Positions 1 through 28,548 of a stretch of DNA of 28,548 bases are shown here, piece after piece. Source of the DNA: Minisyncoccota bacterium (GTDB taxonomy: Bacteria; Patescibacteriota; Minisyncoccia; Phycocordibacterales; PALSA-1337); contig JBAZRG010000002.1 of assembly GCA_041663145.1 (NCBI GenBank), positions 158,618-187,165 of the forward strand. The letters run 5' to 3'. Each line of letters starts with the position of its first letter. Positions within the stretch are counted from its first letter, which is position 1. The notes beneath the pieces are model-generated. The model was not told the DNA's origin and ran no database searches. It saw only the letters and a list, made by a program, of their open reading frames with translations. The position numbers were made by a program, and so were the translations under genes.

Positions 1-8
1 ATCAGAAT

Positions 9-125
9 ATGAAAAGAGTAGTTTTTGTACACAGGTGGTCCGGAGGTCCCAATGATGATTGGAGACCGTGGCTGAGAGATGAACTCGAAAAGAGAGGTTT
101 CGAAGTTTTGTCTACAACCCCCTAA
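9..125 (+). pseudogene. 38-aa N-terminal fragment resembling an alpha/beta serine hydrolase (YdeN/RBBP9-like Ser_hydrolase), closed by an in-frame TAA
   Basis: Translation is MKRVVFVHRWSGGPNDDWRPWLRDELEKRGFEVLSTTP. The pattern VHGW/YGGSPxxxWxPWLKxELEKxGFEV is typical of the N-terminus of this ~190-aa hydrolase family. The ORF stops after 38 codons, in the same frame as and 6 nt before the CYTH gene. Confidence 0.3.
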
Positions 126-131
126 AACTTT

Positions 132-683
132 ATGAGAGAAATCGAAATAAAAATCAAGATTAAGGATAGGAAGACCTTCGAAACATTGGTTAAGAAATTT
201 GAAGAGAAACTTTCTAAACCTATTGAACAACGTGACGTTATATATTCTTACGGAGGAGATCTTTCGATTATGAAAAGTATCACTCCCGGTTCCATCGTCA
301 TACGTATTCGAAGAGAGGGTAAGGTGGCAAGATTTGCCCTGAAACAACAACTCTCACATCGACTGGATAAAACTGAATACGAGACTGAAATAAAAGATCC
401 AGATGCTCTCCACGCATCATTACTCATAATGGGATACAAGCCGGTTGTCGAAGTGGCAAAGACTCGACGCAAAGGAATGTTCGGTCAAGATGAGATCTGT
501 TTTGATGATGTTAAAAGCCTAGGTTACTTTTTTGAGATAGAAAGACTGTCTGATGATGACGCGGATGTTATTGCTGTGACCGATGATCTGTATGAAAAGA
601 TAAAGTCTTTGGGGTTGGATAGGGGAGACGAGGAAAAAAGAGGTTATGATATTCAGATGTATGCGAAACTTTACTCAAAATGA
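132..683 (+). CDS. CYTH domain protein (CyaB/ThTPase-like triphosphate tunnel metalloenzyme)
   Basis: N-terminal MREIEIKIKI is an ExExK signature, followed by alternating charged beta-strand motifs. The 183-aa size is typical for a stand-alone CYTH protein. Confidence 0.7.
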   Translation: MREIEIKIKIKDRKTFETLVKKFEEKLSKPIEQRDVIYSYGGDLSIMKSITPGSIVIRIRREGKVARFALKQQLSHRLDKTEYETEIKDPDALHASLLIMGYKPVVEVAKTRRKGMFGQDEICFDDVKSLGYFFEIERLSDDDADVIAVTDDLYEKIKSLGLDRGDEEKRGYDIQMYAKLYSK

Positions 684-759
684 TGAGTATTGTTAGGCAG
701 TATCTAGTGTTAAAATTCATCTATCTTTATAGATATTATCAATCGTAAAACTAAAATCT

Positions 760-912
760 ATGGAACATAAAAAAGACTGGAGAAGAAATTTGGGATTCTT
801 AGGTTTTCTCGGATTTTTGGGCTTTATGGGTGCTTCGACAAGTCCTTGGAACTATCTGAATTTTCTTTTGTTTTTGTATTTCTTGAATTTCCTGCGACCA
901 AAGAATGAATAA
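760..912 (+). CDS. Hypothetical 50-aa hydrophobic peptide with a GFLGFLGFLGFMG repeat
   Basis: ATG at 760, TAA at 910-912; translation MEHKKDWRRNLGFLGFLGFLGFMGASTSPWNYLNFLLFLYFLNFLRPKNE. It is absent from the ORF track because it is under 60 aa. There is no clear SD, so this may be non-coding. Confidence 0.2.
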   Translation: MEHKKDWRRNLGFLGFLGFLGFMGASTSPWNYLNFLLFLYFLNFLRPKNE

Positions 913-935
913 TGGTTGAGGTTCAGTGAATATAT

Positions 936-974
936 TTTTACAAAAACACCCCTCACGTATCGCTACGCGAGGGG
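936..974 (-). terminator. Rho-independent terminator for purL; could act on either strand
   Basis: GC stem CCCCTCACG(949-957)/CGCGAGGGG(966-974) with one mismatch. On the minus strand it is followed by TGTTTTTGTAAAAA, and it sits directly 3' of the purL stop at 999. Confidence 0.5.
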
Positions 975-998
975 TTGTTGCTTGAGTGTAATCTCAAT

Positions 999-3900
999 TT
1001 AGACTTCTTGTTCCATGCACCATGTTCTGGCGTTCTGAAACATATGAAGCCATGGTGAAGCCCCAAGTCTTTGCCAAGAGGCTGGCATCCATGGCCACTG
1101 CCACAAACGGAAACAACGCTCGGGATGAGGCATCATCGCTAGATGGCGACCATCAAGGGAACAGAGTGCTGTCATTCCACCCGGCGAACCGTTGGGGTTG
1201 TACGGGTATTCTTCCGTACGATTCCCATGTAGATCCAGATAAGCGAGAGGGGATAGTTTGGCCTTGATGACCTTATCTAGAATCGACTGATCTGGATAGA
1301 ATAGCCGACCTTCACCATGAGCAACCCATACGCCAAGTCTCGAACCTTCCATTCCGGAGAGAAGCACCGACGGGCTGGGCAGAATTTCCACCTGAACCCA
1401 TCGAGATTCGAATCTCTTCGAGATGTTGTGAATGAATCGTGGCTGCTTTTCACTTTCAATCATTCTCCATGGAATCCATCCGAGTAGTGCCATGAGTTGA
1501 CAGCCATTGCAGACGCCGAGCGAGAACGTATCTCGACGAGCGTAGAAACGGTCGAACATCTCTCGAAGCTTTGGGTTGAACAAGATCGCTCCTGCCCAGC
1601 CTTTGGCACTGTCGAATACATCCATATAGGAGAAACCTCCGGCGAATATGATGCCTTGGAATTGATCCAAGTTGATCCTGTCTTCGAGGAGATCACTCAT
1701 CGCAACATCCCATGGAGCAAGACCGCCGGCCAAACAAGCAGCCTGCATCTCACGATCTCCATTCGTACCTTCTTCACGGATGACTGCCACTCGTGGCTTG
1801 TCGGCCGCATTTAGGATGTCTGGGGTAGTGTTTTTGGGTTCGAATGAAAGCCTGTAACCGAGATGTCCCAGATCGTTTCGATCGGTGTGGTTGTGGCCAA
1901 AGTATTCAACCTTGGCACATTGGGGATTCATCTGAAGTTTTTCGATCTCATAGCTTGTGGATTCCCACCACGTGCGTAATTGTTCGGTTGAGGTTAAGAA
2001 TGTCTTACCTCCTCCGTGAATCGCACATGTAGTACCTGGAAGCGTGATACCGATTTCGCATATCTCAATTCCGTAGAATGAACATATTTCCCCAATCCTA
2101 CATAGAGCCTCTCTTTCGAATTCCAAGATAAGACCGAGTTCTTCGTTGAAAAGCTCTGCAAGTAGGTCTATGTCCTTTCCAAGAGCCAATCTGAATCCGC
2201 AATAGCTTGCCATGCACATCTCGGCAACTGCGGTTATGAGGCCACCGTCACTTCGGTCGTGCATAGCTAGGATGAGATCTTCACCGATCATTTGTTGGAT
2301 CGCAAGGAATGCATTCTTGAGGAGTTTCGGATCATCAACATCGGGTGTTTCGTCGCCAAGCTGATTGAAGGCTTGAGCAAGAGCTGAACCACCCAAACGA
2401 CATTTGTGGTGCAAGACACCTTGAGTGTCGAGTCTTCCGCTTAGGTCAATCAATCCAAGCATGCTCTCACCTGGCATCTTGATGTCGGGTGTAACTTTCT
2501 TAGTGATATCGGGTACGGGTGCGTAACCGAGTATGACGAGACTTCCTGGAGCCTTAACGAGTTCTCCCTGAACCGTTGCCGCCATAGAAAGGCTATCTTT
2601 GCCTCCGTCAACTGCGATACCAAGTTCGACCATTAGGTCGGACATGGCAACCGCAGCATCGTAGAGGAGAACTCCTTCATGTGGCAGTTTGGCTGGATAC
2701 ATCCAGTTGGCACGACAGCGAATGTCGTTAATGCCACTGACTTTGACACTGGCCATGTTGGTGAGCATTTCTGCTACAGCCAGACGAGCACCAGCCTTTT
2801 CGTCGATGAGCATTTTTATCGGCTGTTCGCCGACCGCACTTACCGCCCCGGTCAGACCGAAGTGGCTTTGCGCGTTAACACTGTTGTCGGCGATCGGGAT
2901 CTGGGCTATACCACAGCATTGCTGCTGTGCTACCAGTCCCGTGACGCTCCGGTCCACCTTATGAACCAGGTAACCTTTCGAACCGACCGAGGGAAGCTTG
3001 AAGACTTTTTCGATAGCTTCTCCTACGGTTATCTCTGGCAGATCCAAGGGTTTGAGCTCCTTGGTCTTCCGTGCTGATTCGAAAGTCTTCTGAGGCATGT
3101 TCGTGAGAACCTGCTCCAGATTGAGGTCAACAGGTGTGTGTCCGTTTGTGGAATCTTCAACGACAACCTTATGATTGCCGGTTATTTCTCCGAGAACTTC
3201 GCAGTTCACTCGTTCCCGCTTGCAGATCGACTGAAAGAGTCCGATCTGTTCAGGTCTGATCAGGAGGCCGTATCCTTCTTGGAATTCAGCACTCCAGATC
3301 TTGAGGACCGACATGGTCTTGTCGCCAAGCACGATCTTCCGGATATTGATAGTTCCGCCGAGCGGCTCCAGTAGTTCCGTAAGAACATTGCTCGGACCGC
3401 CGGCTCCCTGGTCGTGAATGCTCGAGATGGGATTCTTATCTCCCATTTCGATGCAGGCTCGGATAACGCGATTCGCTCGATTTTCCATCTCTGCGTTGCC
3501 ACGTTGGACGGAATTGAAATCGAGCGTATCGGTATTTTGACCCTGCATCATGCTGGAGGCGCTTCCGCCACCGACACCGATAGGGTAGGCAGGTCCGCCG
3601 ATGCGGACGATCTTCATGCCGACTTCCGGCGTCTCTTTTGCGAGATGCTGGTCAAACAAATGACCAATACCACCGCTGTAGAGAATAGGCTTGCGTGGCT
3701 CGCGCCATTCACCATCGACGATCTGACCGAAGGTTCGACAGAATCCCAGTGTGAGTGGTTCGCCGAATTGATTGCCATAACTCGATACGCCGTTGCTACC
3801 CTCGATGAGGATCGAAAGCGGCGAAGCATACTTGGAAGGCTTATCACGGCCGACTACCTCTTCCGGTATTTCATAACCCTGAATGAAGAGATTGCCGACG

Positions 3901-4856
3901 AAGTAGCCCGCGACGCCGATACCGGTCCAACCACCACGGCCGACCGCCGTGTTGTCGCGGATCCGACCTCCGGAGCCTGTTTGGGCACCGGGGAACGGGG
4001 CGACGAATGTCGGATGATTATGAGTCTCTGCGGTCGCGGTGATGTGAACCACTCTGTCGCAAATTCTCATTTCAGAAGGTTCGCCTGGCGCAAGTGGCAG
4101 GATCAGACTAGTTCTGTATCCCTGGACAGCGCCGGCATTGTCCCTGAAGGCGATGAGGCCGACTCGGTCCATCTCCTCGAGGCAAATAAGCGGATGCTGG
4201 ACGATCTCCATTAGTGTGCGTTTCATCGGCACGCCGTCGATGACGATCTGACCTTTGAAGTACCAGTGACGGCTATGCTCGCTGTTGGCGTTGCCGAGCT
4301 GAAAGAGCTCGACATCAGTCGGGTTCCTTTTGAGGATCTCCGCAAAAAGGTGATAATAATATTCGATGTCCTTAGCATCCATGCCAAGGCCTAGAGTAGA
4401 GTTCATTTCCTCGAGAGCTATTCTTCCACGACCCATGAGGTCAATGGTTCTGACTTCTTCTGGTGTCTCCCCAGTGTTAAAGGATTTGATTCCTTCTCGC
4501 AAACGTTGCTCGGTCATGCGATCAAGGTGAGCCTTGAGGATTGTATCACTTGATTGTCCGTCGCCCATCAAATAACGATGGGTACGTTCGATACGCGTGA
4601 TTTGCCGTAAATCCATTGAGTGACATATCGAGACAGCATTCGAAGAGAACGGAGTCTCGATCGAAAGCCGAGGCCCGATCTCGACAATTTCTCTTGTTCG
4701 GAAATGTGGTTCAAATCCGGTTTTATTCGGTTCGAAAGTTTCTGCGATGAGCCATTGAAGTTGACTAATATCCTGAGTCGACAGTTGGCCTGTGGTTTCA
4801 ACGTAGAAACCAAGTTCCAGGCCACTGCTGATCCGACGATATATGCTATAGATCAT
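999..4856 (-). CDS. purL: Phosphoribosylformylglycinamidine (FGAM) synthase, large single-chain type
   Basis: 1285 aa. It has the N-terminal PurL linker domain, duplicated AIR-synthase-related (PurM-like) domains and a C-terminal class I glutamine amidotransferase with the GVCNGCQLM nucleophile motif. AGGAGA SD lies upstream of the ATG at 4856. Confidence 0.95.
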   Translation of the reverse strand: MIYSIYRRISSGLELGFYVETTGQLSTQDISQLQWLIAETFEPNKTGFEPHFRTREIVEIGPRLSIETPFSSNAVSICHSMDLRQITRIERTHRYLMGDGQSSDTILKAHLDRMTEQRLREGIKSFNTGETPEEVRTIDLMGRGRIALEEMNSTLGLGMDAKDIEYYYHLFAEILKRNPTDVELFQLGNANSEHSRHWYFKGQIVIDGVPMKRTLMEIVQHPLICLEEMDRVGLIAFRDNAGAVQGYRTSLILPLAPGEPSEMRICDRVVHITATAETHNHPTFVAPFPGAQTGSGGRIRDNTAVGRGGWTGIGVAGYFVGNLFIQGYEIPEEVVGRDKPSKYASPLSILIEGSNGVSSYGNQFGEPLTLGFCRTFGQIVDGEWREPRKPILYSGGIGHLFDQHLAKETPEVGMKIVRIGGPAYPIGVGGGSASSMMQGQNTDTLDFNSVQRGNAEMENRANRVIRACIEMGDKNPISSIHDQGAGGPSNVLTELLEPLGGTINIRKIVLGDKTMSVLKIWSAEFQEGYGLLIRPEQIGLFQSICKRERVNCEVLGEITGNHKVVVEDSTNGHTPVDLNLEQVLTNMPQKTFESARKTKELKPLDLPEITVGEAIEKVFKLPSVGSKGYLVHKVDRSVTGLVAQQQCCGIAQIPIADNSVNAQSHFGLTGAVSAVGEQPIKMLIDEKAGARLAVAEMLTNMASVKVSGINDIRCRANWMYPAKLPHEGVLLYDAAVAMSDLMVELGIAVDGGKDSLSMAATVQGELVKAPGSLVILGYAPVPDITKKVTPDIKMPGESMLGLIDLSGRLDTQGVLHHKCRLGGSALAQAFNQLGDETPDVDDPKLLKNAFLAIQQMIGEDLILAMHDRSDGGLITAVAEMCMASYCGFRLALGKDIDLLAELFNEELGLILEFEREALCRIGEICSFYGIEICEIGITLPGTTCAIHGGGKTFLTSTEQLRTWWESTSYEIEKLQMNPQCAKVEYFGHNHTDRNDLGHLGYRLSFEPKNTTPDILNAADKPRVAVIREEGTNGDREMQAACLAGGLAPWDVAMSDLLEDRINLDQFQGIIFAGGFSYMDVFDSAKGWAGAILFNPKLREMFDRFYARRDTFSLGVCNGCQLMALLGWIPWRMIESEKQPRFIHNISKRFESRWVQVEILPSPSVLLSGMEGSRLGVWVAHGEGRLFYPDQSILDKVIKAKLSPLAYLDLHGNRTEEYPYNPNGSPGGMTALCSLDGRHLAMMPHPERCFRLWQWPWMPASWQRLGASPWLHMFQNARTWCMEQEV

Positions 4857-5078
4857 AGGTTTCTCCTATTGTTTCCATTGTTTGTGGTTTTCAAAAGACA
4901 AAAGCATACAAAGTGCTTTTCCGGATTGAATATTACGCATAAATCGTCTTATTGCAAGAAAAAATATTGGAAGTCAATTGCCACATGCTGGTCTGACATA
5001 AATCTTTACAAGTGATATGTTGATTTTGGAATTGATCCGCAGAATATTTGTGGAACAACTAAAGAGAAAGGCATATTT

Positions 5079-5411
5079 ATGGGTAGGAAAGTCCCGAGTT
5101 TTTATGGTCCGCATGTGAGACGGATATCTCTCAGGAAGTCAAAATATGGACATCGGACCAGCGTAAACAAATATGCGCATCTGGTGCCCAAGAGAGATAA
5201 TGGATACGATCCATATGACAAGACATTTCGTGATCTTCCGATCATTGGGATGTTGAATGAGACGATCGAAGCAGGGTTACGTGTAACCTTTCATGATCGC
5301 CTCTACGCACTGATTGCAGATACAACTATTCCACCAACCGCACCTCATGCAATCGGAGTTCCAAATAAATTTCAAGGCATTGGTAGATTCAAACTCGTTA
5401 CCTATTTGTGA
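5079..5411 (+). CDS. Hypothetical protein, 110 aa
   Basis: ORF with AAAGAGAAAGG upstream. It has no recognisable motif and is GC-richer than its neighbours. Confidence 0.45.
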   Translation: MGRKVPSFYGPHVRRISLRKSKYGHRTSVNKYAHLVPKRDNGYDPYDKTFRDLPIIGMLNETIEAGLRVTFHDRLYALIADTTIPPTAPHAIGVPNKFQGIGRFKLVTYL

Positions 5412-5426
5412 TAATACTTGATCGTG

Positions 5427-5454
5427 AACGCGTATCCTAAAGGGTCGCGTTTTT
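5427..5454 (+). terminator. Weak hairpin plus T-tract after ORF 5079-5411
   Basis: AACGCG(5427-5432) ... CGCGTT(5446-5451) followed by TTTT. The stem is only 6 bp. Confidence 0.3.
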
Positions 5455-5467
5455 ATTATGATCAAAT

Positions 5468-5628
5468 ATGAATAGAGAGCTCGGCAAACATCGTTCTCAC
5501 ACAACACACAAGGTCACCCACTCCAAATTGCAACCGTATTAGAGCAGATGGAACTACTCTAATACGGGCAATTTGTTCGGGGTTCAAATCACATTGTGTG
5601 TTGTGTGAGAACAATGTTCACCGAGCTT
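5468..5628 (+). repeat. Long hairpin element, copy A, about 160 nt: semi-conserved outer stem, copy-specific inner stem, conserved 87-nt core
   Basis: GAGCTCGG...CCGAGCTT termini; inner arms TCACACAACACACA / TGTGTGTTGTGTGA; core AGGTCACCCACTCCAAATTGCAACCGTATTAGAGCAGATGGAACTACTCTAATACGGGCAATTTGTTCGGGGTTCAAATCACAT. The core matches copy B at 12336-12487 with 1 mismatch and contains an 11-bp internal hairpin CCGTATTAGAG/CTCTAATACGG. Confidence 0.75.
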
Positions 5629-5719
5629 GAACAGAGCCTTGTTTATAATGACTATTAGATTTACAATTATTTTGAATATATTCCATTGATCAATACAGCA
5701 ATCTTATCCAGATAATTTT

Positions 5720-6181
5720 ATGAGAACCATCAACAGAGAGATCGTATCGGCACACGTTTACTCAAGCGACGGTAAATTACTCATGGCAAGAAACAACAAT
5801 CCTGTCTCCGGTGTAGTGTATGGCGATTGTTGGAAGATACCTGGTGGTGGAGTGGAACAGGGAGAGACACAATTACAGACTCTTATTCGAGAGGTAAAAG
5901 AGGAGGTGGGTATCGATATAGCCAAATTTCCAGCTGAATTGGTGGGCGGCATCATGACAGGTGAATCGGAGAAAACACTTCGTGAAACCGGAGAGCGAGT
6001 ACTGGCTAAGATGAGATTCTTTACTTACAAAGTAATTTTAGACAAACCCGTCGCGCAAGTATCGGTGACTCTAGAGCTACATGAATTCAATGAATATAAA
6101 TGGGTCGATCTGTCAGAGTTGAAAACACTTAAACTTAGCCCGCCATCTATTGAGTTGTTTACTAAATTGGGTTTTATATAA
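5720..6181 (+). CDS. Nudix hydrolase
   Basis: Nudix box GGGVEQGETQLQTLIREVKEEVGI (Gx5Ex7REUxEExGU). Confidence 0.8.
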   Translation: MRTINREIVSAHVYSSDGKLLMARNNNPVSGVVYGDCWKIPGGGVEQGETQLQTLIREVKEEVGIDIAKFPAELVGGIMTGESEKTLRETGERVLAKMRFFTYKVILDKPVAQVSVTLELHEFNEYKWVDLSELKTLKLSPPSIELFTKLGFI

Positions 6182-6376
6182 AAGGAGATATGTTATTTTT
6201 AGGAAGAATAATACGTCTAGGTGTTTCCTTATTAGTATGGTAATATACTCATGTAAGTAAAGGGCTTTATTACTAGCGTTTGATGTCTTTTCTAAAGTAT
6301 GTACAATGATACGTCTCAAGCTCACAGTGCATTTTCAGGGTCGTATGACTGAACGCAATATTGATAAACTACATTC

Positions 6377-6613
6377 ATGAAATTCAATTACGATACAATA
6401 GCAGACGCAGCGTATCTAAATGTCGGCGAAGGCAAAGTGGCAAAAACTGTAGAAATGAAAAATGGTGTTGTTGTTGATCTGAATGAAAAAGGGAACATTT
6501 TAGGCATTGAAATTCTTAATTTTTCCGCACAACAGAGCATATCGAAACTTCAAGAGTCAGTGAAAGAGGGAATGCCAATCCAAATAACTTCAGGTACTCC
6601 GGTAACAGCATAA
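6377..6613 (+). CDS. DUF2283 family small protein (YuzE-like)
   Basis: MKFNYDTIADAAYLNVGEGKVAKTVEMKNGVVVDLNEKGNILGIEIL is the typical DUF2283 pattern (KxxYDxxADALYI...G.IxGIEIL). There is no adjacent DUF4258 partner. Confidence 0.6.
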   Translation: MKFNYDTIADAAYLNVGEGKVAKTVEMKNGVVVDLNEKGNILGIEILNFSAQQSISKLQESVKEGMPIQITSGTPVTA

Positions 6614-6648
6614 TCGATAAATGTGGAGTCGGCGGTATACTATAAAAC

Positions 6649-7155
6649 ATGCCAACCTATCCAGCTAAAACCGCCGATAATAAGTGCATATTCTGTGAAA
6701 TCGGATCTGGGAGAATGGAGACCACTTCTTTTTGGGAAGATGCGGAGTTCATGGCTTTTCTATCCATCGATCCCAATACAGATGGATTCTCCTGCGTGAT
6801 TCCGAAAGAACATTTTGGAAGCGATGTATTGAAGATGCCTGATGATGCCCTGCAAAGATTCATCATAGCCAGCAAGAGAGTAGCCAAGATTCTCGAGGAT
6901 TATTATGAAGATGTCGGACGAGTCGGTCTCGTCATGGAGGGTACCGGCATCGATCATGCGCATGTGAAGCTCGTACCGATGCACGATACTCAAGACCTCA
7001 AAAATGGAGGATGGAGGCAGTTTCTCTCAGGCAAGGAACACTGGTTTCCAAAATATGAGGGTTGGATATCTTCGGCTAGTGGACCGAAAGCCGATCCTCA
7101 AAAACTGGAAGAGCTCGCTTCAAAAATCAAGGAATCTCAGAATAAGAAAAGTTAA
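6649..7155 (+). CDS. HIT-family-like protein with a variant histidine triad
   Basis: N-terminal CIFCEI and AFLSIDPNTDGFSCVIPKEH follow the HIT fold pattern. The triad region reads IDHAHVKLVP, i.e. HxHxK rather than HxHxH. There is a ~50-aa C-terminal extension. Confidence 0.6.
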   Translation: MPTYPAKTADNKCIFCEIGSGRMETTSFWEDAEFMAFLSIDPNTDGFSCVIPKEHFGSDVLKMPDDALQRFIIASKRVAKILEDYYEDVGRVGLVMEGTGIDHAHVKLVPMHDTQDLKNGGWRQFLSGKEHWFPKYEGWISSASGPKADPQKLEELASKIKESQNKKS

Positions 7156-7239
7156 TGTTTCTTTGCGCGTGTCCTTGTGTTGATTATGTTCATAAAAATG
7201 ATAGCATAGGTATAAATAATCAACTGATTTACAACATTT

Positions 7240-8421
7240 ATGAACATTAATACCGAGCAAAATAAAATTGACGAGCTATTGACTCGTGGAGTCGAAGAAG
7301 TGATCGAAAAAGATCATCTAGAAAAACAATTGAAAAGCGGAAAATGTCTGCGCGTGAAGCTCGGCATAGATCCGACTAGTCCAAATGTTCATATTGGTCG
7401 TGCTGTACCACTATTGAAGCTTCGAGATTTTCAAGAATTGGGACACAAGATCGTTTTCATCATAGGCGACTTTACCGGTGTGATCGGCGATACTTCTGAC
7501 AAAGACAGTGAAAGACCGATGTTATCCGAAGATATCGTAAAGGAAAATCTCAAGAGTTATATCGAACAGGTCAAGAAGATTATCGATATTGATAAATGCG
7601 AAGTTCACTACAATAGCGAATGGCTGGCAAAACTAGGTTATGGTGAGATCGGCAGACAGGCCGATGCTTTCTCACTCAATGAATTTATTTCCAGAGAAAA
7701 TATCAATAAAAGATTGGAGGGAGGTAAAAGAATATCTTTGCGTGAGCTCCTATATCCACTCATGCAAGGATATGATTCGGTTGCTATCAAAGCCGATGTT
7801 GAGATCGGCGGTACGGATCAGCGTTTCAATCTCTTGGCCGGCCGTGAACTGCAACGCAGTTACAAACAGGAACCGCAGGACATCATCACCAATCCACTCA
7901 TCGAAGGTTTGGATGGTAGGAAGATGAGCTCGAGTTGGGGTAATTCGATAAATCTTTTCGATTCGCCAGACGATATGTTCGGTAAGGTTATGTCGCTCAA
8001 GGACGAGTTTATTATAAAATACTTCATTTTGACGACTAGAGTCAGCATGTCCGAGATTGCGAAGTATGAAAAAGAATTGGCTGACGGAAACAATCCCAAG
8101 GATTACAAGATGAAACTGGCTTTTGAGATCGTCCAGTTCTACCATTCACTGGAGGAAGCGGAAAAAGCCAAGGAATATTTCATAAATACATTTAGCAAAA
8201 AAGAAACTCCGGAGGTTATGCCGGAGATCAAACCGAGCAATTACGATATTATAACCGTCATGGTCGAATCGGGTTTTTCTCCTAGCAAGTCCGAGGCGCG
8301 ACGTCTGGTAGAGCAGGGAGGAGTAAAAGTCAATGAAGCAGTCATGGTTGATCCGAAGAAGATCATTGAGAAGAATGATGTCCTTCAGAAAGGAAAGAGG
8401 TTTTTTCTGAAAGTTATCTGA
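7240..8421 (+). CDS. tyrS: Tyrosyl-tRNA synthetase
   Basis: Class I HIGH-like motif (PNVHIGRAV), KMSSS (KMSKS), a GxDxxxxH connective region and a C-terminal S4 RNA-binding domain (SKSEARRLVEQGGVKVN). Confidence 0.85.
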   Translation: MNINTEQNKIDELLTRGVEEVIEKDHLEKQLKSGKCLRVKLGIDPTSPNVHIGRAVPLLKLRDFQELGHKIVFIIGDFTGVIGDTSDKDSERPMLSEDIVKENLKSYIEQVKKIIDIDKCEVHYNSEWLAKLGYGEIGRQADAFSLNEFISRENINKRLEGGKRISLRELLYPLMQGYDSVAIKADVEIGGTDQRFNLLAGRELQRSYKQEPQDIITNPLIEGLDGRKMSSSWGNSINLFDSPDDMFGKVMSLKDEFIIKYFILTTRVSMSEIAKYEKELADGNNPKDYKMKLAFEIVQFYHSLEEAEKAKEYFINTFSKKETPEVMPEIKPSNYDIITVMVESGFSPSKSEARRLVEQGGVKVNEAVMVDPKKIIEKNDVLQKGKRFFLKVI

Positions 8422-8530
8422 TGAACAATTGTGATGTTAGTATTAGAGAGATGGGCATATCAATAGAGCACACAACGGAGATTGTCAAAAAATTTAGTAA
8501 ATTAAATTATTAGTTAACAGCAATAAATAA

Positions 8531-9085
8531 ATGAAAAAAACTTTAATAATCATTGGTGTAATATTGTTAGTTGTGGTTTTGTATCTATTCGCAGCTTATA
8601 ACGGTCTCGTTGGACTAGATGAAAAAGTCACCGGACAATGGGCTCAAGTCGAATCTCAATATCAGCGACGCTTCGATCTCATTCCCAATCTCGTAGAATC
8701 TGTAAAGGGGATAATGAATCAAGAACAGGAAGTGTTCGGTGCCATAGCTGATGCTCGTGCAAACTATGCCGGTGCCAAAACAGTTGATGAAAAAGCTCAA
8801 GCGGCAGGTCAGGTCGAAAGTGCTCTCGGAAGATTGCTCGTCATCACGGAGAATTATCCAGCATTACAGTCGTCGGCAACCGTTCAGAATCTGATGACTC
8901 AGATCGAAGGTACTGAAAACCGCATTTCAACCGAAAGAAAGCGTTATAACGACACGGTTCAAATATACAATGTGAGGATAAAGAGATTTCCAGGATCGAT
9001 AGTCGCTTCAATGTTCAGTTTTGGTGAACGTTCATACTTCGAATCGGTAGAAGGTTCGGAGCTCGCACCTCAGGTCCAATTCTAA
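8531..9085 (+). CDS. lemA: LemA family protein
   Basis: N-terminal TM helix followed by the LemA signature (AAYNGLVGLDEKVTGQWAQVESQYQRRFDLIPNLV...NYPALQSSATVQNLMTQIEGTENRISTERKRYNDTVQIYN). Confidence 0.85.
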   Translation: MKKTLIIIGVILLVVVLYLFAAYNGLVGLDEKVTGQWAQVESQYQRRFDLIPNLVESVKGIMNQEQEVFGAIADARANYAGAKTVDEKAQAAGQVESALGRLLVITENYPALQSSATVQNLMTQIEGTENRISTERKRYNDTVQIYNVRIKRFPGSIVASMFSFGERSYFESVEGSELAPQVQF

Positions 9086-9996
9086 TGACAATAAATAAGG
9101 CAACAGGAAGAAGAATTGTATTTGTTCTTGCTTTTATTGTCTTTATCGTACCTACATTTACAAATGCCTATGAGAGTCCCGGAAGCCCAACTGGTTTTGT
9201 AAGTGATTTTGCGAATATGTTGAGTACCGAAGAACGTGCGACGATTGAAGCAAAAATTTCTCAGTTCGAAAAAGATACAACAAATGAAATTGCAGTCGTT
9301 ACGATTTCGACATTGGGAGATGATACGATAGAGGAATATGCAGTTGCATTATTTGCTGATTGGAAGATTGGTAAAGATGAATTTGATAATGGAGTTTTAC
9401 TTCTGGTTTCGAAAGAAGGTAGGAAGGTCCGAATAGAAGTAGGATATGGTCTCGAAGGTGCCATTACAGATATTGCCAGTGCTTCTATAATAGATGATAT
9501 TTTCATTCCAGAATTTAAGGCTGGAAATTATTACTCAGGAATAGATAAATCCGTTGATGCCATTATGATGGCGTCTAAAGGAGAATATGTACCAGTAGAT
9601 AATTCTTCGTTCTCGCTCGAAACTGTATGGGAGATGATTATTAATTTCGGTTTATTCATTTTATTACCGTTACTGTGGGTGACTAGCATATTGGCACGAT
9701 CGAAATCTTGGTGGGCCGGAGGGGTATTGGGTGGACTTTTGGCAGTTATTCTCGGATCGGTCACTACCGCTATATCTGTGATTACAGCACTCATAGTCCT
9801 CATACCGGTCGGACTCCTTTTTGATTTTATAGTTTCAAGTGTTTATAAAAACGATTTGAATAAAGGTAAAAGACATCCATGGTGGATTGGTGGTGGAGGT
9901 TTGGGACATGGTGGTGGTTCATTTGGTGGTAGTGGGGGATTTGGCGGATTCGGTGGCGGTTCCTCAGGTGGTGGCGGATCTAGTGGAAGCTGGTAA
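9085..9996 (+). CDS. TPM-domain (YgcG-like) membrane protein with a glycine-rich C-terminal tail
   Basis: The start overlaps the lemA stop (TAATGA), consistent with the conserved LemA-TPM pair. It has a TPM phosphatase-like domain (SDFANMLSTEERATIEAKI...IAVVTI...GVLLLVSKEGRKVRIEVGYGLEG), two TM segments and a GGGSFGGSGGFGGFGGGSSGGGGSSG tail. Confidence 0.8.
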   Translation: MTINKATGRRIVFVLAFIVFIVPTFTNAYESPGSPTGFVSDFANMLSTEERATIEAKISQFEKDTTNEIAVVTISTLGDDTIEEYAVALFADWKIGKDEFDNGVLLLVSKEGRKVRIEVGYGLEGAITDIASASIIDDIFIPEFKAGNYYSGIDKSVDAIMMASKGEYVPVDNSSFSLETVWEMIINFGLFILLPLLWVTSILARSKSWWAGGVLGGLLAVILGSVTTAISVITALIVLIPVGLLFDFIVSSVYKNDLNKGKRHPWWIGGGGLGHGGGSFGGSGGFGGFGGGSSGGGGSSGSW

Positions 9997-10057
9997 TCTG
10001 GATGTCAGAGTGTGATAGAATGTAAAAAAGTGATTTTATAAATTTAACTATAAAAAT

Positions 10058-10210
10058 ATGCTTACAACAATTGCAGTAGTATTTGTAGCTCTATGGCTTC
10101 TCGGTGTAGTCGGAGTGTATACGATCGGTTGGTTTATTCATGTTCTATTAGTTGTAGCGGTTATCATGGTTCTTGTTAGGATTATTCGCGGTAAGAATCC
10201 TATTCAATAA
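10058..10210 (+). CDS. Lmo0937-family small membrane protein, 50 aa; missed by the ORF track
   Basis: Translation MLTTIAVVFVALWLLGVVGVYTIGWFIHVLLVVAVIMVLVRIIRGKNPIQ. Its length, two-helix layout and LWLLG...GG/W.IH.LLV.A.I..L....RG motif match the widespread lmo0937 family. Confidence 0.55.
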   Translation: MLTTIAVVFVALWLLGVVGVYTIGWFIHVLLVVAVIMVLVRIIRGKNPIQ

Positions 10211-10279
10211 AGTCACAAAATTATCAGGATACTTTTTTGAAAATGGCCGAAAAAGCGGAAAATGAACTAAACACACATC

Positions 10280-11005
10280 ATGATCATAATCATAGCCATA
10301 GCGACTTTCTTTTCAACCTTGATCGGTGGTTTGGTTGCCCTGCACCTCAAAGATAAGTTACACCTGGTTATCGGTTTTAGCGCCGGTGCTGTTATCGGTG
10401 TGGCATTTTTTGATCTGATTCCAGAATCGATAGAGCTCGGTTCGAAATTTTATGAAGTGGGGACGGTGACGTCGATCATTGCTTTGGGTTTTATCATATA
10501 CCTTGTCTTGGATCGATTGATATTTTTGCATATTCACGAACATGCCGAAGGGGAGGCTGAAGTCCATGAGTACAGAGGCATCCTCGGTGCAGGCAGTTTG
10601 GCCACTCATAGTTTTATGGATGGTGTGGCTATCGGTCTAGCTTTCCAAGTCTCGACGTCAGTCGGGGCCATAGTTGCAGTGGCAGTTTTGGTGCATGATT
10701 TTTCTGATGGCATAAATACGGTTGGTATGATTTTGAAAAATAAGGGTGAAAGAAAAATCGCTCTGAAATGGTTGTTTGTCGATGCTCTGGCTCCGGTTCT
10801 GGGCGTGATTTCGACATTATTCTTTACATTACCTGAACGATCGTTTGGTATAGTACTGGCTCTATTTTCTGGTTTTTTCCTATATATCGGAGCAAGCGAT
10901 CTCATACCCGAAAGTCATCATGCTCACCCAAAATTCCTCACAACGGCTATGACTATACTCGGAGTAGGAGTCCTCTATGTAGCTATTCGACTGGCGGGCA
11001 TCTGA
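10280..11005 (+). CDS. ZIP family metal (Zn/Fe) transporter, ZupT-like
   Basis: Multi-pass membrane protein with a His-rich loop (HIHEHAEGEAEVHEY) and the ZIP signature helices (HSFMDGVAIGLAF, HDFSDGINTV). Confidence 0.8.
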   Translation: MIIIIAIATFFSTLIGGLVALHLKDKLHLVIGFSAGAVIGVAFFDLIPESIELGSKFYEVGTVTSIIALGFIIYLVLDRLIFLHIHEHAEGEAEVHEYRGILGAGSLATHSFMDGVAIGLAFQVSTSVGAIVAVAVLVHDFSDGINTVGMILKNKGERKIALKWLFVDALAPVLGVISTLFFTLPERSFGIVLALFSGFFLYIGASDLIPESHHAHPKFLTTAMTILGVGVLYVAIRLAGI

Positions 11006-11007
11006 TA

Positions 11008-11036
11008 TTGACTTTTTTCGCTAGATAATATATAGT
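11008..11036 (+). promoter_or_regulatory. Sigma70-type promoter for the DEAD-box helicase gene
   Basis: TTGACT (11008-11013), exact 17-nt spacer, TATAGT (11031-11036), about 40 nt upstream of the ATG at 11077. Confidence 0.5.
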
Positions 11037-11076
11037 TAGAGGAATACAGGAATGCTCCTGCACGTGGAAATCAGTC

Positions 11077-12321
11077 ATGTATCAAAAACATTTTAGAAGC
11101 GCCGGCCCTAGCGGTCAGCCTAAACAATTTAACTATAGAGGAAAGCCCGCTAGTAAAGGCGGTTTTTCTAGTGGTCATGGCAGGAGATTTGGCGGAGGTT
11201 CAGGACGTGGCGGTTTTTCCAAACACATAGACGTCTCGAAATTCATCAATAAGGCAGTCATCACTGAAAAAGTCGAGCATTATGTTCCTGAACATTCTTT
11301 TGCCGATTTTGCCATTGATAATCATCTAAAGACGAATATTGCTACAAAATCCTACTATGTCCCAACTCCTATCCAAGACAAAGCCATTCCGCACATTCTC
11401 CGTGGTTCGGATCTAGTCGGCATAGCAAATACAGGTACAGGTAAGACTGCAGCATTCCTCATACCACTTATCGACAAGGTCATAAAGTCTCCGAGTGAGA
11501 GAGTCCTCATCATTGTTCCGACTCGTGAGCTATCTCAGCAAATAGAAAGTGAATTGCGCGGCTTTACCACACATCTGCGTATTGCATCTGTATCGTGTGT
11601 CGGTGGTGCTGGCATAGGATTTCAGATCAAGTCTCTTTCTATGAGACCACAGTTCGTCATTGGTACACCAGGTAGATTGCGAGATCTCATAGATCGCAAA
11701 CGTATCGATCTTTCTCAGTTTTCTACGGTCGTTCTAGATGAAGCAGATCGAATGCTCGATATGGGATTTATCGGTGAGGTCAAGTTTATGGTTTCCAAAA
11801 TGTCGGCCAAAAGACATACGTTGTTCTTTTCGGCGACGATGTCAAAAGAGATAGAGACTCTGATTTCGCAATTTCTCACCAATCCCGTAATGATCTCTGT
11901 AAAGACGGGCGATACACCTTCGGCAGTAGACCAAGATGTTGTCCGAGTACCTATGGGCAAAAATAAGTTTGATATTTTGACCGATATGTTGAAGCAGTCC
12001 GGTTTCGATAAAATCCTGATTTTCGGCAAGACAAAGCATGGAGTCCAAAAATTGGCTGATCAACTAGCCAAGCTCGGTTTCAAAGCGGAGTCCATCCACG
12101 GTAATAAGAGTCAACCTCAAAGAGCTCGGGCCCTCAATCTTTTCAAGGAACATCATATGAAGATCTTGGTTGCCACGGACGTTGCGGCGAGAGGACTCGA
12201 CATCTCCGGAGTTTCTCACGTCATCAACTACGACATCCCCGCTACCTATGAAGACTATGTGCATCGCATCGGCAGAACTGGAAGAGCTGGAAAGAAGGGT
12301 AAGGCACTGACTTTTGTGTAA
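11077..12321 (+). CDS. DEAD-box ATP-dependent RNA helicase with an N-terminal RGG/Gly-rich region
   Basis: Q-motif, Walker A ANTGTGKT, PTRELSQQ, VLDEADRMLDMGF (DEAD box), SAT and HRIGRTGRAGKKG (motif VI). The ORF ends only 9 aa after motif VI, directly before repeat copy B. Confidence 0.9.
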   Translation: MYQKHFRSAGPSGQPKQFNYRGKPASKGGFSSGHGRRFGGGSGRGGFSKHIDVSKFINKAVITEKVEHYVPEHSFADFAIDNHLKTNIATKSYYVPTPIQDKAIPHILRGSDLVGIANTGTGKTAAFLIPLIDKVIKSPSERVLIIVPTRELSQQIESELRGFTTHLRIASVSCVGGAGIGFQIKSLSMRPQFVIGTPGRLRDLIDRKRIDLSQFSTVVLDEADRMLDMGFIGEVKFMVSKMSAKRHTLFFSATMSKEIETLISQFLTNPVMISVKTGDTPSAVDQDVVRVPMGKNKFDILTDMLKQSGFDKILIFGKTKHGVQKLADQLAKLGFKAESIHGNKSQPQRARALNLFKEHHMKILVATDVAARGLDISGVSHVINYDIPATYEDYVHRIGRTGRAGKKGKALTFV

Positions 12322-12335
12322 TAGGGTTATTATAA

Positions 12336-12487
12336 GAGCTCGGTGAATATTGTTTCAGAGCGACTCGCAAGGTCACCCGCTCCAAATTGCAACCGTATTA
12401 GAGCAGATGGAACTACTCTAATACGGGCAATTTGTTCGGGGTTCAAATCACATTGCGAGTCGCTCTGAAACAATATTCACCGAGCTC
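12336..12487 (+). repeat. Long hairpin element, copy B, 152 nt
   Basis: The outer and inner stem is a perfect 34-bp inverted repeat (GAGCTCGGTGAATATTGTTTCAGAGCGACTCGCA / TGCGAGTCGCTCTGAAACAATATTCACCGAGCTC). The 87-nt core matches copy A with a single A/G difference. Confidence 0.75.
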
Positions 12488-12548
12488 TTATTACACTCTT
12501 ATTAGAATGATTTACTACTCATTTTTTATATTGTAACATTGAAAGATT

Positions 12549-14333
12549 ATGTCTTTTGAACGTAATAAATACCCCAAAGTGGCGATTTCCGATGTGATAC
12601 GGGAATATTTGCCTGTGGCCAAGGAAAAACTCGGCTCATTGTCTTTCGTATTCCTCTCGACTGTAGCAGTCTCTGTTATTGGAGGCATCATCGTACCTTT
12701 ATATTACAAGCAATTTTTTGATTTATTGACACAGAACTCCGATAAGACAGTTATAGTTCCAGCATTATTGAAGATCCTAATCACCATATTGCTCCTCAAT
12801 ATATTCAATGTGTCTTTCTATCGTCTGTACACATACTTTATGATACGGTTTCAGACTCATGTCATGGCACGACTCCGACATATTGGGTTTGAATACTTGC
12901 TCGGCCATTCCTATATCTACTTCAGCAATAACTTTACCGGTTCACTGACTCAGAAAGTCAATCGTTTTTCCCGTTCATTTGAAAGAATCACTGACAGATT
13001 CTTCTATGAAATAATTCCGATCCTTATCAAAATCATCGGAATAAGCATCGTTCTTTGGTATGTAAATCCGATTTTGACCGGCATAATCTTCGTCTGGTTT
13101 GTGATCTACCTCATCATGTCCGTGTATTTTGCCAGATGGAAATTACCTTACGATATCAAATACGCGGAGTTGGAATCACGGGCAACAGCCGCTCTTTCCG
13201 ATAGCGTATCGAATCACACAACCATACAGTTGTTCAACAGATACAATCTCGAGTCTCTGATATTTGGTGTTGCCAATACAAATCATACAAAAGCTATGGC
13301 CAAGCGTTGGCACATAAGTAATGTCATCGACGGTGTACAAGCAGGACTCAATATTGCAATTGAATTTCTCATATTCTTTTACGCGATAAAATTCTGGGGA
13401 CTGGGGATGATTTCCGTCGGCGCTTTCGTTTTGATCCAGATGTATATCATCGGTCTTATGCACGATCTGTGGGGATCTAGCCGTATCCTTCGCGATCTCT
13501 ATGAATCATTCGCCGATGCCAAGGAAATGGTCGAGATCATGAAACTCGAACATGAGATAAAAGACGCACCAGATGCTTTGCCTATAAAAGTCAGCACAGG
13601 CAGAATCGATCTTAACGATGTTAAATTTGATTTTAATAAAGATATCGCGGTCCTAAACGGTATCGATCTGCATATCGAGGCGGGTGAGAGAGTGGCCTTG
13701 ATCGGTCCATCCGGGGCGGGAAAATCGACACTGGTTCGACTTCTATTGCGCATGTACGATATCAAGGGTGGTTCCATAGTCATTGATGGACAGAATATAA
13801 AGGAAATCACGCAGGGAAGTTTGCGTGAGGCCATAAGCTTTGTTCCGCAAGACCCGATACTGTTCCACCGTTCACTCAAAGATAATATTCGATATGGAAA
13901 AACAGATGCTACAGATGAGGAGGTTATAGAAGCCGCCAAGCTCGCTCATTGCCATGAATTCATCTCCAGTTTGCCAAATGGCTACGATACTTTCGTCGGA
14001 GAACGCGGTATCAAACTATCCGGAGGAGAACGTCAGAGAGTGGCTATAGCTAGGGCAATTCTCAAAAACGCGCCAATCCTTGTTTTGGATGAAGCGACTT
14101 CAAGTCTGGATTCTCATTCTGAAATCTTGATACAGGAAGCACTTGATATCCTCATGAAAGGAAAAACAGTTATCGTCATTGCTCATCGTCTATCAACTAT
14201 CAGAAAAATGAATCGCATCGTTGTACTCGAAAACGGTAATATCCTGGAGCAAGGTTCCCATGAAGATTTGCTAGCCAAGAATGGTTTGTATGCAAAGCTA
14301 TGGTCTTTGCAGTCTCATGGATTTATAAAATAA
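12549..14333 (+). CDS. ABC transporter, fused permease/ATP-binding exporter type (MsbA/lipid-A exporter-like)
   Basis: N-terminal 6-TM exporter domain; C-terminal NBD with Walker A GPSGAGKST, the LSGGERQRVAIARA signature and Walker B ILVLDEATSSLD. Confidence 0.9.
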   Translation: MSFERNKYPKVAISDVIREYLPVAKEKLGSLSFVFLSTVAVSVIGGIIVPLYYKQFFDLLTQNSDKTVIVPALLKILITILLLNIFNVSFYRLYTYFMIRFQTHVMARLRHIGFEYLLGHSYIYFSNNFTGSLTQKVNRFSRSFERITDRFFYEIIPILIKIIGISIVLWYVNPILTGIIFVWFVIYLIMSVYFARWKLPYDIKYAELESRATAALSDSVSNHTTIQLFNRYNLESLIFGVANTNHTKAMAKRWHISNVIDGVQAGLNIAIEFLIFFYAIKFWGLGMISVGAFVLIQMYIIGLMHDLWGSSRILRDLYESFADAKEMVEIMKLEHEIKDAPDALPIKVSTGRIDLNDVKFDFNKDIAVLNGIDLHIEAGERVALIGPSGAGKSTLVRLLLRMYDIKGGSIVIDGQNIKEITQGSLREAISFVPQDPILFHRSLKDNIRYGKTDATDEEVIEAAKLAHCHEFISSLPNGYDTFVGERGIKLSGGERQRVAIARAILKNAPILVLDEATSSLDSHSEILIQEALDILMKGKTVIVIAHRLSTIRKMNRIVVLENGNILEQGSHEDLLAKNGLYAKLWSLQSHGFIK

Positions 14334-14380
14334 TCTCTTAAGACTTTCAATTTCGAGAATGATCTGTGGACTTTGCGTGG

Positions 14381-14532
14381 CATTACCCCGACACAATATT
14401 CCCAGAACAATCCGAGTATGCGATTGAGCTTCGATAAATTACCCGTGTTTGGTGAAGCCTTGGAACCAAACACGGTTGTAATTTGAGAAGCGATTACGCA
14501 GGATTGTGGCGGGAATATTGTGTCGGGGGTAA
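14381..14532 (+). repeat. Long rod-like hairpin element C, about 150 nt
   Basis: Outer arms ATTACCCCGACACAATATTCCC-AGAA-CAATCC (14381-14412) and GGATTGTGGCGGGAATATTGTGTCGGGGGTAAT (14500-14532) are near-perfect reverse complements. The interior holds a nested stem AAATTAC-CCGTGTTTGGT / ACCAAACACGG-TTGTAATTT. It lies between the ABC transporter stop and the PIF1 helicase start. Confidence 0.55.
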
Positions 14533-14595
14533 TATACACCATTGAATCTTTTGATAGATTAAATAAGACTGAAATTTTCTGTTATACTCAGTTCC

Positions 14596-16383
14596 ATGAC
14601 TCAGACTGAAGCACTCAATATCCTGAAGACTGGCAAAAATGTTTTCGTGACCGGACCGGCCGGCAGCGGTAAGACTTACGTGGTCAATGAATATGTGAAT
14701 TATCTCCGTAAACACGATGTGCCGATCGGAATCACGGCTTCGACGGGTATCGCCGCTACACACCTCGGGGGCATGACAGTTCATTCTTGGTCCGGAATGG
14801 GTATAAAAAATAGTTTGGATGAGCATGAGCTGGCGGAATTAGCAGAAAGATCCAGTACCGCTAAGCGAATCAGGGAGGCGCAAGTTTTGATCATAGATGA
14901 AGTTTCGATGCTTCATCATTTTCGACTCGATACTTTGAATTCTATTTTGAAACACATTCGTAAAAATAGTCATCCTTTCGGTGGCATGCAGATCGTACTT
15001 TGTGGGGATTTTTTCCAATTACCTCCAGTATCTCGATATGGTGAACCAGACACGCACTTTATATATCGTTCGGAAGCCTGGCGGGAAGGTGGTTTTGCGG
15101 TCTGTTATCTTTCCGAAAATTATAGACAGACCGATGACGGCATACTTTCCGTATTGAATGAGATAAGGAGCGGTGAGGTGTCTGACGAAGCTCGCGAAAC
15201 TCTGAAGGGACGATATAGGAATATTTTGAATGCTGATCTCGCTCTAAATGATTTGCCTCCGACTAGACTTTTTACTCACAATGTCGATGTCGATGCAGTC
15301 AACGATGTTGAATTGTCGAAAGTCGATTCTCCGGAATTTTCGTATGAGATGCGCTCCAACGGTCGCAAAAATATAGTTGAACATTTGAGGAAATCTTGCC
15401 TTGCTCCAGAAGTTTTGCGTCTTCGCAAAGGCGCCAGAGTCATGTGCGTCAAGAATAATTTTGAACAAGGATATGTGAACGGGACATTGGGAACCGTTAT
15501 CTCGTGCGGTCCAGGTGTGGATCCGATAATCCAGACCGTTCCGAGTGTGAGCAACCCAAATGGTAGGTCAATCACGGTAGAGTCGGCAGTTTGGCAGATC
15601 GAAGATAACGGTCGGATTTTGGCTGAGATCGAACAATATCCGTTGCGCTTGGCATGGGCTATTACCGTTCATAAGAGTCAGGGTATGAGTTTGGATGCCA
15701 TAGAAGTCGATCTGTCGAAGGCTTTTGAGCCGGGAATGGGATATGTGGCATTGTCACGAGTCCGTACCCTCAGAGGACTTTCACTACTCGGTATGAATGA
15801 GAACGCTTTTCGAGTTCATCCCGAGGTCTTGGAATACGATGTGCATCTGCGTGATTTGTCGATGAAAGCCGAACGTATTTTGCAGAGTACGGATGAAAGA
15901 GATGTTGTCGGGGCGCATAATGAATTTCTGGCTAAAGTTGCACCACTTCATACCATAGATAAAACAGGTCGACTAGTGAGAGGACGAAAGAAAGAAGGAG
16001 AGAAATCCGTAAAATTGTCGACATATGATAAGACGGCACTGCTCGTAAAAGCGGAAAAATCCCTGGGTGAAATGGCTAAAGAAAGAGGAGTCACCACCGA
16101 GACTATCATAGCTCAGATCGAACGATTGATCTCCGGCGGTAAGGGGGTCAGAGAACCAATCAGTATGAATGAGATAATGTATTTGAAAAAAGAGATGTCA
16201 TCTTTACATTTTTCGAAAATCGAAAAAGCGCTTGAAGAAGTTTCCGTTAGGAATAATAGCGATGAGCTTCCACTATTAAGCGCGATAAAGACGATTGTCG
16301 GGCCGAATGTGTCATGGAAGGAGATCAGGCTGGCGAGAGTAATTCTTGGTTATGTTAAGGTGGGTTCAATGTCTGTGTTATAA
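14596..16383 (+). CDS. PIF1/RecD-family SF1B DNA helicase with a C-terminal extension
   Basis: Walker A GPAGSGKTY, motif II LIIDEVSM and the PIF1 signature LCGDFFQLPPV, plus a SF1 C-terminal domain (ITVHKSQGMSLD). About 150 extra C-terminal residues. Confidence 0.8.
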   Translation: MTQTEALNILKTGKNVFVTGPAGSGKTYVVNEYVNYLRKHDVPIGITASTGIAATHLGGMTVHSWSGMGIKNSLDEHELAELAERSSTAKRIREAQVLIIDEVSMLHHFRLDTLNSILKHIRKNSHPFGGMQIVLCGDFFQLPPVSRYGEPDTHFIYRSEAWREGGFAVCYLSENYRQTDDGILSVLNEIRSGEVSDEARETLKGRYRNILNADLALNDLPPTRLFTHNVDVDAVNDVELSKVDSPEFSYEMRSNGRKNIVEHLRKSCLAPEVLRLRKGARVMCVKNNFEQGYVNGTLGTVISCGPGVDPIIQTVPSVSNPNGRSITVESAVWQIEDNGRILAEIEQYPLRLAWAITVHKSQGMSLDAIEVDLSKAFEPGMGYVALSRVRTLRGLSLLGMNENAFRVHPEVLEYDVHLRDLSMKAERILQSTDERDVVGAHNEFLAKVAPLHTIDKTGRLVRGRKKEGEKSVKLSTYDKTALLVKAEKSLGEMAKERGVTTETIIAQIERLISGGKGVREPISMNEIMYLKKEMSSLHFSKIEKALEEVSVRNNSDELPLLSAIKTIVGPNVSWKEIRLARVILGYVKVGSMSVL

Positions 16384-16390
16384 TAACTCC

Positions 16391-17074
16391 ATGTCAACAG
16401 TCCTAATAACCGGCGTATCAAAAGGTATCGGCAAGGAATTGGCTCGAATATTCGAAGAGTCTGGCTATGTCGTACTAGGCACAGAGAGAGATCCTGTATC
16501 TGAAGAACAAAAAGAATCGCTCAAATTATTTACCCTAGATCTATCTGATCCGAAATCAATAGAGTCATTTGCTGATTCTATAAGTAATACAGGTGTGAAG
16601 ATCGATATCCTCATCAACAATGCGGGTACTTTGGTCGACGATGAATTGACACAGGTGCATATCGATAAGCTTCGACAAACCTTGGAAGTCAACCTGATCG
16701 GCACAATAGATCTGACCGAAAGAATGTTACCTATTATGAATAACAATGGTCACATCATCAATATTTCTTCAACAGCCGGCTCACTTACTCACACTACCGA
16801 AGGAACTGATTCTCATTACCCAAATCATTATCCAGCTTATAAAATATCAAAATGCGCATTGAATATGTACACTCGCACATTGGCTATGCGTTTTCGTCTA
16901 GAAAAATCAGATATTCGTGTATCTTCTGTGCACCCAGGTTGGGTAAAAACTGATATTGGTGGTGAAGAAGCGGACATCGAGCCAAAAGAATCAGCCAGAC
17001 ATATTTATGAGTTTGCCATCACGCGCCCAGAATCAGGAAAATTCTGGTTCGAAGGCAAAGAACTTGAGTGGTAA
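16391..17074 (+). CDS. Short-chain dehydrogenase/reductase (SDR)
   Basis: Start moved to the ATG at 16391 (MSTVLITGVSKGIGKEL = TGxxxGIG Rossmann motif). The track's upstream start would overlap the PIF1 gene. NNAG and the catalytic YxxxK (YKISK) are present. Confidence 0.8.
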   Translation: MSTVLITGVSKGIGKELARIFEESGYVVLGTERDPVSEEQKESLKLFTLDLSDPKSIESFADSISNTGVKIDILINNAGTLVDDELTQVHIDKLRQTLEVNLIGTIDLTERMLPIMNNNGHIINISSTAGSLTHTTEGTDSHYPNHYPAYKISKCALNMYTRTLAMRFRLEKSDIRVSSVHPGWVKTDIGGEEADIEPKESARHIYEFAITRPESGKFWFEGKELEW

Positions 17075-17103
17075 TATTTACTACTCAATATTTAGATTTG
17101 ATC

Positions 17104-17433
17104 TTAGACCGCCGAGACTACAGGCTCAGCTCTATGAGTAAACTTTCGAGATCCAGAAACTACTAGGATCGAACCGATAATGTGGAAGATGTAGAACAAA
17201 GCAGACATTGGTAATCCGTATATACTAACAGCAACTCCTTGGCTTGATTCGAAAGAAACAAAGGCCGCCATCAATATGGCAATAGCGATTATAAATACAC
17301 CACCTGCGACCAATCTCAATGGTTTTTTCAATGAATCCATGAATATTCCCGATGAGATGTAAAAGTAAGCTGCAGAGATCACTCCAATAATAACGGAAGC
17401 AAAAATAAAGATTAGTTCAAATTGGTTTGTCAT
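17104..17433 (-). CDS. Hypothetical membrane protein, 3-4 TM, 109 aa
   Basis: Strongly hydrophobic ORF with a good coding look and no recognisable family motif. Confidence 0.5.
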   Translation of the reverse strand: MTNQFELIFIFASVIIGVISAAYFYISSGIFMDSLKKPLRLVAGGVFIIAIAILMAAFVSFESSQGVAVSIYGLPMSALFYIFHIIGSILVVSGSRKFTHRAEPVVSAV

Positions 17434-17539
17434 AATGGGTATAGTATAACTCCGACTTTATTATCACGCATCCCCAGATTTGCAAGACGCAACCGCACAC
17501 ATCATTGAGATACACTCCGAATGGATGTATAATAAACTC

Positions 17540-17644
17540 ATGGCAAAGAGAATCAACATGCGCTTGAAGACTTCTCGTTCGAGAAAAACCGCCAAGAGGC
17601 GATCTGTTAAGAACGCAAGACTTCATAAGACGAAGAAGAAATAA
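17540..17644 (+). CDS. Possible 34-aa highly basic peptide
   Basis: MAKRINMRLKTSRSRKTAKRRSVKNARLHKTKKK is Lys/Arg-rich like a small ribosomal or nucleic-acid-binding peptide. It lies antisense to a low-quality Cys-rich track ORF (17417-17626). I found no confident homology. Confidence 0.2.
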   Translation: MAKRINMRLKTSRSRKTAKRRSVKNARLHKTKKK

Positions 17645-17899
17645 TAAGTCGATTTTCGAATTATTATCAGAAATGCAATCAGTAAACTCTGATTGTTCTC
17701 TTATGCTTTCTTTTTTATTTCTATACCAAGCTCGATCAACTGACTAGGTTCGACAAGTGATATTTTTGGTGGTTTTAGTTTCTCTTAAATATATTAAACG
17801 CAGAGATTCCACTTATCATCTGTTTTCAATCTCCACTGACTAGGGTTGTTACGAGGTAGTCTATTAATAAGCTAACATAGGTGTATATATTTTAATCAA

Positions 17900-18095
17900 T
17901 ATGTGTTATATTTCTGGCATACCTATGATCCGGCAGACACCGGTGAGGTGAAGAAAGAAAGCCATCCTTTGATTGGTTAGTAGAATCTTCCGGTAGTGCT
18001 CCGATATGCAGAAATGAAGAAAAAAACAGGGTGGCACCGCGACAAAATCGCCCCTGCGGATTTATTAAAATTAATGAATTCGGAGGGGTGTTTTT
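17900..18095 (+). promoter_or_regulatory. T-box riboswitch leader with intrinsic terminator upstream of the AspRS paralog
   Basis: Canonical T-box sequence AACAGGGTGGCACCGCG (18026-18041; consensus AGGGTGGNACCGCG, with the bulge UGGC matching tRNA 3' GCCA and discriminator G as in tRNA-Asp/Asn). It is immediately followed by the terminator CCCCTGCGGA(18051-18060)...TTCGGAGGGG(18079-18088)+TGTTTTT. The ATG is at 18139. Stem I and the specifier were not resolved by eye, so the 5' boundary is approximate. Confidence 0.7.
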
Positions 18096-18138
18096 ATTTA
18101 CAGCAAGTAGGTGGGACATTTCTTCGAACACAAGTACC

Positions 18139-19467
18139 ATGCAAAGAACATATATAAGAGATCTAAAAGAGTTTATAGGTAAAGAAATTAGCATTTCAGG
18201 ATATGTCGATGTACGTCGCAATCAAGGTAAGATGGTGTTTTTCGAATTTCGCGATCGGACGGGCAAGATACAGGGGGTGGTACTTCCTAATAATTCAGAA
18301 GCTCTTGAATCTTCCAAAGAAATACGTTCGGAATGGGTTGTAGAAATAATTGGCATCGTAAATAAACGTCCGCAAAAGAACATTCAAGCCGGAAAGATGA
18401 ACGGGGATATCGAACTTGAGATTAAACATATTAATGTCCTTGGAATAGCCAAAGAACTTCCGTTTGAAAAAGATTCTGAGATTAACATCGATACGTATCT
18501 CGATTACCTTCCACTCACTCTTCGAAGTCAAACACACACGACCGTCTTCAAAGTTCAGGCAGTTATTGCTAAGGCCTTCAGAGACTTCTTTACAAAAGAG
18601 GGTTTTACGGAATTTCAAGCACCGAAATTAATTGGTGATGATGCCGAAGGTGGGGCGAACTCTTTTGATGTTACATATTTCAAACATATCGCACATTTGG
18701 CTCAAAGTCCCCAGTTATATAAACAGATCATGGTCGGCGTATTTGAACGTGTTTTTTCTGTCGGAAACGTATATCGTGCGGAGAAGCATAGTACAACGCG
18801 TCATCTCAATGAATATACCAGTCTAGACATGGAAATGGGCTATATTAAAGATCATTATGATGTCATGAATTCTGAAAATCAATTTTTGCAATATCTTGAA
18901 AATGTTCTTCGTGCCTCTTGTGTTGATGATTTTGCCTTGCTCGGTGCCACTATACCAACGGTCCCGAAAGAAATTCCAAAATTGACCTTACGCGAAGCTC
19001 AAACACTTATCACAACAGATACCGGTAAAGATTGTACAAATGATCCGGATCTTGAGCCTGAACATGAAAGATGGCTTTGTAAGTATGCCGAGAAGAATTT
19101 TAATTCCGACTTTATTTTCGTCACTAATTTTCCGACAGCTAAGCGACCGTTCTATACTTATAGAGATGAAAAAGATCCAACATATACTAAAGGTTTTGAC
19201 CTGCTCTTTCGTGGTGTAGAAATCACTACTGGTGCGCAACGCATCCATAACTACGACGACCTTGTTAGTTCCATGAAAGAGAAGAAGCTTGATCCTGAAA
19301 AGTTCAAATATTATCTTCAAGCTTTCAAATATGGCATGCCTCCACACGGAGGTCTAGGACTTGGGTTGGAGCGCATCACGGCAAAGCTTCTTGGTCTAGA
19401 AAATATCAAGGAAGCCACTCTTTTCCCGAGAGATATTAACAGGATCGATAACCTATTGTCAGAATAG
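18139..19467 (+). CDS. Class IIb aspartyl-tRNA synthetase paralog (archaeal/eukaryotic type), AT-rich copy
   Basis: Start moved to 18139 (MQRTYIRDL...) downstream of the T-box terminator. N-terminal OB anticodon-binding domain; flipping-loop motif LAQSPQLYKQ (AspRS-type QSPQ); motif 2 YRAEKHSTTRHLNEYTSLDME; motif 3 GGLGLGLERITAKLLGLENIKEATLFPRD. GC is far lower than the second copy at 23312. Confidence 0.8.
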   Translation: MQRTYIRDLKEFIGKEISISGYVDVRRNQGKMVFFEFRDRTGKIQGVVLPNNSEALESSKEIRSEWVVEIIGIVNKRPQKNIQAGKMNGDIELEIKHINVLGIAKELPFEKDSEINIDTYLDYLPLTLRSQTHTTVFKVQAVIAKAFRDFFTKEGFTEFQAPKLIGDDAEGGANSFDVTYFKHIAHLAQSPQLYKQIMVGVFERVFSVGNVYRAEKHSTTRHLNEYTSLDMEMGYIKDHYDVMNSENQFLQYLENVLRASCVDDFALLGATIPTVPKEIPKLTLREAQTLITTDTGKDCTNDPDLEPEHERWLCKYAEKNFNSDFIFVTNFPTAKRPFYTYRDEKDPTYTKGFDLLFRGVEITTGAQRIHNYDDLVSSMKEKKLDPEKFKYYLQAFKYGMPPHGGLGLGLERITAKLLGLENIKEATLFPRDINRIDNLLSE

Positions 19468-19503
19468 AGATTAACTATTAAGATAAGCGCATCAAAAATC
19501 ATC

Positions 19504-20241
19504 ATGTATAAACAAGGAATAGAGGTAAAAAGAGAAACAAATTTTGGGATTATTCTTGAGAAGTCCTCATGGTTTTCAATTGTCGAATCTCTTTTCCCGA
19601 AAAGTGAGCGAATCTATTATCCAAATGATCAGGATGAGGTGTTACATATAATCGTGGATGATATTGACATCGCTTTTATCTCTGGTCAAGGTTCAAGCAT
19701 GGTCGCGTGCATGACTGAAAGATTAAGAGTATATGGATCAAAGGCAATAATTAGAATTGGGACATGTGGAGCATTATCGCAAGAAATAAAACTATGGTGT
19801 CCAATTATTACGACAGCATGTTTTAGTAGCGAAGGTACCTCAAAGCATTACTTACCGTGCGGCTATCCTATTATATCTGACTTTAATCTGAATACCCTCC
19901 TCATTAAAAAATTAATTAAAGGAGGTGTTGATTACCAACAAGGTATTACATTAACAACAGATGGTAGATGGCGAGAAGATCCGGTATTGCTCAAACAATT
20001 ATGTCAGCTGGGGGTTATTTCTATTGAAATGGAAACGGCGGCAATTTTATCAGTTTGTCAGTTTAGAAAATTACCTGCAGCTGCAATAAATATTCCAACT
20101 GATTTACCAGCAGACGAGGAAAGTGAAGAAGATTTTAAGGGCATACCAAATCGAGAAACTTATGAATCAGATTTGAGAAAATGTTTAATGAAAATCATTC
20201 CTTTTGCAGTGGAGACCTTAAAAGATTTATATCATAAATAA
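19504..20241 (+). CDS. PNP_UDP_1 family protein, MTA/SAH-nucleosidase-like (Mtn-like)
   Basis: IIRIGTCGALSQ corresponds to the substrate-binding GSAGG loop (NTGSAGG) of MtnN. LTTDGRW carries the catalytic Asp. ISIEMETAAILSVCQ matches the VEMEATAIAHVC motif. It sits 36 nt after the AspRS paralog stop. Confidence 0.6.
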   Translation: MYKQGIEVKRETNFGIILEKSSWFSIVESLFPKSERIYYPNDQDEVLHIIVDDIDIAFISGQGSSMVACMTERLRVYGSKAIIRIGTCGALSQEIKLWCPIITTACFSSEGTSKHYLPCGYPIISDFNLNTLLIKKLIKGGVDYQQGITLTTDGRWREDPVLLKQLCQLGVISIEMETAAILSVCQFRKLPAAAINIPTDLPADEESEEDFKGIPNRETYESDLRKCLMKIIPFAVETLKDLYHK

Positions 20242-20250
20242 ATCAAACAA

Positions 20251-20877
20251 ATGACAATCTGGGCAAACATGATCTATGGTGAAGATGTTAAATTTACTAC
20301 ACCGTTACCAGATAAAGGTTTCCTGACATCCTTTTCAAAAGACATAAGTATTCTTGATGTTGGTTGTGGATATGGAAGAGTTCTAAGTTATTTACAGAGT
20401 TTGGGTTTTACAAATTTGACAGGTTTCGATATATCCTCAAATTACGTATTAGAGGCCAAGAAAAATTGCCAAGATGCAAACCTCTTTGTTTCTGATTTCA
20501 AAAGTTTAAATCTGAATAAGAAATATGATCTAATCTTACTGATGGGGGTTATTGAATATATTCTCACTGATAAAGATCAGGACGCTTTTTTTAGGAAGCT
20601 TTCTGGAGAGCTCTCTACCAATGGATCTGTTTTGCTGGAAACTTTTATTATTGATTTCAAACCAAATTGGAAACAATATATTTTAGGATTTATAAAAACA
20701 TTGCATTTTGGACGGTTTAGAAACAGTAAAGGTTTTGAGTGTCACCATCAGTCGATAAATGGTTTAAGGGTGATATTACAAAAATACTTCATTATTAATT
20801 CAGAGACAGAAAAATGTTATGTAACATGGACCAATAATTATTGCCGTGGGTATAATATTAATTTGAAGAAAAAATAA
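20251..20877 (+). CDS. Small class I SAM-dependent methyltransferase-fold protein
   Basis: Motif I ILDVGCGYGRVLSYL and an acidic post-I residue (GFDIS). 208 aa. The gap to the upstream gene is 9 nt. Confidence 0.7.
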   Translation: MTIWANMIYGEDVKFTTPLPDKGFLTSFSKDISILDVGCGYGRVLSYLQSLGFTNLTGFDISSNYVLEAKKNCQDANLFVSDFKSLNLNKKYDLILLMGVIEYILTDKDQDAFFRKLSGELSTNGSVLLETFIIDFKPNWKQYILGFIKTLHFGRFRNSKGFECHHQSINGLRVILQKYFIINSETEKCYVTWTNNYCRGYNINLKKK

Positions 20878-20881
20878 TTAT

Positions 20882-22960
20882 ATGGAATCAGATTTAGATA
20901 ATTTAATTAAAACTGTTTCAATACAGGAGGAGCGGAAAAGCAGGTGTATAAACCTTATTGCATCAGAAAACATAATCAGTGATAGGGTTAGCCAATTGCA
21001 GGCATCGTTGCTTTCTAATCGGTATATTCTCAATGATTTTCCAAACAATAAAGAACTTTTTGAAATTAAGGAAAAACTGAAATATCATCTTTGCAAAATG
21101 TTTAATGTTAAATATGTCAACATATCGCCGCTTTCGGGTATGAGTTGTATGAGTTTGATTATCAGCAGTCTAACAAACAAAAATGATAACATCTACACGT
21201 TGAAACCTCTTGATGGAGGCCACGCGTCGACCGAAAAAATATGTCACATGTATCATTTGAATATTAACTATTTACCATTTAGTAATATCGATTATCGATT
21301 CAATTTAGAAGAAATAAAGAAAATATTCGAGATAAGAAAACCACGTCTAATATATTTGGATAATACGATCATCAGTTTTTATTCTCCAGTTGATGAGTTG
21401 AAGAAACTTGCAGAAAAATATTATGCTCCGATTGTATATGATGGTTCGCATGTCTTGGGTTTAATCGCTGGTAAGTCGTTTCCGAATCCAATAGAAAACG
21501 GAGCAGATATTTTGAGTGGCAGTACTCATAAAACATTCTTTGGTTCCCAAAAAGGAATCATCTTGACTAATAACCAGGATCTAATAAATAAAATTAATTC
21601 TATATCAAATGATTATATATCTAGTCTTCACACAGGAAGTCTTTTGGCTTTGTATATGAGTGTATTAGAAATGGAAAAATTTGGGAATGAATATGCCATG
21701 CAAGTTGTAAAAAATGCCAAGGCATTGGGGAAAAATCTGGCTATAAATGGGGTTGCAATTCCCACTCTTGAAAAGGGTGTGACTGAAACGCATCAAGTTT
21801 GGATAGACACAGGTAAAGTTGACCCACAAAGAGCATTTGAAATGCTTGCTGAATGTAATATCAATACAAACCCTATTCGGATACCTGCGATACAAAAAGT
21901 TGGACTAAGATTGGGAACTGCGGAAGTGACGAGATTGGGAATGAAAGAAGATGAAATGAAACAGATAGCGAAATTTATTTCTGAAGTATTGATTGGTTCT
22001 AAAGAAAAGAACCTCGTTAAGGAAGATGTAATCAAGTTTAGTGGTAAATATCAAAAAACACTTTTCACTCTAGACAATTATAATAGCAATGTTGATCTTC
22101 CTCTTATGATAAAAGAAAACGAAGTTATTTTAGACCAAAGATTTGAAACACATGATGTAATAAATAATACAACAGTTGTGGGATATGGGGATATTGTGGG
22201 CAAATATGTCAAAGACTTTTTTAGTATAATTCCTGGTTTTCAGGGACTTATTATTCGGGGTGGTGTTGGTAGGGGTACTGCTGATGACTTGTCAGATATT
22301 GATTTCACATGTGTATTTGATTGTGATGATATTGAGAAAATCAAAAAACAATATGGACTTAAAACCGGCATGTATAAATATAATGGAATTATGTTTTCAG
22401 GCCGATATATATCTCTGAATTCGTTTAGAGACAGCTTATGGTCACCTAAAATGAAACATGCTTATTCATATGTGAAGTTGATACATTGTGCCAAAACAAT
22501 TAGTGACATAATAAAAAAGAAAACAAAGATTTCGATTTCAGAACAAAAAAGGAGGTTAGTAGAGAATGTTATTGAGTTGGGAGAAATCTGTAAGGTTTTT
22601 AATGAGTATCACGGTTTTAAAATGTTTTCAGAAATCTATAAACAATATTCAAGAAAAGAATTTTTGGTGGCAAATTTAGAAATTGATAGAGCAGTAAGAT
22701 ATATAAAAAATATAATTTTCGATCTTAACAAAATTAACTATCCTGAGGAAAAAAGTTATTATACTAAGTTCTTTTCCGGTTTACCTAAGCAACCTGACGG
22801 ATTTGATCATCAGATTAAAACCATATTACAAATGCCTCGGGATGATAGAAGTTTTGGAAAACGACTAACACTTCTTGTAATATTAGCCAGAGAGGTTTTG
22901 GGTTATTGTGAAAAATATGTATCTTTACCAAAGGACATATATAAGTTTTACCTGAACTAG
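20882..22960 (+). CDS. Fusion protein: N-terminal SHMT-like fold-type I PLP enzyme plus C-terminal Pol-beta-superfamily nucleotidyltransferase with a helical domain
   Basis: N-terminal half: LIASENIIS (SHMT LIASENFTS), LDGGHAST (SHMT GGHLTHG), YDGSHVLGL (PLP-Asp region DMAHxxGL) and SGSTHKTFFGSQKGIIL (SHMT TTTTHKTLRGPRGG, the PLP lysine). C-terminal half: RGGVGRGTADDLSDIDFTCVF fits the minimal NTase hG[GS]x(9-13)Dh[DE]h motif, followed by a helical substrate-binding-like domain as in ANT/LinB-type nucleotidyltransferases. The gap to the MTase gene is 4 nt. Confidence 0.6.
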   Translation: MESDLDNLIKTVSIQEERKSRCINLIASENIISDRVSQLQASLLSNRYILNDFPNNKELFEIKEKLKYHLCKMFNVKYVNISPLSGMSCMSLIISSLTNKNDNIYTLKPLDGGHASTEKICHMYHLNINYLPFSNIDYRFNLEEIKKIFEIRKPRLIYLDNTIISFYSPVDELKKLAEKYYAPIVYDGSHVLGLIAGKSFPNPIENGADILSGSTHKTFFGSQKGIILTNNQDLINKINSISNDYISSLHTGSLLALYMSVLEMEKFGNEYAMQVVKNAKALGKNLAINGVAIPTLEKGVTETHQVWIDTGKVDPQRAFEMLAECNINTNPIRIPAIQKVGLRLGTAEVTRLGMKEDEMKQIAKFISEVLIGSKEKNLVKEDVIKFSGKYQKTLFTLDNYNSNVDLPLMIKENEVILDQRFETHDVINNTTVVGYGDIVGKYVKDFFSIIPGFQGLIIRGGVGRGTADDLSDIDFTCVFDCDDIEKIKKQYGLKTGMYKYNGIMFSGRYISLNSFRDSLWSPKMKHAYSYVKLIHCAKTISDIIKKKTKISISEQKRRLVENVIELGEICKVFNEYHGFKMFSEIYKQYSRKEFLVANLEIDRAVRYIKNIIFDLNKINYPEEKSYYTKFFSGLPKQPDGFDHQIKTILQMPRDDRSFGKRLTLLVILAREVLGYCEKYVSLPKDIYKFYLN

Positions 22961-23197
22961 TTGAGACTGATGGGATATTCACGGCTTTATCGGTAGCATT
23001 ATTATAAAGAAAGCCATTCGTGGCAACTAGGATATTTAATTACAAGATGACTGATCTATTTCAGTTTATTCAAGATATGGATATCAGAAAAGATAGCTAT
23101 TTTTTCATTGTATGTGGTGAAGTGTCTCCGAGCTATCGAACTCAAGCGGCTTCAAAAGCTGACTAACCTCACATACATATTGCACTCATTAAAAAGC

Positions 23198-23226
23198 TTG
23201 ACAATATTAATATTGTTTGTTACTTT
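23198..23226 (+). promoter_or_regulatory. Sigma70-type promoter for aspS copy 2
   Basis: Perfect -35 TTGACA (23198-23203), 17-nt spacer, then TGt-TACTTT (extended -10 with a weak hexamer). A strong SD GAAAGGAGGTG lies upstream of the ATG at 23312. Confidence 0.4.
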
Positions 23227-23311
23227 ATCATAAGAACTATAAATGGAGTTCATCTTTTTATAGTAGTTATTATGAACAAAATGACCACAACAAATTGAAA
23301 GGAGGTGGCAA

Positions 23312-24616
23312 ATGAATCGCACATTGACTCAATACATACCGGCTTTAATCGGCCAACAAGTAAAAGTTGCGGGCTTTTCACAAGTTATTCGCGACCAAAA
23401 GAAAATGCAGTTTGTGATCCTTAGAGATCAGACGGGGCAGGTTCAGATCTGTCATGAAAAAGGTGGTGACGAGGATGAGTTGAAAAAGACCATCTCTTCA
23501 CTCACCGCTGAATCAGCGGTCACTGTTATCGGTCGCGTGGTCGAAAACAAGGGCGTGAAGCTTGGTGGAGTCGAGATTGTGGCGGAGTCGATTGATGTCT
23601 CAAGCATCGCCATTGTGCCATTACCGATTACGCCGGAATCATCGCTCGATCTGCAGATGGACTGGCGGATGCTTAGCCTGAGACAGCCAGAAAATCTCCT
23701 GATCTTCCAGGTCCAGACGACCATGGAGCAGGCGATGAGGGAGTTCTGGGCTGACAACGGATTCATCGAGGTACATTCGCCGAAGCTTATGGCAACGGCG
23801 AGCGAATCGGGTGCCGAGCTGTTTCAGCTTGAGTACTTCGGACAGAAAGCGACTCTGGCTCAATCGCCACAGTTTTATAAGCAAATGGCGATGGCGGCAG
23901 GGTTTGATCGGATCTTCGAGATCGCGCCTGTATTCCGTGCTAATCCGTCGTTCACATCACGACATGACACCGAGTTTACCTCGGTTGACATGGAGATATC
24001 GTGGGTTGATTCCCATGAAGATCTGATGCATATCGAGGAAACTTGGTTGCATCATGTGGTCAAACGAGTGTCGGAGAAACACGGTAAAGCCATCAAGGAC
24101 ACCTTCGGAGCTGATGTGGTGATTCCTCAGCTTCCATTTCCGAGGGTTACCTTGGCAAATGCGCGAGAGATTCTCGCAAAGCAGGGTCATACCATGGAGC
24201 AAATCACCGACCTCGATCCGCCCGGCGAAAGAGGTTTGGCGGAACACATCAAGAAGGAATTTGGTCACGAGTTTGTTTTCGTGATCGACTACCCGATTGA
24301 TGTGCGGCCGTTCTACCACATGCGTCATGTCGGCAATCCCGGCATCACCAAGAGCTTCGACCTTTTATGGAAGGGGCTTGAAGTGACGACGGGTGCACAG
24401 CGTGAACATCGTGTCGAGACGCTCGAACAGCAGGCACGGGAAAAGGGCTTGGCTCTTGCTCCTCTTGCACACTATATCAACTTCTTTCGTTACGGCTGTC
24501 CACCGCACGGAGGATTTGGCGTGGGACTTACGAGGCTTCTCATGGTTCTCCTTGATCGTAAGAACGTCAGGGAAGTGACCTACCTCTATCGCGGGCCTAA
24601 TCGCCTGACACCGTAA
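23312..24616 (+). CDS. aspS: Aspartyl-tRNA synthetase, archaeal/eukaryotic type (class IIb)
   Basis: OB-fold N-terminus; QSPQFYKQ flipping loop; motif 2 FRANPSFTSRHDTEFTSVDMEI; motif 3 GGFGVGLTRLLMVLLDRKNVREVTYLYRGPNRLTP (compare archaeal AspRS ...FPRDRRRLTP). GC is typical of the surrounding genome. Confidence 0.85.
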   Translation: MNRTLTQYIPALIGQQVKVAGFSQVIRDQKKMQFVILRDQTGQVQICHEKGGDEDELKKTISSLTAESAVTVIGRVVENKGVKLGGVEIVAESIDVSSIAIVPLPITPESSLDLQMDWRMLSLRQPENLLIFQVQTTMEQAMREFWADNGFIEVHSPKLMATASESGAELFQLEYFGQKATLAQSPQFYKQMAMAAGFDRIFEIAPVFRANPSFTSRHDTEFTSVDMEISWVDSHEDLMHIEETWLHHVVKRVSEKHGKAIKDTFGADVVIPQLPFPRVTLANAREILAKQGHTMEQITDLDPPGERGLAEHIKKEFGHEFVFVIDYPIDVRPFYHMRHVGNPGITKSFDLLWKGLEVTTGAQREHRVETLEQQAREKGLALAPLAHYINFFRYGCPPHGGFGVGLTRLLMVLLDRKNVREVTYLYRGPNRLTP

Positions 24617-24639
24617 TTGTTCTTTGGTTAGTTAACACA

Positions 24640-24670
24640 CAGCTAGGATGAAAGTCCTGGCTGTTTTTTT
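24640..24670 (+). terminator. Rho-independent terminator after aspS
   Basis: Stem CAGCTAGG(24640-24647)/CCTGGCTG(24656-24663), 8 bp including one G-U pair, loop ATGAAAGT, then TTTTTTT. Confidence 0.5.
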
Positions 24671-24749
24671 AAAAGGCAAGGCAAAAATTCGTAAGTTCCA
24701 GAATTAATTGCAACACCAGTACGTATGATTTGTGTTAATATGTTGAAAC

Positions 24750-25775
24750 ATGACAAATATTCGATCAAAACAAATCATTGAAAAAGCACCTCTTATCCTA
24801 GAAGAAATTAAGAAAGCTAAATCGATCTTATTACATTGTCACCCTATGCCAGATCCGGATTCGGTTGGTTCGGCATTGGCGATGAAGTTCGTATTGGAAG
24901 GAATGGGTAAGAAAGTTACAGTTATCGAGGGGGATTCGGCTTTACCGGAAGGGTTTAAGCATTTTCCTGGCGCAGGGGATATTATAAAAAAGAAATTTCT
25001 AGAAACCGATCTATCTTCTTTTGATCTATTCATATCTTTAGATAGTGCTCAAATACAAATGATCACTAGACGAGGTGAAGTGATTTTTCCGGAAGGTCTC
25101 AAAGTCATAGCGATCGATCATCACACAACAAACGGTATGTATGGATCTATCAATCTCGTGGATTCCTCGTATCCCGCCAACTGCCAACTGTTATTCGATC
25201 TATTCGAAGAATGGGGAATAAATATGACACCGGATATATCTGCCAATCTGTTTATTGGTATATATGCTGATACGGGAGGATTTCGATATCCAGGAACAAA
25301 TGCAAGAACTTATTTCATCGCTGGCAAACTAGTCGAGATGATACCGGATGTTTCAGCCCTGATAGGTGGCATGATGAATTCAAATTCTCCAGAATTTATC
25401 GCTCTTATGGCTGAAGGATTACGATCTATCGAAGTCTATTTTGATCGTTTCGCGATATCTTCGATACCTTTATCATTTCTGAATCAAAAAAAGATACCAA
25501 TATCCGAAGTCCGAGCCAGTGAAATTGCCTCCTATATGTCTTCTGTGGCAAATTGGGATATAGTTGCATCTGCTGTAGAGATTGAGGTTAATAAAGTAAA
25601 ATTTAGCTTTCGAAGCAAAGACGGCGAAAAATATGACGTGGCAAAATTGGCAGCCACGATGGGTGGCGGCGGACATAAGGCTGCATCCGGTCTCATATTG
25701 TCTCTACCACTTAACGATGCCAAAGAATTGGTGGTTTCAAAAATCAAGGAGCTGTATAATGTGACAAACGTTTGA
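24750..25775 (+). CDS. nrnA: DHH-family phosphoesterase, NrnA-like bifunctional oligoribonuclease/pAp phosphatase
   Basis: DHH motifs LHCHPMPDPDSVGS, AIDHHTTN and DTGGF; DHHA1 motif GGGGHKAASG near the C-terminus. Confidence 0.8.
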   Translation: MTNIRSKQIIEKAPLILEEIKKAKSILLHCHPMPDPDSVGSALAMKFVLEGMGKKVTVIEGDSALPEGFKHFPGAGDIIKKKFLETDLSSFDLFISLDSAQIQMITRRGEVIFPEGLKVIAIDHHTTNGMYGSINLVDSSYPANCQLLFDLFEEWGINMTPDISANLFIGIYADTGGFRYPGTNARTYFIAGKLVEMIPDVSALIGGMMNSNSPEFIALMAEGLRSIEVYFDRFAISSIPLSFLNQKKIPISEVRASEIASYMSSVANWDIVASAVEIEVNKVKFSFRSKDGEKYDVAKLAATMGGGGHKAASGLILSLPLNDAKELVVSKIKELYNVTNV

Positions 25776-25869
25776 GTTTTGTTCTGATATGATAGGTTAT
25801 ATTCAACATTCAAATTGAATTTAGCCTTATAATTTAGCTGTATCTTATTAAAAAAATTATCCTTCAATA

Positions 25870-26562
25870 ATGTCCAACACAAATAAAACAATCATTGGAA
25901 TTGTCGTTGTGGTCGTAGTCTTGGCTGGGATCCAGTGGTACCTGAATACGAGAGATAAAGATGTTTTTAACAGTTATGGAAATGAGTTTAGTTTTGCTTT
26001 GCCTACTCCTATTCCAACTTCAGTCGCAACTTCTATCTCAACATCGACAGCAATAGAGGGTTCTATAAACAATAATCAAACAAAAAATTTCATGAATACA
26101 GTAACAATTGAAACAAATAAAGGCACTATAGTTTTTGAAACTTACGATGCCGACGCGCCAAATACCAGTAAAAACTTCGTGACACTGGCAAATAAAGGCT
26201 ATTATAACGGTGTCATTTTCCATCGTGTAATAAAAGGATTTATGATTCAAGGTGGCGATCCGACTGGAACAGGTAGAGGAGGACCAGGATATCAATTTGC
26301 TGATGAGCTAAATCCAAATACAGACTCGGCCAAAGCAGGATATGTCAGGGGAACAGTCGCCATGGCAAATTCTGGACCAAATACAAATGGCAGTCAGTTC
26401 TTTATCATGCACAAAGATTATCCATTACCACATGACTATACTATTTTTGGTAAAGTGATCTCTGGTATGGATGTCGTAGACAAAATAGCCGAAAGTGCAA
26501 CAAGTGAGGACAGACCGACTACTGATATTGTTATGACTAAGGTCACTGCTGTTCCTAAATAG
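25870..26562 (+). CDS. Cyclophilin-type peptidyl-prolyl cis-trans isomerase with an N-terminal membrane anchor
   Basis: N-terminal TM helix, low-complexity linker, then a cyclophilin core (GYYNGVIFHRVIKGFMIQGGDPTGTGRGGPGYQFADE...MANSGPNTNGSQFFI). Confidence 0.9.
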   Translation: MSNTNKTIIGIVVVVVVLAGIQWYLNTRDKDVFNSYGNEFSFALPTPIPTSVATSISTSTAIEGSINNNQTKNFMNTVTIETNKGTIVFETYDADAPNTSKNFVTLANKGYYNGVIFHRVIKGFMIQGGDPTGTGRGGPGYQFADELNPNTDSAKAGYVRGTVAMANSGPNTNGSQFFIMHKDYPLPHDYTIFGKVISGMDVVDKIAESATSEDRPTTDIVMTKVTAVPK

Positions 26563-26610
26563 AGCGAATGTCGTCGCGAAATAGTGAAAGTTAATTAGTG
26601 AAATAAAATA

Positions 26611-27366
26611 ATGTCCGAATACTATAATTCACGTCGAAGCCGTAATCTATTTGATCCTACGAGCACGGAACCTTTCAGGGTCAGTCGGTCGAAGATCGAT
26701 CTCTATTTGAATTGTCCGCTTTGTTTCTATCTCGATTGCAAGTTGGGCGTGGGCAGACCGCCCGGATTTCCATTTGCACTGAACTCGGCCGTAGACGCTC
26801 TTCTCAAAAAAGAATTTGACATTCATCGAGCAAAAAAGAGGCCTCATCCACTCATGCATGCTTACGGATTGAAAGATATTATTCCATTCAGTCATGAGGA
26901 TCTAGATATATGGAGGAGCAATTTTAAGGGTATAAGATACATCCATTCCCCGACAAATCTTTTGGTCACTGGAGCTATCGATGACGTTTGGACTGATTCG
27001 GATGGGGAACTGATAATTGTTGACTACAAATCAACTAGTAAAGAAGAAAAAGTTTCGCTTGATAAAGAGTGGCAGATCGGATACAAGCGTCAAATGGAGA
27101 TATATCAATGGCTTTTCCGACAAAATGGATTCAAGGTTTCAAAAACAGGATATTTTGTCTATTGCAATGGTAAGACAGACAGGGAAGCATTCGACGCCAA
27201 ACTCGATTTTGATATAGATCTTATCCCTTATGTTGGCGATGATTCATGGATCGAAGGCGCTCTCAAGGAATTGAAAGAGTGTCTGTTACTACCAAAACCA
27301 CCTAAACCTGCCGAGACTTGTGATTACTGTTCTTACAGAAAAGCTTCGAGGGATGTTCAGAGATGA
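26611..27366 (+). CDS. PD-(D/E)XK nuclease with cysteine cluster (Cas4-like/RecB-family exonuclease fold)
   Basis: N-terminal CPLCFYLDC plus C-terminal CDYCSY form a 4-Cys Fe-S-type arrangement as in Cas4/AddB. The nuclease core is GAIDDV ... LIIVDYKST ... YKRQMEIYQ (D...ExK, QxxxY). No CRISPR array or other cas genes are nearby. Confidence 0.6.
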   Translation: MSEYYNSRRSRNLFDPTSTEPFRVSRSKIDLYLNCPLCFYLDCKLGVGRPPGFPFALNSAVDALLKKEFDIHRAKKRPHPLMHAYGLKDIIPFSHEDLDIWRSNFKGIRYIHSPTNLLVTGAIDDVWTDSDGELIIVDYKSTSKEEKVSLDKEWQIGYKRQMEIYQWLFRQNGFKVSKTGYFVYCNGKTDREAFDAKLDFDIDLIPYVGDDSWIEGALKELKECLLLPKPPKPAETCDYCSYRKASRDVQR

Positions 27367-27368
27367 TT

Positions 27369-27537
27369 CGTAACCCCCACAACACCCTCATTTGTTTTCC
27401 TCGAACTCTGCTCACAATATACCAACATTTTCACAAAGGATGCGCTACAAGGATTCGCGCATCCTTTGGAAAATGTGTTGGTATATTATTTCGCAGATTA
27501 TTCTCGGAATACAAATGAGGGTGTTGTGGGGGTTACG
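27369..27537 (+). repeat. Long rod-like hairpin element D, about 169 nt
   Basis: Terminal arms CGTAACCCCCACAACACCCTCATTTGT / ACAAATGAGGGTGTTGTGGGGGTTACG are perfect reverse complements (27 bp). There is an inner near-perfect hairpin AATATACCAACA..AAAGGATGCGC-loop-GCGCATCCTTT..TGTTGGTATATT. It begins 3 nt after the stop of the Cas4-like gene. Confidence 0.55.
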
Positions 27538-27653
27538 AAGACTAGTAATGACATCATGGAATGCATAGTGTAAGATATTTCTGTATCCGAGTACTTTAAA
27601 AAGTTTTTCACTCACCCACAAAGAGAGTATTCGATATAGAAAGATGTACCAAT

Positions 27654-28304
27654 ATGGTTTTTGCCAGATTTCCTCTAGCATCGACTAATGGTCGGTCCGT
27701 GATTTCGGTGCAACGTGAAAGACCGAGACCGTGTCGCAGTAGACATGTCGACGAACAGATCGCCGGCATGAGAAAACTGTACAAACAATTGGGTTGGGAT
27801 TTCGATGAATTGGGTCTGATCGTGCCGGAGCGAGTCAAAGGTTTCGATCGACTCATAGTCATGGCTGATACAGAGCTAACCTTCGACAGAGCCTTCGATG
27901 TCTGTAGTCATTCGTTTCCGTGTTGGCGACATCGATCTTGTGACAAGAATCGCAAACATTCAACTAAAGATGAACGTCATCCCAAATCTGGAGTGTATGC
28001 GATCTGGGTTCGGGACAGTATTGAGACTGACTCAGATCTCCGGGGTCTATCTGCCGATGATATCAAGCGAGACGGTAGCATAAGGACAATGACTGCACTC
28101 GAACGTGTTGTTCTTGAAGGCATCTTCTTTATGGAGACTGGTGGTCATCTAGATAGGGAATGTGTCACTTATTGTACTGGATCTCGTTACAAGGACCGTG
28201 GTGTGCCGGGAGCACGACAGGACAATGAAAAGTTTATCATCTACTGGCGTGATCGGTCCAGCAAATTTCCAACCCTGGGTCCACGTCGAGTGATTGCCGT
28301 TTGA
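27654..28304 (+). CDS. Hypothetical protein; GC-rich relative to the window
   Basis: 216-aa ORF; the real start may be the internal ATG at MRKLYKQLGWDFDELG. No family recognised. It is followed by a strong terminator. Confidence 0.4.
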   Translation: MVFARFPLASTNGRSVISVQRERPRPCRSRHVDEQIAGMRKLYKQLGWDFDELGLIVPERVKGFDRLIVMADTELTFDRAFDVCSHSFPCWRHRSCDKNRKHSTKDERHPKSGVYAIWVRDSIETDSDLRGLSADDIKRDGSIRTMTALERVVLEGIFFMETGGHLDRECVTYCTGSRYKDRGVPGARQDNEKFIIYWRDRSSKFPTLGPRRVIAV

Positions 28305-28326
28305 TAAATGGTTTTGCTTTTGTCTT

Positions 28327-28358
28327 GCGCCGATGCACTTTATGGTCGGCGCTTTTTT
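28327..28358 (+). terminator. Rho-independent terminator
   Basis: GCGCCGA(28327-28333)/TCGGCGC(28346-28352) stem, loop TGCACTTTATGG, then TTTTTT. Confidence 0.6.
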
Positions 28359-28548
28359 ATTCATAGATAATTCGTAACCACACACATCATTCTTTTTTCT
28401 TCCTAGAATATTTTGCGAACTTGATATTGAACCCCGAATAACTCACACCTGTCCCTAATAAGACTCCGCAAGTACTTTTCAGCAACCATGAAAGGTGTGG
28501 ACAACCAAGTAATTTAAACGTGTTTGGAACTTCTGATATACTTTCCTT

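What the first reader, a model, noticed from the sequence alone, without database searches (positions are those of the whole stretch)
5468..12487. Two copies of a ~155-nt hairpin element: identical 87-nt core, different but self-complementary inner stems
Copy A (5468-5628) and copy B (12336-12487) share an 87-nt core with 1 mismatch. The core contains a perfect 11-bp hairpin (CCGTATTAGAG..CTCTAATACGG) nested in a CAAATTGC/GCAATTTG stem, and the GAGCTCGG/CCGAGCT termini are similar. The 13-14 nt inner arms are completely different between copies (A: TCACACAACACACA/TGTGTGTTGTGTGA; B: AGAGCGACTCGCA/TGCGAGTCGCTCT), yet each pairs perfectly with its own partner arm. That is compensatory covariation, which points to selection on a long hairpin (RNA or cruciform DNA) rather than on the arm sequence. 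Transposase-recognised TIRs (MITE-like) would instead be conserved in sequence. Both copies sit immediately 3' of + strand genes (ORF 5079-5411 and the DEAD-box helicase). Candidate roles are a structured sRNA, a 3' mRNA-stabilising or terminator element, or the target or guide of an unknown mobile system. The variable arm could even be a specificity module.
Basis: seen in the sequence. Interest (0 to 1): 0.8.

Follow-up and report, generated by a model that had tools for sequence, protein, structure and literature searches.

The report
Hairpin repeat family in a CPR bacterium
The two 150-base hairpin copies are real and belong to a small family of palindromic, probably mobile, intergenic repeats in an uncultured Paceibacterota (CPR) genome; their stems change in matched pairs, which is interesting but has precedent in bacterial miniature mobile elements.

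Summary
Copy A (5478-5627) and copy B (12337-12486) are each exactly 150 nt. They share an 88-nt centre with one mismatch and identical 7-9-nt termini. In the arms, 10 base pairs are changed on both sides, none on one side only, and 3 are broken, all in A.

A covariance model built from A and B finds a third, diverged copy, C (14386-14528), on the opposite strand. Its inner hairpin carries 5 more compensated pairs. Two further elements, D (27367-27539) and partial E (from 28371), share short modules with A, B and C.

The host is a Candidatus Paceibacterota MAG with no close relative in any collection searched. Related CPR genomes are also rich in long hairpin elements with the same layout: a conserved asymmetric centre and differing, self-complementary arms.

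The best reading is a non-autonomous, MITE/REPIN-like element family that depends on hairpin formation. Supporting points are that copies lie in both orientations, all are intergenic, direct repeats flank A (8 of 9) and B (7 of 8), and the site of C is empty in a relative.

A structured-RNA role and DNA-level palindrome correction are not excluded. Why the centres are near-identical while the arms differ by about 50% is unexplained. No copy was found in public collections, and no transposase is in view.

The parts
5478..5627 (+). Copy A, 150 nt. It has a 34-bp outer stem with 3 C.A mismatches, an asymmetric internal loop, an 8-bp stem, an AA bulge, an 11-bp stem and a 12-nt loop.
5469..5477 (.). 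Left copy of the 9-bp direct repeat flanking A (TGAATAGAG). Candidate target-site duplication.
   Evidence: 8 of 9 match, placed exactly at the inverted-repeat ends
5628..5636 (.). Right copy of the 9-bp direct repeat flanking A (TGAACAGAG).
5427..5454 (+). Terminator-like hairpin plus T-run, lying between ORF 5079-5411 and copy A. It is not part of the element and shows that A is not that gene's terminator.
12337..12486 (+). Copy B, 150 nt. The palindrome is perfect over 39-nt arms (12332-12491). B starts 15 nt after the stop codon of the DEAD-box helicase gene and ends 62 nt before the ABC transporter start codon.
12327..12334 (.). Left copy of an 8-bp direct repeat (TTATTATA), seen when B's limits are taken as 12335-12487. 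Weak candidate target-site duplication.
   Evidence: 7 of 8 match, found only after trying offsets in AT-rich flanks
12488..12495 (.). Right copy of that direct repeat (TTATTACA).
5509..5596 (+). The 88-nt centre shared by A and B (12368-12455 in B), with one mismatch at 5520.
14386..14528 (-). Copy C, 143 nt. A diverged family member in the opposite orientation. Its inner hairpin is homologous to that of A and B, the AA bulge is kept, and 5 pairs are compensated.
27367..27539 (.). Element D, a 173-nt long hairpin. It shares a 16-nt module with C (14 of 16) and the 8-mer CACAACAC with A's arm. Distant relative or sister family.
28371..28548 (.). Element E, which runs off the window. Its terminus TTCGTAACC and subterminal block match D. 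Its internal TTATTCGGGGTTCAATATCA (reverse complement) matches the right internal loop of A and B at 19 of 20.

Best explanation
A, B and C are copies of a small, non-coding, non-autonomous palindromic element. It is MITE/REPIN-like and has spread within the chromosome of an uncultured Candidatus Paceibacterota (CPR) bacterium.

What is shown:
- Copies are dispersed, intergenic and in both orientations.
- The termini and an asymmetric centre are conserved.
- The stems stay complementary while their sequence changes.

What is inferred:
- The element moves or is copied through a folded single strand, DNA or possibly RNA.
- In that fold, a protein supplied in trans recognises the centre (8-bp stem, AA bulge, 11-bp stem, flanking asymmetric loop) and the 7-9-nt termini.
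- The 25-nt stem segment between them needs only to pair.
- Its complementarity is kept by that requirement, helped by intrastrand template-switch correction.

On this reading B, with a perfect 39-bp stem, is a young copy. A, with three uncompensated transitions, is decaying. C is old.
For: - There are three homologous copies, in intergenic gaps between unrelated genes, in two orientations.
- The model scores C at 55 bits on the minus strand against 28.7 on the plus strand. D, an equally good hairpin, scores 43 and 39, so the match to C is sequence-specific.
- An 8-of-9 direct repeat of 9 bp lies exactly at A's ends, and a 7-of-8 repeat of 8 bp lies near B's ends.
- In relative L004 the ABC transporter and Pif1 genes are 36 nt apart with no hairpin. 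In the window they are 262 nt apart and C lies between them.
- A, B, C, D and E share short modules in a mosaic pattern.
- No ORF is conserved across the copies, and there is no Rfam or tRNA match.
- Long hairpins number 4 per 28.5 kb here, 19 per 869 kb in CPR relatives, 1 per 316 kb in non-CPR loci and 0 in shuffles.
- An unrelated multi-copy hairpin family in Staskawiczbacteria-like relatives has the same layout. It lies at non-orthologous sites, and 20 of 58 pairs are compensated among 3 aligned copies from 3 different MAGs.
- The AA bulge and the asymmetric loop persist across diverged copies. Simple palindrome homogenisation would erase them.
- There is published precedent for compensated hairpins in mobile repeats.
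Against: - No transposase or recombinase gene lies in the window.
- Only three clear copies are visible.
- Three exact patterns found no copy in the genome, metagenome or viral collections. No single pattern was run on all three: two were run on the metagenome collection and all three on the viral collection, but only the first on the genome collection.
- C and D have no flanking direct repeat, and B's is weak.
- The best-conserved part is the centre, not the terminal inverted repeats, which is unusual for a DDE-type MITE.
- No presence/absence polymorphism could be shown at the A or B sites, because the nearest relative has only 69% protein identity.
Confidence: 0.55

Rival explanations
1. 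It is a structured RNA. The hairpin would be transcribed, either as part of the flanking mRNAs (an intercistronic or 3' stabiliser, or an RNase III site) or as its own sRNA. Selection on the RNA fold would then explain the compensated stems and the conserved asymmetric centre.
For: - A conserved centre with covarying helices is the classic signature of an RNA family.
- A and B lie in the same orientation as all neighbouring genes.
- B starts 15 nt after a stop codon with no terminator in between, so it is probably co-transcribed.
- All four transition-type mismatches in A are C.A on the plus strand, which means G.U on the minus strand. The minus-strand RNA folds better, at -95.2 against -80.2 kcal/mol.
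Against: - C is inverted relative to the same gene direction.
- A sits behind a terminator-like hairpin.
- There is not one G.U pair among 122 pair cells on the plus strand. The strand favoured by wobble pairs is antisense to every nearby gene.
- Across 28 long hairpins in this clade, stem mismatches show no wobble enrichment: 14 G.T, 19 A.C and 32 other.
- There is no Rfam match.
Confidence: 0.2
2. The near-identical centre and the divergent arms have separate histories. Either the centre was recently copied between older, diverged palindromes (by gene conversion or by insertion into their middle), or B's arm block was replaced by module exchange with another family member. This addresses the centre-versus-arm contrast and is compatible with the best explanation.
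For: - The centre matches at 87 of 88 positions while the arm block differs at 13 of 24. Uniform drift cannot give that contrast.
- A, B, C, D and E share modules in a mosaic pattern.
- A's CA-rich arm resembles the arms of C, D and E, and shares the 8-mer CACAACAC with D only. B's arm is the odd one out.
- A and B are 6.9 kb apart in direct orientation.
Against: - No 'empty' palindrome and no centre without arms was found in the 32 kb available.
- The arm block aligns without gaps and with a transition bias, as expected for descent rather than replacement.
- The Staskawiczbacteria-like family shows the same layout in many copies, which suggests constraint rather than accident.
Confidence: 0.25
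3. These are passive DNA palindromes. Inverted duplications would be created and kept perfect by replication template switching, with no mobility and no function.
For: - Template switching can create stems and repair their pairing in one step (PMC8794818).
- All compensated pairs are Watson-Crick, with no wobble intermediates.
- Spacer-less perfect palindromes of 48-50 nt occur in relatives.
Against: - It does not explain three dispersed homologous copies, the conserved termini, the direct repeat flanking A, or the conserved bulge and asymmetric loop.
Confidence: 0.08
4. It is a structure-specific recombination site (attC-like) or a guide-bearing element, in which the variable stem block sets target specificity for an unknown system.
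For: - The recognition features look structural: an extrahelical AA, an unpaired centre and variable stems.
Against: - There are no RYYYAAC/GTTRRRY boxes at the hairpin base.
- The neighbours are housekeeping genes, not cassettes, and no integrase is present.
- The arm sequences match nothing else in the window or in viral contigs.
- A guide locked inside a perfect duplex has no known precedent (own knowledge).
Confidence: 0.05

Closest known systems
REPINs (REP doublets forming hairpins; Bertels and Rainey 2011, PMC3116915)
   Same: Both are non-autonomous intergenic elements of about 100-150 nt that fold into one long hairpin. In REPINs, compensatory changes on the two sides of the hairpin are reported as common, and a single-stranded folded intermediate is proposed.
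   Different: In REPINs the conserved parts are the two REP ends and the variable part is the spacer. Here the centre and the outermost 7-9 nt are conserved and the stem between them varies. There are no GTAG/CGTC-tagged REPs, no RAYT gene is in view, and A has a 9-bp flanking direct repeat.
bcr1 of the Bacillus cereus group, and other hairpin-folding bacterial MITEs (Correia/NEMIS, ERIC, RUP), as reviewed by Delihas 2011, PMC3184786
   Same: bcr1 is about 155 bp, flanked by short direct repeats, located at non-conserved genomic sites, and carries base-pair compensatory changes that keep a double-stranded structure.
   Different: The host phylum is different. The duplication here would be 8-9 bp rather than 5 bp (bcr1) or TA (Correia; own knowledge). 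Transcription is unknown.
Integron attC sites (own knowledge)
   Same: attC sites are defined by a folded single strand: variable self-complementary stems, extrahelical bases, an unpaired centre and short conserved ends.
   Different: Here there are no R/L boxes, no cassette array and no integrase, and the centre is conserved in sequence.
Hairpins maintained by template-switch mutation (Monttinen and Loytynoja 2022, PMC8794818)
   Same: That mechanism produces multi-base, perfectly compensated stem changes without wobble intermediates.
   Different: It is a mutational mechanism, not an element family. It does not account for dispersal, conserved termini or the conserved asymmetric centre.

Membership tests
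Bacterial MITE | Terminal inverted repeats | tested here: met
   AGAGCTCGG.../...CCGAGCT(CT) is identical in A and B. The arms are 34-39 nt and 91-100% complementary.
Bacterial MITE | Target-site duplication flanking each copy | tested here: inconclusive
   A has a 9-bp repeat matching 8 of 9 at its exact ends. B has an 8-bp repeat matching 7 of 8 only with shifted ends. C and D have none.
Bacterial MITE | Small, non-coding, and multi-copy at unrelated sites | tested here: met
   The elements are 143-150 nt with no conserved ORF. There are three copies in three different intergenic gaps. The genome-wide copy number is unknown.
Bacterial MITE | A parent IS or transposase with matching ends in the genome | not testable with these tools
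   Only 28.5 kb plus 3.7 kb of the genome is readable. No transposase lies in it. The source contig could not be fetched.
Bacterial MITE | Presence/absence polymorphism between related genomes | tested here: inconclusive
   The site of C is empty in L004, where the spacer is 36 nt against 262 nt here. The A and B sites are not syntenic in any relative, and the nearest relative has 69% protein identity.
REPIN / RAYT system | Two inverted REP sequences, each a short palindrome with a GTAG or CGTC tag | tested here: not met
   By direct reading, the termini are AGAGCTCGG (A and B) and CCCCGACAC (C). There is no GTAG/CGTC tag and the arms are not themselves palindromes.
REPIN / RAYT system | A RAYT (Y1 HUH transposase) gene in the genome | not testable with these tools
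   None is in the window. The rest of the genome is not available.
Integron attC site | R''/R' boxes (RYYYAAC ... GTTRRRY) at the hairpin base, a cassette array and an integrase | tested here: not met
   By direct reading, there is no GTTRRRY at the right end of either copy (the only GTT is GTTCACC in A). The neighbours are housekeeping genes.
Intrinsic terminator | A G+C-rich stem followed directly by a T-run | tested here: not met
   A is followed by TGAACAGAG and B by CTTATTACA. Neither is listed by the terminator scan. A separate terminator-like hairpin precedes A.
Any described RNA family (Rfam 15) or tRNA/tmRNA | A match at the family's gathering score | tested here: not met
   There are no matches at gathering score. 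The only E-value hit is a plant miRNA model at 20 bits against a threshold of 70. ARAGORN finds nothing.

The most novel reading that the evidence does not exclude
Paceibacteria-type CPR genomes carry a previously undescribed class of elements defined by structure rather than sequence. A conserved asymmetric centre would be presented on long stems that are free to covary, and a still unknown protein would recognise it as a folded single strand, in the manner of attC or IS200/IS605 ends. The variable stem block would serve as a lineage or specificity tag. The window family (A, B, C, with D and E as relatives) and the Staskawiczbacteria-like family would be two instances of this class.
Probability: 0.15. 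Interest if true: 0.75.

Novelty: new member of a known kind. Interest (0 to 1): 0.45.

Why it matters
CPR bacteria have very small, streamlined genomes, so selfish or structured repeats are not expected to be common in them. My two full-text searches found no description of MITE-like or palindromic repeats in this group. Here about 2.8% of a housekeeping region is long-hairpin elements, and relatives show the same habit.

If the elements are mobile, they mark an active transposition system in a lineage where few are known, and they explain why short-read assemblies break at these points. If the hairpins are instead functional RNAs or recombination sites, the conserved asymmetric centres are ready-made motifs for comparative analysis.

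The contrast between centre and arms also makes this a clean natural case for separating selection on structure from template-switch repair.

Tried and rejected
- **Exact-pattern scans for more copies.** The inner hairpin pattern found nothing in genome contigs, metagenome contigs or viral contigs. The loop-to-loop pattern found nothing in metagenome or viral contigs. The A/B/C consensus of the inner hairpin found nothing in viral contigs or in the 84 fetched loci. Even the source contig was not returned, so these collections do not hold, or they mask, the source.
- **Spurious ORFs.** Searching the protein database with the two open reading frames through the centre found nothing.
- **Fetching more of the genome.** Only short Logan contigs came back through window proteins. 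The 187-kb source contig was never served. The species is a singleton, with clusters of 1-2 members.
- **blastn-short** of A-D against 1.19 Mb of relatives' loci gave no homologues.
- **Arm blocks as guides.** There was no match elsewhere in the window at up to 4 mismatches, and no exact match in viral contigs.
- **Rfam, tRNA and promoter/terminator scans** gave nothing that explains the element.
- **Pfam, NCBIfam and PHROGs** on the unannotated neighbours ORF110 and ORF216 gave nothing.
- **G.U versus A.C counts to decide RNA against DNA.** The result is suggestive for the minus strand in A (4 to 0). It is not significant, and pooled hairpins from the clade do not support it. In the Staskawiczbacteria-like family the 28-to-9 bias is inflated because the same conserved core mismatches are counted in every copy.
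- **Larger duplicated block:** rejected.
- **Assembly artefact:** rejected. Both flanks are unique, and an independent assembly breaks at the predicted k-mer positions.

Full report
**Observation.** The two copies exist as described. The refined limits are A 5478-5627 and B 12337-12486, each exactly 150 nt. B's palindrome is perfect over 39-nt arms (12332-12491). An 88-nt centre (5509-5596 against 12368-12455) differs at one base, 5520. The outermost AGAGCTCGG/CCGAGCT are identical.

Between terminus and centre, the left arms differ at 13 of 24 positions, and 10 of those differences are transitions. The arms align without gaps, so they are diverged homologues and not unrelated sequence. Counted on the fold, 10 pairs are changed on both sides, 0 on one side only, and 3 are broken. 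All 3 broken pairs are in A's outer stem. No column shuffle out of 500 reaches these values, and sliding the partner destroys pairing.

Both strands fold far better than shuffles, as RNA or DNA, with z-scores from -10.8 to -18.6. Similarity stops at the element ends, so this is not part of a larger duplication.

An independent assembly of the same sample supports the structure. Logan contigs of SRR18595301 end at window 12361 and 5550. Each is one base short of the first 31-mer that would be repeated because of B's inverted arms or the centre shared by A and B. This argues against an assembly artefact.

**Host and setting.** The window is a housekeeping stretch: purL, tyrS, a DEAD-box helicase, an ABC transporter, Pif1, two class II aminoacyl-tRNA synthetases and others, almost all on the plus strand. 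It comes from an NCBI MAG named Candidatus Paceibacterota bacterium, on a 187-kb contig. The next most similar ABC transporter in 5.8 billion proteins is 69% identical, so there is no close relative to compare at the DNA level.

A lies 66 nt after ORF 5079-5411, behind a terminator-like hairpin with a T-run, and 92 nt before the NUDIX gene. B lies 15 nt after the helicase stop codon and 62 nt before the ABC transporter start codon. Neither hairpin is followed by a T-run.

**More members.** A covariance model built from A and B finds a third copy, C (14386-14528), on the minus strand. It scores 55 bits there against 28.7 bits on the plus strand. D, an equally good hairpin, scores about the same on both strands (43 and 39 bits). 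The match to C is therefore specific to sequence and orientation.

C keeps several features of A and B:
- the 8-bp stem;
- the AA bulge;
- the 11-bp stem, reading CAAATTaCAACCGTgTTtGgt...accAaACACGGGtAATTT (lower case marks bases that differ from A and B);
- part of the right-hand loop.

Read from the cmsearch alignment, five pairs in C are changed on both sides and one pair at the stem base is broken.

Local alignments with shuffle controls link the remaining elements:
- The right loop of A and B matches E in reverse complement at 19 of 20.
- C matches D at 14 of 16.
- D matches E at the terminus TTCGTAACC and a subterminal block.

The 8-mer CACAACAC occurs in the window only in the arms of A and D. 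Five related or mosaic hairpin elements therefore occupy about 2.8% of this window.

**The clade.** I fetched loci around the ABC transporter orthologue in 80 species. Long hairpins (arms of at least 24 nt, at least 85% paired, spacer of at least 40 nt) number:
- 4 per 28.5 kb in the window;
- 19 per 869 kb in CPR relatives;
- 1 per 316 kb in non-CPR loci;
- 0 in shuffles.

One family in Staskawiczbacteria-like MAGs has up to four copies within one 21-kb locus. It has a conserved asymmetric centre (AAATTCGCTATAATTT ... AAATTCTATCAAATTT). Its inner hairpin and outer arms differ between copies yet stay complementary. Among 3 aligned copies, 20 of 58 pairs are compensated. It has no Rfam match. 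The layout seen in A and B is therefore a recurrent design in this lineage.

**Mobile element or RNA?** The evidence for mobility is as follows:
- Copies lie in unrelated intergenic gaps and in both orientations.
- An 8-of-9 direct repeat of 9 bp sits exactly at A's ends. The chance of that at a fixed offset is about 1e-4. B has a 7-of-8 repeat of 8 bp only with slightly shifted ends, which is weak.
- In relative L004 the ABC transporter and Pif1 genes are 36 nt apart with no hairpin. Here they are 262 nt apart and C lies between them.
- The copies appear to differ in age. B is perfect, A carries three uncompensated transitions, and C is far diverged.

The evidence for an RNA role is weaker:
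- The conserved centre with covarying helices fits an RNA family.
- A's four transition mismatches would all be G.U on the minus strand, which folds better, at -95.2 against -80.2 kcal/mol.
- Against this, the minus strand is antisense to every nearby gene, and C is inverted.
- The plus strand has no G.U pair in 122 pair cells.
- Pooled hairpins of the clade show no wobble enrichment: 14 G.T, 19 A.C and 32 other.

Compensated change alone cannot decide the matter. It is reported as common in REPINs and in bcr1, and template switching can write both sides of a stem in one event. On the other hand, the AA bulge and the asymmetric loop persist across diverged copies. That argues against pure palindrome homogenisation and for recognition of a specific folded shape.

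**What remains unexplained.** The centres of A and B match at 87 of 88 positions, while the arm block differs by about half. Uniform drift, with or without palindrome correction, does not give that contrast. The options are:
- constraint limited to the centre and termini;
- gene conversion of the centre between copies 6.9 kb apart;
- exchange of arm modules within a mosaic family.

On the last option, A's CA-rich arm resembles those of C, D and E, and B's arm is the odd one out. The 32 kb available cannot separate these.

**Comparison with known systems.** The element works most like hairpin-forming miniature mobile repeats such as REPINs, bcr1 and Correia/ERIC-type MITEs. It fails the REPIN sequence criteria (no GTAG/CGTC REPs). 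It fails the attC criteria (no R boxes, cassettes or integrase). It fails the terminator test and matches no Rfam family. MITE criteria are met for inverted termini, size, lack of coding capacity and multiple copies. They are inconclusive for target duplications and for presence/absence polymorphism. The parent transposase cannot be tested here.

**Verdict.** The element is best filed as a new member of the known kind 'palindromic non-autonomous repeat', in a phylum where I found none described. Interest is moderate at 0.45. It would be higher if the whole-genome copy set shows recognition defined by structure or a functional RNA.

Noticed in passing
L009 1761-1923 and 8955-9093; L020 19806-19974, 20966-21123, 13536-13678 and 12845-12967(-); L016 753-915; L019 1728-1891(-); L028 2010-2129: A multi-copy long-hairpin family occurs in Staskawiczbacteria-like MAGs. 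It has a conserved asymmetric centre (AAATTCGC[T/A]ATAATTT ... AAATTCTATCAAATTT), a covarying inner hairpin, and subfamilies with different self-complementary outer arms. It has no Rfam match.
   Followed up: partly
L019 78-239 and L020 20487-20647: A second cross-species hairpin family has AATTTGAAATTT-type arms. Dinucleotide blocks (AC and GA) are swapped in both arms together, and the inner G+C-rich hairpin changes by compensated pairs.
   Followed up: partly
window 28371-28548: Element E runs off the window. The Logan contig L084 ends at window 28451, inside E, which suggests that E's interior is repeated elsewhere in the sample. E could be the end of a longer, possibly autonomous, element.
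   Followed up: partly
window 27654-28304: ORF216 has no family match in Pfam, NCBIfam or PHROGs. It sits between D's right end (GGTTACGAA) and E's left end (TTCGTAACC).
   Followed up: partly
window 1001-4000 and 20001-23000: Base composition is uneven. The purL region has 50-54% G+C. The methyltransferase and the 692-aa SHMT-like protein with a weak nucleotidyltransferase hit have 31-34% G+C. The rest of the window has about 40%. These may be acquired segments.
   Followed up: no
L051 3184-3231; L054 11859-11908; L047 16041-16090: Near-perfect palindromes of 48-50 nt with no spacer occur in CPR relatives. L051 and L054 are perfect, while L047 is 88% complementary. Structures like these are usually unstable in bacteria that have SbcCD (own knowledge).
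   Followed up: no
window 18031-19467 and 23312-24616: Two class II (D/K/N-type) aminoacyl-tRNA synthetase genes lie 4 kb apart.
   Followed up: no
window 10432-10440 and 12121-12129: The 9-mer AGAGCTCGG, which is the terminus of A and B, also occurs twice inside coding sequence on the plus strand, in the ZIP and helicase genes. About 0.2 occurrences would be expected by chance. No hairpin partner lies nearby.
   Followed up: no

What the first reader, a model, noticed from the sequence alone, without database searches (positions are those of the whole stretch)
14381..27537. Two more long rod-like hairpins (C and D): a 150-170-nt 3'-of-gene palindrome class, apparently four per 28 kb
Element C (14381-14532) and element D (27369-27537) are unrelated in primary sequence to A/B and to each other. 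Both fold into near-perfect extended hairpins of similar length, with C/A-rich outer arms: C has TACCCCGACACAATATTCCC, D has TAACCCCCACAACACCCTCA, and A's inner arm is CACACAACACACA. C also reuses the A/B core layout (AAATT stem followed by a CCGT...ACGG stem). All four elements are on the same strand and lie just downstream of a + strand stop codon, and D starts 3 nt after it. Four such structures in 28.5 kb is a high density. I take this as a lineage-specific family of hairpin elements: functional analogues of REP/BOX/Correia elements, intrinsic terminators with unusually long stems, or small mobile palindromes.
Basis: seen in the sequence. Interest (0 to 1): 0.65.

Follow-up and report, generated by a model that had tools for sequence, protein, structure and literature searches.

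The report
Long palindromic insertion elements in Paceibacteria
Two 150-170-base stretches that fold into very long hairpins behind genes of a tiny-celled (Patescibacteria) bacterium belong, with two neighbours, to one family of inserted palindromic repeats that is present or absent at the same sites in related genomes: a new family of a familiar kind of repeat, unusual because its folding is kept almost perfect while its sequence changes fast.

Summary
Both hairpins are real: C at 14381-14532 (z -10) and D at 27367-27539 (z -17), as RNA or as DNA, and also present in an independent Logan assembly. C is a diverged, inverted copy of the A/B family: a model built without C scores it at 60 bits on the minus strand and 27 on the plus strand. 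D has a colinear homologue in a Taylorbacteria genome (L008), with 49 shared pairs, 24 of them changed on both sides and none broken. D, C, L008 and an A/B-type copy in L031 share the apical loop CAAGG(A/C)TTC.

Orthologous sites in relatives are mostly empty. The spacer after the PD-(D/E)XK gene holds a long hairpin in 6 of 81 genomes, from at least four families. B's site is empty in 3 relatives, and relatives' spacers around the ABC gene are too short for B or C. L008's copy lies between divergent genes, and another family sits in-frame in dnaE.

None of A-D has a U-tract, and nothing matches Rfam.

Best reading: lineage-restricted, MITE/RPE-like palindromic insertion elements whose fold and apical loop are read by an unknown protein. 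A host-functional RNA is not excluded.

The parts
14381..14532 (-). Element C: 152-nt hairpin between the ABC transporter stop (14333) and the Pif1 helicase promoter and start (14596). By homology its core is on the minus strand, inverted relative to A and B.
   Evidence: fold, z about -10. (alignment A2). (model from A, B and L031 only: 60.3 bits on minus, 26.7 on plus). (blastn to the L031 element, inverted, E 1e-7).
14419..14499 (-). Core module of C, homologous to the A/B/L031 core. On the minus strand it reads CTCAAATTACAACCGT, a 7-bp covarying stem, loop TCCAAGGCTTC, ACGGGTAATTT, plus the TCAATCGCAT bulge. The apical loop is at 14454-14464.
14383..14404 (+). 5' arm of C's outer stem (TTACCCCGACACAATATTCCC). 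It pairs with 14509-14530. It has a C-rich, terminator-like base but is not followed by a T-tract.
27367..27539 (+). Element D: 173-nt hairpin starting directly after the stop codon of the PD-(D/E)XK (Cas4-like) nuclease gene (26611-27366) and ending 114 nt before the next gene (27654).
   Evidence: z about -17. (colinear homologue in L008, 24 of 49 pairs changed on both sides, none broken).
27367..27395 (+). 5' arm of D's 29-bp perfect outer stem (TTCGTAACCCCCACAACACCCTCATTTG). It pairs with 27511-27539. The base TTCGTAACCCC...GGGTTACGAA is shared with a short 64-nt hairpin in relative L011 (8667-8730).
27415..27488 (+). Inner 74-nt hairpin module of D. It consists of CAATATACCAACA paired with TGTTGGTATATT, then CACAAAG, a 7-bp stem, loop TACAAGGATTC (27446-27456), the returning stem and CTTTGG. 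A poorly paired zone (27396-27414 and 27489-27510) separates it from the outer stem.
   Evidence: (I7).
5478..5627 (+). Element A: same family as C. It has the base clamp AGCTCGG/CCGAGCT, a fast-evolving stem, and a core whose 87-nt query differs from B at one position (86/87).
12337..12486 (+). Element B (palindrome extends to 12319-12504, overlapping the DEAD-box helicase stop at 12321). Same family and orientation as A. B and the inverted C flank the ABC transporter gene.

Best explanation
C and D are copies of a lineage-restricted superfamily of about 150-170-nt palindromic, non-coding insertion elements of Paceibacteria (Patescibacteria). A and B belong to it as well. There are two subfamilies. 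One holds A, B, the inverted C and the L031 copy (AAATTRC-CCGT core). The other holds D and the L008 copy (CACAAAG...CTTTGG core). The apical loop CAAGG(A/C)UUC links C, D, L008 and L031; A and B carry the variant loop GAUGGAACU.

Shown: they are insertions. They are gained or lost at given sites between related genomes, occur in either orientation, and occupy different kinds of spacer.

Inferred: what is propagated is a folded single strand (ssDNA, or an RNA copy). An unknown hairpin-reading protein, by analogy with the HUH/Y1 transposases of REP and IS200/IS605 elements, recognises its apical loop and short conserved base. Lineages of the element therefore stay foldable while the stem sequence drifts, with each change mirrored on the other arm.

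Inferred: copies survive only in the few tolerated places of a compact genome, namely the gap between a stop codon and the next promoter. For another family in relatives, a permissive linker of dnaE is also tolerated. This makes them look like a '3'-of-gene' class.

Inferred: when co-transcribed with the upstream gene they add a 60-70-bp duplex to the mRNA 3' end. This may affect processing or stability, but they are not canonical terminators.
For: Structure: z -10 to -17 as RNA and as DNA.

Family relations:
- C against A, B and L031, inverted.
- D against L008 is colinear, with 49 shared pairs, 24 changed on both sides and none broken.
- The exact 9-mer CAAGGATTC sits in the apical loop of D, L031 and L008, and CAAGGCTTC in C. 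These are the only four CAAGG(A/C)TTC occurrences flanked by a stem in 1.23 Mb.

Insertion polymorphism:
- After the PD-(D/E)XK gene, 6 of 81 genomes have a long hairpin, from at least four sequence families. About 75 have none, most with no hairpin at all.
- The closest relatives have 68-92-nt spacers there against 287 nt here.
- B's site is empty in L013, L017 and L035 despite a conserved helicase C-terminus.
- The ABC gene of relatives has 18-94-nt spacers, with no room for B or C.

Position and orientation are not fixed. C is inverted, and the L008 copy lies between divergent genes.

Same-architecture hairpins lie in-frame in dnaE of L013, L018 (opposite orientation) and L030, and at another dnaE site in L023. 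They are absent in L006.

The distribution is patchy and burst-like: 4 in 28.5 kb here, 3 in 20.7 kb in L013, 2 in 11 kb in L062, and none in most relatives.

None of A-D has a U-tract. Nothing matches Rfam.

Known precedents: Correia, ERIC and RPE elements (review PMC10969869).
Against: - No target-site duplication is consistent across copies. Only A has flanking TGAATAGAG/TGAACAGAG.
- No transposase or recombinase is encoded in the window, and none with matching ends was seen in 1.2 Mb of relatives.
- D is single-copy in everything I could read, with one homologue in 1.23 Mb.
- Core patterns found nothing real in the genome, metagenome or viral collections.
- The genome-wide copy number is unknown because the source contig could not be retrieved.
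- Near-perfect pairing with many double changes is the classic signature of a selected structure, and ordinary MITEs decay instead.
- Same-genome copies have 99%-identical cores but only about 60%-identical stems. Simple copy-and-paste does not predict this.
Confidence: 0.55

Rival explanations
1. Host-functional structured RNAs. Each element is a cis-acting or small RNA whose rod and apical GGA loop bind a protein, for example CsrA or another loop-binding regulator, or an RNase III-type enzyme. It would control the stability, processing or translation of neighbouring transcripts. The family would spread by duplication and be kept by host selection.
For: - Covariation is extensive and no pairs are broken: 24 of 49 pairs for D against L008, and 21 of 49 pairs in the A/B/L031/C alignment.
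- The core and apical loop are conserved between genomes whose intergenic DNA is otherwise unalignable.
- D's loop UACAAGGAU matches the CsrA SELEX core as I remember it (from memory, not tested).
- Both strands of TCCAAGGA-type loops present a GGA.
- csrA is reported as highly expressed in ultra-small groundwater prokaryotes (PMC9938205).
- The elements sit where they would be co-transcribed with the upstream gene.
Against: - They are absent from most relatives at the same sites.
- Orientation relative to neighbours is inconsistent: C is antisense, and L008 lies in a 5'-5' spacer.
- Different families occupy the same site in different genomes.
- The neighbour genes share no function.
- No own promoter or terminator stands out above shuffles.
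- No Rfam family matches.
- CsrA was not found in the 1.23 Mb sampled, which is uninformative.
Confidence: 0.2
2. Folded single-strand DNA recombination sites, working like integron attC sites. The structure is conserved and the sequence is free, apart from a short base and loop. They would be used by a site-specific recombinase encoded elsewhere in the genome.
For: - The evolutionary pattern is the same as for attC: pairing is kept and the sequence is replaced.
- The size range is similar.
- They are placed right after stop codons.
- D and the L008 copy have AAC...GTT at the base of the stem.
- The hairpin is stable as ssDNA.
Against: - The R''/R' consensus RYYYAAC/GTTRRRY is not met in D (TCGTAAC/GTTACGA) and is absent in A, B and C.
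- No integrase is encoded in the window.
- The flanking genes are housekeeping genes with their own promoters, syntenic with relatives that lack the hairpins.
- The apical part is conserved here, whereas in attC it is the variable part.
Confidence: 0.07
3. Unusually long intrinsic terminators or 3'-end protective hairpins of the upstream genes. They would have grown from ordinary terminator hairpins.
For: - A-D all lie 0-66 nt after a + strand stop codon and upstream of the next promoter.
- The C-rich 5' arm and G-rich 3' arm bases of C and D (ACCCC...GGGGT) resemble canonical terminators of this genome: the purL terminator at 948-975 and L004 2517-2558.
Against: - None of A-D is followed by a T-tract, while real terminators with T-tracts exist at 948-975 (-), 17064-17088 and 24639-24664.
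- Most relatives have no hairpin at all at D's site.
- L008's copy lies between divergent genes.
- Hairpins of the same architecture are transcribed and translated through inside dnaE.
Confidence: 0.06
4. Programmable hairpins. The fast-changing stem segment would be an acquired, spacer-like sequence, as in a guide for an RNA-guided system or the TIGR-Tas stem-loop units.
For: A conserved scaffold (base clamp and apical core) flanks a 13-25-bp segment that differs between copies of one genome. TIGR stem-loop arrays with variable palindromic stems occur in Patescibacteria (PMC12045711).
Against: - The variable segments of A and B are still about 60% identical when aligned with a gap, so they are diverged, not replaced.
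- They are fully base-paired, hence not available as guides.
- There is no exact match in IMG/VR, phages or plasmids.
- The elements are solitary, not tandem.
- There are no variable loop spacers, no box C/D pattern, and no Tas or Cas gene in the window.
Confidence: 0.03

Closest known systems
Correia (NEMIS) and ERIC elements (bacterial MITEs)
   Same: They are 100-200-nt interspersed imperfect palindromes in intergenic DNA that fold into long hairpins when transcribed. They show insertion polymorphism between strains, and copies at gene 3' ends alter mRNA processing (RNase III for Correia, RNase E for ERIC; PMC10969869).
   Different: In MITEs the terminal inverted repeats are the conserved part and the interior varies. 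TA or other target duplications are usual, and copies decay. Here the apical core and loop are conserved, the stems change fast but stay paired, and no consistent duplication is seen. There is no sequence similarity.
Rickettsia palindromic elements (RPEs)
   Same: They are about 150-bp palindromic repeats in a reduced genome of a host-dependent bacterium and come in several families. They are tolerated in-frame inside essential genes (PMC10969869), as are the dnaE hairpins of L013, L018, L030 and L023.
   Different: C and D themselves are intergenic. RPE copies share a conserved encoded peptide. Here the encoded linker peptides differ and the fold is what is kept. The sequence and the phylum are unrelated.
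REP/REPIN elements mobilised by RAYT (Y1 HUH transposases)
   Same: They are hairpin-forming extragenic repeats, homogeneous within a genome and different between species. They are thought to be moved as folded single strands by a single-copy domesticated transposase. This is the model I borrow for the mechanism.
   Different: REPs are 20-40 nt (REPINs about 100 nt) with a conserved GTAG head and conserved stems, and number in the hundreds. Here there is no GTAG, the rods are much longer, the stems are variable, and no RAYT gene is visible in the sequence I could read.
Integron attC sites
   Same: Structure is conserved and sequence is free. They function as folded ssDNA, are 57-141 nt long, and abut the stop codon of the preceding ORF.
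   Different: The R/L box consensus is not met. There is no integrase and no cassette array. The apical region is conserved here but variable in attC.
SPRITE (pneumococcal rho-independent-terminator-like element) and nested BOX/RUP clusters
   Same: These repeats mimic terminator hairpins, and elements insert into one another. C and D look layered: a terminator-like base, a decayed zone and an inner module. The same inner module occurs inside two different outer stems (A/B/L031 against C).
   Different: No U-tract is present here. Nesting is inferred from the anatomy only.
TIGR-Tas stem-loop arrays
   Same: They are units with variable palindromic stems and are found in Patescibacteria (PMC12045711).
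   Different: They are tandem arrays next to a Tas gene, with box C/D motifs and 8-12-nt unpaired spacers. None of this is present here.

Membership tests
MITE (miniature inverted-repeat transposable element) | Terminal inverted repeats conserved among copies | tested here: inconclusive
   Only a 7-11-bp base clamp is shared within a subfamily: AGCWCGGTRAA/TTCACCGWGCT in A, B and L031, and TTCGTAACCCC in D and L011. The rest of the arms differs between copies.
MITE (miniature inverted-repeat transposable element) | Target-site duplication flanking each copy | tested here: not met
   No direct repeat is consistent across 18 elements. Only A has TGAATAGAG/TGAACAGAG.
MITE (miniature inverted-repeat transposable element) | Multiple copies per genome and presence/absence at orthologous sites | tested here: met
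   A, B and C lie within 9 kb. Empty sites in relatives are shown. D is single in the window, and the genome-wide count could not be tested.
MITE (miniature inverted-repeat transposable element) | A cognate autonomous IS with the same ends | not testable with these tools
   None in the window or in 1.2 Mb of relatives. The complete genome could not be retrieved.
REP/REPIN-RAYT | Short REP unit with a conserved GTAG/CTAC head, and a RAYT gene flanked by REPs | tested here: not met
   No GTAG head at the element bases. No Y1 transposase among the window proteins. The rest of the genome was not seen.
Intrinsic (rho-independent) terminator | G+C-rich stem-loop immediately followed by a U-tract | tested here: not met
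   The scan finds canonical sites elsewhere (948-975 on the minus strand, 17064-17088, 24639-24664) but none at A-D. The tails are TGAACAG, CTTATTAC, TAATATAC and TTACGAAG.
Integron attC | R''/R' boxes RYYYAAC...GTTRRRY, extrahelical bases, and a neighbouring intI with a cassette array | tested here: not met
   D has TCGTAAC...GTTACGA. A, B and C lack AAC/GTT. There is no integrase, and the neighbours are housekeeping genes.
Any Rfam family (riboswitch, ribozyme, sRNA, 6S and others) | Covariance-model match at or near the gathering score | tested here: not met
   No hits at gathering score in the window or in L013, L015, L031 and L062. At E up to 10, the only hit reaching even E 1e-8 is a plant miRNA-precursor model (47.7 bits against a gathering score of 200), and the rest are weak matches to miRNA-precursor, snoRNA and sRNA models far below their gathering scores.
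TIGR-Tas array | Tandem units with box C/D motifs and unpaired dual spacers, next to a Tas (Nop-domain) gene | tested here: not met
   The elements are solitary and 2-13 kb apart. The core is identical between A and B, so there are no variable loop spacers. There is no Tas gene.
Rickettsia palindromic elements | In-frame insertion in ORFs with a conserved encoded peptide, in Rickettsia lineages | tested here: not met
   C and D are intergenic. The in-frame dnaE hairpins of relatives encode dissimilar peptides. This is an analogy only.
CsrA-binding RNA site | A(N)GGA in the loop of a short hairpin, and a CsrA protein in the genome | tested here: inconclusive
   Loops carry GGA: D UACAAGGAUUC, L031 and L008 UCCAAGGAUUC, A and B GAUGGAACU. 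C's minus-strand loop has GGC. CsrA was not found in the partial sample, and the complete genome is not available.

The most novel reading that the evidence does not exclude
These are not decaying selfish DNA but a new class of structure-constrained nucleic-acid element of Patescibacteria. It is a 60-70-bp rod with a conserved apical loop (YCAAGGAUUC) and a short conserved base, and its stems evolve fast under strict pairing. It would act either as a protein-binding RNA (for example a CsrA-type GGA-loop target placed at transcript ends) or as a folded-ssDNA site for an undescribed hairpin-specific recombinase or nuclease. The recurrent position next to the conserved Cas4-like PD-(D/E)XK nuclease gene would then be meaningful.
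Probability: 0.2. Interest if true: 0.75.

Novelty: new variant of a known kind. Interest (0 to 1): 0.5.

Why it matters
Interspersed palindromic repeats are well known in proteobacteria, firmicutes, cyanobacteria and Rickettsia. In my searches of the held paper library I found no description of them for Patescibacteria, whose genomes are small and tightly packed.

If confirmed, these elements matter in three ways:
- They show that mobile palindromes persist and burst in such genomes, even inside dnaE.
- They break short-read assemblies at predictable places: the Logan contigs end inside them.
- They offer an unusually clean case in which a long fold is preserved through many double substitutions while an apical loop stays fixed. 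That points to an unknown hairpin-reading protein, or to a strong arm-to-arm correction process.

They also change the 3' ends of housekeeping mRNAs in the lineages that carry them.

Tried and rejected
- **A/B core 23-mer, exact scans.** No hits in genome contigs or metagenome contigs. The pattern included the variable apical stem and was too strict.
- **Degenerate two-block core pattern in metagenomes.** 31 hits, all chance. Core 17-mer in IMG/VR: 3 chance hits. D-base pattern in IMG/VR: none.
- **Spacer idea.** Variable stems of A, B, C and D against IMG/VR: none. C and D against phages, and D against plasmids: none. No other copies of the stems in the window or the loci.
- **Source contig retrieval.** The source appears to be the 187-kb contig carrying the 100%-identical proteins P0108 and P0121.
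- **'Empty hairpin' search.** I looked for the outer stem without the core in relatives. Only chance 11-mers were found, so insertion into pre-existing terminator loops could not be demonstrated. Most relatives have no hairpin at D's site, which argues against it there.
- **G.U versus A.C strand bias, to choose the RNA strand.** Small and inconsistent between families.
- **Target-site duplication search.** Nothing consistent.
- **Covariance models R1 and R3 over 1.23 Mb.** No members beyond those already found.
- **Sliding RNAfold scan.** Timed out and was replaced by a self-blastn scan.
- **TIGR-Tas, attC, REPIN and terminator membership.** Each considered and rejected on defining features.
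- **Assembly artefact.** Rejected because of the independent Logan contigs and the homologues in other assemblies.

Full report
**Context.** The window is a chromosomal piece of a Patescibacteria genome of the Paceibacteria/'Taylorbacteria' group. It carries densely packed housekeeping genes, almost all on the + strand: purL, TyrRS, two class II aaRS genes, DEAD-box and Pif1 helicases, an ABC transporter and a Cas4-like PD-(D/E)XK nuclease. Homologues of its proteins are named Candidatus Paceibacterota or Taylorbacteria. Proteins 100% identical to those of the window are on record from a 187-kb JGI/NCBI contig that I could not retrieve. Short Logan contigs of SRR18595301 carry the same genes and break inside the palindromes.

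**The observation.** The inverted-repeat scan finds exactly four long hairpins:
- A at 5478-5627.
- B at 12319-12504 (element proper 12337-12486).
- C at 14381-14532.
- D at 27367-27539.

As RNA, C folds at -84.4 kcal/mol (z -10.0) and D at -108.3 (z -17.4). A and B give z -10.9 and -15.1. With DNA parameters, C and D give z -10.7 and -16.8. D begins directly after the TGA of the nuclease gene. C begins 47 nt after the ABC transporter stop. The hairpins are therefore real and far beyond chance. Independent contigs show they are not an assembly artefact.

**C is not unrelated to A and B.** Aligned in reverse complement, C matches the A/B core without gaps. The minus strand reads CTCAAATTACAACCGT, a 7-bp covarying stem, loop TCCAAGGCTTC, then ACGGGTAATTT, and it has the same asymmetric bulge (TCAATCGCAT against TCAAATCACAT). 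A covariance model built only from A, B and a homologue in relative L031 scores C at 60.3 bits (E 2e-13) on the minus strand and 26.7 bits on the plus strand. D, as a generic long hairpin, gets 43 and 37 bits. blastn independently aligns C to the L031 element in inverted orientation (E 1e-7). So A, B and C are one family, and C is flipped relative to A, B and the surrounding genes.

**D is not unique.**
- blastn and alignment find a colinear homologue on the minus strand of L008 (Taylorbacteria ELA053, about 2676-2846; fold z -7.6).
- Conserved blocks are the ACCCCC base, TCA..ATAT.CC, and CACAAAG, a 7-bp stem, T.CAAGGATTC, the returning stem and CTTTGG.
- RNAalifold finds 49 shared pairs. 24 are changed on both sides and none is broken.
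- D's base TTCGTAACCCC...GGGTTACGAA recurs in a short 64-nt hairpin of L011. TA(A)CCCCNCACA recurs in C and in L052.
- The exact 9-mer CAAGGATTC is the apical loop of D, of L008 and of the A/B-type element of L031. C has CAAGGCTTC.
- Of six hairpin-flanked hits to a slightly looser loop pattern in 1.23 Mb, these four are the only CAAGG(A/C)TTC occurrences, and each sits at the apex of a long element. The other two hits (AAAGGATTT) do not.
- The window's four elements thus form two subfamilies of one superfamily. A model of D's inner part finds no further member in the sample.

**Relatives.** A self-blastn and fold scan covered 82 relatives' loci, about 1.19 Mb, all centred on the PD-(D/E)XK gene. 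It finds about 14 hairpins of this size and quality, concentrated in a few genomes: three in 20.7 kb of L013 and two in 11 kb of L062. The window has four in 28.5 kb. They share an architecture: a short conserved base, a long stem that differs between copies, and a conserved apical core. L031 (8758-8909) carries the A/B core with a covarying apical stem and a base clamp with a compensatory T-A to A-U change.

Within one genome the cores are nearly identical. A and B match at 86 of 87 positions. The basal stems are only about 60% identical, and every change is mirrored on the other arm.

**Insertion polymorphism.**
- The spacer after the PD-(D/E)XK stop holds a long inverted-repeat structure in 6 of 81 evaluable genomes: D, L013, L015, L031, L062, and a 307-nt inverted-repeat structure in L033. 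At least four unrelated sequence families are involved. The other genomes mostly have no hairpin there at all.
- The two closest relatives have 68- and 92-nt spacers against 287 nt here.
- Downstream of the DEAD-box helicase, whose C-terminus ...GKKGKALTFV* is conserved, B is absent in L013, L017 and L035.
- The ABC transporter of relatives is flanked by 18-94-nt spacers, with no room for B or C.
- L008's D-type copy lies between divergently transcribed genes (a sigma factor and a small basic ORF followed by msrA). In L005 the corresponding spacer is only 220 nt.
- A G+C-rich family with the same architecture lies in-frame in a linker of dnaE (QFTVVK|...|YRIRFG) in L013, L018 (opposite orientation) and L030. 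It lies at a second dnaE site in L023 and is absent in L006.

These facts fit gain and loss of inserted elements that survive only where they are tolerated. In such compact genomes almost every tolerated place is just behind a stop codon and ahead of the next promoter. The conserved TATACT 7-8 nt before the Pif1 start lies downstream of C.

**What they are not.**
- Not an Rfam family. There are no hits at gathering score. At E up to 10, the only hit reaching even E 1e-8 is a plant miRNA-precursor model (47.7 bits against a gathering score of 200), and the rest are weak matches to miRNA-precursor, snoRNA and sRNA models.
- Not canonical terminators. None of A-D has a T-tract, whereas the window has standard ones at 948-975 (-), 17064-17088 and 24639-24664. 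The C-rich 5' arm of C and D does resemble those terminators and one in L004. A terminator-like origin of the outer stem, or mimicry as in SPRITE, is therefore possible.
- Not attC, REPIN or TIGR units, on their defining features (see the membership table).
- Not spacer-bearing. No stem segment matches IMG/VR, phages or plasmids, and the 'variable' segments of A and B are diverged homologues.
- No transposase or recombinase is encoded in the window.

**Anatomy and mechanism.** Both C and D are layered.
- D has a perfect 29-bp outer stem (27367-27395 with 27511-27539), a poorly paired zone, and a near-perfect 74-nt inner hairpin (27415-27488) ending in the loop TACAAGGATTC.
- C has a 22-bp outer stem, intermediate short helices, and the family core at 14419-14499.
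- The same core occurs inside two unrelated outer stems (A/B/L031 against C) and in both orientations. This suggests modular nesting, or in-situ inversion between the arms. That step is inferred.

My best explanation, with confidence about 0.55, has four steps:
1. Shown: these are lineage-restricted palindromic insertion elements of the MITE/RPE/REPIN kind.
2. Inferred: their propagation depends on a folded single strand. An unknown protein reads the apical loop and the base.
3. Inferred: this dependence, perhaps helped by arm-to-arm templated correction, keeps pairing perfect while the stems drift.
4. Inferred: they are co-transcribed at mRNA 3' ends, with secondary effects on processing.

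**Main rival.** The main rival, at about 0.2, is a host-functional structured RNA with a GGA apical loop. The covariation and the cross-genome conservation of the loop favour it. The patchy presence, the inconsistent orientation and the variable context argue against it. D's loop equals the CsrA SELEX core as I recall it, and csrA is reported as highly expressed in ultra-small groundwater prokaryotes, but I could not test this.

**Unexplained.**
- Same-genome copies have identical cores but diverged, mirrored stems.
- Hairpins of several families are enriched right after the Cas4-like nuclease gene and inside dnaE.
- The mobilising or binding protein is unknown.

**Verdict.** The interpretation as a lineage-specific hairpin-repeat family is right in outline but wrong in detail. 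The elements are a new variant of a known kind, and interest is moderate.

Noticed in passing
L013 14863-14982; L018 9087-9213; L030 9466-9582; L023 17557-17671: G+C-rich hairpins of 115-127 nt, with a variable perfect outer stem and a conserved two-arm core, lie in-frame inside the dnaE (Pol III alpha) ORF. Three are at the same linker (QFTVVK|...|YRIRFG), one of them in opposite orientation. One is at another site. They are absent in L006. This recalls Rickettsia RPEs or homing into an essential gene.
   Followed up: partly
window 27367-27539; L013 10765-10932; L015 2128-2291; L031 8758-8909; L062 1019-1158; L033 7583-7889: The spacer right after the conserved Cas4-like PD-(D/E)XK nuclease gene holds a long hairpin of a different family in 6 of 81 genomes. 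That is roughly six times more than expected for one spacer among about 17 per locus. The cause, whether hotspot, tolerance or a functional link to the nuclease, is unknown.
   Followed up: partly
window 12337-14530: B (+) and C (inverted) flank the ABC transporter gene like the arms of a composite unit. The gene order here is DEAD-ABC-Pif1, whereas L013 and L017 have Pif1-DEAD. The ABC protein is an ordinary Paceibacteria gene (65-69% identity to relatives), and B and C are too diverged to be a recent pair.
   Followed up: partly
window 5469-5477 and 5628-5636: Element A is flanked by a 9-nt near-direct repeat, TGAATAGAG / TGAACAGAG. This may be a target-site duplication. No other copy shows one.
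   Followed up: partly
window 27446-27456: D's apical loop UACAAGGAUUC contains UACAAGGAU, the core of the high-affinity CsrA site as I recall it (RUACARGGAUGU). Related loops carry CCAAGGAUUC, and the reverse strand also presents a GGA.
   Followed up: partly
window 14570-14598; L013 about 3245-3273: A conserved TATACT lies 7-8 nt before the ATG of the Pif1 helicase gene in the window and in L013. This suggests a leaderless or very short-leader mRNA.
   Followed up: no
window 1000-4000 and 20000-23000: There are strong G+C contrasts. purL on the minus strand is at 0.50-0.54, and the methyltransferase plus the 692-aa SHMT-like ORF are at 0.31-0.34, against about 0.40-0.45 elsewhere. These may be horizontally acquired segments. 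The SHMT-like ORF is about 300 aa longer than the Pfam domain.
   Followed up: no
L001 (end), L002 (both ends), L003 (start): Logan contigs of SRR18595301 end inside hairpins B, C and D. Long palindromes of this kind systematically fragment de Bruijn assemblies of these genomes.
   Followed up: yes
L062 1019-1158 and 7846-7981: A further family folds into a T shape: a long stem plus two short hairpin arms, like parvoviral ITRs. Two copies occur in 11 kb, with identical cores and different stems.
   Followed up: no
window 17075-18030 and 6182-6648: Two unusually long stretches have no convincing ORF (about 950 and 470 nt) in an otherwise compact window. No Rfam hit and no long hairpin was found in them.
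   Followed up: no
L013 about 6565-6660; L008 2920-3010: A small, very basic ORF (MAKRASVQA...KKRLAKKNAWK) is conserved in relatives next to different neighbours. It may be an unannotated small ribosomal-type protein.
   Followed up: no

What the first reader, a model, noticed from the sequence alone, without database searches (positions are those of the whole stretch)
17650..22960. AT-rich island: T-box leader + second AspRS + Mtn-like nucleosidase + SAM-MTase-fold protein + SHMT-like/nucleotidyltransferase fusion, a candidate aminoacyl-nucleotide antimetabolite or self-resistance module
GC drops sharply (roughly 30% vs 42-48% in the flanks) from the 17650-18030 intergenic region to 22960, which suggests horizontal acquisition. 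The block is co-directional and tightly spaced (gaps of 36, 9 and 4 nt), so the whole set is probably one T-box-controlled transcript. A T-box senses uncharged tRNA. Placing a duplicate AspRS under it, next to (i) a PLP enzyme fused to an adenylyl/nucleotidyl-transferase, (ii) a SAM-utilising class I MTase-fold enzyme and (iii) an MTA/SAH nucleosidase that removes the SAM by-product, is the logic expected for making an aspartyl-adenylate-like compound. Microcin C maturation is a comparison: it uses a SAM-dependent MccD stimulated by Mtn, a PLP-dependent MccE domain and an adenylyltransferase, and its product targets AspRS. On this reading the extra AspRS would be an inducible resistant target. 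A housekeeping, strongly expressed AspRS lies immediately downstream at 23312. The alternative is that the three enzymes carry out an unrelated nucleoside or tRNA modification and the AspRS duplication is incidental.
Basis: partly seen in the sequence, partly recalled or inferred. Interest (0 to 1): 0.85.

Follow-up and report, generated by a model that had tools for sequence, protein, structure and literature searches.

The report
AspRS-linked enzyme cassette in Patescibacteria
A rare, AT-rich three-enzyme cassette, including a PLP enzyme fused to an antibiotic-type nucleotidyltransferase, sits inside a T-box-controlled aspartyl-tRNA synthetase operon of a candidate-phyla-radiation bacterium; it recurs next to aspartyl-tRNA synthetase genes in distant relatives, which suggests untested chemistry aimed at that enzyme.

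Summary
The described features are largely real. A T-box leader (17916-18099, Asp specifier GAC) precedes AspRS1. Then come a nucleoside-phosphorylase-superfamily enzyme, a SAM methyltransferase and an SHMT-like PLP enzyme fused to a kanamycin/lincosamide-type nucleotidyltransferase, with gaps of 36, 9 and 4 nt, followed by a second AspRS.

Corrections:
- The AT-rich island covers only 19500-23311, not AspRS1.
- The nucleosidase is AMP-nucleosidase/uridine-phosphorylase-like, not Mtn-like.
- 22960-23190 is a decayed purine phosphoribosyltransferase gene.
- The real unit is 17887-24671. It includes AspRS2 and is shared at about 92% identity by three genomes with unrelated flanks.

The three-gene cassette is rare (about 27 fusion homologues). 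It lies beside an AspRS in 5 of 6 lineages, and those AspRS genes come from four different clades, so the linkage is functional.

AspRS1 is the lineage's ordinary aspS with its ordinary T-box, which also occurs in a cassette-free relative. AspRS2 is the GC-rich co-transferred copy. Neither copy shows a resistant-variant signature. There is no exporter, MccA or MccB.

Best reading (about 0.35): the cassette makes an amino-acid-nucleotide conjugate aimed at AspRS, with AspRS2 as back-up. Detoxification, salvage and tRNA-linked roles remain open. The T-box combines an ultrashort Stem I with an intrinsic terminator, which is unusual.

The parts
17887..24671 (+). Whole conserved promoter-to-terminator block, shared at about 91-93% nt identity with L005/L010 and L012, whose flanks are unrelated
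   Evidence: blastn; edge alignments; no flanking repeats
17916..18059 (+). T-box leader. It has a K-turn-like AUGA, an ultrashort Stem I (CCGG 17930-17933 / CCGG 17940-17943) with a 6-nt apical loop CAGACA, Stem II with an AGUAGAA S-turn, stem IIA, and an antiterminator with a UGGC bulge (18032-18035)
   Evidence: Rfam RF00230 at 42.1 bits, below the gathering score; own covariance model at 164.6 bits; covariation
17936..17938 (+). Specifier codon GAC (Asp), followed by the conserved purine A17939; it lies in the apical loop
   Evidence: Conserved as GACA in 5 of 6 leaders, with stem changes on both sides in L001; the UGGC bulge fits a G73-CCA end such as the tRNA-Asp(GUC) of L001
18051..18099 (+). 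Intrinsic terminator: a hairpin at 18051-18088 whose 5' arm overlaps the antiterminator 3' strand, then a U-run at 18089-18099
   Evidence: Sequence; MFE fold; helix 7 covariation; same design in L001, L005, L011 and L173
18139..19467 (+). AspRS1, an archaeal-type ('non-discriminating' equivalog) aspartyl-tRNA synthetase; it is the ordinary lineage-typical aspS
   Evidence: NF003483 at 503 bits; 84/77/72% identical to the cassette-free L173/L174/L175; 3/205 deviations at conserved positions
19504..20241 (+). NP-I (PNP_UDP_1) superfamily enzyme, AMP-nucleosidase/uridine-phosphorylase-like
   Evidence: best PDB match 1YBF AMP nucleosidase; EMET ribose motif
20251..20877 (+). Class I SAM methyltransferase of small-molecule type
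   Evidence: best solved relatives are CFA synthase, BamL/BpumL, ToxA and DesVI
20882..22066 (+). SHMT-like PLP domain of the fusion (residues 1-395). The PLP lysine K217 and carboxylate-binding R343 are kept, and the E57/R63/Y64/Y65 loop is replaced by an invariant RY.L.D-FPNN
   Evidence: model pLDDT 84.7
22181..22960 (+). ANT(4')/Lnu-like nucleotidyltransferase domain of the fusion (residues 434-692) with an HEPN-like helical lobe; invariant G..GRG...SD.D motif
22960..23190 (+). Remnant of a purine (adenine/hypoxanthine-type) phosphoribosyltransferase gene. 22960-23109 matches an internal piece of the intact gene of L005/L012, and two deletions have removed the rest
   Evidence: blastn; PRTase family; only short ORFs remain
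23312..24616 (+). AspRS2, a second archaeal-type AspRS from a different Patescibacteria clade (35% identical to AspRS1); GC 0.516; strong GGAGG ribosome-binding site
24639..24671 (+). Intrinsic terminator that closes the block (11-bp stem plus T-run)
   Evidence: the right edge of conservation is

Best explanation
The window carries a 6.8-kb promoter-to-terminator block from a Patescibacteria (Paceibacterota-type) genome.

Shown:
- The lineage's ordinary aspS gene (AspRS1) is regulated by a transcription-attenuating T-box that reads tRNA-Asp (specifier GAC).
- A horizontally mobile, AT-rich cassette has been placed directly behind aspS with no intervening terminator. It encodes (i) an AMP-nucleosidase/uridine-phosphorylase-like NP-I enzyme, (ii) a small-molecule-type SAM methyltransferase, (iii) a re-tooled SHMT-like PLP enzyme fused to an ANT(4')/Lnu-type nucleotidyltransferase and (iv) a purine phosphoribosyltransferase, which has decayed in this window.
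- A second AspRS from another clade follows, with its own ribosome-binding site and terminator.
- The cassette recurs next to AspRS genes of four different clades.

Inferred:
- The cassette's chemistry is functionally tied to AspRS.
- The most likely mechanism is that the PLP domain builds or reshapes an alpha-amino acid carrying a hydroxyl group. It keeps the PLP lysine and the carboxylate-binding arginine but lacks the folate-chemistry loop.
- The fused nucleotidyltransferase then esterifies that product to an NMP, as ANT and Lnu enzymes do with drug hydroxyls.
- The methyltransferase and the nucleosidase/phosphoribosyltransferase pair tailor or supply the base or amine.
- The product would be an amino-acid-nucleotide conjugate that mimics aspartyl-adenylate. 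The co-transferred AspRS2 would provide an insensitive or back-up charging activity. This resembles AcmD in ascamycin producers.
- T-box control then simply couples the operon to tRNA-Asp charging.

I put about 0.35 on this production-plus-back-up reading. I put about 0.5 on the broader claim that the cassette makes or destroys an AspRS-directed amino-acid-nucleotide compound.
For: - Anatomy and domain calls.
- Rosetta-stone evidence: a stand-alone PLP protein with the same loop signature is immediately followed by a stand-alone NTase 42% identical to the window's C-terminal domain.
- Cassette conservation: the PNP, MTase and fusion genes, often with overlapping stops and starts, occur in all 6 lineages (95-46% identity).
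- AspRS adjacency in 5 of 6 lineages. The window/L005/L012 type has AspRS1-cassette-PRT-AspRS2. L011 has T-box-AspRS1-cassette-PRT. L003 has cassette-PRT-AspRS2-type. L001 has AspRS(-)|cassette-T-box-AspRS. L008/L172 have AspRS-cassette-ATP-grasp-like.
- The partner AspRS genes belong to four clades at 35-44% mutual identity. This argues for repeated recruitment rather than inherited synteny.
- Two AspRS genes side by side were seen only around the cassette.
- Rarity: about 27 full-length fusions among 5.8 billion clustered proteins, and 46 C-terminal-domain relatives among 1.84 billion representatives.
- Mobility: the cassette is AT-rich relative to its flanks in 5 of 6 loci, and the block has sharp edges in three unrelated contexts.
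- Variable accessory genes typical of small-molecule pathways: ATP-grasp-like, opine dehydrogenase, radical SAM plus small ORFs, 2OG oxygenase.
- Precedent: the ascamycin cluster has an extra AlaRS that is more resistant to the aminoacyl-nucleoside product (PMC12945691), and AspRS is the target of isoaspartyl-nucleotide antibiotics (PMC9239234).
Against: - No compound, activity or substrate is known for any cassette protein; the chemistry is inferred from folds only.
- No exporter lies in the block or in any cassette lineage.
- Neither AspRS shows unusual substitutions at clade-conserved positions, so 'insensitive copy' has no sequence support.
- AspRS1 and its T-box are ordinary features of cassette-free relatives.
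- T-box(Asp) control of a pathway that inhibits AspRS would be self-amplifying.
- The 44-47% identity clade (L002, L171) has no AspRS nearby.
- L012 has let the T-box decay, and the window has lost the phosphoribosyltransferase, so neither is essential to the block.
- The lineages may not be fully independent samples.
- Whether these genomes hold further AspRS genes elsewhere could not be checked.
Confidence: 0.35

Rival explanations
1. Inducible detoxification or resistance island. The cassette inactivates or dismantles an externally supplied AspRS-directed antimetabolite, such as a processed microcin-C-like isoaspartyl-nucleotide. The nucleotidyltransferase and N-methyltransferase would modify it, the nucleosidase would cleave it, the phosphoribosyltransferase would salvage the base, and the PLP domain would degrade the amino-acid part. 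AspRS inhibition raises uncharged tRNA-Asp, the T-box reads through, and more AspRS1 plus the detoxifying enzymes are made. AspRS2 adds target dosage.
For: - The NTase's closest solved relatives are antibiotic-inactivating enzymes: ANT(4'), LinB, ANT(6), ANT(3'')(9).
- Distant homologues are fused to GNAT or PPDK_N/PEP-utilizer modules, as in drug-modifying enzymes.
- T-box control gives sensible negative feedback.
- No exporter is needed, and none is present.
- The block is mobile and AT-rich, like resistance islands.
- Several unrelated immunity enzymes against aspartyl-nucleotides are known (PMC9239234).
Against: - A strictly conserved PLP-NTase fusion and a three-gene translationally coupled core suggest a multi-step pathway on one substrate rather than redundant inactivation.
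- None of the known McC immunity families (MccE GNAT, MccF, MccH HIT, MccG S51) is in the block.
- The T-box link exists only in the AspRS1-type lineages and in L001.
- The accessory genes in other lineages look biosynthetic.
Confidence: 0.17
2. Ordinary nucleotide salvage and one-carbon metabolism of a genome-reduced symbiont. The nucleoside phosphorylase/nucleosidase and purine phosphoribosyltransferase recycle bases, the SHMT-like domain supplies one-carbon units, and proximity to aspS is historical.
For: - NP-I and adenine/hypoxanthine PRTase families are classic salvage enzymes.
- The PLP domain is closest to archaeal SHMT (4BHD, 206 bits).
- Patescibacteria generally depend on salvage (established knowledge).
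- The window also holds NUDIX, HIT and PurL genes.
Against: - The SHMT loop carrying E57/R63/Y64/Y65 is replaced in every member.
- The obligatory fusion to an ANT-type NTase and coupling to a methyltransferase have no role in salvage.
- The family is far too rare for housekeeping.
- The cassette is compositionally foreign and mobile.
- Adjacency to AspRS genes of four clades is not expected from history alone.
Confidence: 0.12
3. tRNA-directed function. The PLP-NTase enzyme acts on Asp-tRNA(Asp/Asn), or on a tRNA-Asp/Asn nucleoside, by analogy with SelA/SepCysS-type PLP enzymes that convert tRNA-bound amino acids after ATP-dependent activation. The adjacent non-discriminating-type AspRS would supply the substrate.
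For: - All partner synthetases are 'aspartate-tRNA(Asn) ligase'-type enzymes with intact anticodon domains.
- SelA, SepSecS and SepCysS are fold-type-I PLP enzymes (established knowledge; a weak SelA cross-hit appears).
- Pol-beta NTases include enzymes that act on tRNA 3' ends.
- tRNA-Asp and tRNA-Asn genes lie within 6-9 kb in L001 and L003.
Against: - The NTase domain is closest to small-molecule ANT/Lnu enzymes, not to CCA-adding or MenT-type enzymes.
- No RNA-binding domain was detected.
- The nucleosidase, methyltransferase and PRTase are unexplained.
- The L002/L171 clade lacks any aaRS.
- The tRNA gene proximity is weak evidence.
Confidence: 0.08
4. Anti-phage defence or toxin-antitoxin-like module built from an NTase plus HEPN-like lobe and a nucleosidase effector.
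For: - PNP-fold effectors occur in defence systems (my own knowledge).
- L003 has restriction-modification, T5orf172 and DUF4357 genes upstream, and L171/L002 sit among small ORFs and AAA proteins.
Against: - PADLOC gives no meaningful hit for the nucleosidase or the fusion.
- None was found on viral contigs.
- The AspRS linkage and the PLP domain are unexplained.
- KNTase itself has the same NTase plus HEPN-like architecture.
Confidence: 0.04

Closest known systems
Target-duplication self-resistance in aminoacyl-nucleoside antibiotic clusters (ascamycin acm cluster: extra AlaRS AcmD plus AlaRS-like AcmF; PMC12945691)
   Same: An extra, complete aaRS of one specificity sits beside enzymes that build a nucleoside/amino-acid conjugate. 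The aaRS could both keep charging going and tolerate the product. From my own knowledge, not checked here, purine nucleoside phosphorylase and adenine phosphoribosyltransferase genes also occur in the related nucleocidin/ascamycin clusters.
   Different: There is no sulfamate chemistry, no aaRS-like transferase and no exporter. Both AspRS copies look like ordinary members of large clades. The host is Patescibacteria, not Streptomyces. No product is known.
Microcin C-type peptidyl-nucleotide systems that target AspRS (PMC9239234)
   Same: AspRS is the implied focus. A nucleotidyl transfer step, a SAM-dependent enzyme and a PLP enzyme appear in both gene sets.
   Different: The defining parts are missing: the MccA precursor peptide, the ThiF-like MccB and an exporter. 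The NTase here is pol-beta/ANT-type. The PLP enzyme is SHMT-fold and, from my own knowledge, is not an MccE-type decarboxylase. No known McC immunity gene is present.
ANT(4') kanamycin and Lnu/LinB lincosamide nucleotidyltransferases
   Different: Sequence identity is 10-16%. The domain is permanently fused, or adjacent, to a PLP enzyme. It forms its own rare family. The acceptor is unknown.
Archaeal-type serine hydroxymethyltransferase (M. jannaschii SHMT, 4BHD) and SHMT-like threonine transaldolases (ObiH 7K34; fluorothreonine transaldolase TIGR04506)
   Same: Fold-type-I PLP enzyme that keeps S35, Y55, S97/G98, H126, D200, H228, K229 and R363 (E. coli numbering).
   Different: It scores below the curated cut-offs of both the SHMT and transaldolase models (243/335 and 231/650 bits). 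The loop 56-67 is shortened, with no E57 or R63 and with Y65 changed to Phe in all members.
T-box riboswitches with ultrashort Stem I (actinobacterial ileS; Sherwood et al. 2015 as reviewed in PMC7583486)
   Same: The specifier lies in an apical loop of a truncated Stem I that lacks the elbow-binding platform. Stem II with its S-turn and stem IIA are present, and the T-box bulge is UGGN.
   Different: The known ultrashort examples regulate translation. Here the expression platform is a strong hairpin plus U-run about 40 nt upstream of the start codon, so it is an intrinsic terminator. The specificity is Asp and the host is Patescibacteria.

Membership tests
T-box leader (Rfam RF00230) | Reaches the family's curated gathering score | tested here: not met
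   42.1 bits against a gathering score of 93. 72 Stem I model positions and Stem III are deleted.
T-box leader (Rfam RF00230) | Conserved T-box sequence forming an antiterminator with a UGGN bulge, mutually exclusive with a terminator | tested here: met
   AGGGUGGCACCGCG...CGCCCCU at 18028-18055. The terminator at 18051-18088 shares the CCCCU strand. Both helices are kept in the homologues, with changes on both sides.
T-box leader (Rfam RF00230) | Specifier codon followed by a purine, matching the amino acid of the regulated gene | tested here: met
   GAC-A in the apical loop upstream of AspRS in 5 of 6 leaders. It is changed to GAA-A only in the decayed L012 copy.
T-box leader (Rfam RF00230) | Binding of uncharged tRNA and read-through | not testable with these tools
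   Needs in vitro transcription with tRNA-Asp.
Aspartyl-tRNA synthetase, archaeal/non-discriminating type (NF003483, TIGR00458) | Score above the curated equivalog cut-offs over the full length, including the anticodon-binding OB domain | tested here: met
   AspRS1 scores 503 and 379.5 bits; AspRS2 scores 471 and 386.7 bits; the cut-offs are 353 and 368.4. The partner genes in L001, L003 and L008 also pass.
Aspartyl-tRNA synthetase, archaeal/non-discriminating type (NF003483, TIGR00458) | Actual tRNA-Asp versus tRNA-Asn discrimination of each copy | not tested
   Residue-level prediction was not attempted rigorously; it needs charging assays.
Microcin C-like biosynthetic cluster | MccA precursor peptide gene, ThiF-like MccB nucleotidyltransferase and an exporter (minimal set, PMC9239234) | tested here: not met
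   There is no ThiF-family protein and no transporter in 17887-24671 or in any cassette locus. The only short ORFs lie in the PRTase remnant.
MTA/SAH nucleosidase (Mtn) | Best match to, and above the cut-off of, the Mtn equivalog models | tested here: not met
   NF004079 scores 22.9 bits against a cut-off of 169. AMP nucleosidase (75.8), uridine phosphorylase (66.3) and DeoD (61.6) score higher, and all are below their cut-offs. The PDB ranking is the same.
Serine hydroxymethyltransferase | Score above the NCBIfam cut-off, and the conserved E57/Y64/Y65 loop used in folate-dependent chemistry | tested here: not met
   243 bits against a cut-off of 335. The loop is shortened and Y65 is replaced by Phe in all 27 members, whereas 91 canonical SHMTs keep R63 and Y65.
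Serine hydroxymethyltransferase | PLP-binding lysine and cofactor and carboxylate contacts | tested here: met
   K217, D187, H114, S85/G86 and R343 are invariant.
ANT/Lnu-type small-molecule nucleotidyltransferases | Pol-beta NTase fold with the G[SG]...D.D motif plus a C-terminal helical substrate lobe | tested here: met
ANT/Lnu-type small-molecule nucleotidyltransferases | Nucleotidylation of a small-molecule hydroxyl | not testable with these tools
   Needs an enzyme assay.
Known anti-phage defence systems (PADLOC) | Significant match of the cassette proteins to defence-system models | tested here: not met
   Only generic methyltransferase hits and one weak AriA hit (E 5.7e-5, 21 bits).

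The most novel reading that the evidence does not exclude
The PLP-nucleotidyltransferase fusion and its partners form a previously unknown route in candidate-phyla-radiation bacteria to an O-nucleotidylated amino acid that mimics aspartyl-adenylate, a non-ribosomal and non-peptide AspRS inhibitor. These episymbionts could use it against hosts or competitors. The route would travel as a self-contained block with its own pair of AspRS genes. A more radical version is that the fusion converts tRNA-bound aspartate in a new tRNA-dependent amino-acid transformation.
Probability: 0.2. Interest if true: 0.9.

Novelty: new variant of a known kind. Interest (0 to 1): 0.62.

Why it matters
If the cassette makes or destroys an AspRS-directed amino-acid-nucleotide compound, several things follow.
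- It would be the first natural-product-type or antimetabolite pathway of this kind in Patescibacteria, organisms thought to have almost no secondary metabolism.
- It would define a new enzyme family: an SHMT-fold PLP enzyme coupled to an ANT-type nucleotidyltransferase.
- It would give a compact four-gene target for heterologous expression.

Independently of that, the leader shows that T-box riboswitches exist in Patescibacteria. It also shows that an ultrashort Stem I can be paired with a transcription terminator. A 2020 review presents the long, elbow-binding Stem I as generally required for transcriptional T-boxes, so this RNA is a ready test case for that kinetic argument.

Tried and rejected
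1. Rfam at gathering threshold found nothing. The T-box appeared only with the permissive threshold and had to be validated by comparison with homologues.
2. The genome contigs and metagenome-contig scans with the full-length alignment chose SHMT-derived patterns. They returned almost only ordinary archaeal-type SHMTs: just 3 true fusions in genomes and none in the JGI set. The broad neighbourhood survey therefore rests on 12 exact-protein look-ups.
3. I first read L176 as a cassette-free tandem AspRS pair. NCBIfam shows its first gene is AsnRS-like, so I withdrew that reading.
4. A search for resistance-type substitutions in either AspRS was negative.
5. PADLOC gave no defence assignment.
6. 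Viral contig scans were negative, and the C-terminal alignment was too diverse for pattern design.
7. There are no direct or inverted repeats at the block edges, so no transposition or integration mechanism was identified.
8. The covariance model R1 found no further T-boxes of this class in 443 kb of related loci. Whether the class is broader in Patescibacteria stays open.
9. The afdb50 fold library was unavailable.
10. Literature searches for T-box together with Patescibacteria or candidate phyla radiation returned nothing. That is absence from the library, not proof of novelty.

Full report
**1. What is in the sequence**

The window is from a Patescibacteria genome. The fusion's nearest homologue is annotated 'Patescibacteria group bacterium'. 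AspRS2 is 100% identical to a protein on a 187-kb 'Candidatus Paceibacterota' contig.

On the + strand lie:
- a T-box-like leader (17916-18099);
- AspRS1 (18139-19467);
- a PNP_UDP_1 protein (19504-20241);
- a class I methyltransferase (20251-20877);
- a 692-aa fusion (20882-22960);
- a 350-nt gap;
- AspRS2 (23312-24616);
- a terminator (24639-24671).

No terminator-like site separates AspRS1 from the cassette.

**2. The T-box is real, reads Asp and is unusual**

Rfam finds nothing at gathering threshold. The permissive search gives RF00230 at 42.1 bits against a gathering score of 93, because 72 Stem I positions and Stem III are missing.

Homologous leaders occur upstream of aspS genes in L005/L010, L011, L012, L173 and L001. 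On their alignment, the following elements pair in 86-90% of cells:
- Stem I (3 + 4 bp capped by a 6-nt loop);
- Stem II with the AGUAGAA S-turn;
- stem IIA;
- the antiterminator;
- the competing terminator.

Slid controls pair at 34-50%. 15-19 pairs change on both sides, and 0 of 500 shuffles reach this. The caveat is that there are six sequences and most of the double changes come from L001.

The apical loop reads C(A/U)GACA, which is the Asp codon GAC plus the conserved purine. The bulge UGGC fits a G73-CCA end, as in the tRNA-Asp(GUC) of L001.

The expression platform is a long hairpin at 18051-18088 followed by UGUUUUUAUUU, about 40 nt before the start codon. The minimum-free-energy fold reproduces it. 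It is therefore an intrinsic terminator, not a Shine-Dalgarno sequestrator.

The 2020 review PMC7583486 states that transcriptional T-boxes generally require a long Stem I with the elbow-binding motif. It says ultrashort Stem I's with apical-loop specifiers belong to translational, mostly actinobacterial, T-boxes. This leader combines the two.

I found no paper in the library that links T-boxes with Patescibacteria.

A covariance model built from the leaders (R1) recovers only these aspS leaders in 443 kb of related loci.

**3. The proteins**

Both synthetases pass the curated cut-offs for archaeal-type 'aspartate-tRNA(Asn) ligase'. They are only 35% identical to each other.

The 'Mtn-like' protein is an NP-I enzyme. 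It is closest to a short AMP nucleosidase (1YBF), uridine phosphorylases and DeoD, and it scores only 23 bits on Mtn.

The methyltransferase resembles small-molecule and natural-product methyltransferases: CFA synthase, BamL/BpumL, ToxA and DesVI.

The fusion folds into two confident domains joined by a disordered linker (pLDDT 84.7).
- **N-terminal half.** It is closest to archaeal SHMT (4BHD, 206 bits; the ObiH transaldolase scores 115 bits). It stays below the curated SHMT and fluorothreonine-transaldolase cut-offs. Compared with 91 canonical SHMT hits, all 27 family members keep the PLP and carboxylate contacts S35, Y55, S97/G98, H126, D200, H228, K229 and R363. They replace the loop that carries E57, R63, Y64 and Y65 with an invariant, shorter RY.L.D-FPNN in which Y65 becomes Phe. 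The E. coli numbering comes from a glyA sequence I supplied from memory. This is a re-tooled PLP enzyme that still binds an alpha-amino acid.
- **Rarity.** The domain family has 46 representatives with E below 1e-3 among 1.84 billion. These include stand-alone proteins of about 260 aa and fusions to GNAT or PPDK_N/PEP-utilizer modules.
- **Split version.** In L170 a stand-alone PLP protein with the same loop signature is immediately followed by a stand-alone NTase 42% identical to the window's domain. This is a Rosetta-stone argument that the two activities work together.

**4. The unit and its mobility**

blastn against three relatives (L005/L010 and L012 at 91-93% nt identity) shows conservation exactly from 17887 to 24671. 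The left edge is the -10 region of the leader's promoter. The right edge is the end of the terminator after AspRS2. The flanks are completely unrelated.

The stretch 22960-23109 is an internal fragment of a 192-aa adenine/hypoxanthine-type phosphoribosyltransferase gene. That gene is intact in L005, L011, L012 and L003, so it has decayed in the window.

The AT-rich island is real but narrower than reported. The cassette and the remnant have GC 0.31-0.35, below every 700-nt window of the flanks (minimum 0.363). AspRS1 (0.396) resembles the flanks (0.43), and AspRS2 is GC-rich (0.516). The cassette is AT-richer than its surroundings in 5 of 6 loci.

No repeats mark the block edges, and no viral contig carries the domain.

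**5. The AspRS linkage**

The three-gene core is present in every lineage examined, often with overlapping stop and start codons. The arrangements are:

| Locus (fusion identity) | Arrangement |
|---|---|
| window / L005 / L012 | T-box-AspRS1-core-PRT-AspRS2 |
| L011 (74%) | T-box-AspRS1-core-PRT |
| L003/L004 (62%) | core-PRT-AspRS2-type |
| L001 (58%) | AspRS on the opposite strand, core, T-box-AspRS |
| L008/L009/L172 (49-50%) | AspRS-core-ATP-grasp-like protein |
| L002/L171 (46%) | no aaRS; radical SAM enzymes with small ORFs, opine dehydrogenase, ADP-ribosylglycohydrolase |

All partner synthetases are AspRS. They fall into four clades at 35-44% mutual identity. That is hard to explain by inherited synteny and argues for a functional tie.

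Two AspRS genes side by side were seen only around the cassette. The apparent counter-example, L176, is an AsnRS-like gene followed by an AspRS2-type gene.

**6. Which AspRS is 'ordinary'?**

Both copies belong to large Patescibacteria clades, each with more than 100 homologues at over 63% identity.

AspRS1 is 84, 77 and 72% identical to the aspS genes of L173, L174 and L175, none of which has a cassette. L174 and L175 show a conserved housekeeping context of TrpRS...aspS...ScpA-ScpB-FtsW-MurG-GluRS. L173 has the same T-box, and it lies next to PDDEXK (82%), PPIase (62%) and DHH (53%) orthologues of the window's right flank. So AspRS1 with its T-box is the native, ordinary aspS, and the cassette was placed under it.

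AspRS2 groups with the cassette-linked copy of L003 and with the cassette-free copy of L176. It is compositionally foreign here.

At positions conserved in at least 95% of clade members, AspRS1 differs at 3 of 205 and AspRS2 at 1 of 162. Both values are inside the leave-one-out background (medians 2 and 1, maxima 5 and 4). There is no sequence signature of a resistant variant.

In L012 the T-box has decayed: the loop reads GAA, the core is GGGUAGAACC, and the terminator's 3' arm is lost. T-box control is therefore dispensable for the block.

**7. Interpretation**

The shown facts are a mobile, rare enzyme cassette of small-molecule type that is coupled to AspRS genes. Here it is co-transcribed with the native T-box-regulated aspS and followed by an imported second AspRS.

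- **Favoured reading (about 0.35).** The cassette makes an amino-acid-nucleotide conjugate that mimics aspartyl-adenylate, with the extra AspRS as back-up or insensitive enzyme. The closest precedent is ascamycin, whose cluster carries an additional AlaRS that is more resistant to the product (PMC12945691).
- **Points against it.** There is no exporter. Neither AspRS carries a resistance signature. Putting an AspRS inhibitor pathway under a tRNA-Asp-sensing T-box would give positive feedback.
- **Detoxification reading (about 0.17).** This fits the T-box logic and the ANT-like fold better. It explains the conserved multi-enzyme core and the PLP fusion less well.
- **Other readings.** Salvage (0.12), a tRNA-directed role (0.08) and defence (0.04) explain fewer observations.
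- **Microcin C.** Family membership fails on the defining parts: MccA, ThiF-like MccB and an exporter (PMC9239234).

**8. Verdict**

The AspRS coupling, the Asp specifier and the foreign composition hold. The assignment of AspRS1 as the inducible resistant target and AspRS2 as the resident housekeeping gene does not hold, and no compound is demonstrated.

Novelty is a new variant of a known kind: an aaRS-linked small-molecule cassette built on an uncharacterised PLP-NTase family, together with an unusual T-box architecture in a phylum where T-boxes are not documented in the searched literature.

Noticed in passing
window 17916-18099; also L001 12119-12300, L173 4424-4618, L011 7035-7222: This T-box class combines an ultrashort Stem I (specifier in a 6-nt apical loop, no elbow-binding platform, no Stem III) with a classic intrinsic terminator. 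The review PMC7583486 treats a long Stem I as generally required for transcriptional T-boxes. No paper in the library links T-boxes to Patescibacteria.
   Followed up: partly
L012 7033-7225: The T-box of this 92%-identical block has decayed: the loop is UUGAAA instead of CUGACA, the core is GGGUAGAACC instead of GGGUGGCACC, and the terminator's 3' arm is replaced by CCAAAAAAG. This suggests constitutive read-through in that genome. The covariance-model score drops to 96.7 bits from about 165.
   Followed up: partly
window 999-4856 (- strand): A large single-chain FGAR amidotransferase (PurL, 1285 aa) with GC 0.50-0.57 lies in a genome region of about 0.42 GC. A de novo purine-synthesis gene of foreign composition is unexpected in a Patescibacteria genome.
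   Followed up: no
L176 3790-7305: An S51-family peptidase gene lies directly upstream of an AsnRS-like gene and an AspRS2-type gene, the latter two separated by 23 nt. S51 peptidases include PepE (Asp-X dipeptidase) and MccG, which detoxifies isoaspartyl-nucleotides that target AspRS (PMC9239234). A tRNA-Asp gene is 2.7 kb upstream.
   Followed up: no
L170 6544-12341: A split version of the fusion sits in a different gene set: a 2OG-Fe(II) oxygenase, an AP_endonuc_2 (sugar-phosphate isomerase-like) protein, the stand-alone PLP enzyme, the stand-alone NTase and a 730-aa protein with no family hit. GlyRS and SerRS genes and an IS66 fragment lie a few kb upstream.
   Followed up: partly
L002 5956-16757 and L171 6135-9094: In the 46% clade the cassette lies among three radical SAM genes, each followed by a 38-43-aa ORF. 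This is a RiPP-like layout. An opine dehydrogenase, a metallophosphoesterase, and PP2C, kinase and VWA genes are also there, and no aaRS is nearby.
   Followed up: no
window 27366-27540: A long imperfect hairpin of about 175 nt between the PDDEXK gene and the next ORF produced spurious plant-miRNA hits (MIR7723, 47.7 bits, far below its gathering score). Its nature is unexplained.
   Followed up: no
L001 5615-5730: A LOOT RNA (RF03000) match above the gathering score (60 bits against 46.4) lies next to IS3-type transposase genes and a serine recombinase, a few kb from the cassette.
   Followed up: no
L011 12642-12806: Downstream of the phosphoribosyltransferase gene there is only a 55-aa stretch resembling the C-terminal part of AspRS2 (34% identity, E 7e-8). 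It may be a remnant of a lost second AspRS.
   Followed up: no

What the first reader, a model, noticed from the sequence alone, without database searches (positions are those of the whole stretch)
17900..18139. T-box riboswitch controlling an AspRS paralog
The AGGGTGGCACCGCG motif with a downstream GC-rich terminator and U-tract is diagnostic of a T-box. T-boxes are mostly Firmicutes features and are rare on aspS. Here one sits in an AT-rich, apparently foreign block, which suggests the regulatory element was imported together with the gene set. The bulge UGGC predicts a tRNA with discriminator G (consistent with tRNA-Asp or tRNA-Asn). A small hairpin CCGG-CAGACA-CCGG at 17931-17944 contains GAC followed by A, but I could not place it confidently in a stem I specifier loop.
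Basis: partly seen in the sequence, partly recalled or inferred. Interest (0 to 1): 0.6.

Follow-up and report, generated by a model that had tools for sequence, protein, structure and literature searches.

The report
Minimal tRNA-Asp T-box in CPR bacteria
The leader of an aspartyl-tRNA synthetase gene in a tiny-genome (Patescibacteria/CPR) bacterium is a real but stripped-down T-box riboswitch that seems to sense tRNA-Asp and stop transcription, although it lacks two parts thought necessary for that job.

Summary
Window 17918-18099 (+) is a T-box leader upstream of aspS (18139-19467). It matches the 14-nt T-box signature exactly (18028-18041). The antiterminator overlaps a -30 kcal/mol terminator followed by a U-tract.

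Rfam's T-box model scores only 42 bits (gathering score 93) because the architecture is atypical:
- Stem I is a K-turn plus a 4-bp hairpin, with the Asp codon GAC-A in a 6-nt apical loop ("Class III" type).
- Stem II (S-turn) and the IIA/B pseudoknot are present.
- Stem III is absent.
- The conserved G-U pair of helix A2 is G-C.

The same design precedes AspRS genes in three further lineages (L032, L070/71, L069). Over eight distinct leaders, 97% of cells pair and 15 of 28 pairs change on both sides. The leader is conserved where synonymous sites are saturated. One relative (L002) carries a neutrally decaying copy.

The regulated gene is the lineage's resident non-discriminating AspRS, not the odd paralog. 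Downstream lies a low-GC cassette with a second AspRS that is linked to AspRS genes in many genomes.

Verdict: a new variant of a known kind. tRNA binding and charge sensing are inferred, not shown.

The parts
17904..17912 (+). Probable extended -10 promoter element (TG-T-TATATT). It would place the transcription start at about 17916-17919, right at the base of Stem I.
   Evidence: Read from the sequence. A -10-like hexamer sits 5-8 nt upstream of the first conserved leader base in every lineage: L001 TTGCAT-18-TATATT, L032 TATAGT, L070 TTGCAC-17-TAGAGT, L069 TTGACT-18-TATCAT. The tool's own best candidate in this stretch is further upstream, TTAATA-16-TATATT at 17864-17891. The start site is inferred, not shown.
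17921..17949 (+). Ultrashort Stem I. It comprises the C-stem ACC/GGU (17921-23 with 17947-49), the K-turn (bulge UAU 17924-26; sheared G.A/A.G from GA 17927-28 and GA 17945-46), the 4-bp helix CCGG/CCGG (17930-33 with 17940-43), and the apical hexaloop CAGACA (17934-39). The Specifier GAC is at 17936-38 and the following purine A at 17939.
   Evidence: Rfam aligns the K-turn and helix to Stem I with the distal 72 positions deleted. The loop reads NNGACA in all 7 intact leaders, while its first two bases vary (CA, CU, UU). The helix and C-stem show changes on both sides in L069 (GCCG/CGGC and GGC/GCC).
17950..17990 (+). Stem II. It comprises the proximal helix GAAGA/UCUUC (17950-54 with 17986-90), the S-turn internal loop (AAGAAA 17955-60 and UAGUAGAA 17978-85), and the distal hairpin (17961-77).
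   Evidence: Rfam aligns the AGUA S-turn motif. All 5 distal pairs and 3 of 5 proximal pairs show changes on both sides across lineages: L032 UAUAGGG/CCUUAUA, L070 GCCCC/GGGGU, L069 CGGGG/CCCUG and UCCU/AGGA.
17991..18010 (+). Stem IIA/B pseudoknot. IIA is CGG/CCG (17991-93 with 18001-03). The F-box-like sequence is CCGAUA. IIB pairs loop bases UGC (17997-99) with GCA (18008-10).
   Evidence: Rfam alignment. IIA changes to CAG/CUG in L070. IIB exists in four different complementary versions: UGC/GCA, CUGUU/AGCAG, GUUC/GAAU and CCGC/GCGG. It is broken in the decayed L002 copy. In the window IIB is only 3 bp, against 4-5 bp in relatives.
18011..18027 (+). Purine-rich single-stranded linker GAAAUGAAGAAAAAAAC, in the place where Stem III normally sits. 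No hairpin can form from it.
   Evidence: Rfam deletes all Stem III positions but aligns the flanking purines, AAGAA and AAAC. The same holds in L032, L070 and L069; L069 has at most a 2-bp GC/GC remnant.
18028..18055 (+). T-box sequence and antiterminator. It comprises helix A1 AGGG/CCCU, the 7-nt bulge UGGCACC (18032-38; UGGC would pair with the tRNA 3' end G73-C-C-A), helix A2 GCGA/UCGC, and the loop CAAAA.
   Evidence: Exact 14/14 match to AGGGUGGNACCGCG (consensus quoted in PMC11297988). A1 changes on both sides to AAGG/CCUU in L069. The bulge is identical in all 7 intact leaders and is mutated to UAGAACC in L002. The pair at the base of A2 is G-C rather than the consensus G-U.
18049..18099 (+). 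Intrinsic terminator. The hairpin spans 18049-18090, and its 5' arm reuses the 3' halves of A2 and A1. The U-tract UUUUUAUUU is at 18091-18099.
   Evidence: Predicted energies are -30.2 kcal/mol (window), -32.2 (L032), -30.3 (L070) and -34.3 (L069), against about -6 for the antiterminator fold. In L002 the structure collapses to -8.7. The pattern scan missed it because the hairpin is interrupted by a G.G mismatch.
18119..18128 (+). Conserved 10-mer UUUCUUCGAA between the terminator and the start codon. Its function is unknown.
   Evidence: It is identical in the window, L001, L029 and L032 although the flanking sequence in L032 has diverged, and it is mutated in L002. L070 has only a pyrimidine tract at this position. 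It is complementary to GAAGAAA in the 5' strand of Stem II. Not tested.
18139..19467 (+). aspS (AspRS1, 442 aa), an archaeal-type non-discriminating aspartate-tRNA(Asn) ligase. This is the regulated gene.
   Evidence: Pfam tRNA-synt_2 plus the OB-fold anticodon-binding domain. NCBIfam NF003483 scores 502.9 bits against a cut-off of 353. There are 70-78% identical orthologs throughout Paceibacterota.
19504..22960 (+). Probably co-transcribed low-GC cassette: a PNP/UDP-family phosphorylase (19504-20241), a SAM-dependent methyltransferase (20251-20877), and an SHMT-like PLP enzyme fused to a C-terminal domain of about 300 aa (20882-22960).
   Evidence: Pfam and NCBIfam. The gaps between genes are 36, 9 and 4 nt, and no intergenic terminator-like site is found before 24639; the only other + strand hit, at 22230-22246, is a weak one inside the SHMT-like ORF. 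GC is 31-34%. Co-transcription is inferred.
23312..24616 (+). AspRS2 (434 aa), a second, divergent archaeal-type AspRS. It has its own Shine-Dalgarno sequence and is followed by a terminator at 24639-24664.
   Evidence: It is 36% identical to AspRS1. NF003483 scores 471.4 bits. Relatives at 62-78% identity occur in other Patescibacteria. No T-box is found upstream.

Best explanation
Window 17918-18099 encodes a tRNA-Asp-responsive T-box riboswitch that controls transcription read-through into aspS (AspRS1), and probably into the genes that follow it.

Proposed sequence of events:
1. The nascent leader folds into a compact decoding module. This consists of a K-turn, a 4-bp Stem I hairpin presenting GAC-A in its apical hexaloop, Stem II with an S-turn, and the IIA/B pseudoknot.
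2. The GUC anticodon of tRNA-Asp pairs with GAC and is clamped in the groove between Stem I and Stem II, as in actinobacterial Class III T-boxes. There is no contact with the tRNA elbow.
3. If the tRNA is uncharged, its free 3' end G73-C-C-A pairs with UGGC in the T-box bulge. This stabilises the weak antiterminator (about -6 kcal/mol), so RNA polymerase reads through.
4. If the tRNA is charged or absent, the 3' halves of helices A1 and A2 are captured by the -30 kcal/mol terminator (18049-18090) and transcription stops at the U-tract.

What is shown: the sequence and structural elements, their covariation, purifying selection on them, mutually exclusive antiterminator and terminator folds, and recurrence upstream of AspRS genes.

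What is inferred by homology to characterised T-boxes: tRNA binding, discrimination of charged from uncharged tRNA, and antitermination.
For: 1. RF00230 matches end to end with E = 6.8e-8 locally and 6.3e-6 in 64.5 kb. Homologous leaders score 38.7 bits (L001), 35.7 (L032) and 41.1 (L069).
2. The 14-nt T-box signature is matched exactly and occurs in 0 of 100 shuffles.
3. On 8 distinct leaders (A6), 97.3% of cells pair and 15 of 28 pairs show changes on both sides. None of 500 shuffles reaches this, and the slid controls give 35-50% pairing and 2-5 such pairs. The pseudoknot exists in four complementary versions.
4. Selection: between the window and L032, four-fold synonymous sites of aspS are 42% identical, yet the leader is 72% identical overall, and Stem I, proximal Stem II and the T-box/antiterminator strands are identical between the two. 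Between the window and L002, synonymous sites are 79% identical but the leader only 74%. L002 has lost GAC (now GAA), UGG (now UAG), the pseudoknot and the terminator (-8.7 kcal/mol). It is a natural decayed copy.
5. All 7 intact leaders keep NNGACA, UGGCACC, and a terminator of -30 to -34 kcal/mol that overlaps the antiterminator and is followed by a U-tract.
6. All of them sit directly upstream of genes that pass the NCBIfam cut-off for AspRS. GAC is the specifier in 94% of Asp T-boxes in TBDB (PMC7778990).
7. The Class III decoding architecture (short Stem I, specifier in a 5-6 nt apical loop, Stem II required) is documented and binds tRNA with high affinity without the elbow contact (PMC10482949).
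Against: 1. The score is below Rfam's gathering threshold (42 versus 93 bits).
2. Stem III is absent. Its authors describe it as integral and indispensable for binding the tRNA 3' end (PMC7583486).
3. The G-U wobble at the base of helix A2, described as the primary steric sensor of the aminoacyl group, is G-C in every intact copy (PMC7583486).
4. Transcriptional T-boxes are said generally to require a long Stem I with the elbow-binding platform.
5. No tRNA-Asp gene of these organisms was in any fetched DNA, so the GUC anticodon and G73 rest on general knowledge of tRNA-Asp.
6. In the window itself the IIB pseudoknot is only 3 bp.
7. The covariation alignment was fitted to the model's structure, and most of the changes on both sides come from two divergent lineages.
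8. There is no experimental evidence of any kind.
Confidence: 0.8

Rival explanations
1. The leader binds tRNA-Asp but does not read its charging state, or reads it poorly. It would then respond to the abundance or occupancy of tRNA-Asp, or would need another factor. The reason for this idea is that both described components of the steric sieve are missing: the Stem III purine string scaffolded by Stem III, and the G-U wobble of helix A2.
For: Stem III is absent and the A2 basal pair is G-C in all 7 intact leaders. The review describes these two features as the two-component sieve against aminoacyl-tRNA, and states that the antiterminator alone binds tRNA poorly (PMC7583486).
Against: The purines that flank Stem III in canonical leaders (the GAAG and AAAC positions) are retained and conserved. 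The UGGC bulge and the helix geometry are invariant under strong selection. A switch that cannot tell charged from uncharged tRNA would give little useful feedback to a synthetase gene.
Confidence: 0.12
2. The element is an evolutionary relic. It is a former T-box that now acts only as a constitutive, partly leaky terminator or attenuator, or has no regulatory role at all.
For: The Rfam score is low, canonical parts are missing, and the closely related L002 copy is clearly decaying.
Against: The functional motifs are invariant across lineages whose synonymous sites are saturated (42% identity), and the helices are maintained by changes on both sides. The L002 copy shows what real decay looks like: it drifts at the neutral rate and has lost the specifier, the UGG, the pseudoknot and the terminator together.
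Confidence: 0.05
3. It regulates translation initiation by sequestering the ribosome-binding site, like most Class III T-boxes, rather than by terminating transcription.
For: The decoding module is of the class that mostly regulates translation (PMC10482949). The 3' arm of the terminator contains GGAGG (18082-18086).
Against: The hairpin is followed directly by a run of 5 or more U in all four lineages. The aspS start codon lies 40 nt (window), 22 nt (L069) or 50 nt (L070) beyond the U-tract, and no start codon is suitably spaced from the GGAGG.
Confidence: 0.03

Closest known systems
Class III ('ultrashort Stem I') T-box riboswitches of Actinobacteria, e.g. Nocardia farcinica and Mycobacterium tuberculosis ileS (Sherwood et al. 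2015; class definition in PMC10482949)
   Same: Both have a short Stem I without the elbow-binding double T-loop platform. Both carry the Specifier plus a 3' purine in a 5-6 nt apical loop above a K-turn. Both have Stem II with an S-turn, the IIA/B pseudoknot, and the T-box bulge UGGN.
   Different: The element here is specific for Asp (GAC) on aspS rather than Ile on ileS. Its expression platform is an intrinsic terminator with a U-tract rather than an SD sequestrator. Stem III is absent, whereas the Mtb ileS leader has it (PMC11297988). The A2 basal pair is G-C. The host is Patescibacteria rather than Actinobacteria. No Class III reference sequence could be obtained for a direct alignment.
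Class I transcriptional T-box (Bacillus subtilis tyrS type; Rfam RF00230)
   Same: Both have the 14-nt T-box sequence, an antiterminator and terminator that share a strand, a K-turn, the Stem II S-turn, the F-box and IIA/B pseudoknot, and control of an aminoacyl-tRNA synthetase gene by its cognate tRNA.
   Different: The element here lacks the long Stem I (specifier in an internal loop, AG bulge, distal-loop platform) and lacks Stem III. It scores 42 bits against the 93-bit gathering threshold.
Asp- or Asn-specific T-boxes on aspS, hisS-aspS and ND-AspRS-gatCAB operons in Firmicutes (recalled from the literature, not examined here)
   Same: They use the same amino-acid logic. GAC is the usual Asp specifier, used in 94% of Asp T-boxes in TBDB.
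   Different: As far as I recall, those are canonical long-Stem-I leaders in Firmicutes. This is a recollection used as a lead, not something tested here.

Membership tests
T-box leader (Rfam RF00230) | Conserved T-box sequence AGGGUGGNACCGCG, forming an antiterminator with a 7-nt bulge (UGGN-ACC) | tested here: met
   Exact 14/14 match at 18028-18041. The fold is A1 AGGG/CCCU, bulge UGGCACC, A2 GCGA/UCGC. A1 co-varies in L069.
T-box leader (Rfam RF00230) | An alternative terminator (or sequestrator) that shares the 3' strand of the antiterminator | tested here: met
   The hairpin at 18049-18090 reuses 18049-18055 and is followed by a U-tract. It is -30.2 kcal/mol against -6.2 for the antiterminator. 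The same arrangement is found in L032, L070 and L069.
T-box leader (Rfam RF00230) | Stem I with a K-turn at its base and a Specifier triplet, followed by a purine, that matches the amino-acid class of the downstream gene | tested here: met
   The K-turn is ACC-UAU-GA...GA-GGU. GAC-A sits in the loop, and the downstream gene is an AspRS. NNGACA is conserved in 7 of 7 intact leaders.
T-box leader (Rfam RF00230) | Distal Stem I platform (AG bulge plus distal loop) that docks the tRNA elbow | tested here: not met
   72 model positions are replaced by 2 nt. Stem I ends in a hexaloop after 4 bp.
T-box leader (Rfam RF00230) | [quoted passage not shown] | tested here: met
   The AGUAG S-turn strand and the CCGAUA F-box (CCGUUA in L069) are aligned by Rfam. 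Stem II and IIA co-vary, and IIB occurs in four complementary versions.
T-box leader (Rfam RF00230) | Stem III hairpin flanked by 5'-RRRxG and AA-3' purines | tested here: not met
   No hairpin is possible in 18011-18027. The flanking purines are retained. The same is true in L032, L070 and L069.
T-box leader (Rfam RF00230) | G-U wobble at the base of helix A2, the steric sensor of the aminoacyl group | tested here: not met
   The pair is G-C in all 8 leaders (CGCCCC against the consensus CGUCCC) (role described in PMC7583486).
T-box leader (Rfam RF00230) | Score at or above Rfam's gathering threshold (93 bits) | tested here: not met
   42.1 bits in the window and 35.7-41.1 bits in relatives. 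The E-values remain significant, between 6.8e-8 and 2.8e-4.
T-box leader (Rfam RF00230) | Binding of uncharged cognate tRNA causes antitermination | not testable with these tools
   This requires in vitro transcription or binding assays. No tRNA-Asp gene of these organisms was found in the held DNA.
Class III T-box (PMC10482949) | Short Stem I without the platform, with the Specifier in a penta- or hexanucleotide apical loop, and a Stem II domain present | tested here: met
   The hexaloop is CAGACA on a 4-bp helix, and Stem II plus the IIA/B pseudoknot are present.
Class III T-box (PMC10482949) | Regulates translation initiation through an SD sequestrator. This is stated as 'mostly', so it is not strictly defining. 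| tested here: not met
   The platform is an intrinsic terminator with a U-tract, and the start codon lies 22-50 nt downstream of the U-tract.
Class III T-box (PMC10482949) | Discriminator domain that includes Stem III, as in the Mtb ileS leader | tested here: not met
   Stem III is absent. It is present in the Mtb ileS leader according to PMC11297988.

The most novel reading that the evidence does not exclude
These leaders would be a previously undescribed structural class of T-box, native to Patescibacteria/CPR. The sensor is about 140 nt (about 180 nt with the terminator). It combines a Class III anticodon-clamping module with a discriminator that lacks Stem III and has a G-C pair in place of the G-U wobble, and it drives transcription termination.

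If it works, neither the tRNA-elbow platform nor Stem III nor the G-U wobble is required for co-transcriptional sensing of tRNA charging, so aminoacylation must be read in a somewhat different way.

A further layer concerns the context. The switch travels with a mobile cassette linked to AspRS genes (phosphorylase, methyltransferase, SHMT-like fusion, PRTase and a second AspRS). That cassette may make or consume a metabolite related to Asp-tRNA or Asp-AMP, or may be an AspRS-inhibitor-plus-immunity pair. In that case the T-box would buffer tRNA-Asp charging.
Probability: 0.45. Interest if true: 0.8.

Novelty: new variant of a known kind. Interest (0 to 1): 0.68.

Why it matters
T-box riboswitches are the model for RNA that recognises another structured RNA and reads its chemical state. 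Current structural accounts hold that transcription-controlling T-boxes need a long Stem I to catch the tRNA elbow quickly. They also hold that Stem III and a G-U wobble form the sieve that rejects charged tRNA.

This naturally selected family lacks all three features yet keeps a strong terminator. It therefore gives a minimal system, testable in vitro, for asking which contacts are really required.

It also places T-boxes in Patescibacteria (CPR), where I found no report. It shows that annotation based on Rfam's gathering threshold, and on gene calls that run through the leader, misses such elements.

Finally, it flags an unexplained, recurrent link between AspRS genes and a small enzyme cassette in bacteria with minimal genomes.

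Tried and rejected
Searches and comparisons that found nothing:
- An Rfam gathering-score scan of the whole window returned no match.
- Leaders were sought upstream of 46-60% identical AspRS orthologs (L003-L007, L034, L036, L047, L054, L056). None was found by Rfam (L003-L007) or by motif and eye (all ten); those aspS genes directly abut another gene.
- Orthologs at 77-78% identity (L060-L066) have no T-box. The 240-nt gap between trpS and aspS in L060, L062 and L066 holds a conserved 45-aa ORF instead.
- My covariance models R1 and R2, run over 384 kb and 582 kb of held CPR DNA, found no copy upstream of any other gene and none upstream of AspRS2.
- Loci with the cassette in L067/68, L072 and L073-75 have no T-box.
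- tRNA-Asp genes were sought in the window and in 41 loci. Only one tRNA-Lys was found.

Dead ends:
- The 192-aa ORF after aspS in L032 is unrelated to the 192-aa ORF in L001; the equal length is a coincidence.
- Exact-match look-ups of AspRS1 and of P0121 returned nothing.
- I tried to read Sherwood 2015, Battaglia 2019 and Vitreschak 2008, and to extract a Class III reference sequence from papers. The papers are not held, or their text contains no sequences.
- Four literature searches pairing T-box with Patescibacteria, candidate phyla radiation or Parcubacteria, or with 'lacks Stem III', returned 0 papers. This covers the held library only and is not proof of novelty.

Readings considered and rejected:
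- Reading the IIA hairpin as Stem III. It is 25 nt from helix A1, carries the F-box, and forms a co-varying pseudoknot.
- Other loop triplets as the specifier. CAG and AGA are not conserved, and ACA is not followed by an unpaired purine.
- The minus-strand ORF 17892-18221 and the GTG-extended ORF from 18031 as real coding sequence. AspRS homology starts at the ATG at 18139.
Full report
**1. The observation**

The motif AGGGTGGCACCGCG is at 18028-18041 on the + strand. It is unique in the window even when one mismatch is allowed, and it does not occur in any of 100 dinucleotide-preserving shuffles. It matches the 14-nt T-box consensus AGGGUGGNACCGCG exactly (quoted in PMC11297988).

Downstream, a long hairpin at 18049-18090 is followed by TTTTTATTT at 18091-18099. 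The AspRS reading frame starts at the ATG at 18139.

A scan of the whole window at Rfam's gathering scores finds nothing. With permissive filters RF00230 (T-box) matches 17916-18058 over the full model at 42.1 bits (gathering score 93). E is 6.8e-8 locally and 6.3e-6 in a 64.5-kb search.

**2. Anatomy** (coordinates verified)

- 17921-17949: Stem I reduced to a K-turn (ACC-UAU-GA ... GA-GGU), a 4-bp helix and the hexaloop CAGACA. GAC (17936-38) is followed by A.
- 17950-17990: Stem II, with helix GAAGA/UCUUC, an S-turn (AAGAAA and UAGUAGAA) and a distal hairpin.
- 17991-18010: Stem IIA (CGG/CCG), an F-box-like CCGAUA, and the IIB pseudoknot (UGC with GCA).
- 18011-18027: a purine-rich linker, GAAAUGAAGAAAAAAAC, where Stem III should be. 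No hairpin can form. Rfam deletes every Stem III position yet aligns the purines that normally flank it.
- 18028-18055: the antiterminator, with A1 AGGG/CCCU, bulge UGGCACC and A2 GCGA/UCGC. The A2 basal pair is G-C, where the Rfam consensus has G-U (CGUCCC).
- 18049-18099: the terminator plus U-tract. Its 5' arm reuses the 3' strand of the antiterminator. The energies are -30.2 kcal/mol against -6.2.

A -10-like element (TGTTATATT, 17904-17912) would start transcription at the base of Stem I. Comparable promoters lie in the same position in the relatives. This is an inference.

**3. Source organism and related leaders**

The window comes from a Patescibacteria (CPR) genome. The AspRS is on record as MFA6315303.1 from a Candidatus Paceibacterota MAG, on a 187-kb contig.

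Protein-guided retrieval gave seven further distinct leaders of the same design, so there are eight distinct leaders including the window's own:
- L001 (identical to L030 and L033) and L029, from close relatives.
- L032, whose AspRS is 84% identical.
- L002 (identical to L031).
- L070 and L071, whose AspRS is 71% identical (123.8 and 122.8 bits with my model R2).
- L069, whose AspRS is only 42% identical (85 bits with R1 and 41.1 bits with Rfam).

All seven intact copies share the following:
- the hexaloop NNGACA;
- the bulge UGGCACC;
- the G-C basal pair of helix A2;
- no Stem III;
- a terminator of -30 to -34 kcal/mol that overlaps the antiterminator and is followed by a U-tract.

**4. Structure test**

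On the eight distinct leaders (A6), 97.3% of cells form standard pairs and 15 of 28 pairs show changes on both sides. None of 500 shuffles reaches this, and the slid controls give 35-50% pairing and 2-5 such pairs. Every helix except the 3-bp core of A2 co-varies.

The IIB pseudoknot had to be tabulated per sequence. It occurs as UGC/GCA, CUGC/GCAG, CUGUU/AGCAG, GUUC/GAAU and CCGC/GCGG.

Caveats: A6 was fitted to the model's structure, and most changes on both sides come from two divergent lineages. The MAFFT-only alignment of five leaders already gave 92% pairing, with 3 compensatory pairs.

**5. Selection test**

Between the window and L032, four-fold synonymous sites of aspS are 42% identical, which is close to saturation. 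The leader is nevertheless 72% identical overall. Stem I, proximal Stem II and the T-box/antiterminator strands are identical, and the differences lie mainly in distal Stem II, the IIA/IIB region, the linker and the A2 loop.

Between the window and L002 the situation is reversed. Synonymous sites are 79% identical but the leader only 74%. L002 has lost the specifier (GAA), the UGG of the bulge (UAG), the pseudoknot and the 3' arm of the terminator (-8.7 kcal/mol). Rfam no longer detects it.

The intact copies are therefore under purifying selection, and L002 shows what a dead copy looks like.

**6. Genomic context**

The regulated gene, AspRS1, is an archaeal-type non-discriminating AspRS (NF003483, 503 bits). 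It has 70-78% identical orthologs throughout Paceibacterota, usually in the order trpS, aspS, scpA, scpB, ftsW, murG and without a leader.

The 77%-identical ortholog in L064 lies in the same neighbourhood as in the window (SDR ... DHH, PPIase) with no leader. L032 has the same neighbourhood with an intact T-box. AspRS1 is therefore resident at this locus.

In a quick neighbour-joining tree the aspS genes that carry a T-box are not monophyletic. The distribution is patchy, from either repeated loss or transfer of the leader. I could not decide between these.

Downstream of aspS in the window lies a low-GC (31-34%) trio: a PNP/UDP-family phosphorylase, a SAM methyltransferase, and an SHMT-like fusion protein. 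Then come a remnant of a PRTase gene (22960-23106) and a second AspRS that is 36% identical to the first. No intergenic terminator-like site separates aspS from the trio, so the T-box probably controls them as well. This is an inference.

The trio is next to AspRS genes in five of the six contexts examined. It sometimes lies near restriction-modification, recombinase or transposase genes. The T-box accompanies it in three of those contexts.

**7. Mechanism**

By homology with characterised T-boxes, the tRNA-Asp anticodon (GUC) would pair with GAC. It would be clamped between Stem I and the Stem II S-turn, as in Class III leaders, which bind tRNA tightly without the elbow contact (PMC10482949). 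The uncharged 3' end, G73-C-C-A, would pair with UGGC and stabilise the weak antiterminator. Otherwise the terminator forms.

That tRNA-Asp carries GUC and G73 is general knowledge about this tRNA and was not verified for these organisms. No tRNA-Asp gene was in the held DNA.

Translational control is unlikely. A U-tract follows the hairpin in all lineages, and the start codon lies 22-50 nt beyond it.

The main open point is how, or whether, aminoacylation is sensed without Stem III and the G-U wobble. These are the two elements described as the steric sieve (PMC7583486). The flanking purines are retained, which may be sufficient.

**8. Comparison with what is known**

The element works like a T-box. 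It meets the core defining features: the T-box sequence, the bulged antiterminator with an alternative terminator, the K-turn, a specifier matching the downstream gene, the S-turn, and the pseudoknot.

It fails four canonical features: the distal Stem I platform, Stem III, the G-U wobble, and Rfam's gathering threshold.

Its decoding module is Class III. That class is represented in the papers read here by actinobacterial ileS leaders, is said mostly to regulate translation, and keeps Stem III.

TBDB searched its short-Stem-I model only in Actinobacteria and among hits of the Rfam model, so leaders like this one would have been missed. JGI's gene call for this aspS is 478 aa, starting at the GTG at 18031 inside the leader. 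That call also hides the element.

Four searches of the held literature for T-boxes in CPR, or for leaders lacking Stem III, found nothing. This does not prove that none has been reported.

**9. Verdict**

This is a genuine T-box for tRNA-Asp and a new variant of a known kind: a Class III decoder joined to a discriminator without Stem III and an intrinsic terminator, found in Patescibacteria. Confidence in the tRNA-Asp antitermination model is about 0.8. Everything beyond sequence, structure, covariation and selection is inferred.

Noticed in passing
window 19504-24616; L001, L002, L067-L075: A trio of genes is physically linked to archaeal-type AspRS genes in 5 of the 6 contexts examined. The trio is a PNP/UDP-family phosphorylase, a SAM methyltransferase, and an SHMT-like PLP enzyme fused to a C-terminal domain of about 300 aa that weakly resembles a nucleotidyltransferase. 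The fusion protein has only about 28 full-length relatives, and the trio is often accompanied by a PRTase gene. Several contexts have two AspRS copies, and some lie near RM genes or transposases. L072 has the trio among radical-SAM genes without any AspRS. The function is unknown. Possibilities are a pathway that depends on Asp-tRNA or Asp-AMP, or an AspRS inhibitor with an immunity AspRS.
   Followed up: partly
window 22960-23106: The 350-nt gap before AspRS2 holds a 49-codon remnant of a type-I phosphoribosyltransferase gene. The remnant is 69% identical to residues 60-108 of the intact 192-aa gene in L001. Conversely, L070 and L071 keep the PRTase gene but retain only an 88-aa C-terminal fragment of the second AspRS.
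   Followed up: yes
L002 5778-5970 (identical to L031): This is a naturally decayed copy of the T-box. The specifier has changed from GAC to GAA and the bulge from UGGC to UAGA, and the pseudoknot and the 3' arm of the terminator are lost. It is drifting at about the synonymous rate, while the aspS gene next to it is intact. In this strain the operon is presumably expressed constitutively.
   Followed up: yes
window 18119-18128: The 10-mer UUUCUUCGAA lies between the terminator and the aspS start codon. It is conserved in the window, L001, L029 and L032 although the flanks have diverged, and it is mutated in L002. aspS has no Shine-Dalgarno sequence near its ATG, whereas AspRS2 has AAGGAGGUG. 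The 10-mer is complementary to GAAGAAA in the 5' strand of Stem II.
   Followed up: no
window 18031-19467: JGI's gene call for this aspS is 478 aa (P0380). It starts at the GTG at 18031 inside the T-box and runs through the terminator, whereas NCBI's call is 442 aa. An over-extended coding sequence like this hides the leader from scans of intergenic regions.
   Followed up: partly
window 27366-27540: A long, nearly perfect hairpin or inverted repeat of about 175 nt lies directly after a PD-(D/E)XK/Cas4-like gene (26611-27366). It produced a spurious Rfam microRNA hit (MIR7723, 47.7 bits, E = 2e-6).
   Followed up: no
window 17505-17696: A small, very basic 34-aa ORF (17540-17644, MAKRINMRLKTSRSRKTAKRRSVKNARLHKTKKK) has a near-consensus promoter (TTGAGA-17-TATAAT, 17505-17533) and a terminator-like hairpin (17675-17696). 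It has no Pfam match. It could be a ribosomal-protein-like peptide.
   Followed up: partly
window 999-4856 (minus strand): A large single-chain FGAR amidotransferase (PurL, 1285 aa) has 47-54% GC in a window that averages 42%. A purine-biosynthesis gene with atypical composition in a CPR genome may have been acquired horizontally.
   Followed up: no
L069 3615-3730: A LOOT RNA (Rfam RF03000) scores above its gathering threshold (60 bits against 46.4). It lies next to transposase genes on the same contig as the most divergent T-box copy.
   Followed up: no
L060, L062 4848-4985; L066 3848-3985: A conserved 45-aa ORF (MDNEQYSYVLGALARIDRKVDFLLEMSQEKKPLRDIDEFEEEFDM in L060) fills the gap between trpS and aspS in relatives that have no T-box.
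   Followed up: no

What the first reader, a model, noticed from the sequence alone, without database searches (positions are those of the whole stretch)
18139..24616. Two archaeal-type AspRS paralogs 3.8 kb apart with contrasting composition and regulation
Both carry the AspRS-specific QSPQ(L/F)YKQ flipping loop and class IIb motifs, so neither looks like AsnRS by that criterion. Copy 1 is AT-rich and T-box regulated; copy 2 is GC-normal with a strong SD, a perfect -35 and its own terminator. Possible explanations are a discriminating vs non-discriminating pair, a xenolog kept as a resistant enzyme, or a neofunctionalised paralog (for example aminoacylating a non-tRNA substrate for the adjacent enzymes).
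Basis: partly seen in the sequence, partly recalled or inferred. Interest (0 to 1): 0.55.

Follow-up and report, generated by a model that had tools for sequence, protein, structure and literature searches.

The report
T-box AspRS plus acquired second AspRS
A tiny-genome (Patescibacteria) bacterium carries its own aspartyl-tRNA synthetase under a tRNA-sensing RNA switch and, 3.8 kb downstream, a second foreign-looking one; between them lies a rare enzyme cassette that sits beside aspartyl-tRNA synthetase genes in other genomes too.

Summary
Both genes (18139-19467 and 23312-24616) pass curated archaeal-type AspRS models. Neither is AsnRS. They are 36% identical and fall in two separate clades.

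Copy 1 is the resident Paceibacteria-type enzyme. Its GC matches the host, and relatives keep a conserved neighbour gene. It is preceded by an aspartate T-box with an invariant GACA loop, compensatory changes in 17 of 26 pairs, and a -25.7 kcal/mol terminator.

Copy 2 is the compositional outlier (GC3 0.58 against about 0.40 for host genes). It has its own ribosome-binding site and terminator. Its anticodon-binding L1 loop carries the lysine of the discriminating T. kodakarensis enzyme, not the proline of non-discriminating enzymes.

New here: 17887-24671 is one block, 93-94% identical to a contig with unrelated flanks. The genes between the two copies form a rare cassette: a PNP-like enzyme, a methyltransferase, an SHMT/transaldolase-like enzyme fused to an ANT-like nucleotidyltransferase, and a phosphoribosyltransferase remnant. 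In 7 of 8 contexts this cassette abuts an AspRS gene, and those genes come from several lineages.

Best reading: a resident T-box-controlled AspRS plus a horizontally acquired, probably discriminating, second AspRS. Why AspRS genes accompany the cassette is unresolved. The genome could not be checked for gatCAB or asnS.

The parts
17887..24671 (+). Whole conserved block: T-box, aspS1, cassette, aspS2 and terminator
   Evidence: 93-94% nucleotide identity to L163 9748-16946. The 10 kb flanks on both sides are unrelated. No terminal repeats were found.
17864..17891 (+). Promoter-like site ahead of the leader (TTAATA-16-TATATT, 9 of 12 matches)
   Evidence: Consensus scan only, so weak evidence.
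17916..18062 (+). Asp-specific T-box leader. It has K-turn-like AUGA/GAG, a 4-bp Stem I hairpin with apical loop CAGACA (GAC plus A), Stem II with AGUA, Stem IIA, and an antiterminator with a UGGCACC bulge.
   Evidence: Rfam RF00230 at 42 bits, E 8.8e-8. Own covariance model R1 at 139 bits. Covariation counts. G21 A22 C23 A24 are invariant in 14 leaders.
18049..18099 (+). Intrinsic terminator of the T-box. Its 5' arm overlaps the 3' strand of the antiterminator, and UGUUUUUAUUU follows.
   Evidence: -25.7 kcal/mol, z -6.5, against -9.9 kcal/mol for the antiterminator. The same arrangement occurs in all homologous leaders.
18139..19467 (+). aspS1: resident, Paceibacteria-clade archaeal-type AspRS (442 aa) with a long L1-loop insertion
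   Evidence: GC3 is 0.345. This type is the only AspRS within +-10 kb in 80 of 80 species loci. A class-Ib aaRS gene lies directly upstream in 48 of 68 loci.
19504..20241 (+). PNP_UDP_1-family nucleoside phosphorylase/nucleosidase-like gene, first gene of the cassette
   Evidence: PF01048 at 93 bits. Sub-threshold matches to AMP nucleosidase, uridine phosphorylase and MTA/SAH nucleosidase. It starts 36 nt after the aspS1 stop, and no terminator was called between them.
20251..20877 (+). Class I SAM-dependent methyltransferase-fold gene
   Evidence: Methyltransf_23/25/11. Conserved in every copy of the cassette.
20882..22960 (+). Fusion protein of 692 aa. The N-terminal part is an SHMT / L-threonine-transaldolase-like PLP enzyme that retains the THK lysine. 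The C-terminal part is an ANT(4')/LinB-like small-molecule nucleotidyltransferase.
   Evidence: PF00464. AlphaFold models have pLDDT 85 and 88. Foldseek matches 7k34 and 4uqv at E 1e-30, and 6nmk, 1kny and 3jyy at E 2e-7. Only about 29 full-length clusters exist among 5.8 billion proteins.
22960..23109 (+). Remnant of a purine-type phosphoribosyltransferase gene. The gene is intact in L163, L168, L172 and L176.
   Evidence: blastn and tblastn match only an internal fragment of the L163 gene. The intact L163 protein resembles adenine or hypoxanthine PRTases.
23199..23309 (+). Upstream region of copy 2: TTGACA at 23199-23204 and Shine-Dalgarno AAAGGAGGTGG at 23299-23309
   Evidence: Read from the sequence. 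The scan called no full promoter.
23312..24616 (+). aspS2: acquired archaeal-type AspRS (434 aa). It has the Lys-type L1 loop (GVKLGGVE), motif 2 FRANPS, and the hinge variant LQMDWRMLSLR.
   Evidence: GC is 51.6% and GC3 is 0.58.
24639..24671 (+). Intrinsic terminator that closes the block
   Evidence: 11-bp stem plus T7, -17.5 kcal/mol, z -4.5. It coincides with the end of the homology to L163.

Best explanation
The two genes are true aspartyl-tRNA synthetases of different ancestry, held in one transcription-unit-sized block.

Copy 1 is the lineage's own housekeeping AspRS. Its transcription is gated by a T-box leader. When tRNA-Asp is uncharged, its anticodon GUC pairs with the GAC in the apical loop of a very short Stem I. 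Its free 3' end pairs with the UGGC bulge, which stabilises the antiterminator. Polymerase then reads into aspS1 and, probably, the three cassette genes that follow with no terminator. When tRNA-Asp is charged, the stronger terminator forms.

Copy 2 was acquired horizontally. It is expressed from its own signals and belongs to a clade whose anticodon-binding loop looks like that of discriminating enzymes. The most likely division of labour is as follows (inferred, not shown). Copy 2 charges only tRNA-Asp. The resident, feedback-controlled copy 1 is the broader enzyme that also serves tRNA-Asn for GatCAB. This would resemble the two AspRS of Thermus and Deinococcus.

Shown here: gene identities, the T-box structure and its Asp specifier, the foreign composition of copy 2, block conservation, and the linkage of the cassette to AspRS genes.

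Inferred: tRNA specificities, co-transcription of the cassette, and the reason the cassette keeps AspRS genes beside it.
For: Identity: both genes pass the curated AspRS models. The best solved relative of copy 1 is T. thermophilus non-discriminating AspRS2 (370 bits, against 294 for T. kodakarensis). The best solved relative of copy 2 is the discriminating T. kodakarensis AspRS (342 bits, against 260). The clades are distinct and well supported.

Copy 1 is resident. It is the sole AspRS near the locus in 80 of 80 GTDB species. A class-Ib aaRS gene lies directly upstream in 48 of 68 loci. Its GC3 matches the host.

T-box. The same Asp T-box precedes aspS in 14 of 80 species loci, and in L163, L167, L172, L133 and L170.

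Copy 2 is foreign. Its GC3 is 0.58. Its closest relatives are also GC-richer than their hosts and sit in accessory contexts.

L1 loop: the copy 2 family has VK-LGG, T. kodakarensis has AK-LG, and the non-discriminating T. thermophilus and S. tokodaii enzymes have AP-GG. The adjacent pairs in the window/L163, L001, L086, L088, L133 and L170 each combine one Lys-type gene with one non-Lys gene. That partner is Pro-type in L086, L133 and L170. An asnS-like gene sits directly beside Lys-type aspS in L001, L083, L085, L086, L090, L097, L134, L153 and L178.

The role of the L1 proline in tRNA-Asn recognition is cited (references 40 and 42 there) and is otherwise from my own knowledge (Feng et al. 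2003 and 2005; Charron et al. 2003).
Against: The tRNA specificity of copy 1 cannot be read from sequence. Its L1 loop has a 7-10 residue insertion, with Asn at the position aligned to the Pro or Lys.

Copy 2 has Gln, not Trp, at the second determinant (T. kodakarensis W26). Its loop is one residue longer than in T. kodakarensis, so the equivalence of the lysine is an alignment inference.

The T-box senses tRNA-Asp only, which does not by itself point to a role with tRNA-Asn.

No gatCAB, asnS or tRNA genes are in the window. The source contig could not be walked.

The discriminating/non-discriminating model does not explain why the cassette is flanked by AspRS genes of unrelated lineages.
Confidence: 0.55

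Rival explanations
1. Target duplication tied to the cassette. The PNP-like, methyltransferase, transaldolase/nucleotidyltransferase and PRTase genes make, or modify, a small molecule that acts on AspRS, for example an aminoacyl-adenylate mimic. The AspRS gene kept beside them is a protective insensitive copy. The Asp T-box raises aspS1 when charging drops.
For: The cassette abuts an AspRS gene in 7 of 8 distinct contexts. Those AspRS genes come from several lineages: the copy 2 clade (window, L163, L168), two other archaeal-type genes (L170), a 459-aa archaeal-type gene (L174), and a bacterial-type 478-aa gene lacking the GAD domain (L176).

The fusion enzyme pairs a fold known from L-threonine transaldolases of antibiotic pathways with a fold known from antibiotic nucleotidyltransferases.

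The cassette is AT-rich relative to every host and lies next to transposases or defence genes in L168, L170 and L176.

A second target gene inside a biosynthetic cluster is a classic self-resistance pattern (own knowledge: mupirocin with IleRS, obafluorin with ThrRS, albomycin with SerRS).
Against: No product or inhibitor is known, and no exporter or obvious scaffold enzyme is present.

The copy 2 clade also occurs without the cassette, paired with asnS.

The accessory clade shows no changes in the active site. The only clade-specific changes are two hinge substitutions, R115Q and D122S.

In L172 the cassette is intact while the downstream AspRS has decayed to 88 aa. L171 has the cassette without any AspRS.

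No PADLOC defence model matches convincingly.
Confidence: 0.25
2. Transient redundancy. This is a snapshot of xenologous gene displacement or hitch-hiking. An acquired aspS landed near the resident one, both are currently functional, and one will be lost. There is no division of labour.
For: The block is visibly decaying. The PRTase gene is reduced to a 150-nt remnant in the window. In L172 the downstream aspS is an 88-aa fragment. Both proteins keep all catalytic and anticodon-binding residues.
Against: The pair is kept at 93-94% identity in a second genome with different flanks. Six independent adjacent pairs always combine a Lys-type gene with a non-Lys-type gene, which is not expected from random redundancy. 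Copy 2 has intact expression signals.
Confidence: 0.15
3. Copy 2 is a neofunctionalised paralog that activates aspartate for a non-tRNA acceptor used by the adjacent enzymes.
For: It is physically linked to the cassette. Motif 2 reads FRAN instead of FRAE.
Against: FRANPS is invariant across the whole copy 2 family, including single-copy genes on contigs with host-matched GC. The OB-fold residues that read the anticodon (F34, Q45, E88) are invariant. The gene scores above the AspRS equivalog cut-offs.
Confidence: 0.04
4. Copy 1 is really an AsnRS, so the pair is an ordinary AspRS plus AsnRS.
For: AsnRS evolved from archaeal-type AspRS, so cross-hits exist (265 bits to the AsnRS model).
Against: The AsnRS models score below their cut-offs (265 against 414, and 254 against 343). 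The AspRS model scores 503 bits. The Asp-type Lys in QSPQLYKQ and the Asp in SLDME are present. Copy 1 lies outside the 100%-supported AsnRS clade. Its T-box specifier is GAC, not AAC.
Confidence: 0.01

Closest known systems
Dual AspRS of Thermus thermophilus and Deinococcus radiodurans (AspRS1 discriminating, AspRS2 archaeal-type non-discriminating, used with GatCAB)
   Same: Two AspRS genes in one bacterium, one of them acquired. They are predicted to differ in the anticodon-binding L1 loop. Copy 1's best solved relative is T. thermophilus AspRS2 itself. The literature calls a second AspRS in bacteria rare (PMC4206432).
   Different: Here both genes are archaeal-type. They lie 3.8 kb apart in one block. 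The copy that looks discriminating is the acquired one. One copy is under a T-box. The tRNA specificities were not measured.
T-box control of one of several aaRS copies in Firmicutes (B. subtilis thrS/thrZ and tyrS/tyrZ; one of three aspS genes in Clostridium acetobutylicum)
   Same: One paralog is under a cognate T-box while another is not (PMC2494555). The mechanism is terminator versus antiterminator.
   Different: The organism is a Patescibacteria member. Stem I is reduced to a 4-bp hairpin whose apical loop carries the specifier. The T-box operon probably also carries non-synthetase cassette genes.
Actinobacterial ileS T-boxes with ultrashort Stem I (Sherwood et al. 2015; M. tuberculosis and N. 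farcinica structures)
   Same: The specifier sits in the apical loop of a truncated Stem I. There is no elbow-binding platform. The Stem II S-turn (AGUA) and Stem IIA/B are retained (review PMC7583486).
   Different: Those T-boxes act on translation by sequestering the Shine-Dalgarno sequence. This one ends in a strong intrinsic terminator with a U run. The review states that transcriptional T-boxes generally need the long Stem I.
Self-resistance aaRS genes inside antibiotic gene clusters (for example ObaO ThrRS with the ObiH transaldolase in obafluorin, MupM IleRS, AlbS SerRS)
   Same: An extra copy of one synthetase sits next to enzymes of secondary-metabolite type. One of these resembles an L-threonine transaldolase. 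The linkage is conserved across taxa.
   Different: No product is known and no AspRS example is known to me. The host is a reduced-genome symbiont. This is a resemblance only.

Membership tests
Archaeal/eukaryal-type AspRS (NCBIfam NF003483, TIGR00458) | Score above the curated equivalog cut-off | tested here: met
   Copy 1 scores 502.9 and 379.5 bits. Copy 2 scores 471.4 and 386.7 bits. The cut-offs are 353 and 368.4.
Archaeal/eukaryal-type AspRS (NCBIfam NF003483, TIGR00458) | N-terminal OB-fold anticodon-binding domain plus class II core, with no GAD insertion (about 430-440 aa) | tested here: met
   PF01336 and PF00152 are found in both proteins, which are 442 and 434 aa long.
Archaeal/eukaryal-type AspRS (NCBIfam NF003483, TIGR00458) | Aspartate-specific residues: QSPQ(L/F)YKQ with its Lys, and Asp in the motif-2 'DxE' | tested here: met
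   Copy 1 has QSPQLYKQ and SLDME. Copy 2 has QSPQFYKQ and SVDME. These are invariant in both families.
Archaeal/eukaryal-type AspRS (NCBIfam NF003483, TIGR00458) | Aspartylation of tRNA-Asp | not testable with these tools
   Requires an enzyme assay.
AsnRS (NF003037, TIGR00457) | Score above the curated cut-off and placement in the AsnRS clade | tested here: not met
   Scores of 265 and 258 bits fall below the cut-off of 414. The AsnRS clade (P. horikoshii AsnRS plus the asnS-like genes) has 100% bootstrap and excludes both copies.
Non-discriminating archaeal-type AspRS | Conserved proline in the L1 loop (T. thermophilus P72, D. radiodurans P77) | tested here: not met
   This refers to copy 2, which has GVK-LGGVE with Lys and no Pro.
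Non-discriminating archaeal-type AspRS | The same L1-loop proline, tested in copy 1 | tested here: inconclusive
   Copy 1 has a 7-10 residue insertion (NKRPQKNIQAGKMNGDIE). Asn aligns with the Pro, and an invariant Arg-Pro lies earlier in the loop.
Discriminating archaeal AspRS (T. kodakarensis type) | Lys at position 85 and Trp at position 26 | tested here: inconclusive
   Copy 2 has Lys at the aligned position 85 but Gln at position 26. Its loop is one residue longer.
T-box riboswitch (Rfam RF00230) | Rfam gathering score | tested here: not met
   42.1 bits against a gathering score of 93. The model's 72-nt distal Stem I is replaced by 2 nt.
T-box riboswitch (Rfam RF00230) | Conserved T-box sequence forming an antiterminator with a UGGN bulge, mutually exclusive with a terminator | tested here: met
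   AGGGUGGCACCGCG is present. The antiterminator helices pair in 96-98% of cells. The terminator folds at -25.7 kcal/mol and overlaps the antiterminator's 3' strand.
T-box riboswitch (Rfam RF00230) | Specifier codon followed by a purine, presented by Stem I | tested here: met
   GAC-A is invariant in 14 aligned leaders. The 4-bp stem beneath it shows compensatory changes in 3 of 4 pairs.
T-box riboswitch (Rfam RF00230) | Distal Stem I platform that binds the tRNA elbow | tested here: not met
   It is absent. Stem I ends in the specifier loop.
T-box riboswitch (Rfam RF00230) | Binding of uncharged cognate tRNA and readthrough | not testable with these tools
   Requires an in vitro transcription assay.
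Self-resistance aaRS in a biosynthetic gene cluster | A second copy of the target enzyme co-located with biosynthetic-type genes, with the linkage conserved across taxa | tested here: met
   7 of 8 cassette contexts have an adjacent AspRS gene, and these genes come from several AspRS lineages.
Self-resistance aaRS in a biosynthetic gene cluster | The cluster makes an inhibitor of that enzyme, and the extra copy is insensitive to it | not testable with these tools
   No product is known. The only clade-specific changes are two hinge substitutions.

The most novel reading that the evidence does not exclude
The rare cassette makes or modifies an aspartyl-adenylate-like small molecule. Its genes are a PNP/MTAN-like enzyme, a SAM methyltransferase, a transaldolase fused to an ANT-like nucleotidyltransferase, and a purine PRTase. 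Under this reading, the AspRS genes that different lineages have placed beside the cassette are protective target copies. That would be the first natural-product-type locus with an AspRS immunity gene, and it would sit in ultra-small Patescibacteria. The Asp T-box would act as the sensor that raises AspRS when charging is inhibited.
Probability: 0.15. Interest if true: 0.85.

Novelty: new variant of a known kind. Interest (0 to 1): 0.55.

Why it matters
Second AspRS genes are considered rare in bacteria. Where studied, they underlie tRNA-dependent asparagine synthesis. This locus shows that Patescibacteria repeatedly hold pairs made of a Lys-type and a non-Lys-type archaeal AspRS, often with an asnS-like gene. 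That gives a testable handle on how these reduced genomes switch between indirect and direct Asn-tRNA formation.

It also documents an aspartate T-box with an ultrashort Stem I that appears to act by transcription termination. I found no paper linking T-boxes to this phylum.

Finally, an uncharacterised enzyme cassette is linked to AspRS genes of unrelated ancestry. This points to unknown chemistry connected to aspartyl-tRNA synthesis. The cassette could be expressed and tested directly.

Tried and rejected
Rfam at gathering threshold found nothing. The T-box appeared only in E-value mode.

Exact-sequence look-ups of copy 2 and of its 100% cluster representative returned no contig. I therefore could not walk the 187-kb source contig to look for gatCAB, asnS or tRNA-Asn. 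No tRNA genes are in the window.

I looked for terminal direct or inverted repeats that would mark the block as a mobile element. Only short chance-level matches were found.

PADLOC gave no defence-system match for the cassette beyond generic methyltransferase and PRTase hits. The cassette is absent from IMG/VR viral contigs. A few distant AspRS genes occur there but were not followed.

The Stem IIB pseudoknot is visible by eye: CUAC/GUAG in L001, CUGC/GCAG in L167, UGC/GCA in the window. It could not be counted because MAFFT misaligns that stretch, so I left it out of the tested structure.

A search for accessory-clade substitutions in the active site found none, only hinge changes.

Literature searches for T-box with CPR or Patescibacteria returned nothing. 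The papers on the discriminating/non-discriminating determinants (Charron 2003; Feng 2003 and 2005) are not held. Those determinants therefore rest on my own knowledge plus the secondary citation.

I considered an SD-sequestering (translational) T-box and rejected it. GGAGGGG in the 3' arm lies 50 nt upstream of the conserved ATG, and every homolog has a U run after the hairpin.

Full report
**What is in the sequence**

The window carries two same-strand genes, 18139-19467 (442 aa, copy 1) and 23312-24616 (434 aa, copy 2). Both have the OB-fold anticodon-binding domain and the class II core. Both pass the curated NCBIfam models for archaeal-type AspRS: 503 and 471 bits against a cut-off of 353. 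Both stay well below the AsnRS cut-offs. They share 36% identity. Each keeps QSPQ(L/F)YKQ and the Asp-type 'DxE'.

All close database relatives are named Patescibacteria or Paceibacterota. The other window genes fit a small-genome bacterium of that group: tyrS, lemA, a ZIP transporter, a PIF1 helicase, nrnA-like and cyclophilin genes. No tRNA, gatCAB or asnS gene lies in the window.

**The two copies belong to different clades**

I built a neighbour-joining tree of 101 sequences with 100 bootstraps.
- The AsnRS clade (P. horikoshii AsnRS plus the asnS-like genes of related contigs) has 100% support.
- The copy 1 family has 99% support.
- The copy 2 family has 100% support.

Among solved structures, copy 1 is closest to the non-discriminating AspRS2 of T. 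thermophilus (370 bits, against 294 for T. kodakarensis). Copy 2 is closest to the discriminating T. kodakarensis enzyme (342 bits, against 260).

**Copy 1 is the resident gene**

A scan of one genome per species returned 80 loci with a copy 1-type gene. None has a second AspRS or an asnS-like gene within 10 kb. In 48 of the 68 loci with enough upstream DNA, a class-Ib synthetase gene lies directly upstream on the same strand. This is conserved synteny. The cassette-bearing relative L172 still shows it. Copy 1 has GC 39.6% and GC3 0.345, which is typical for the window.

**The T-box**

Rfam reports nothing at its gathering score. In E-value mode it finds RF00230 at 17916-18058 with 42 bits, with the distal 72 nt of Stem I missing.

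The leader reads, in order:
- ACC-UAUGA
- a 4-bp hairpin with loop CAGACA
- GAGG
- Stem II with the AGUA S-turn
- Stem IIA
- AGGGUGGCACCGCG...CGCCCCU

I collected homologous leaders from related loci and aligned 14 of them. G-A-C-A in the apical loop is invariant.

On a structure of 26 pairs:
- 93% of cells pair.
- 17 pairs show changes on both sides.
- 0 of 500 shuffles reach the observed covariation.
- Sliding the 3' partners drops pairing to 38-50%.

A covariance model built from this alignment finds the element in these places and nowhere else in 2.1 Mb:
- upstream of aspS in 14 of the 80 species loci;
- in L163, L167 and L172;
- ahead of other AspRS types in L133 and L170.

Downstream, an 18-bp hairpin (-25.7 kcal/mol, z -6.5) overlaps the 3' strand of the antiterminator (-9.9 kcal/mol). 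It is followed by UGUUUUUAUUU.

The element is therefore an aspartate-specific T-box. The specifier GAC matches anticodon GUC, and the bulge UGGC matches a G73-CCA end. It acts by transcription attenuation despite an ultrashort Stem I. A recent review associates ultrashort Stem I with translational T-boxes of Actinobacteria and says transcriptional ones generally need the long Stem I (PMC7583486). I found no paper linking T-boxes with this phylum.

**Composition**

Host genes in the window have GC3 of 0.28-0.47.

| Gene or region | GC | GC3 |
|---|---|---|
| Window overall | 41.8% | about 0.40 (host genes 0.28-0.47) |
| Copy 1 | 39.6% | 0.345 |
| Cassette genes between the copies | 31-35% | 0.26-0.29 |
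| Copy 2 | 51.6% | 0.58 |

Copy 2 is the outlier. It has a strong ribosome-binding site and a clean terminator. A TTGACA lies 108 nt upstream, but no matching -10 was called.

**The block**

Window 17887-24671 aligns at 93-94% nucleotide identity with contig L163 (9748-16946). The 10 kb on each side share nothing. The homology starts just before the T-box and ends at copy 2's terminator.

A more distant relative (L167, 76% identity in aspS1) has the T-box and aspS1 but no cassette and no copy 2. It carries the window's downstream genes (nrnA-like, cyclophilin, PD-(D/E)XK) inverted on the other side.

In the window, the phosphoribosyltransferase gene of the block is reduced to a 150-nt remnant. 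No terminal repeats were found.

**The cassette**

The genes between the two copies form a recurring unit:
- a PNP_UDP_1-family enzyme;
- a class I SAM methyltransferase;
- a fusion protein of about 680 aa;
- usually a purine-type phosphoribosyltransferase.

The fusion protein's N-terminal half models as an SHMT / L-threonine transaldolase fold, with Foldseek E 1e-30 to 7k34 and 4uqv. The PLP lysine is retained. Its C-terminal half models as the two-domain fold of small-molecule nucleotidyltransferases such as ANT(4') and LinB (E 2e-7, TM about 0.5). It carries the G-x-G...D-x-D motif.

Only about 29 full-length clusters of this fusion exist among 5.8 billion proteins. I read eight distinct genomic contexts.

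| Context | AspRS genes next to the cassette |
|---|---|
| Window, L163 | T-box plus copy 1-type upstream; copy 2-type downstream |
| L172 | T-box plus copy 1-type upstream; 88-aa synthetase fragment downstream |
| L168 | Copy 2-type downstream only |
| L170 | Pro-type AspRS upstream (opposite strand); T-box plus Lys-type AspRS downstream |
| L174 | 459-aa archaeal-type AspRS immediately upstream |
| L176 | Bacterial-type AspRS lacking the GAD domain (478 aa) downstream |
| L171 | None |

So 7 of 8 contexts have an AspRS gene next to the cassette, and at least four AspRS lineages are involved. A genome of this size has one or two aspS genes among several hundred genes. By my own estimate, chance adjacency is about 1% per context. 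The cassette is AT-richer than its host in every locus. It lies beside transposase, recombinase or restriction-type genes in L168, L170 and L176. It is not found on viral contigs and matches no known defence system.

**Where copy 2 comes from**

Copy 2's nearest relatives form a 98% clade: the window, L163, L168 and L001. Its 78%-identical relative (L178-L181) and L001 carry a different module: methyltransferase, asnS-like gene, aspS2, S51 peptidase and HIT. In that module the asnS-like and aspS2 genes are GC-rich (52-58%) against hosts of 35-42% GC.

The asnS-like protein is a divergent AsnRS (277 bits to P. horikoshii AsnRS). In the metagenome sample of the copy 2 family, an asnS-like gene lies next to aspS in about ten of 80 loci. 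Several contigs hold a GC-rich copy 2-type gene beside a lower-GC AspRS gene: L086, L088 and L133.

The subclade has a lineage-specific hinge motif, LQxDWRxLSxR in place of RLDxRxLDLR. It has no changes in the active site. Motif 2 reads FRANPS across the whole family.

**Discriminating or not**

In archaeal-type AspRS, a proline in the L1 loop of the OB fold is needed to accept tRNA-Asn. The discriminating T. kodakarensis enzyme has Lys85 there. This rests on my own knowledge (Feng et al. 2003 and 2005; Charron et al. 2003) and is echoed.

In my alignment:

| Enzyme or family | L1-loop sequence |
|---|---|
| T. thermophilus AspRS2, S. tokodaii AspRS | (K/R)AP-(G/R)G |
| T. kodakarensis AspRS | KAK-LG |
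| Copy 2 family (almost all members) | xVK-LGG |
| Copy 1 family | 7-10 residue insertion, RPEKNIQ...NGDIE |

In all six independent adjacent pairs, one gene is Lys-type and the partner is not. The pairs are the window/L163, L001, L086, L088, L133 and L170. In L086, L133 and L170 the partner is Pro-type.

This pattern, together with the frequent asnS neighbour of Lys-type genes, is the best evidence for a split in tRNA specificity. It remains an inference for three reasons:
- Copy 2 has Gln at the second determinant (T. kodakarensis W26).
- Its loop is one residue longer than in T. kodakarensis.
- Copy 1's loop cannot be classified.

**Most likely mechanism**

Copy 1 is the resident AspRS, switched on by uncharged tRNA-Asp through the T-box. 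Copy 1's stop is followed after 36 nt by the first cassette gene, and no terminator is called before 24639. The T-box therefore probably also drives the cassette.

Copy 2 is an acquired AspRS expressed from its own signals. It is probably specific for tRNA-Asp. If so, copy 1 would act as the broader enzyme.

The rivals are:
- target duplication connected to a cassette product that acts on AspRS;
- transient redundancy during gene displacement, supported by the decayed copy in L172 and the PRTase remnant here;
- a non-tRNA role for copy 2, disfavoured by its invariant anticodon-reading residues.

**Comparison with what is known**

A second AspRS is described as rare in bacteria. The best-known case is Deinococcus-Thermus (PMC4206432). 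T-box control of only one of several synthetase copies is known in Firmicutes, including one of three aspS genes in C. acetobutylicum (PMC2494555).

This locus is a variant of those themes:
- Both copies are archaeal-type.
- They sit in one block in a Patescibacteria genome.
- The T-box has an ultrashort Stem I yet acts through termination.
- The pair brackets an uncharacterised cassette that recurs next to AspRS genes.

That last linkage is the part I could not file under anything known.

**Limits**

- I could not retrieve the rest of the source genome, so gatCAB and asnS remain unchecked.
- Loci from short metagenomic contigs underestimate GC contrasts.
- The tree is neighbour-joining only.
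- The eight cassette contexts are not all phylogenetically independent.

Noticed in passing
window 17540-17644 (+): A 34-aa, extremely basic ORF (MAKRINMRLKTSRSRKTAKRRSVKNARLHKTKKK). An 11/12 sigma-70-like promoter lies at 17505-17533 and a terminator-like hairpin at 17675-17696. It has no Pfam match. It could be a small ribosomal-type protein.
   Followed up: partly
window 999-4856 (-): A large purL-type FGAM synthase gene (1285 aa). At GC 51% and GC3 0.53 it is a second compositional outlier in a window of about 42% GC. It is probably another acquired gene.
   Followed up: no
window 17916-18099, and 14 of 80 related species loci: The T-box has an ultrashort Stem I, with the specifier in the apical loop, yet ends in a strong intrinsic terminator. 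Reviews associate ultrashort Stem I with translational T-boxes of Actinobacteria. No paper linking T-boxes to Patescibacteria was found.
   Followed up: partly
L017 1494-1569: A T-box variant whose apical loop reads AUUAACAA, with a possible AAC (Asn) specifier. It lies ahead of a 233-aa ORF and a copy 1-type aspS. If real, it would tie this AspRS type to tRNA-Asn.
   Followed up: no
L176 11335-12771: A bacterial-type AspRS of only 478 aa that lacks the GAD insertion domain (651 bits to NF001750 in two stretches). It sits directly after the cassette.
   Followed up: no
L001 1666-6763; L178 4457-10241: A second recurring module: methyltransferase, divergent asnS, Lys-type aspS, S51 (PepE-like) peptidase and a HIT hydrolase. 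L178 also has an AstE/AspA-family gene nearby. The asnS and aspS genes are 10-20 GC points above their neighbours.
   Followed up: partly
L172 7278-7544: An 88-aa class II synthetase fragment lies exactly where copy 2 sits in the window. The downstream AspRS can therefore be lost while the cassette stays intact.
   Followed up: no
window 23312-24616 (residues 115 and 122): The accessory copy 2 subclade replaces the otherwise invariant hinge motif RLDxRxLDLR with LQxDWRxLSxR (R115Q, D122S). At least 63 of the 120 closest clusters share this.
   Followed up: partly
window 27654-28304 (+): A 216-aa ORF with GC 48% and no family match. It lies at the edge of the window.
   Followed up: no
L182-L185 (IMG/VR contigs): Archaeal-type AspRS genes 44-48% identical to copy 2 occur on contigs classified as viral.
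   Followed up: no

What the first reader, a model, noticed from the sequence alone, without database searches (positions are those of the whole stretch)
20882..22960. Unusual domain architecture: SHMT-like PLP domain fused to a minimal nucleotidyltransferase and a helical domain
The N-terminal ~400 aa keep the PLP-lysine context of serine hydroxymethyltransferase (THKT), the phosphate-binding GGH motif and the D..H PLP-ring motif, but lack the SHMT GYPG/folate-binding signature. This suggests a different PLP-dependent amino-acid chemistry (aldolase, transaminase or decarboxylase-like). The C-terminal ~290 aa carry a Pol-beta NTase motif (GRGTADDLSDIDF) plus an ANT/KNTase-like helical domain. 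I am not aware of a characterised enzyme with this fusion. It would allow an amino acid or amine product to be channelled to nucleotidylation, or a nucleotidylated intermediate to be modified at a PLP site.
Basis: partly seen in the sequence, partly recalled or inferred. Interest (0 to 1): 0.8.

Follow-up and report, generated by a model that had tools for sequence, protein, structure and literature searches.

The report
SHMT-like enzyme fused to KNTase-like nucleotidyltransferase
A rare group of ultra-small (Patescibacteria) bacteria carries a genuine, conserved fusion of a folate-independent serine-hydroxymethyltransferase-like enzyme to an antibiotic-type nucleotidyltransferase, always in a small gene cassette next to the aspartyl-tRNA synthetase gene; nobody has described it and its product is unknown.

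Summary

It is not a frameshift artefact. At least 26 protein clusters (44-95% identity) keep the single ORF, with the PLP Lys217, Asp187, His114, Arg343 and the NTase G..DxD motif invariant.

Both halves are atypical:
- **SHMT half:** it lacks the catalytic Glu (Leu50, invariant). Both folate-binding loops are shortened, as in threonine transaldolases.
- **NTase half:** it lacks the third catalytic carboxylate (Ser506).

The gene is the last of a conserved, low-GC, rare cassette: AMP-nucleosidase/PNP-like, SAM methyltransferase, fusion. I found this cassette beside an aspS gene in 10 of 11 lineages, in five different gene orders. APRT-like, RimL-like GNAT or ATP-grasp-like genes are sometimes added.

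The upstream aspS is the ordinary housekeeping copy.

My best reading (about 40%) is a two-step enzyme: aldol or transaldol formation of a beta-hydroxy amino acid, then O-nucleotidylation. This would make an aminoacyl-adenylate-like compound linked to AspRS. The function is inferred, not shown. I found no published description.

The parts
17916..18058 (+). T-box leader-like RNA upstream of aspS_A, with Stem I almost entirely missing
   Evidence: Rfam RF00230 at 42.1 bits (gathering score 93), E=6e-8 in a 601-nt search. The conserved AGGGUGGCACCGCG box is present. A similar hit lies before an aspS in L001.
18139..19467 (+). aspS_A: housekeeping non-discriminating aspartyl-tRNA synthetase. It lies 36 nt upstream of the cassette, with no terminator-like site between.
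   Evidence: NCBIfam NF003483 at 504 bits, cut-off 353. More than 120 protein clusters at 68-84% identity in Paceibacterota/Parcubacteria. Terminator scan.
19504..20241 (+). Cassette gene 1: PNP_UDP_1-family nucleosidase or phosphorylase, closest to short AMP nucleosidase, uridine phosphorylase and hexameric PNP/MTAP
   Evidence: Pfam PF01048 E=2e-26. NCBIfam AMP nucleosidase is the best hit at 76 bits, below its cut-off. PDB 1ybf E=1.5e-13. It accompanies the fusion in every locus that extends far enough.
20251..20877 (+). Cassette gene 2: class I SAM-dependent methyltransferase
   Evidence: Pfam Methyltransf_23/25/11 with E about 1e-14. Nearest solved relatives include CFA synthase and N-methyltransferases such as BamL, DesVI/TylM1 and PEAMT. 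Present in all cassettes except L102.
20882..22066 (+). Fusion protein residues 1-395: SHMT-fold PLP domain. Lys217 is at 21530-21532, Asp187 at 21440-21442, His114 at 21221-21223 and Arg343 at 21908-21910. Leu50 (21029-21031) replaces the catalytic Glu.
22079..22177 (+). Fusion protein residues 400-432: variable, low-confidence linker
   Evidence: pLDDT below 50 in the full-length model. This is the indel-rich region of alignment A1.
22178..22522 (+). Fusion protein residues about 433-547: Pol-beta-type NTase core. Gly460, Arg464, Ser471, Asp472 (22295-22297) and Asp474 (22301-22303) are invariant. Ser506 (22397-22399) sits at the third-carboxylate position, and Cys536 (22487-22489) replaces a conserved Asp.
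22523..22960 (+). Fusion protein residues about 548-692 plus stop codon: four-helix HEPN-like bundle as in KNTase. Invariant residues include Glu568, Glu584, Lys587 and Arg591.
23312..24616 (+). aspS_B: second, divergent AspRS. It is 35% identical to aspS_A, has GC 0.52, a promoter-like site of its own seen by eye (TTGACA at about 23198) and a predicted terminator at 24639-24664.
   Evidence: NCBIfam NF003483 at 471 bits. Identity and GC. Orthologues lie beside the cassette in L100 (68%) and L102 (55%). The terminator is from the scan; the TTGACA site was read from the sequence and was not reported by the scan.

Best explanation
This is a genuine bifunctional enzyme and the core of a rare accessory cassette in Patescibacteria.

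Shown:
- An SHMT-fold PLP domain and a KNTase/ANT(4')-like nucleotidyltransferase are joined by a flexible linker.
- The fusion is conserved, and it is always encoded with an AMP-nucleosidase/PNP-like enzyme and a SAM methyltransferase.
- The cassette lies next to aspS in almost every lineage examined.

Inferred mechanism:
1. The PLP domain keeps the residues that bind PLP and an amino-acid alpha-carboxylate. It has lost the SHMT catalytic Glu and both folate loops. It would therefore carry out folate-independent aldol or transaldol chemistry (glycine or threonine donor plus an aldehyde), giving a beta-hydroxy-alpha-amino acid.
2. The tethered ANT-like domain then transfers a nucleotide, probably AMP, onto a hydroxyl of that product.
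3. The methyltransferase decorates the compound.
4. The nucleosidase or phosphorylase either processes the adenine nucleotide moiety or removes the SAM by-product. The APRT-like enzyme present in some loci would recycle adenine.

The end product would be an aminoacyl-adenylate-like amino-acid/nucleotide conjugate whose biology is tied to AspRS, as an inhibitor or modulator. The second aspS copy or the RimL-like acetyltransferase found in some loci would act as protection.
For: Architecture and conservation:
-.
- Invariant in the family: Lys217, Asp187, His114, Arg343, Gly460, Arg464, Ser471, Asp472 and Asp474.

Folate independence:
- The Glu of the M. jannaschii SHMT 'YAEG' motif aligns with the invariant Leu50.
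- Six residues of loop 1 and a stretch before GLRLGT are deleted.
- That Glu is proposed as the universal SHMT acid-base catalyst (PMC11323337).
- Remodelling of the same two loops defines the threonine transaldolase clusters (PMC10495429).
- NCBIfam scores for SHMT (243 against a cut-off of 335) and fluorothreonine transaldolase (231 against 650) are similar, and both are below cut-off.

Small-molecule NTase:
- The best structural matches are ANT(4'), LinB and ANT(6).
- Distant relatives are stand-alone ANT-like proteins, or fusions to GNAT, methyltransferase and rifampin-phosphotransferase-like modules.

Cassette:
- The PNP-like, methyltransferase and fusion genes co-occur in every lineage. 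The methyltransferase is absent in L102.
- The cassette's GC is lower than its flanks in the window, L001 and L003.
- It is rare: 3 of 185,579 GTDB species representatives, and 7 representatives at E<=1e-30 among 1.84 billion.

aspS linkage:
- aspS is adjacent in 10 of 11 lineages, in five different gene orders.

Accessory genes consistent with an adenine nucleotide/amino-acid conjugate:
- APRT-like genes in L100 and L101.
- RimL-type GNAT genes in L087 and L105. RimL and MccE acetylate aminoacyl-nucleotides that target AspRS (PMC3817062).
- ATP-grasp-like genes in L003 and L103.
Against: - No product, substrate or activity is known. Every chemical step is inference.
- The NTase subfamily lacks the third carboxylate (Ser506) and a conserved Asp (Cys536). 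It could be a nucleotide-binding domain or a non-canonical enzyme.
- The full-length model gives no fixed interface (pTM 0.58).
- aspS_A is the ordinary housekeeping gene, so adjacency could be inherited synteny or an insertion preference.
- The 46%-identity clade (L002, L104) has no aspS nearby.
- A second aspS copy and the GNAT occur only in some lineages.
- No exporter, precursor peptide or MccB-like enzyme is conserved.
- The PNP-like enzyme scores poorly against MTA/SAH nucleosidase (23 bits).
Confidence: 0.4

Rival explanations
1. Detoxification or resistance cassette. The enzymes dismantle or modify an incoming nucleoside/amino-acid antibiotic, for example an aminoacyl-nucleotide or glycyl-nucleoside made by hosts or neighbours. 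The steps would be retro-aldol cleavage by the PLP domain, O-nucleotidylation by the ANT-like domain, base removal by the nucleosidase, and methylation. Extra AspRS or GNAT genes would add target-level protection.
For: The NTase domain belongs to the antibiotic-modifying ANT structural class. Its relatives are fused to GNAT and rifampin-phosphotransferase-like modules typical of resistance enzymes. The cassette is rare, low in GC, and lies in variable regions with transposases, recombinases and restriction-modification genes. A RimL-like GNAT is present in two lineages.
Against: Four different inactivating activities kept in a fixed operon, with two of them fused, is unusual for resistance. 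It looks more like a pathway with consecutive steps. The acidic residues that ANTs conserve are lost here. No known antibiotic fits all four activities.
Confidence: 0.2
2. Primary metabolism. A threonine/serine/glycine aldolase works with nucleoside salvage enzymes (nucleosidase, APRT). The NTase-like half acts as a nucleotide-sensing or self-AMPylating regulatory domain. Adjacency to aspS would be inherited synteny.
Against: The family is extremely rare, whereas housekeeping AspRS relatives are abundant. The cassette's composition differs from its flanks. The SHMT catalytic Glu is missing. The DxD, GS, Arg464 and helical-domain Glu/Lys residues are invariant, as expected for an active site. 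Gene order around aspS has been rearranged several times without losing the linkage.
Confidence: 0.15
3. tRNA-linked chemistry. The fusion acts on aspartyl-tRNA (Asp or Asn) or on tRNA-Asp itself, as SelA, SepSecS and SepCysS (PLP enzymes on aminoacyl-tRNA) or tRNA nucleotidyltransferases do. The HEPN-like domain would bind RNA.
For: The aspS linkage is persistent. There is a weak SelA Pfam hit (E=0.006). The domain is HEPN-like. In the window the cassette follows a T-box-controlled aspS.
Against: Arg343, which binds a free alpha-carboxylate in SHMT, is invariant. There is no RxxxH HEPN motif. No tRNA gene lies in the cassette. Structural similarity is to small-molecule ANTs, not to CCA-adding or MenT-type enzymes. 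This reading leaves the methyltransferase and nucleosidase unexplained.
Confidence: 0.07
4. Artefact. Two separate genes were joined by a frameshift or an assembly error.
For: In one distant lineage (L086) the two halves are adjacent ORFs in different frames. In L087-L089 the gene is broken in two.
Against: The ORF is intact in 26 clusters from NCBI, ENA, JGI and Logan assemblies at 44-95% identity. The apparent 'stand-alone' C-terminal proteins P0121, P0123 and P0124 come from short contigs. For P0123 the gene is shown to be cut at the contig edge; for the other two this is inferred.
Confidence: 0.01

Closest known systems
Archaeal-type serine hydroxymethyltransferase (M. jannaschii SHMT, PDB 4BHD/4UQV; PF00464)
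   Same: The fold-type I PLP domain aligns over residues 1-398 (E=6.5e-60). The STHKT Lys, the PLP-binding Asp and His, and the carboxylate-binding Arg (GLRLGT) are conserved.
   Different: The catalytic Glu of the YAEG motif is Leu50. The following Tyr-containing loop and the loop before the Arg are shortened. The protein scores below the NCBIfam SHMT cut-off (243 against 335). It also carries about 290 extra C-terminal residues.
L-threonine transaldolases (ObiH, LipK/AbmH, fluorothreonine transaldolase)
   Same: They are SHMT-like PLP enzymes in which the two folate-binding loops are remodelled (PMC10495429). Hits are ObiH (7K34) at E=6e-32 and TIGR04506 at 231 bits. Fluorothreonine transaldolase is also an SHMT-like domain with an added C-terminal domain. 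LipK and AbmH act in nucleoside-antibiotic pathways.
   Different: The protein is far below the fluorothreonine transaldolase equivalog cut-off of 650. The added domain is a Pol-beta NTase, not an aldolase-like domain. The donor, acceptor and any transaldolase activity are untested.
Kanamycin nucleotidyltransferase / ANT(4') and related antibiotic nucleotidyltransferases (LinB, ANT(6))
   Different: Identity is only 12-16%. The third carboxylate is Ser506, and Cys536 replaces a conserved Asp. The domain is fused to a PLP enzyme. The acceptor is unlikely to be an aminoglycoside.
Microcin C system (aspartyl-adenylate mimic targeting AspRS; MccD SAM-dependent transferase, Mtn nucleosidase, MccE PLP decarboxylase/RimL-like GNAT)
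   Same: The set of activities is similar: nucleotidyl transfer, a SAM-dependent transferase, a PNP_UDP_1-family nucleosidase, a PLP enzyme and, in some loci, a RimL-like GNAT. Both have a connection to AspRS (PMC3817062). The roles of MccD and Mtn are cited from my own knowledge.
   Different: There is no precursor peptide and no ThiF-like MccB. The PLP enzyme belongs to a different fold family. The nucleosidase is not Mtn-like (23 bits). This is an analogy, not homology.

Membership tests
Serine hydroxymethyltransferase (EC 2.1.2.1) | Fold-type I PLP domain with the Schiff-base Lys in a T-H-K-T motif, plus the PLP-binding Asp and stacking His | tested here: met
   Lys217, Asp187 and His114 are invariant in 26 sequences. 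Pfam PF00464 at 128.6 bits against a gathering score of 27.
Serine hydroxymethyltransferase (EC 2.1.2.1) | Catalytic Glu (Tth Glu53 / Ec Glu57) in the Y-A-E-G motif | tested here: not met
   It aligns with Leu50, which is invariant in the family. The role of the Glu is described in PMC11323337.
Serine hydroxymethyltransferase (EC 2.1.2.1) | Intact folate- or pterin-binding loops (loop 1 after the Tyr, loop 2 before the carboxylate-binding Arg) | tested here: not met
   There is a six-residue deletion and a second deletion relative to M. jannaschii SHMT. In the full-length model residues 41-50 average pLDDT 54 and residues 31-40 and 51-60 average 66-67.
Serine hydroxymethyltransferase (EC 2.1.2.1) | Curated family score (NCBIfam NF000586 cut-off 335 bits) | tested here: not met
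   243.3 bits.
L-threonine transaldolases | SHMT-like PLP fold with remodelled folate loops | tested here: met
   The criterion is taken from PMC10495429.
L-threonine transaldolases | Use of L-Thr as glycyl donor with a persistent quinonoid intermediate; equivalog score for fluorothreonine transaldolase | tested here: inconclusive
   TIGR04506 scores 231 bits, below its cut-off of 650. Activity cannot be tested with these tools.
ANT(4')/KNTase-type nucleotidyltransferases (Pol-beta superfamily) | NTase alpha/beta core followed by a helical (HEPN-like) domain | tested here: met
ANT(4')/KNTase-type nucleotidyltransferases (Pol-beta superfamily) | hG[GS] motif and DxD/E metal ligands | tested here: met
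   Gly460, Arg464, Ser471, Asp472 and Asp474 are invariant. They align with KNTase GSLGR...SDIE.
ANT(4')/KNTase-type nucleotidyltransferases (Pol-beta superfamily) | Third conserved carboxylate on the neighbouring strand (hDh/hEh) | tested here: not met
   Ser506 is invariant (FSxR), where 68% of 47 stand-alone relatives have Asp.
ANT(4')/KNTase-type nucleotidyltransferases (Pol-beta superfamily) | Catalytic base Glu and Lys in the helical domain (KNTase Glu145/Lys149) | tested here: inconclusive
   Glu568 is invariant and Lys/Arg571 is conserved within 'ELGEICK'. The similarity was judged by eye only. hhalign aligned only the core motif, and no coordinates were available for a residue-level superposition.
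Microcin C-like peptidyl-nucleotide systems | Precursor peptide plus ThiF/MccB-type adenylyltransferase | tested here: not met
   No such domain appears among the window ORFs or the cassette neighbours.
Known anti-phage defence systems (PADLOC) | Match to a defence-system protein model | tested here: not met
   There were no hits for the fusion or the PNP-like protein, and only generic methyltransferase hits.

The most novel reading that the evidence does not exclude
The cassette is a minimal, mobile biosynthetic pathway in CPR bacteria for a natural aminoacyl-adenylate mimic. The PLP half would make a hydroxy-amino compound and the ANT-like half would adenylylate its hydroxyl. That gives a non-hydrolysable phosphodiester analogue of aspartyl-AMP that acts on AspRS. 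The producer would be protected by co-expressed or duplicated aspS, and in some lineages by a RimL-like acetyltransferase. This would be a peptide-independent, Pol-beta-NTase-based route to an aaRS inhibitor, and a first defined secondary metabolite of Patescibacteria.
Probability: 0.15. Interest if true: 0.9.

Novelty: new variant of a known kind. Interest (0 to 1): 0.6.

Why it matters
Both halves belong to well-known enzyme classes. The fusion, the loss of hallmark catalytic residues in each half, and the conserved cassette tied to aspS are undescribed.

If the inferred chemistry is right, it defines a new enzymatic logic: a PLP aldol step coupled to O-nucleotidylation. It would also point to a small-molecule product made by Candidate Phyla Radiation bacteria, whose secondary metabolism and interactions with hosts are almost unknown.

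It could also supply a new folate-independent aldolase or transaldolase and a new nucleotidyltransferase for biocatalysis.

Tried and rejected
- **Frameshift artefact:** rejected. The 'stand-alone' C-terminal proteins P0121, P0123 and P0124 come from short contigs. Truncation at the contig edge was shown for P0123 and is inferred for the other two.
- **Defence system:** PADLOC gave no hits for the fusion or the PNP-like protein.
- **Dedicated tRNA (a Pyl-like aaRS/tRNA/biosynthesis module):** there is no tRNA gene in the window or beside the cassette.
- **Upstream aspS as a cassette-specific resistance copy:** rejected. It has more than 120 close relatives in Paceibacterota, far more than the fusion has.
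- **T-box control as a general feature of the cassette:** rejected. A T-box lies before aspS_A in the window and before an aspS in L001, but none was found in nine other cassette loci and L086 at E<=0.01, and in L001 it lies downstream of the cassette.
- **Split NTase partners next to stand-alone SHMT relatives (Deinococcota, archaea; L009-L085):** none found.
- **Profile alignment to KNTase to map its catalytic Glu145/Lys149:** only the core motif aligned.
- **Scans for more loci:** the metagenome scan gave only 8 loci. The afdb50 fold library was unavailable.
- **Literature:** searches for the fusion or the cassette found nothing.
- **Accessory proteins:** L102_414 has no PDB sequence match, and L002_371 and the L086 531-aa and 730-aa proteins have no family-library match.
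Full report
**1. The observation**

The ORF is exactly as reported: 20882..22960 on the + strand, ATG start, 692 aa.
- STHKT with Lys217
- GGH at 112-114
- YDGSH (Asp187, His190)
- GRGTADDLSDIDF at 463-475

Pfam finds SHMT over residues 8-366 (E=3e-37). It finds only a sub-threshold NTP_transf_2 hit at 456-485 (18 bits, gathering score 21). NCBIfam gives similar scores for SHMT (243 bits, cut-off 335) and fluorothreonine transaldolase (231 bits, cut-off 650), both below cut-off.

**2. The fusion is real and conserved**

A search of 5.8 billion proteins returned 27 full-length clusters of 673-701 aa at 44-95% identity, from NCBI, ENA, JGI and Logan assemblies. The closest is labelled Patescibacteria. 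In an alignment of the window protein with 25 of them, these residues are invariant:
- PLP half: Lys217, Asp187, His114, Arg343 (the carboxylate-binding Arg of SHMT, in GLRLGT)
- NTase half: Gly460, Gly463, Arg464, Ser471, Asp472, Asp474

A frameshift artefact is therefore excluded. Apparent 'stand-alone' C-terminal proteins (P0121, P0123, P0124) come from short contigs. Truncation at the contig edge was shown for P0123 and is inferred for the other two.

There are two real exceptions:
- In L086, a distant lineage (about 42% identity), the two halves are adjacent ORFs in different frames.
- In L087-L089 both the PNP-like gene and the fusion gene are broken in two, in at least nine contigs.

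The family is rare. Only 3 of 185,579 GTDB species representatives carry it; they are labelled Saccharibacteria or Paceibacterota. A metagenome scan gave 8 loci. Only 7 representatives score E<=1e-30 among 1.84 billion.

**3. The N-terminal half**

The closest solved structure is M. jannaschii SHMT (E=6.5e-60 over residues 1-398). The threonine transaldolase ObiH also matches (E=6e-32). In that alignment the SHMT segment 'RYAEGLPGKRLYQGCKYID' corresponds to 'RYILNDFPNNKELFE' plus a six-residue gap:
- The catalytic Glu is Leu50, which is invariant in the family.
- The Tyr-bearing loop is deleted.
- A second deletion precedes GLRLGT.

[quoted passage not shown] The same two loops are the folate-binding regions, and their remodelling distinguishes the threonine transaldolase clusters (PMC10495429).

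So the domain keeps the machinery for PLP and for an alpha-amino acid carboxylate, but fails defining SHMT features. It most resembles folate-independent aldolases and transaldolases. Actual activity is untested.

**4. The C-terminal half**

I built an AlphaFold model of residues 396-692 from a 21-sequence alignment. It is confident (pLDDT 87.9, pTM 0.81).
- Foldseek agrees (ANT(4') E=2e-8).
- A family profile hits ANT(4')-IIb and KNTase sequences weakly (E=0.005-0.1).

A profile search of 1.84 billion representatives shows that more distant relatives are mostly stand-alone proteins of 250-290 aa. Others are fused to GNAT acetyltransferases, a SAM methyltransferase, a rifampin-phosphotransferase-like module or an adenosine deaminase. 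This is the world of small-molecule-modifying NTases.

Aligned with 47 stand-alone relatives, the SHMT-linked subfamily (including the split P0126) has Ser506 where 68% of relatives have the third 'hDh' carboxylate. It has Cys536 where 91% have Asp. The DxD pair and several helical-domain residues (Glu568, Glu584, Lys587, Arg591) are invariant. The site therefore looks functional but non-canonical.

The full-length model shows two confident domains joined by a low-confidence linker (residues 400-432). It gives no confident mutual orientation (pTM 0.58). 'Channelling' is not supported beyond tethering.

**5. Context**

The gene is the last of a tight three-gene set:

| Gene | Coordinates | Identity |
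|---|---|---|
| 1 | 19504-20241 | PNP_UDP_1 protein, closest to short AMP nucleosidase, uridine phosphorylase and hexameric PNP/MTAP |
| 2 | 20251-20877 | class I SAM methyltransferase; its nearest solved relatives include CFA synthase and several N-methyltransferases |
| 3 | 20882-22960 | the fusion |

The trio recurs in every lineage examined, in otherwise unrelated surroundings. These are L001, L002, L003-5, L006-8, L087-89, L100, L101, L103, L104 and L105. L102 lacks the methyltransferase.

The cassette's GC is lower than its flanks:
- window: 0.31-0.35 against 0.40-0.52
- L001: 0.38-0.42 against 0.46-0.53
- L003: 0.35-0.40 against 0.50-0.58

Several loci carry transposases, serine recombinases or restriction-modification genes nearby. 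Between distant lineages the fusion protein is more conserved (50-58%) than the neighbouring AspRS (40-46%). Together this points to an accessory, probably mobile, module.

**6. Linkage to aspS**

An archaeal-type AspRS gene lies next to the cassette in 10 of 11 lineages, in five different arrangements:

| Arrangement | Loci |
|---|---|
| aspS-PNP-MT-FUS | window, L003, L006-8, L087, L103 |
| PNP-MT-FUS-(T-box)-aspS | L001, L090 (the T-box was detected in L001 only) |
| PNP-MT-FUS-APRT-aspS | L100, L101 |
| FUS-X-aspS-PNP | L102 |
| PNP-MT-FUS-GNAT-aspS | L105 |

. Only the 46%-identity clade (L002, L104) lacks it.

The window, L001 and L102 each have two aspS copies flanking or embedded in the cassette. 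I tested whether the upstream copy is cassette-specific, and it is not. aspS_A has more than 120 clusters at 68-84% identity across Paceibacterota/Parcubacteria, so it is the housekeeping enzyme.

The odd copy is aspS_B. It is 35% identical to aspS_A and has GC 0.52. It has a promoter-like site that I read by eye in the sequence and a predicted terminator. Orthologues lie beside the cassette in L100 and L102.

Retention of the linkage through rearrangements argues for a functional tie to AspRS, tRNA-Asp or tRNA-Asn. Inherited synteny or an insertion preference is not excluded.

Accessory genes that recur:
- APRT-like phosphoribosyltransferase in L100 and L101; the nearest solved relatives include the adenine phosphopsicosyltransferase of angustmycin biosynthesis
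- RimL-type GNAT in L087 and L105, 67% identical to each other
- ATP-grasp-like protein in L003 and L103
- cytidine-deaminase-like gene in L104 (the family was assigned by eye from the sequence)

**7. Mechanism**

The best-supported reading has four steps:
1. The PLP half performs folate-independent aldol or transaldol chemistry, giving a beta-hydroxy-alpha-amino acid.
2. The tethered ANT-like half nucleotidylates a hydroxyl of that compound.
3. The methyltransferase decorates it.
4. The nucleosidase or phosphorylase handles the adenine nucleotide moiety or the SAM by-product, with the APRT-like enzyme recycling adenine.

The product would be an aminoacyl-adenylate-like conjugate connected with AspRS.

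The analogy with microcin C is striking but is only an analogy. Microcin C is an AspRS-directed aspartyl-adenylate mimic, and RimL/MccE acetylation protects the producer (PMC3817062). From my own knowledge, it also involves a SAM-dependent transferase helped by a PNP_UDP_1 nucleosidase and a PLP enzyme. Here there is no precursor peptide and no MccB.

| Reading | My estimate |
|---|---|
| Biosynthesis of an AspRS-linked nucleotide conjugate (general scheme) | about 0.4 |
| Detoxification cassette | 0.2 |
| Primary metabolism with a regulatory NTase-like domain | 0.15 |
| tRNA-linked chemistry | 0.07 |
| Artefact | 0.01 |

Within the first row, the specific 'AspRS inhibitor' reading gets about 0.15.

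**8. Novelty**

Literature searches found no description of this fusion or cassette. PADLOC has no model for it. Public annotations call it 'hypothetical' or 'glycine hydroxymethyltransferase'.

Both folds are known. The combination, the altered active sites and the aspS-linked cassette are new. I rate it a new variant of known kinds, with interest 0.6. It is clearly worth an experiment, but the function is unproven.

Noticed in passing
window 17916-18058 (+); L001 12119-12257: A T-box leader-like RNA lies before aspS_A. It scores 42 bits against a gathering score of 93, with E=6e-8. It has a canonical T-box sequence, but Stem I is almost entirely deleted (72 model positions reduced to 2). A similar element lies before an aspS in L001. 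T-boxes with minimal Stem I in Patescibacteria may deserve their own look.
   Followed up: partly
window 23312-24616 (+): A second AspRS (aspS_B) is only 35% identical to aspS_A. Its GC is 0.52 in a contig of about 0.40. It has a promoter-like site read by eye and a predicted terminator at 24639-24664. B-type orthologues also sit next to the cassette in L100 (68%) and L102 (55%).
   Followed up: partly
window 999-4856 (-): A large single-chain FGAM synthase (PurL, 1285 aa) has GC 0.50-0.54, well above the rest of the contig. This is unexpected for a CPR genome with reduced purine synthesis. It could reflect horizontal transfer or a chimeric bin.
   Followed up: no
window 132-683, 5720-6181, 6649-7155 (+): CYTH, NUDIX and HIT-family nucleotide hydrolase genes lie upstream on the same strand. 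A NUDIX gene also sits directly upstream of the cassette in L101.
   Followed up: no
L087-L089 (for example L087 7684-11149): The PNP-like gene and the fusion gene are each split into two ORFs in at least nine contigs from different samples. The cassette seems to be decaying in this lineage, while the downstream RimL-like GNAT (11155-11718) is intact.
   Followed up: partly
L086 7201-12998: In the most divergent relative, separate SHMT-like (427 aa) and NTase-like (271 aa) ORFs are flanked by a 2OG-Fe(II) oxygenase, a xylose-isomerase-like TIM barrel protein and a 730-aa protein with no family match. SerRS and another class II aaRS lie nearby. This may be a different pathway built on the same enzyme pair.
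   Followed up: partly
L002 5956-8552 and 15255-16757; RNA at 7132-7166: In the 46%-identity clade the cassette is embedded among three radical-SAM genes with short ORFs of 38-43 aa. This looks like a ribosomally synthesised and post-translationally modified peptide (RiPP) cluster. A DUF805b RNA motif is present (52.5 bits, above gathering score), along with octopine-dehydrogenase-like and metallophosphatase genes.
   Followed up: no
L001 1275-1350, 1311-2957, 5615-5730: A tRNA-Asp gene abuts a large serine recombinase, followed by transposase genes and a LOOT RNA (60 bits), a few kb from the cassette. This suggests an integrated mobile element at tRNA-Asp.
   Followed up: no
window 19504-22960 against its flanks: The three cassette genes have GC 0.31-0.35 against 0.40 for aspS_A and 0.52 for aspS_B. 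The same drop is seen in L001 and L003, but not in L002 or L087.
   Followed up: yes
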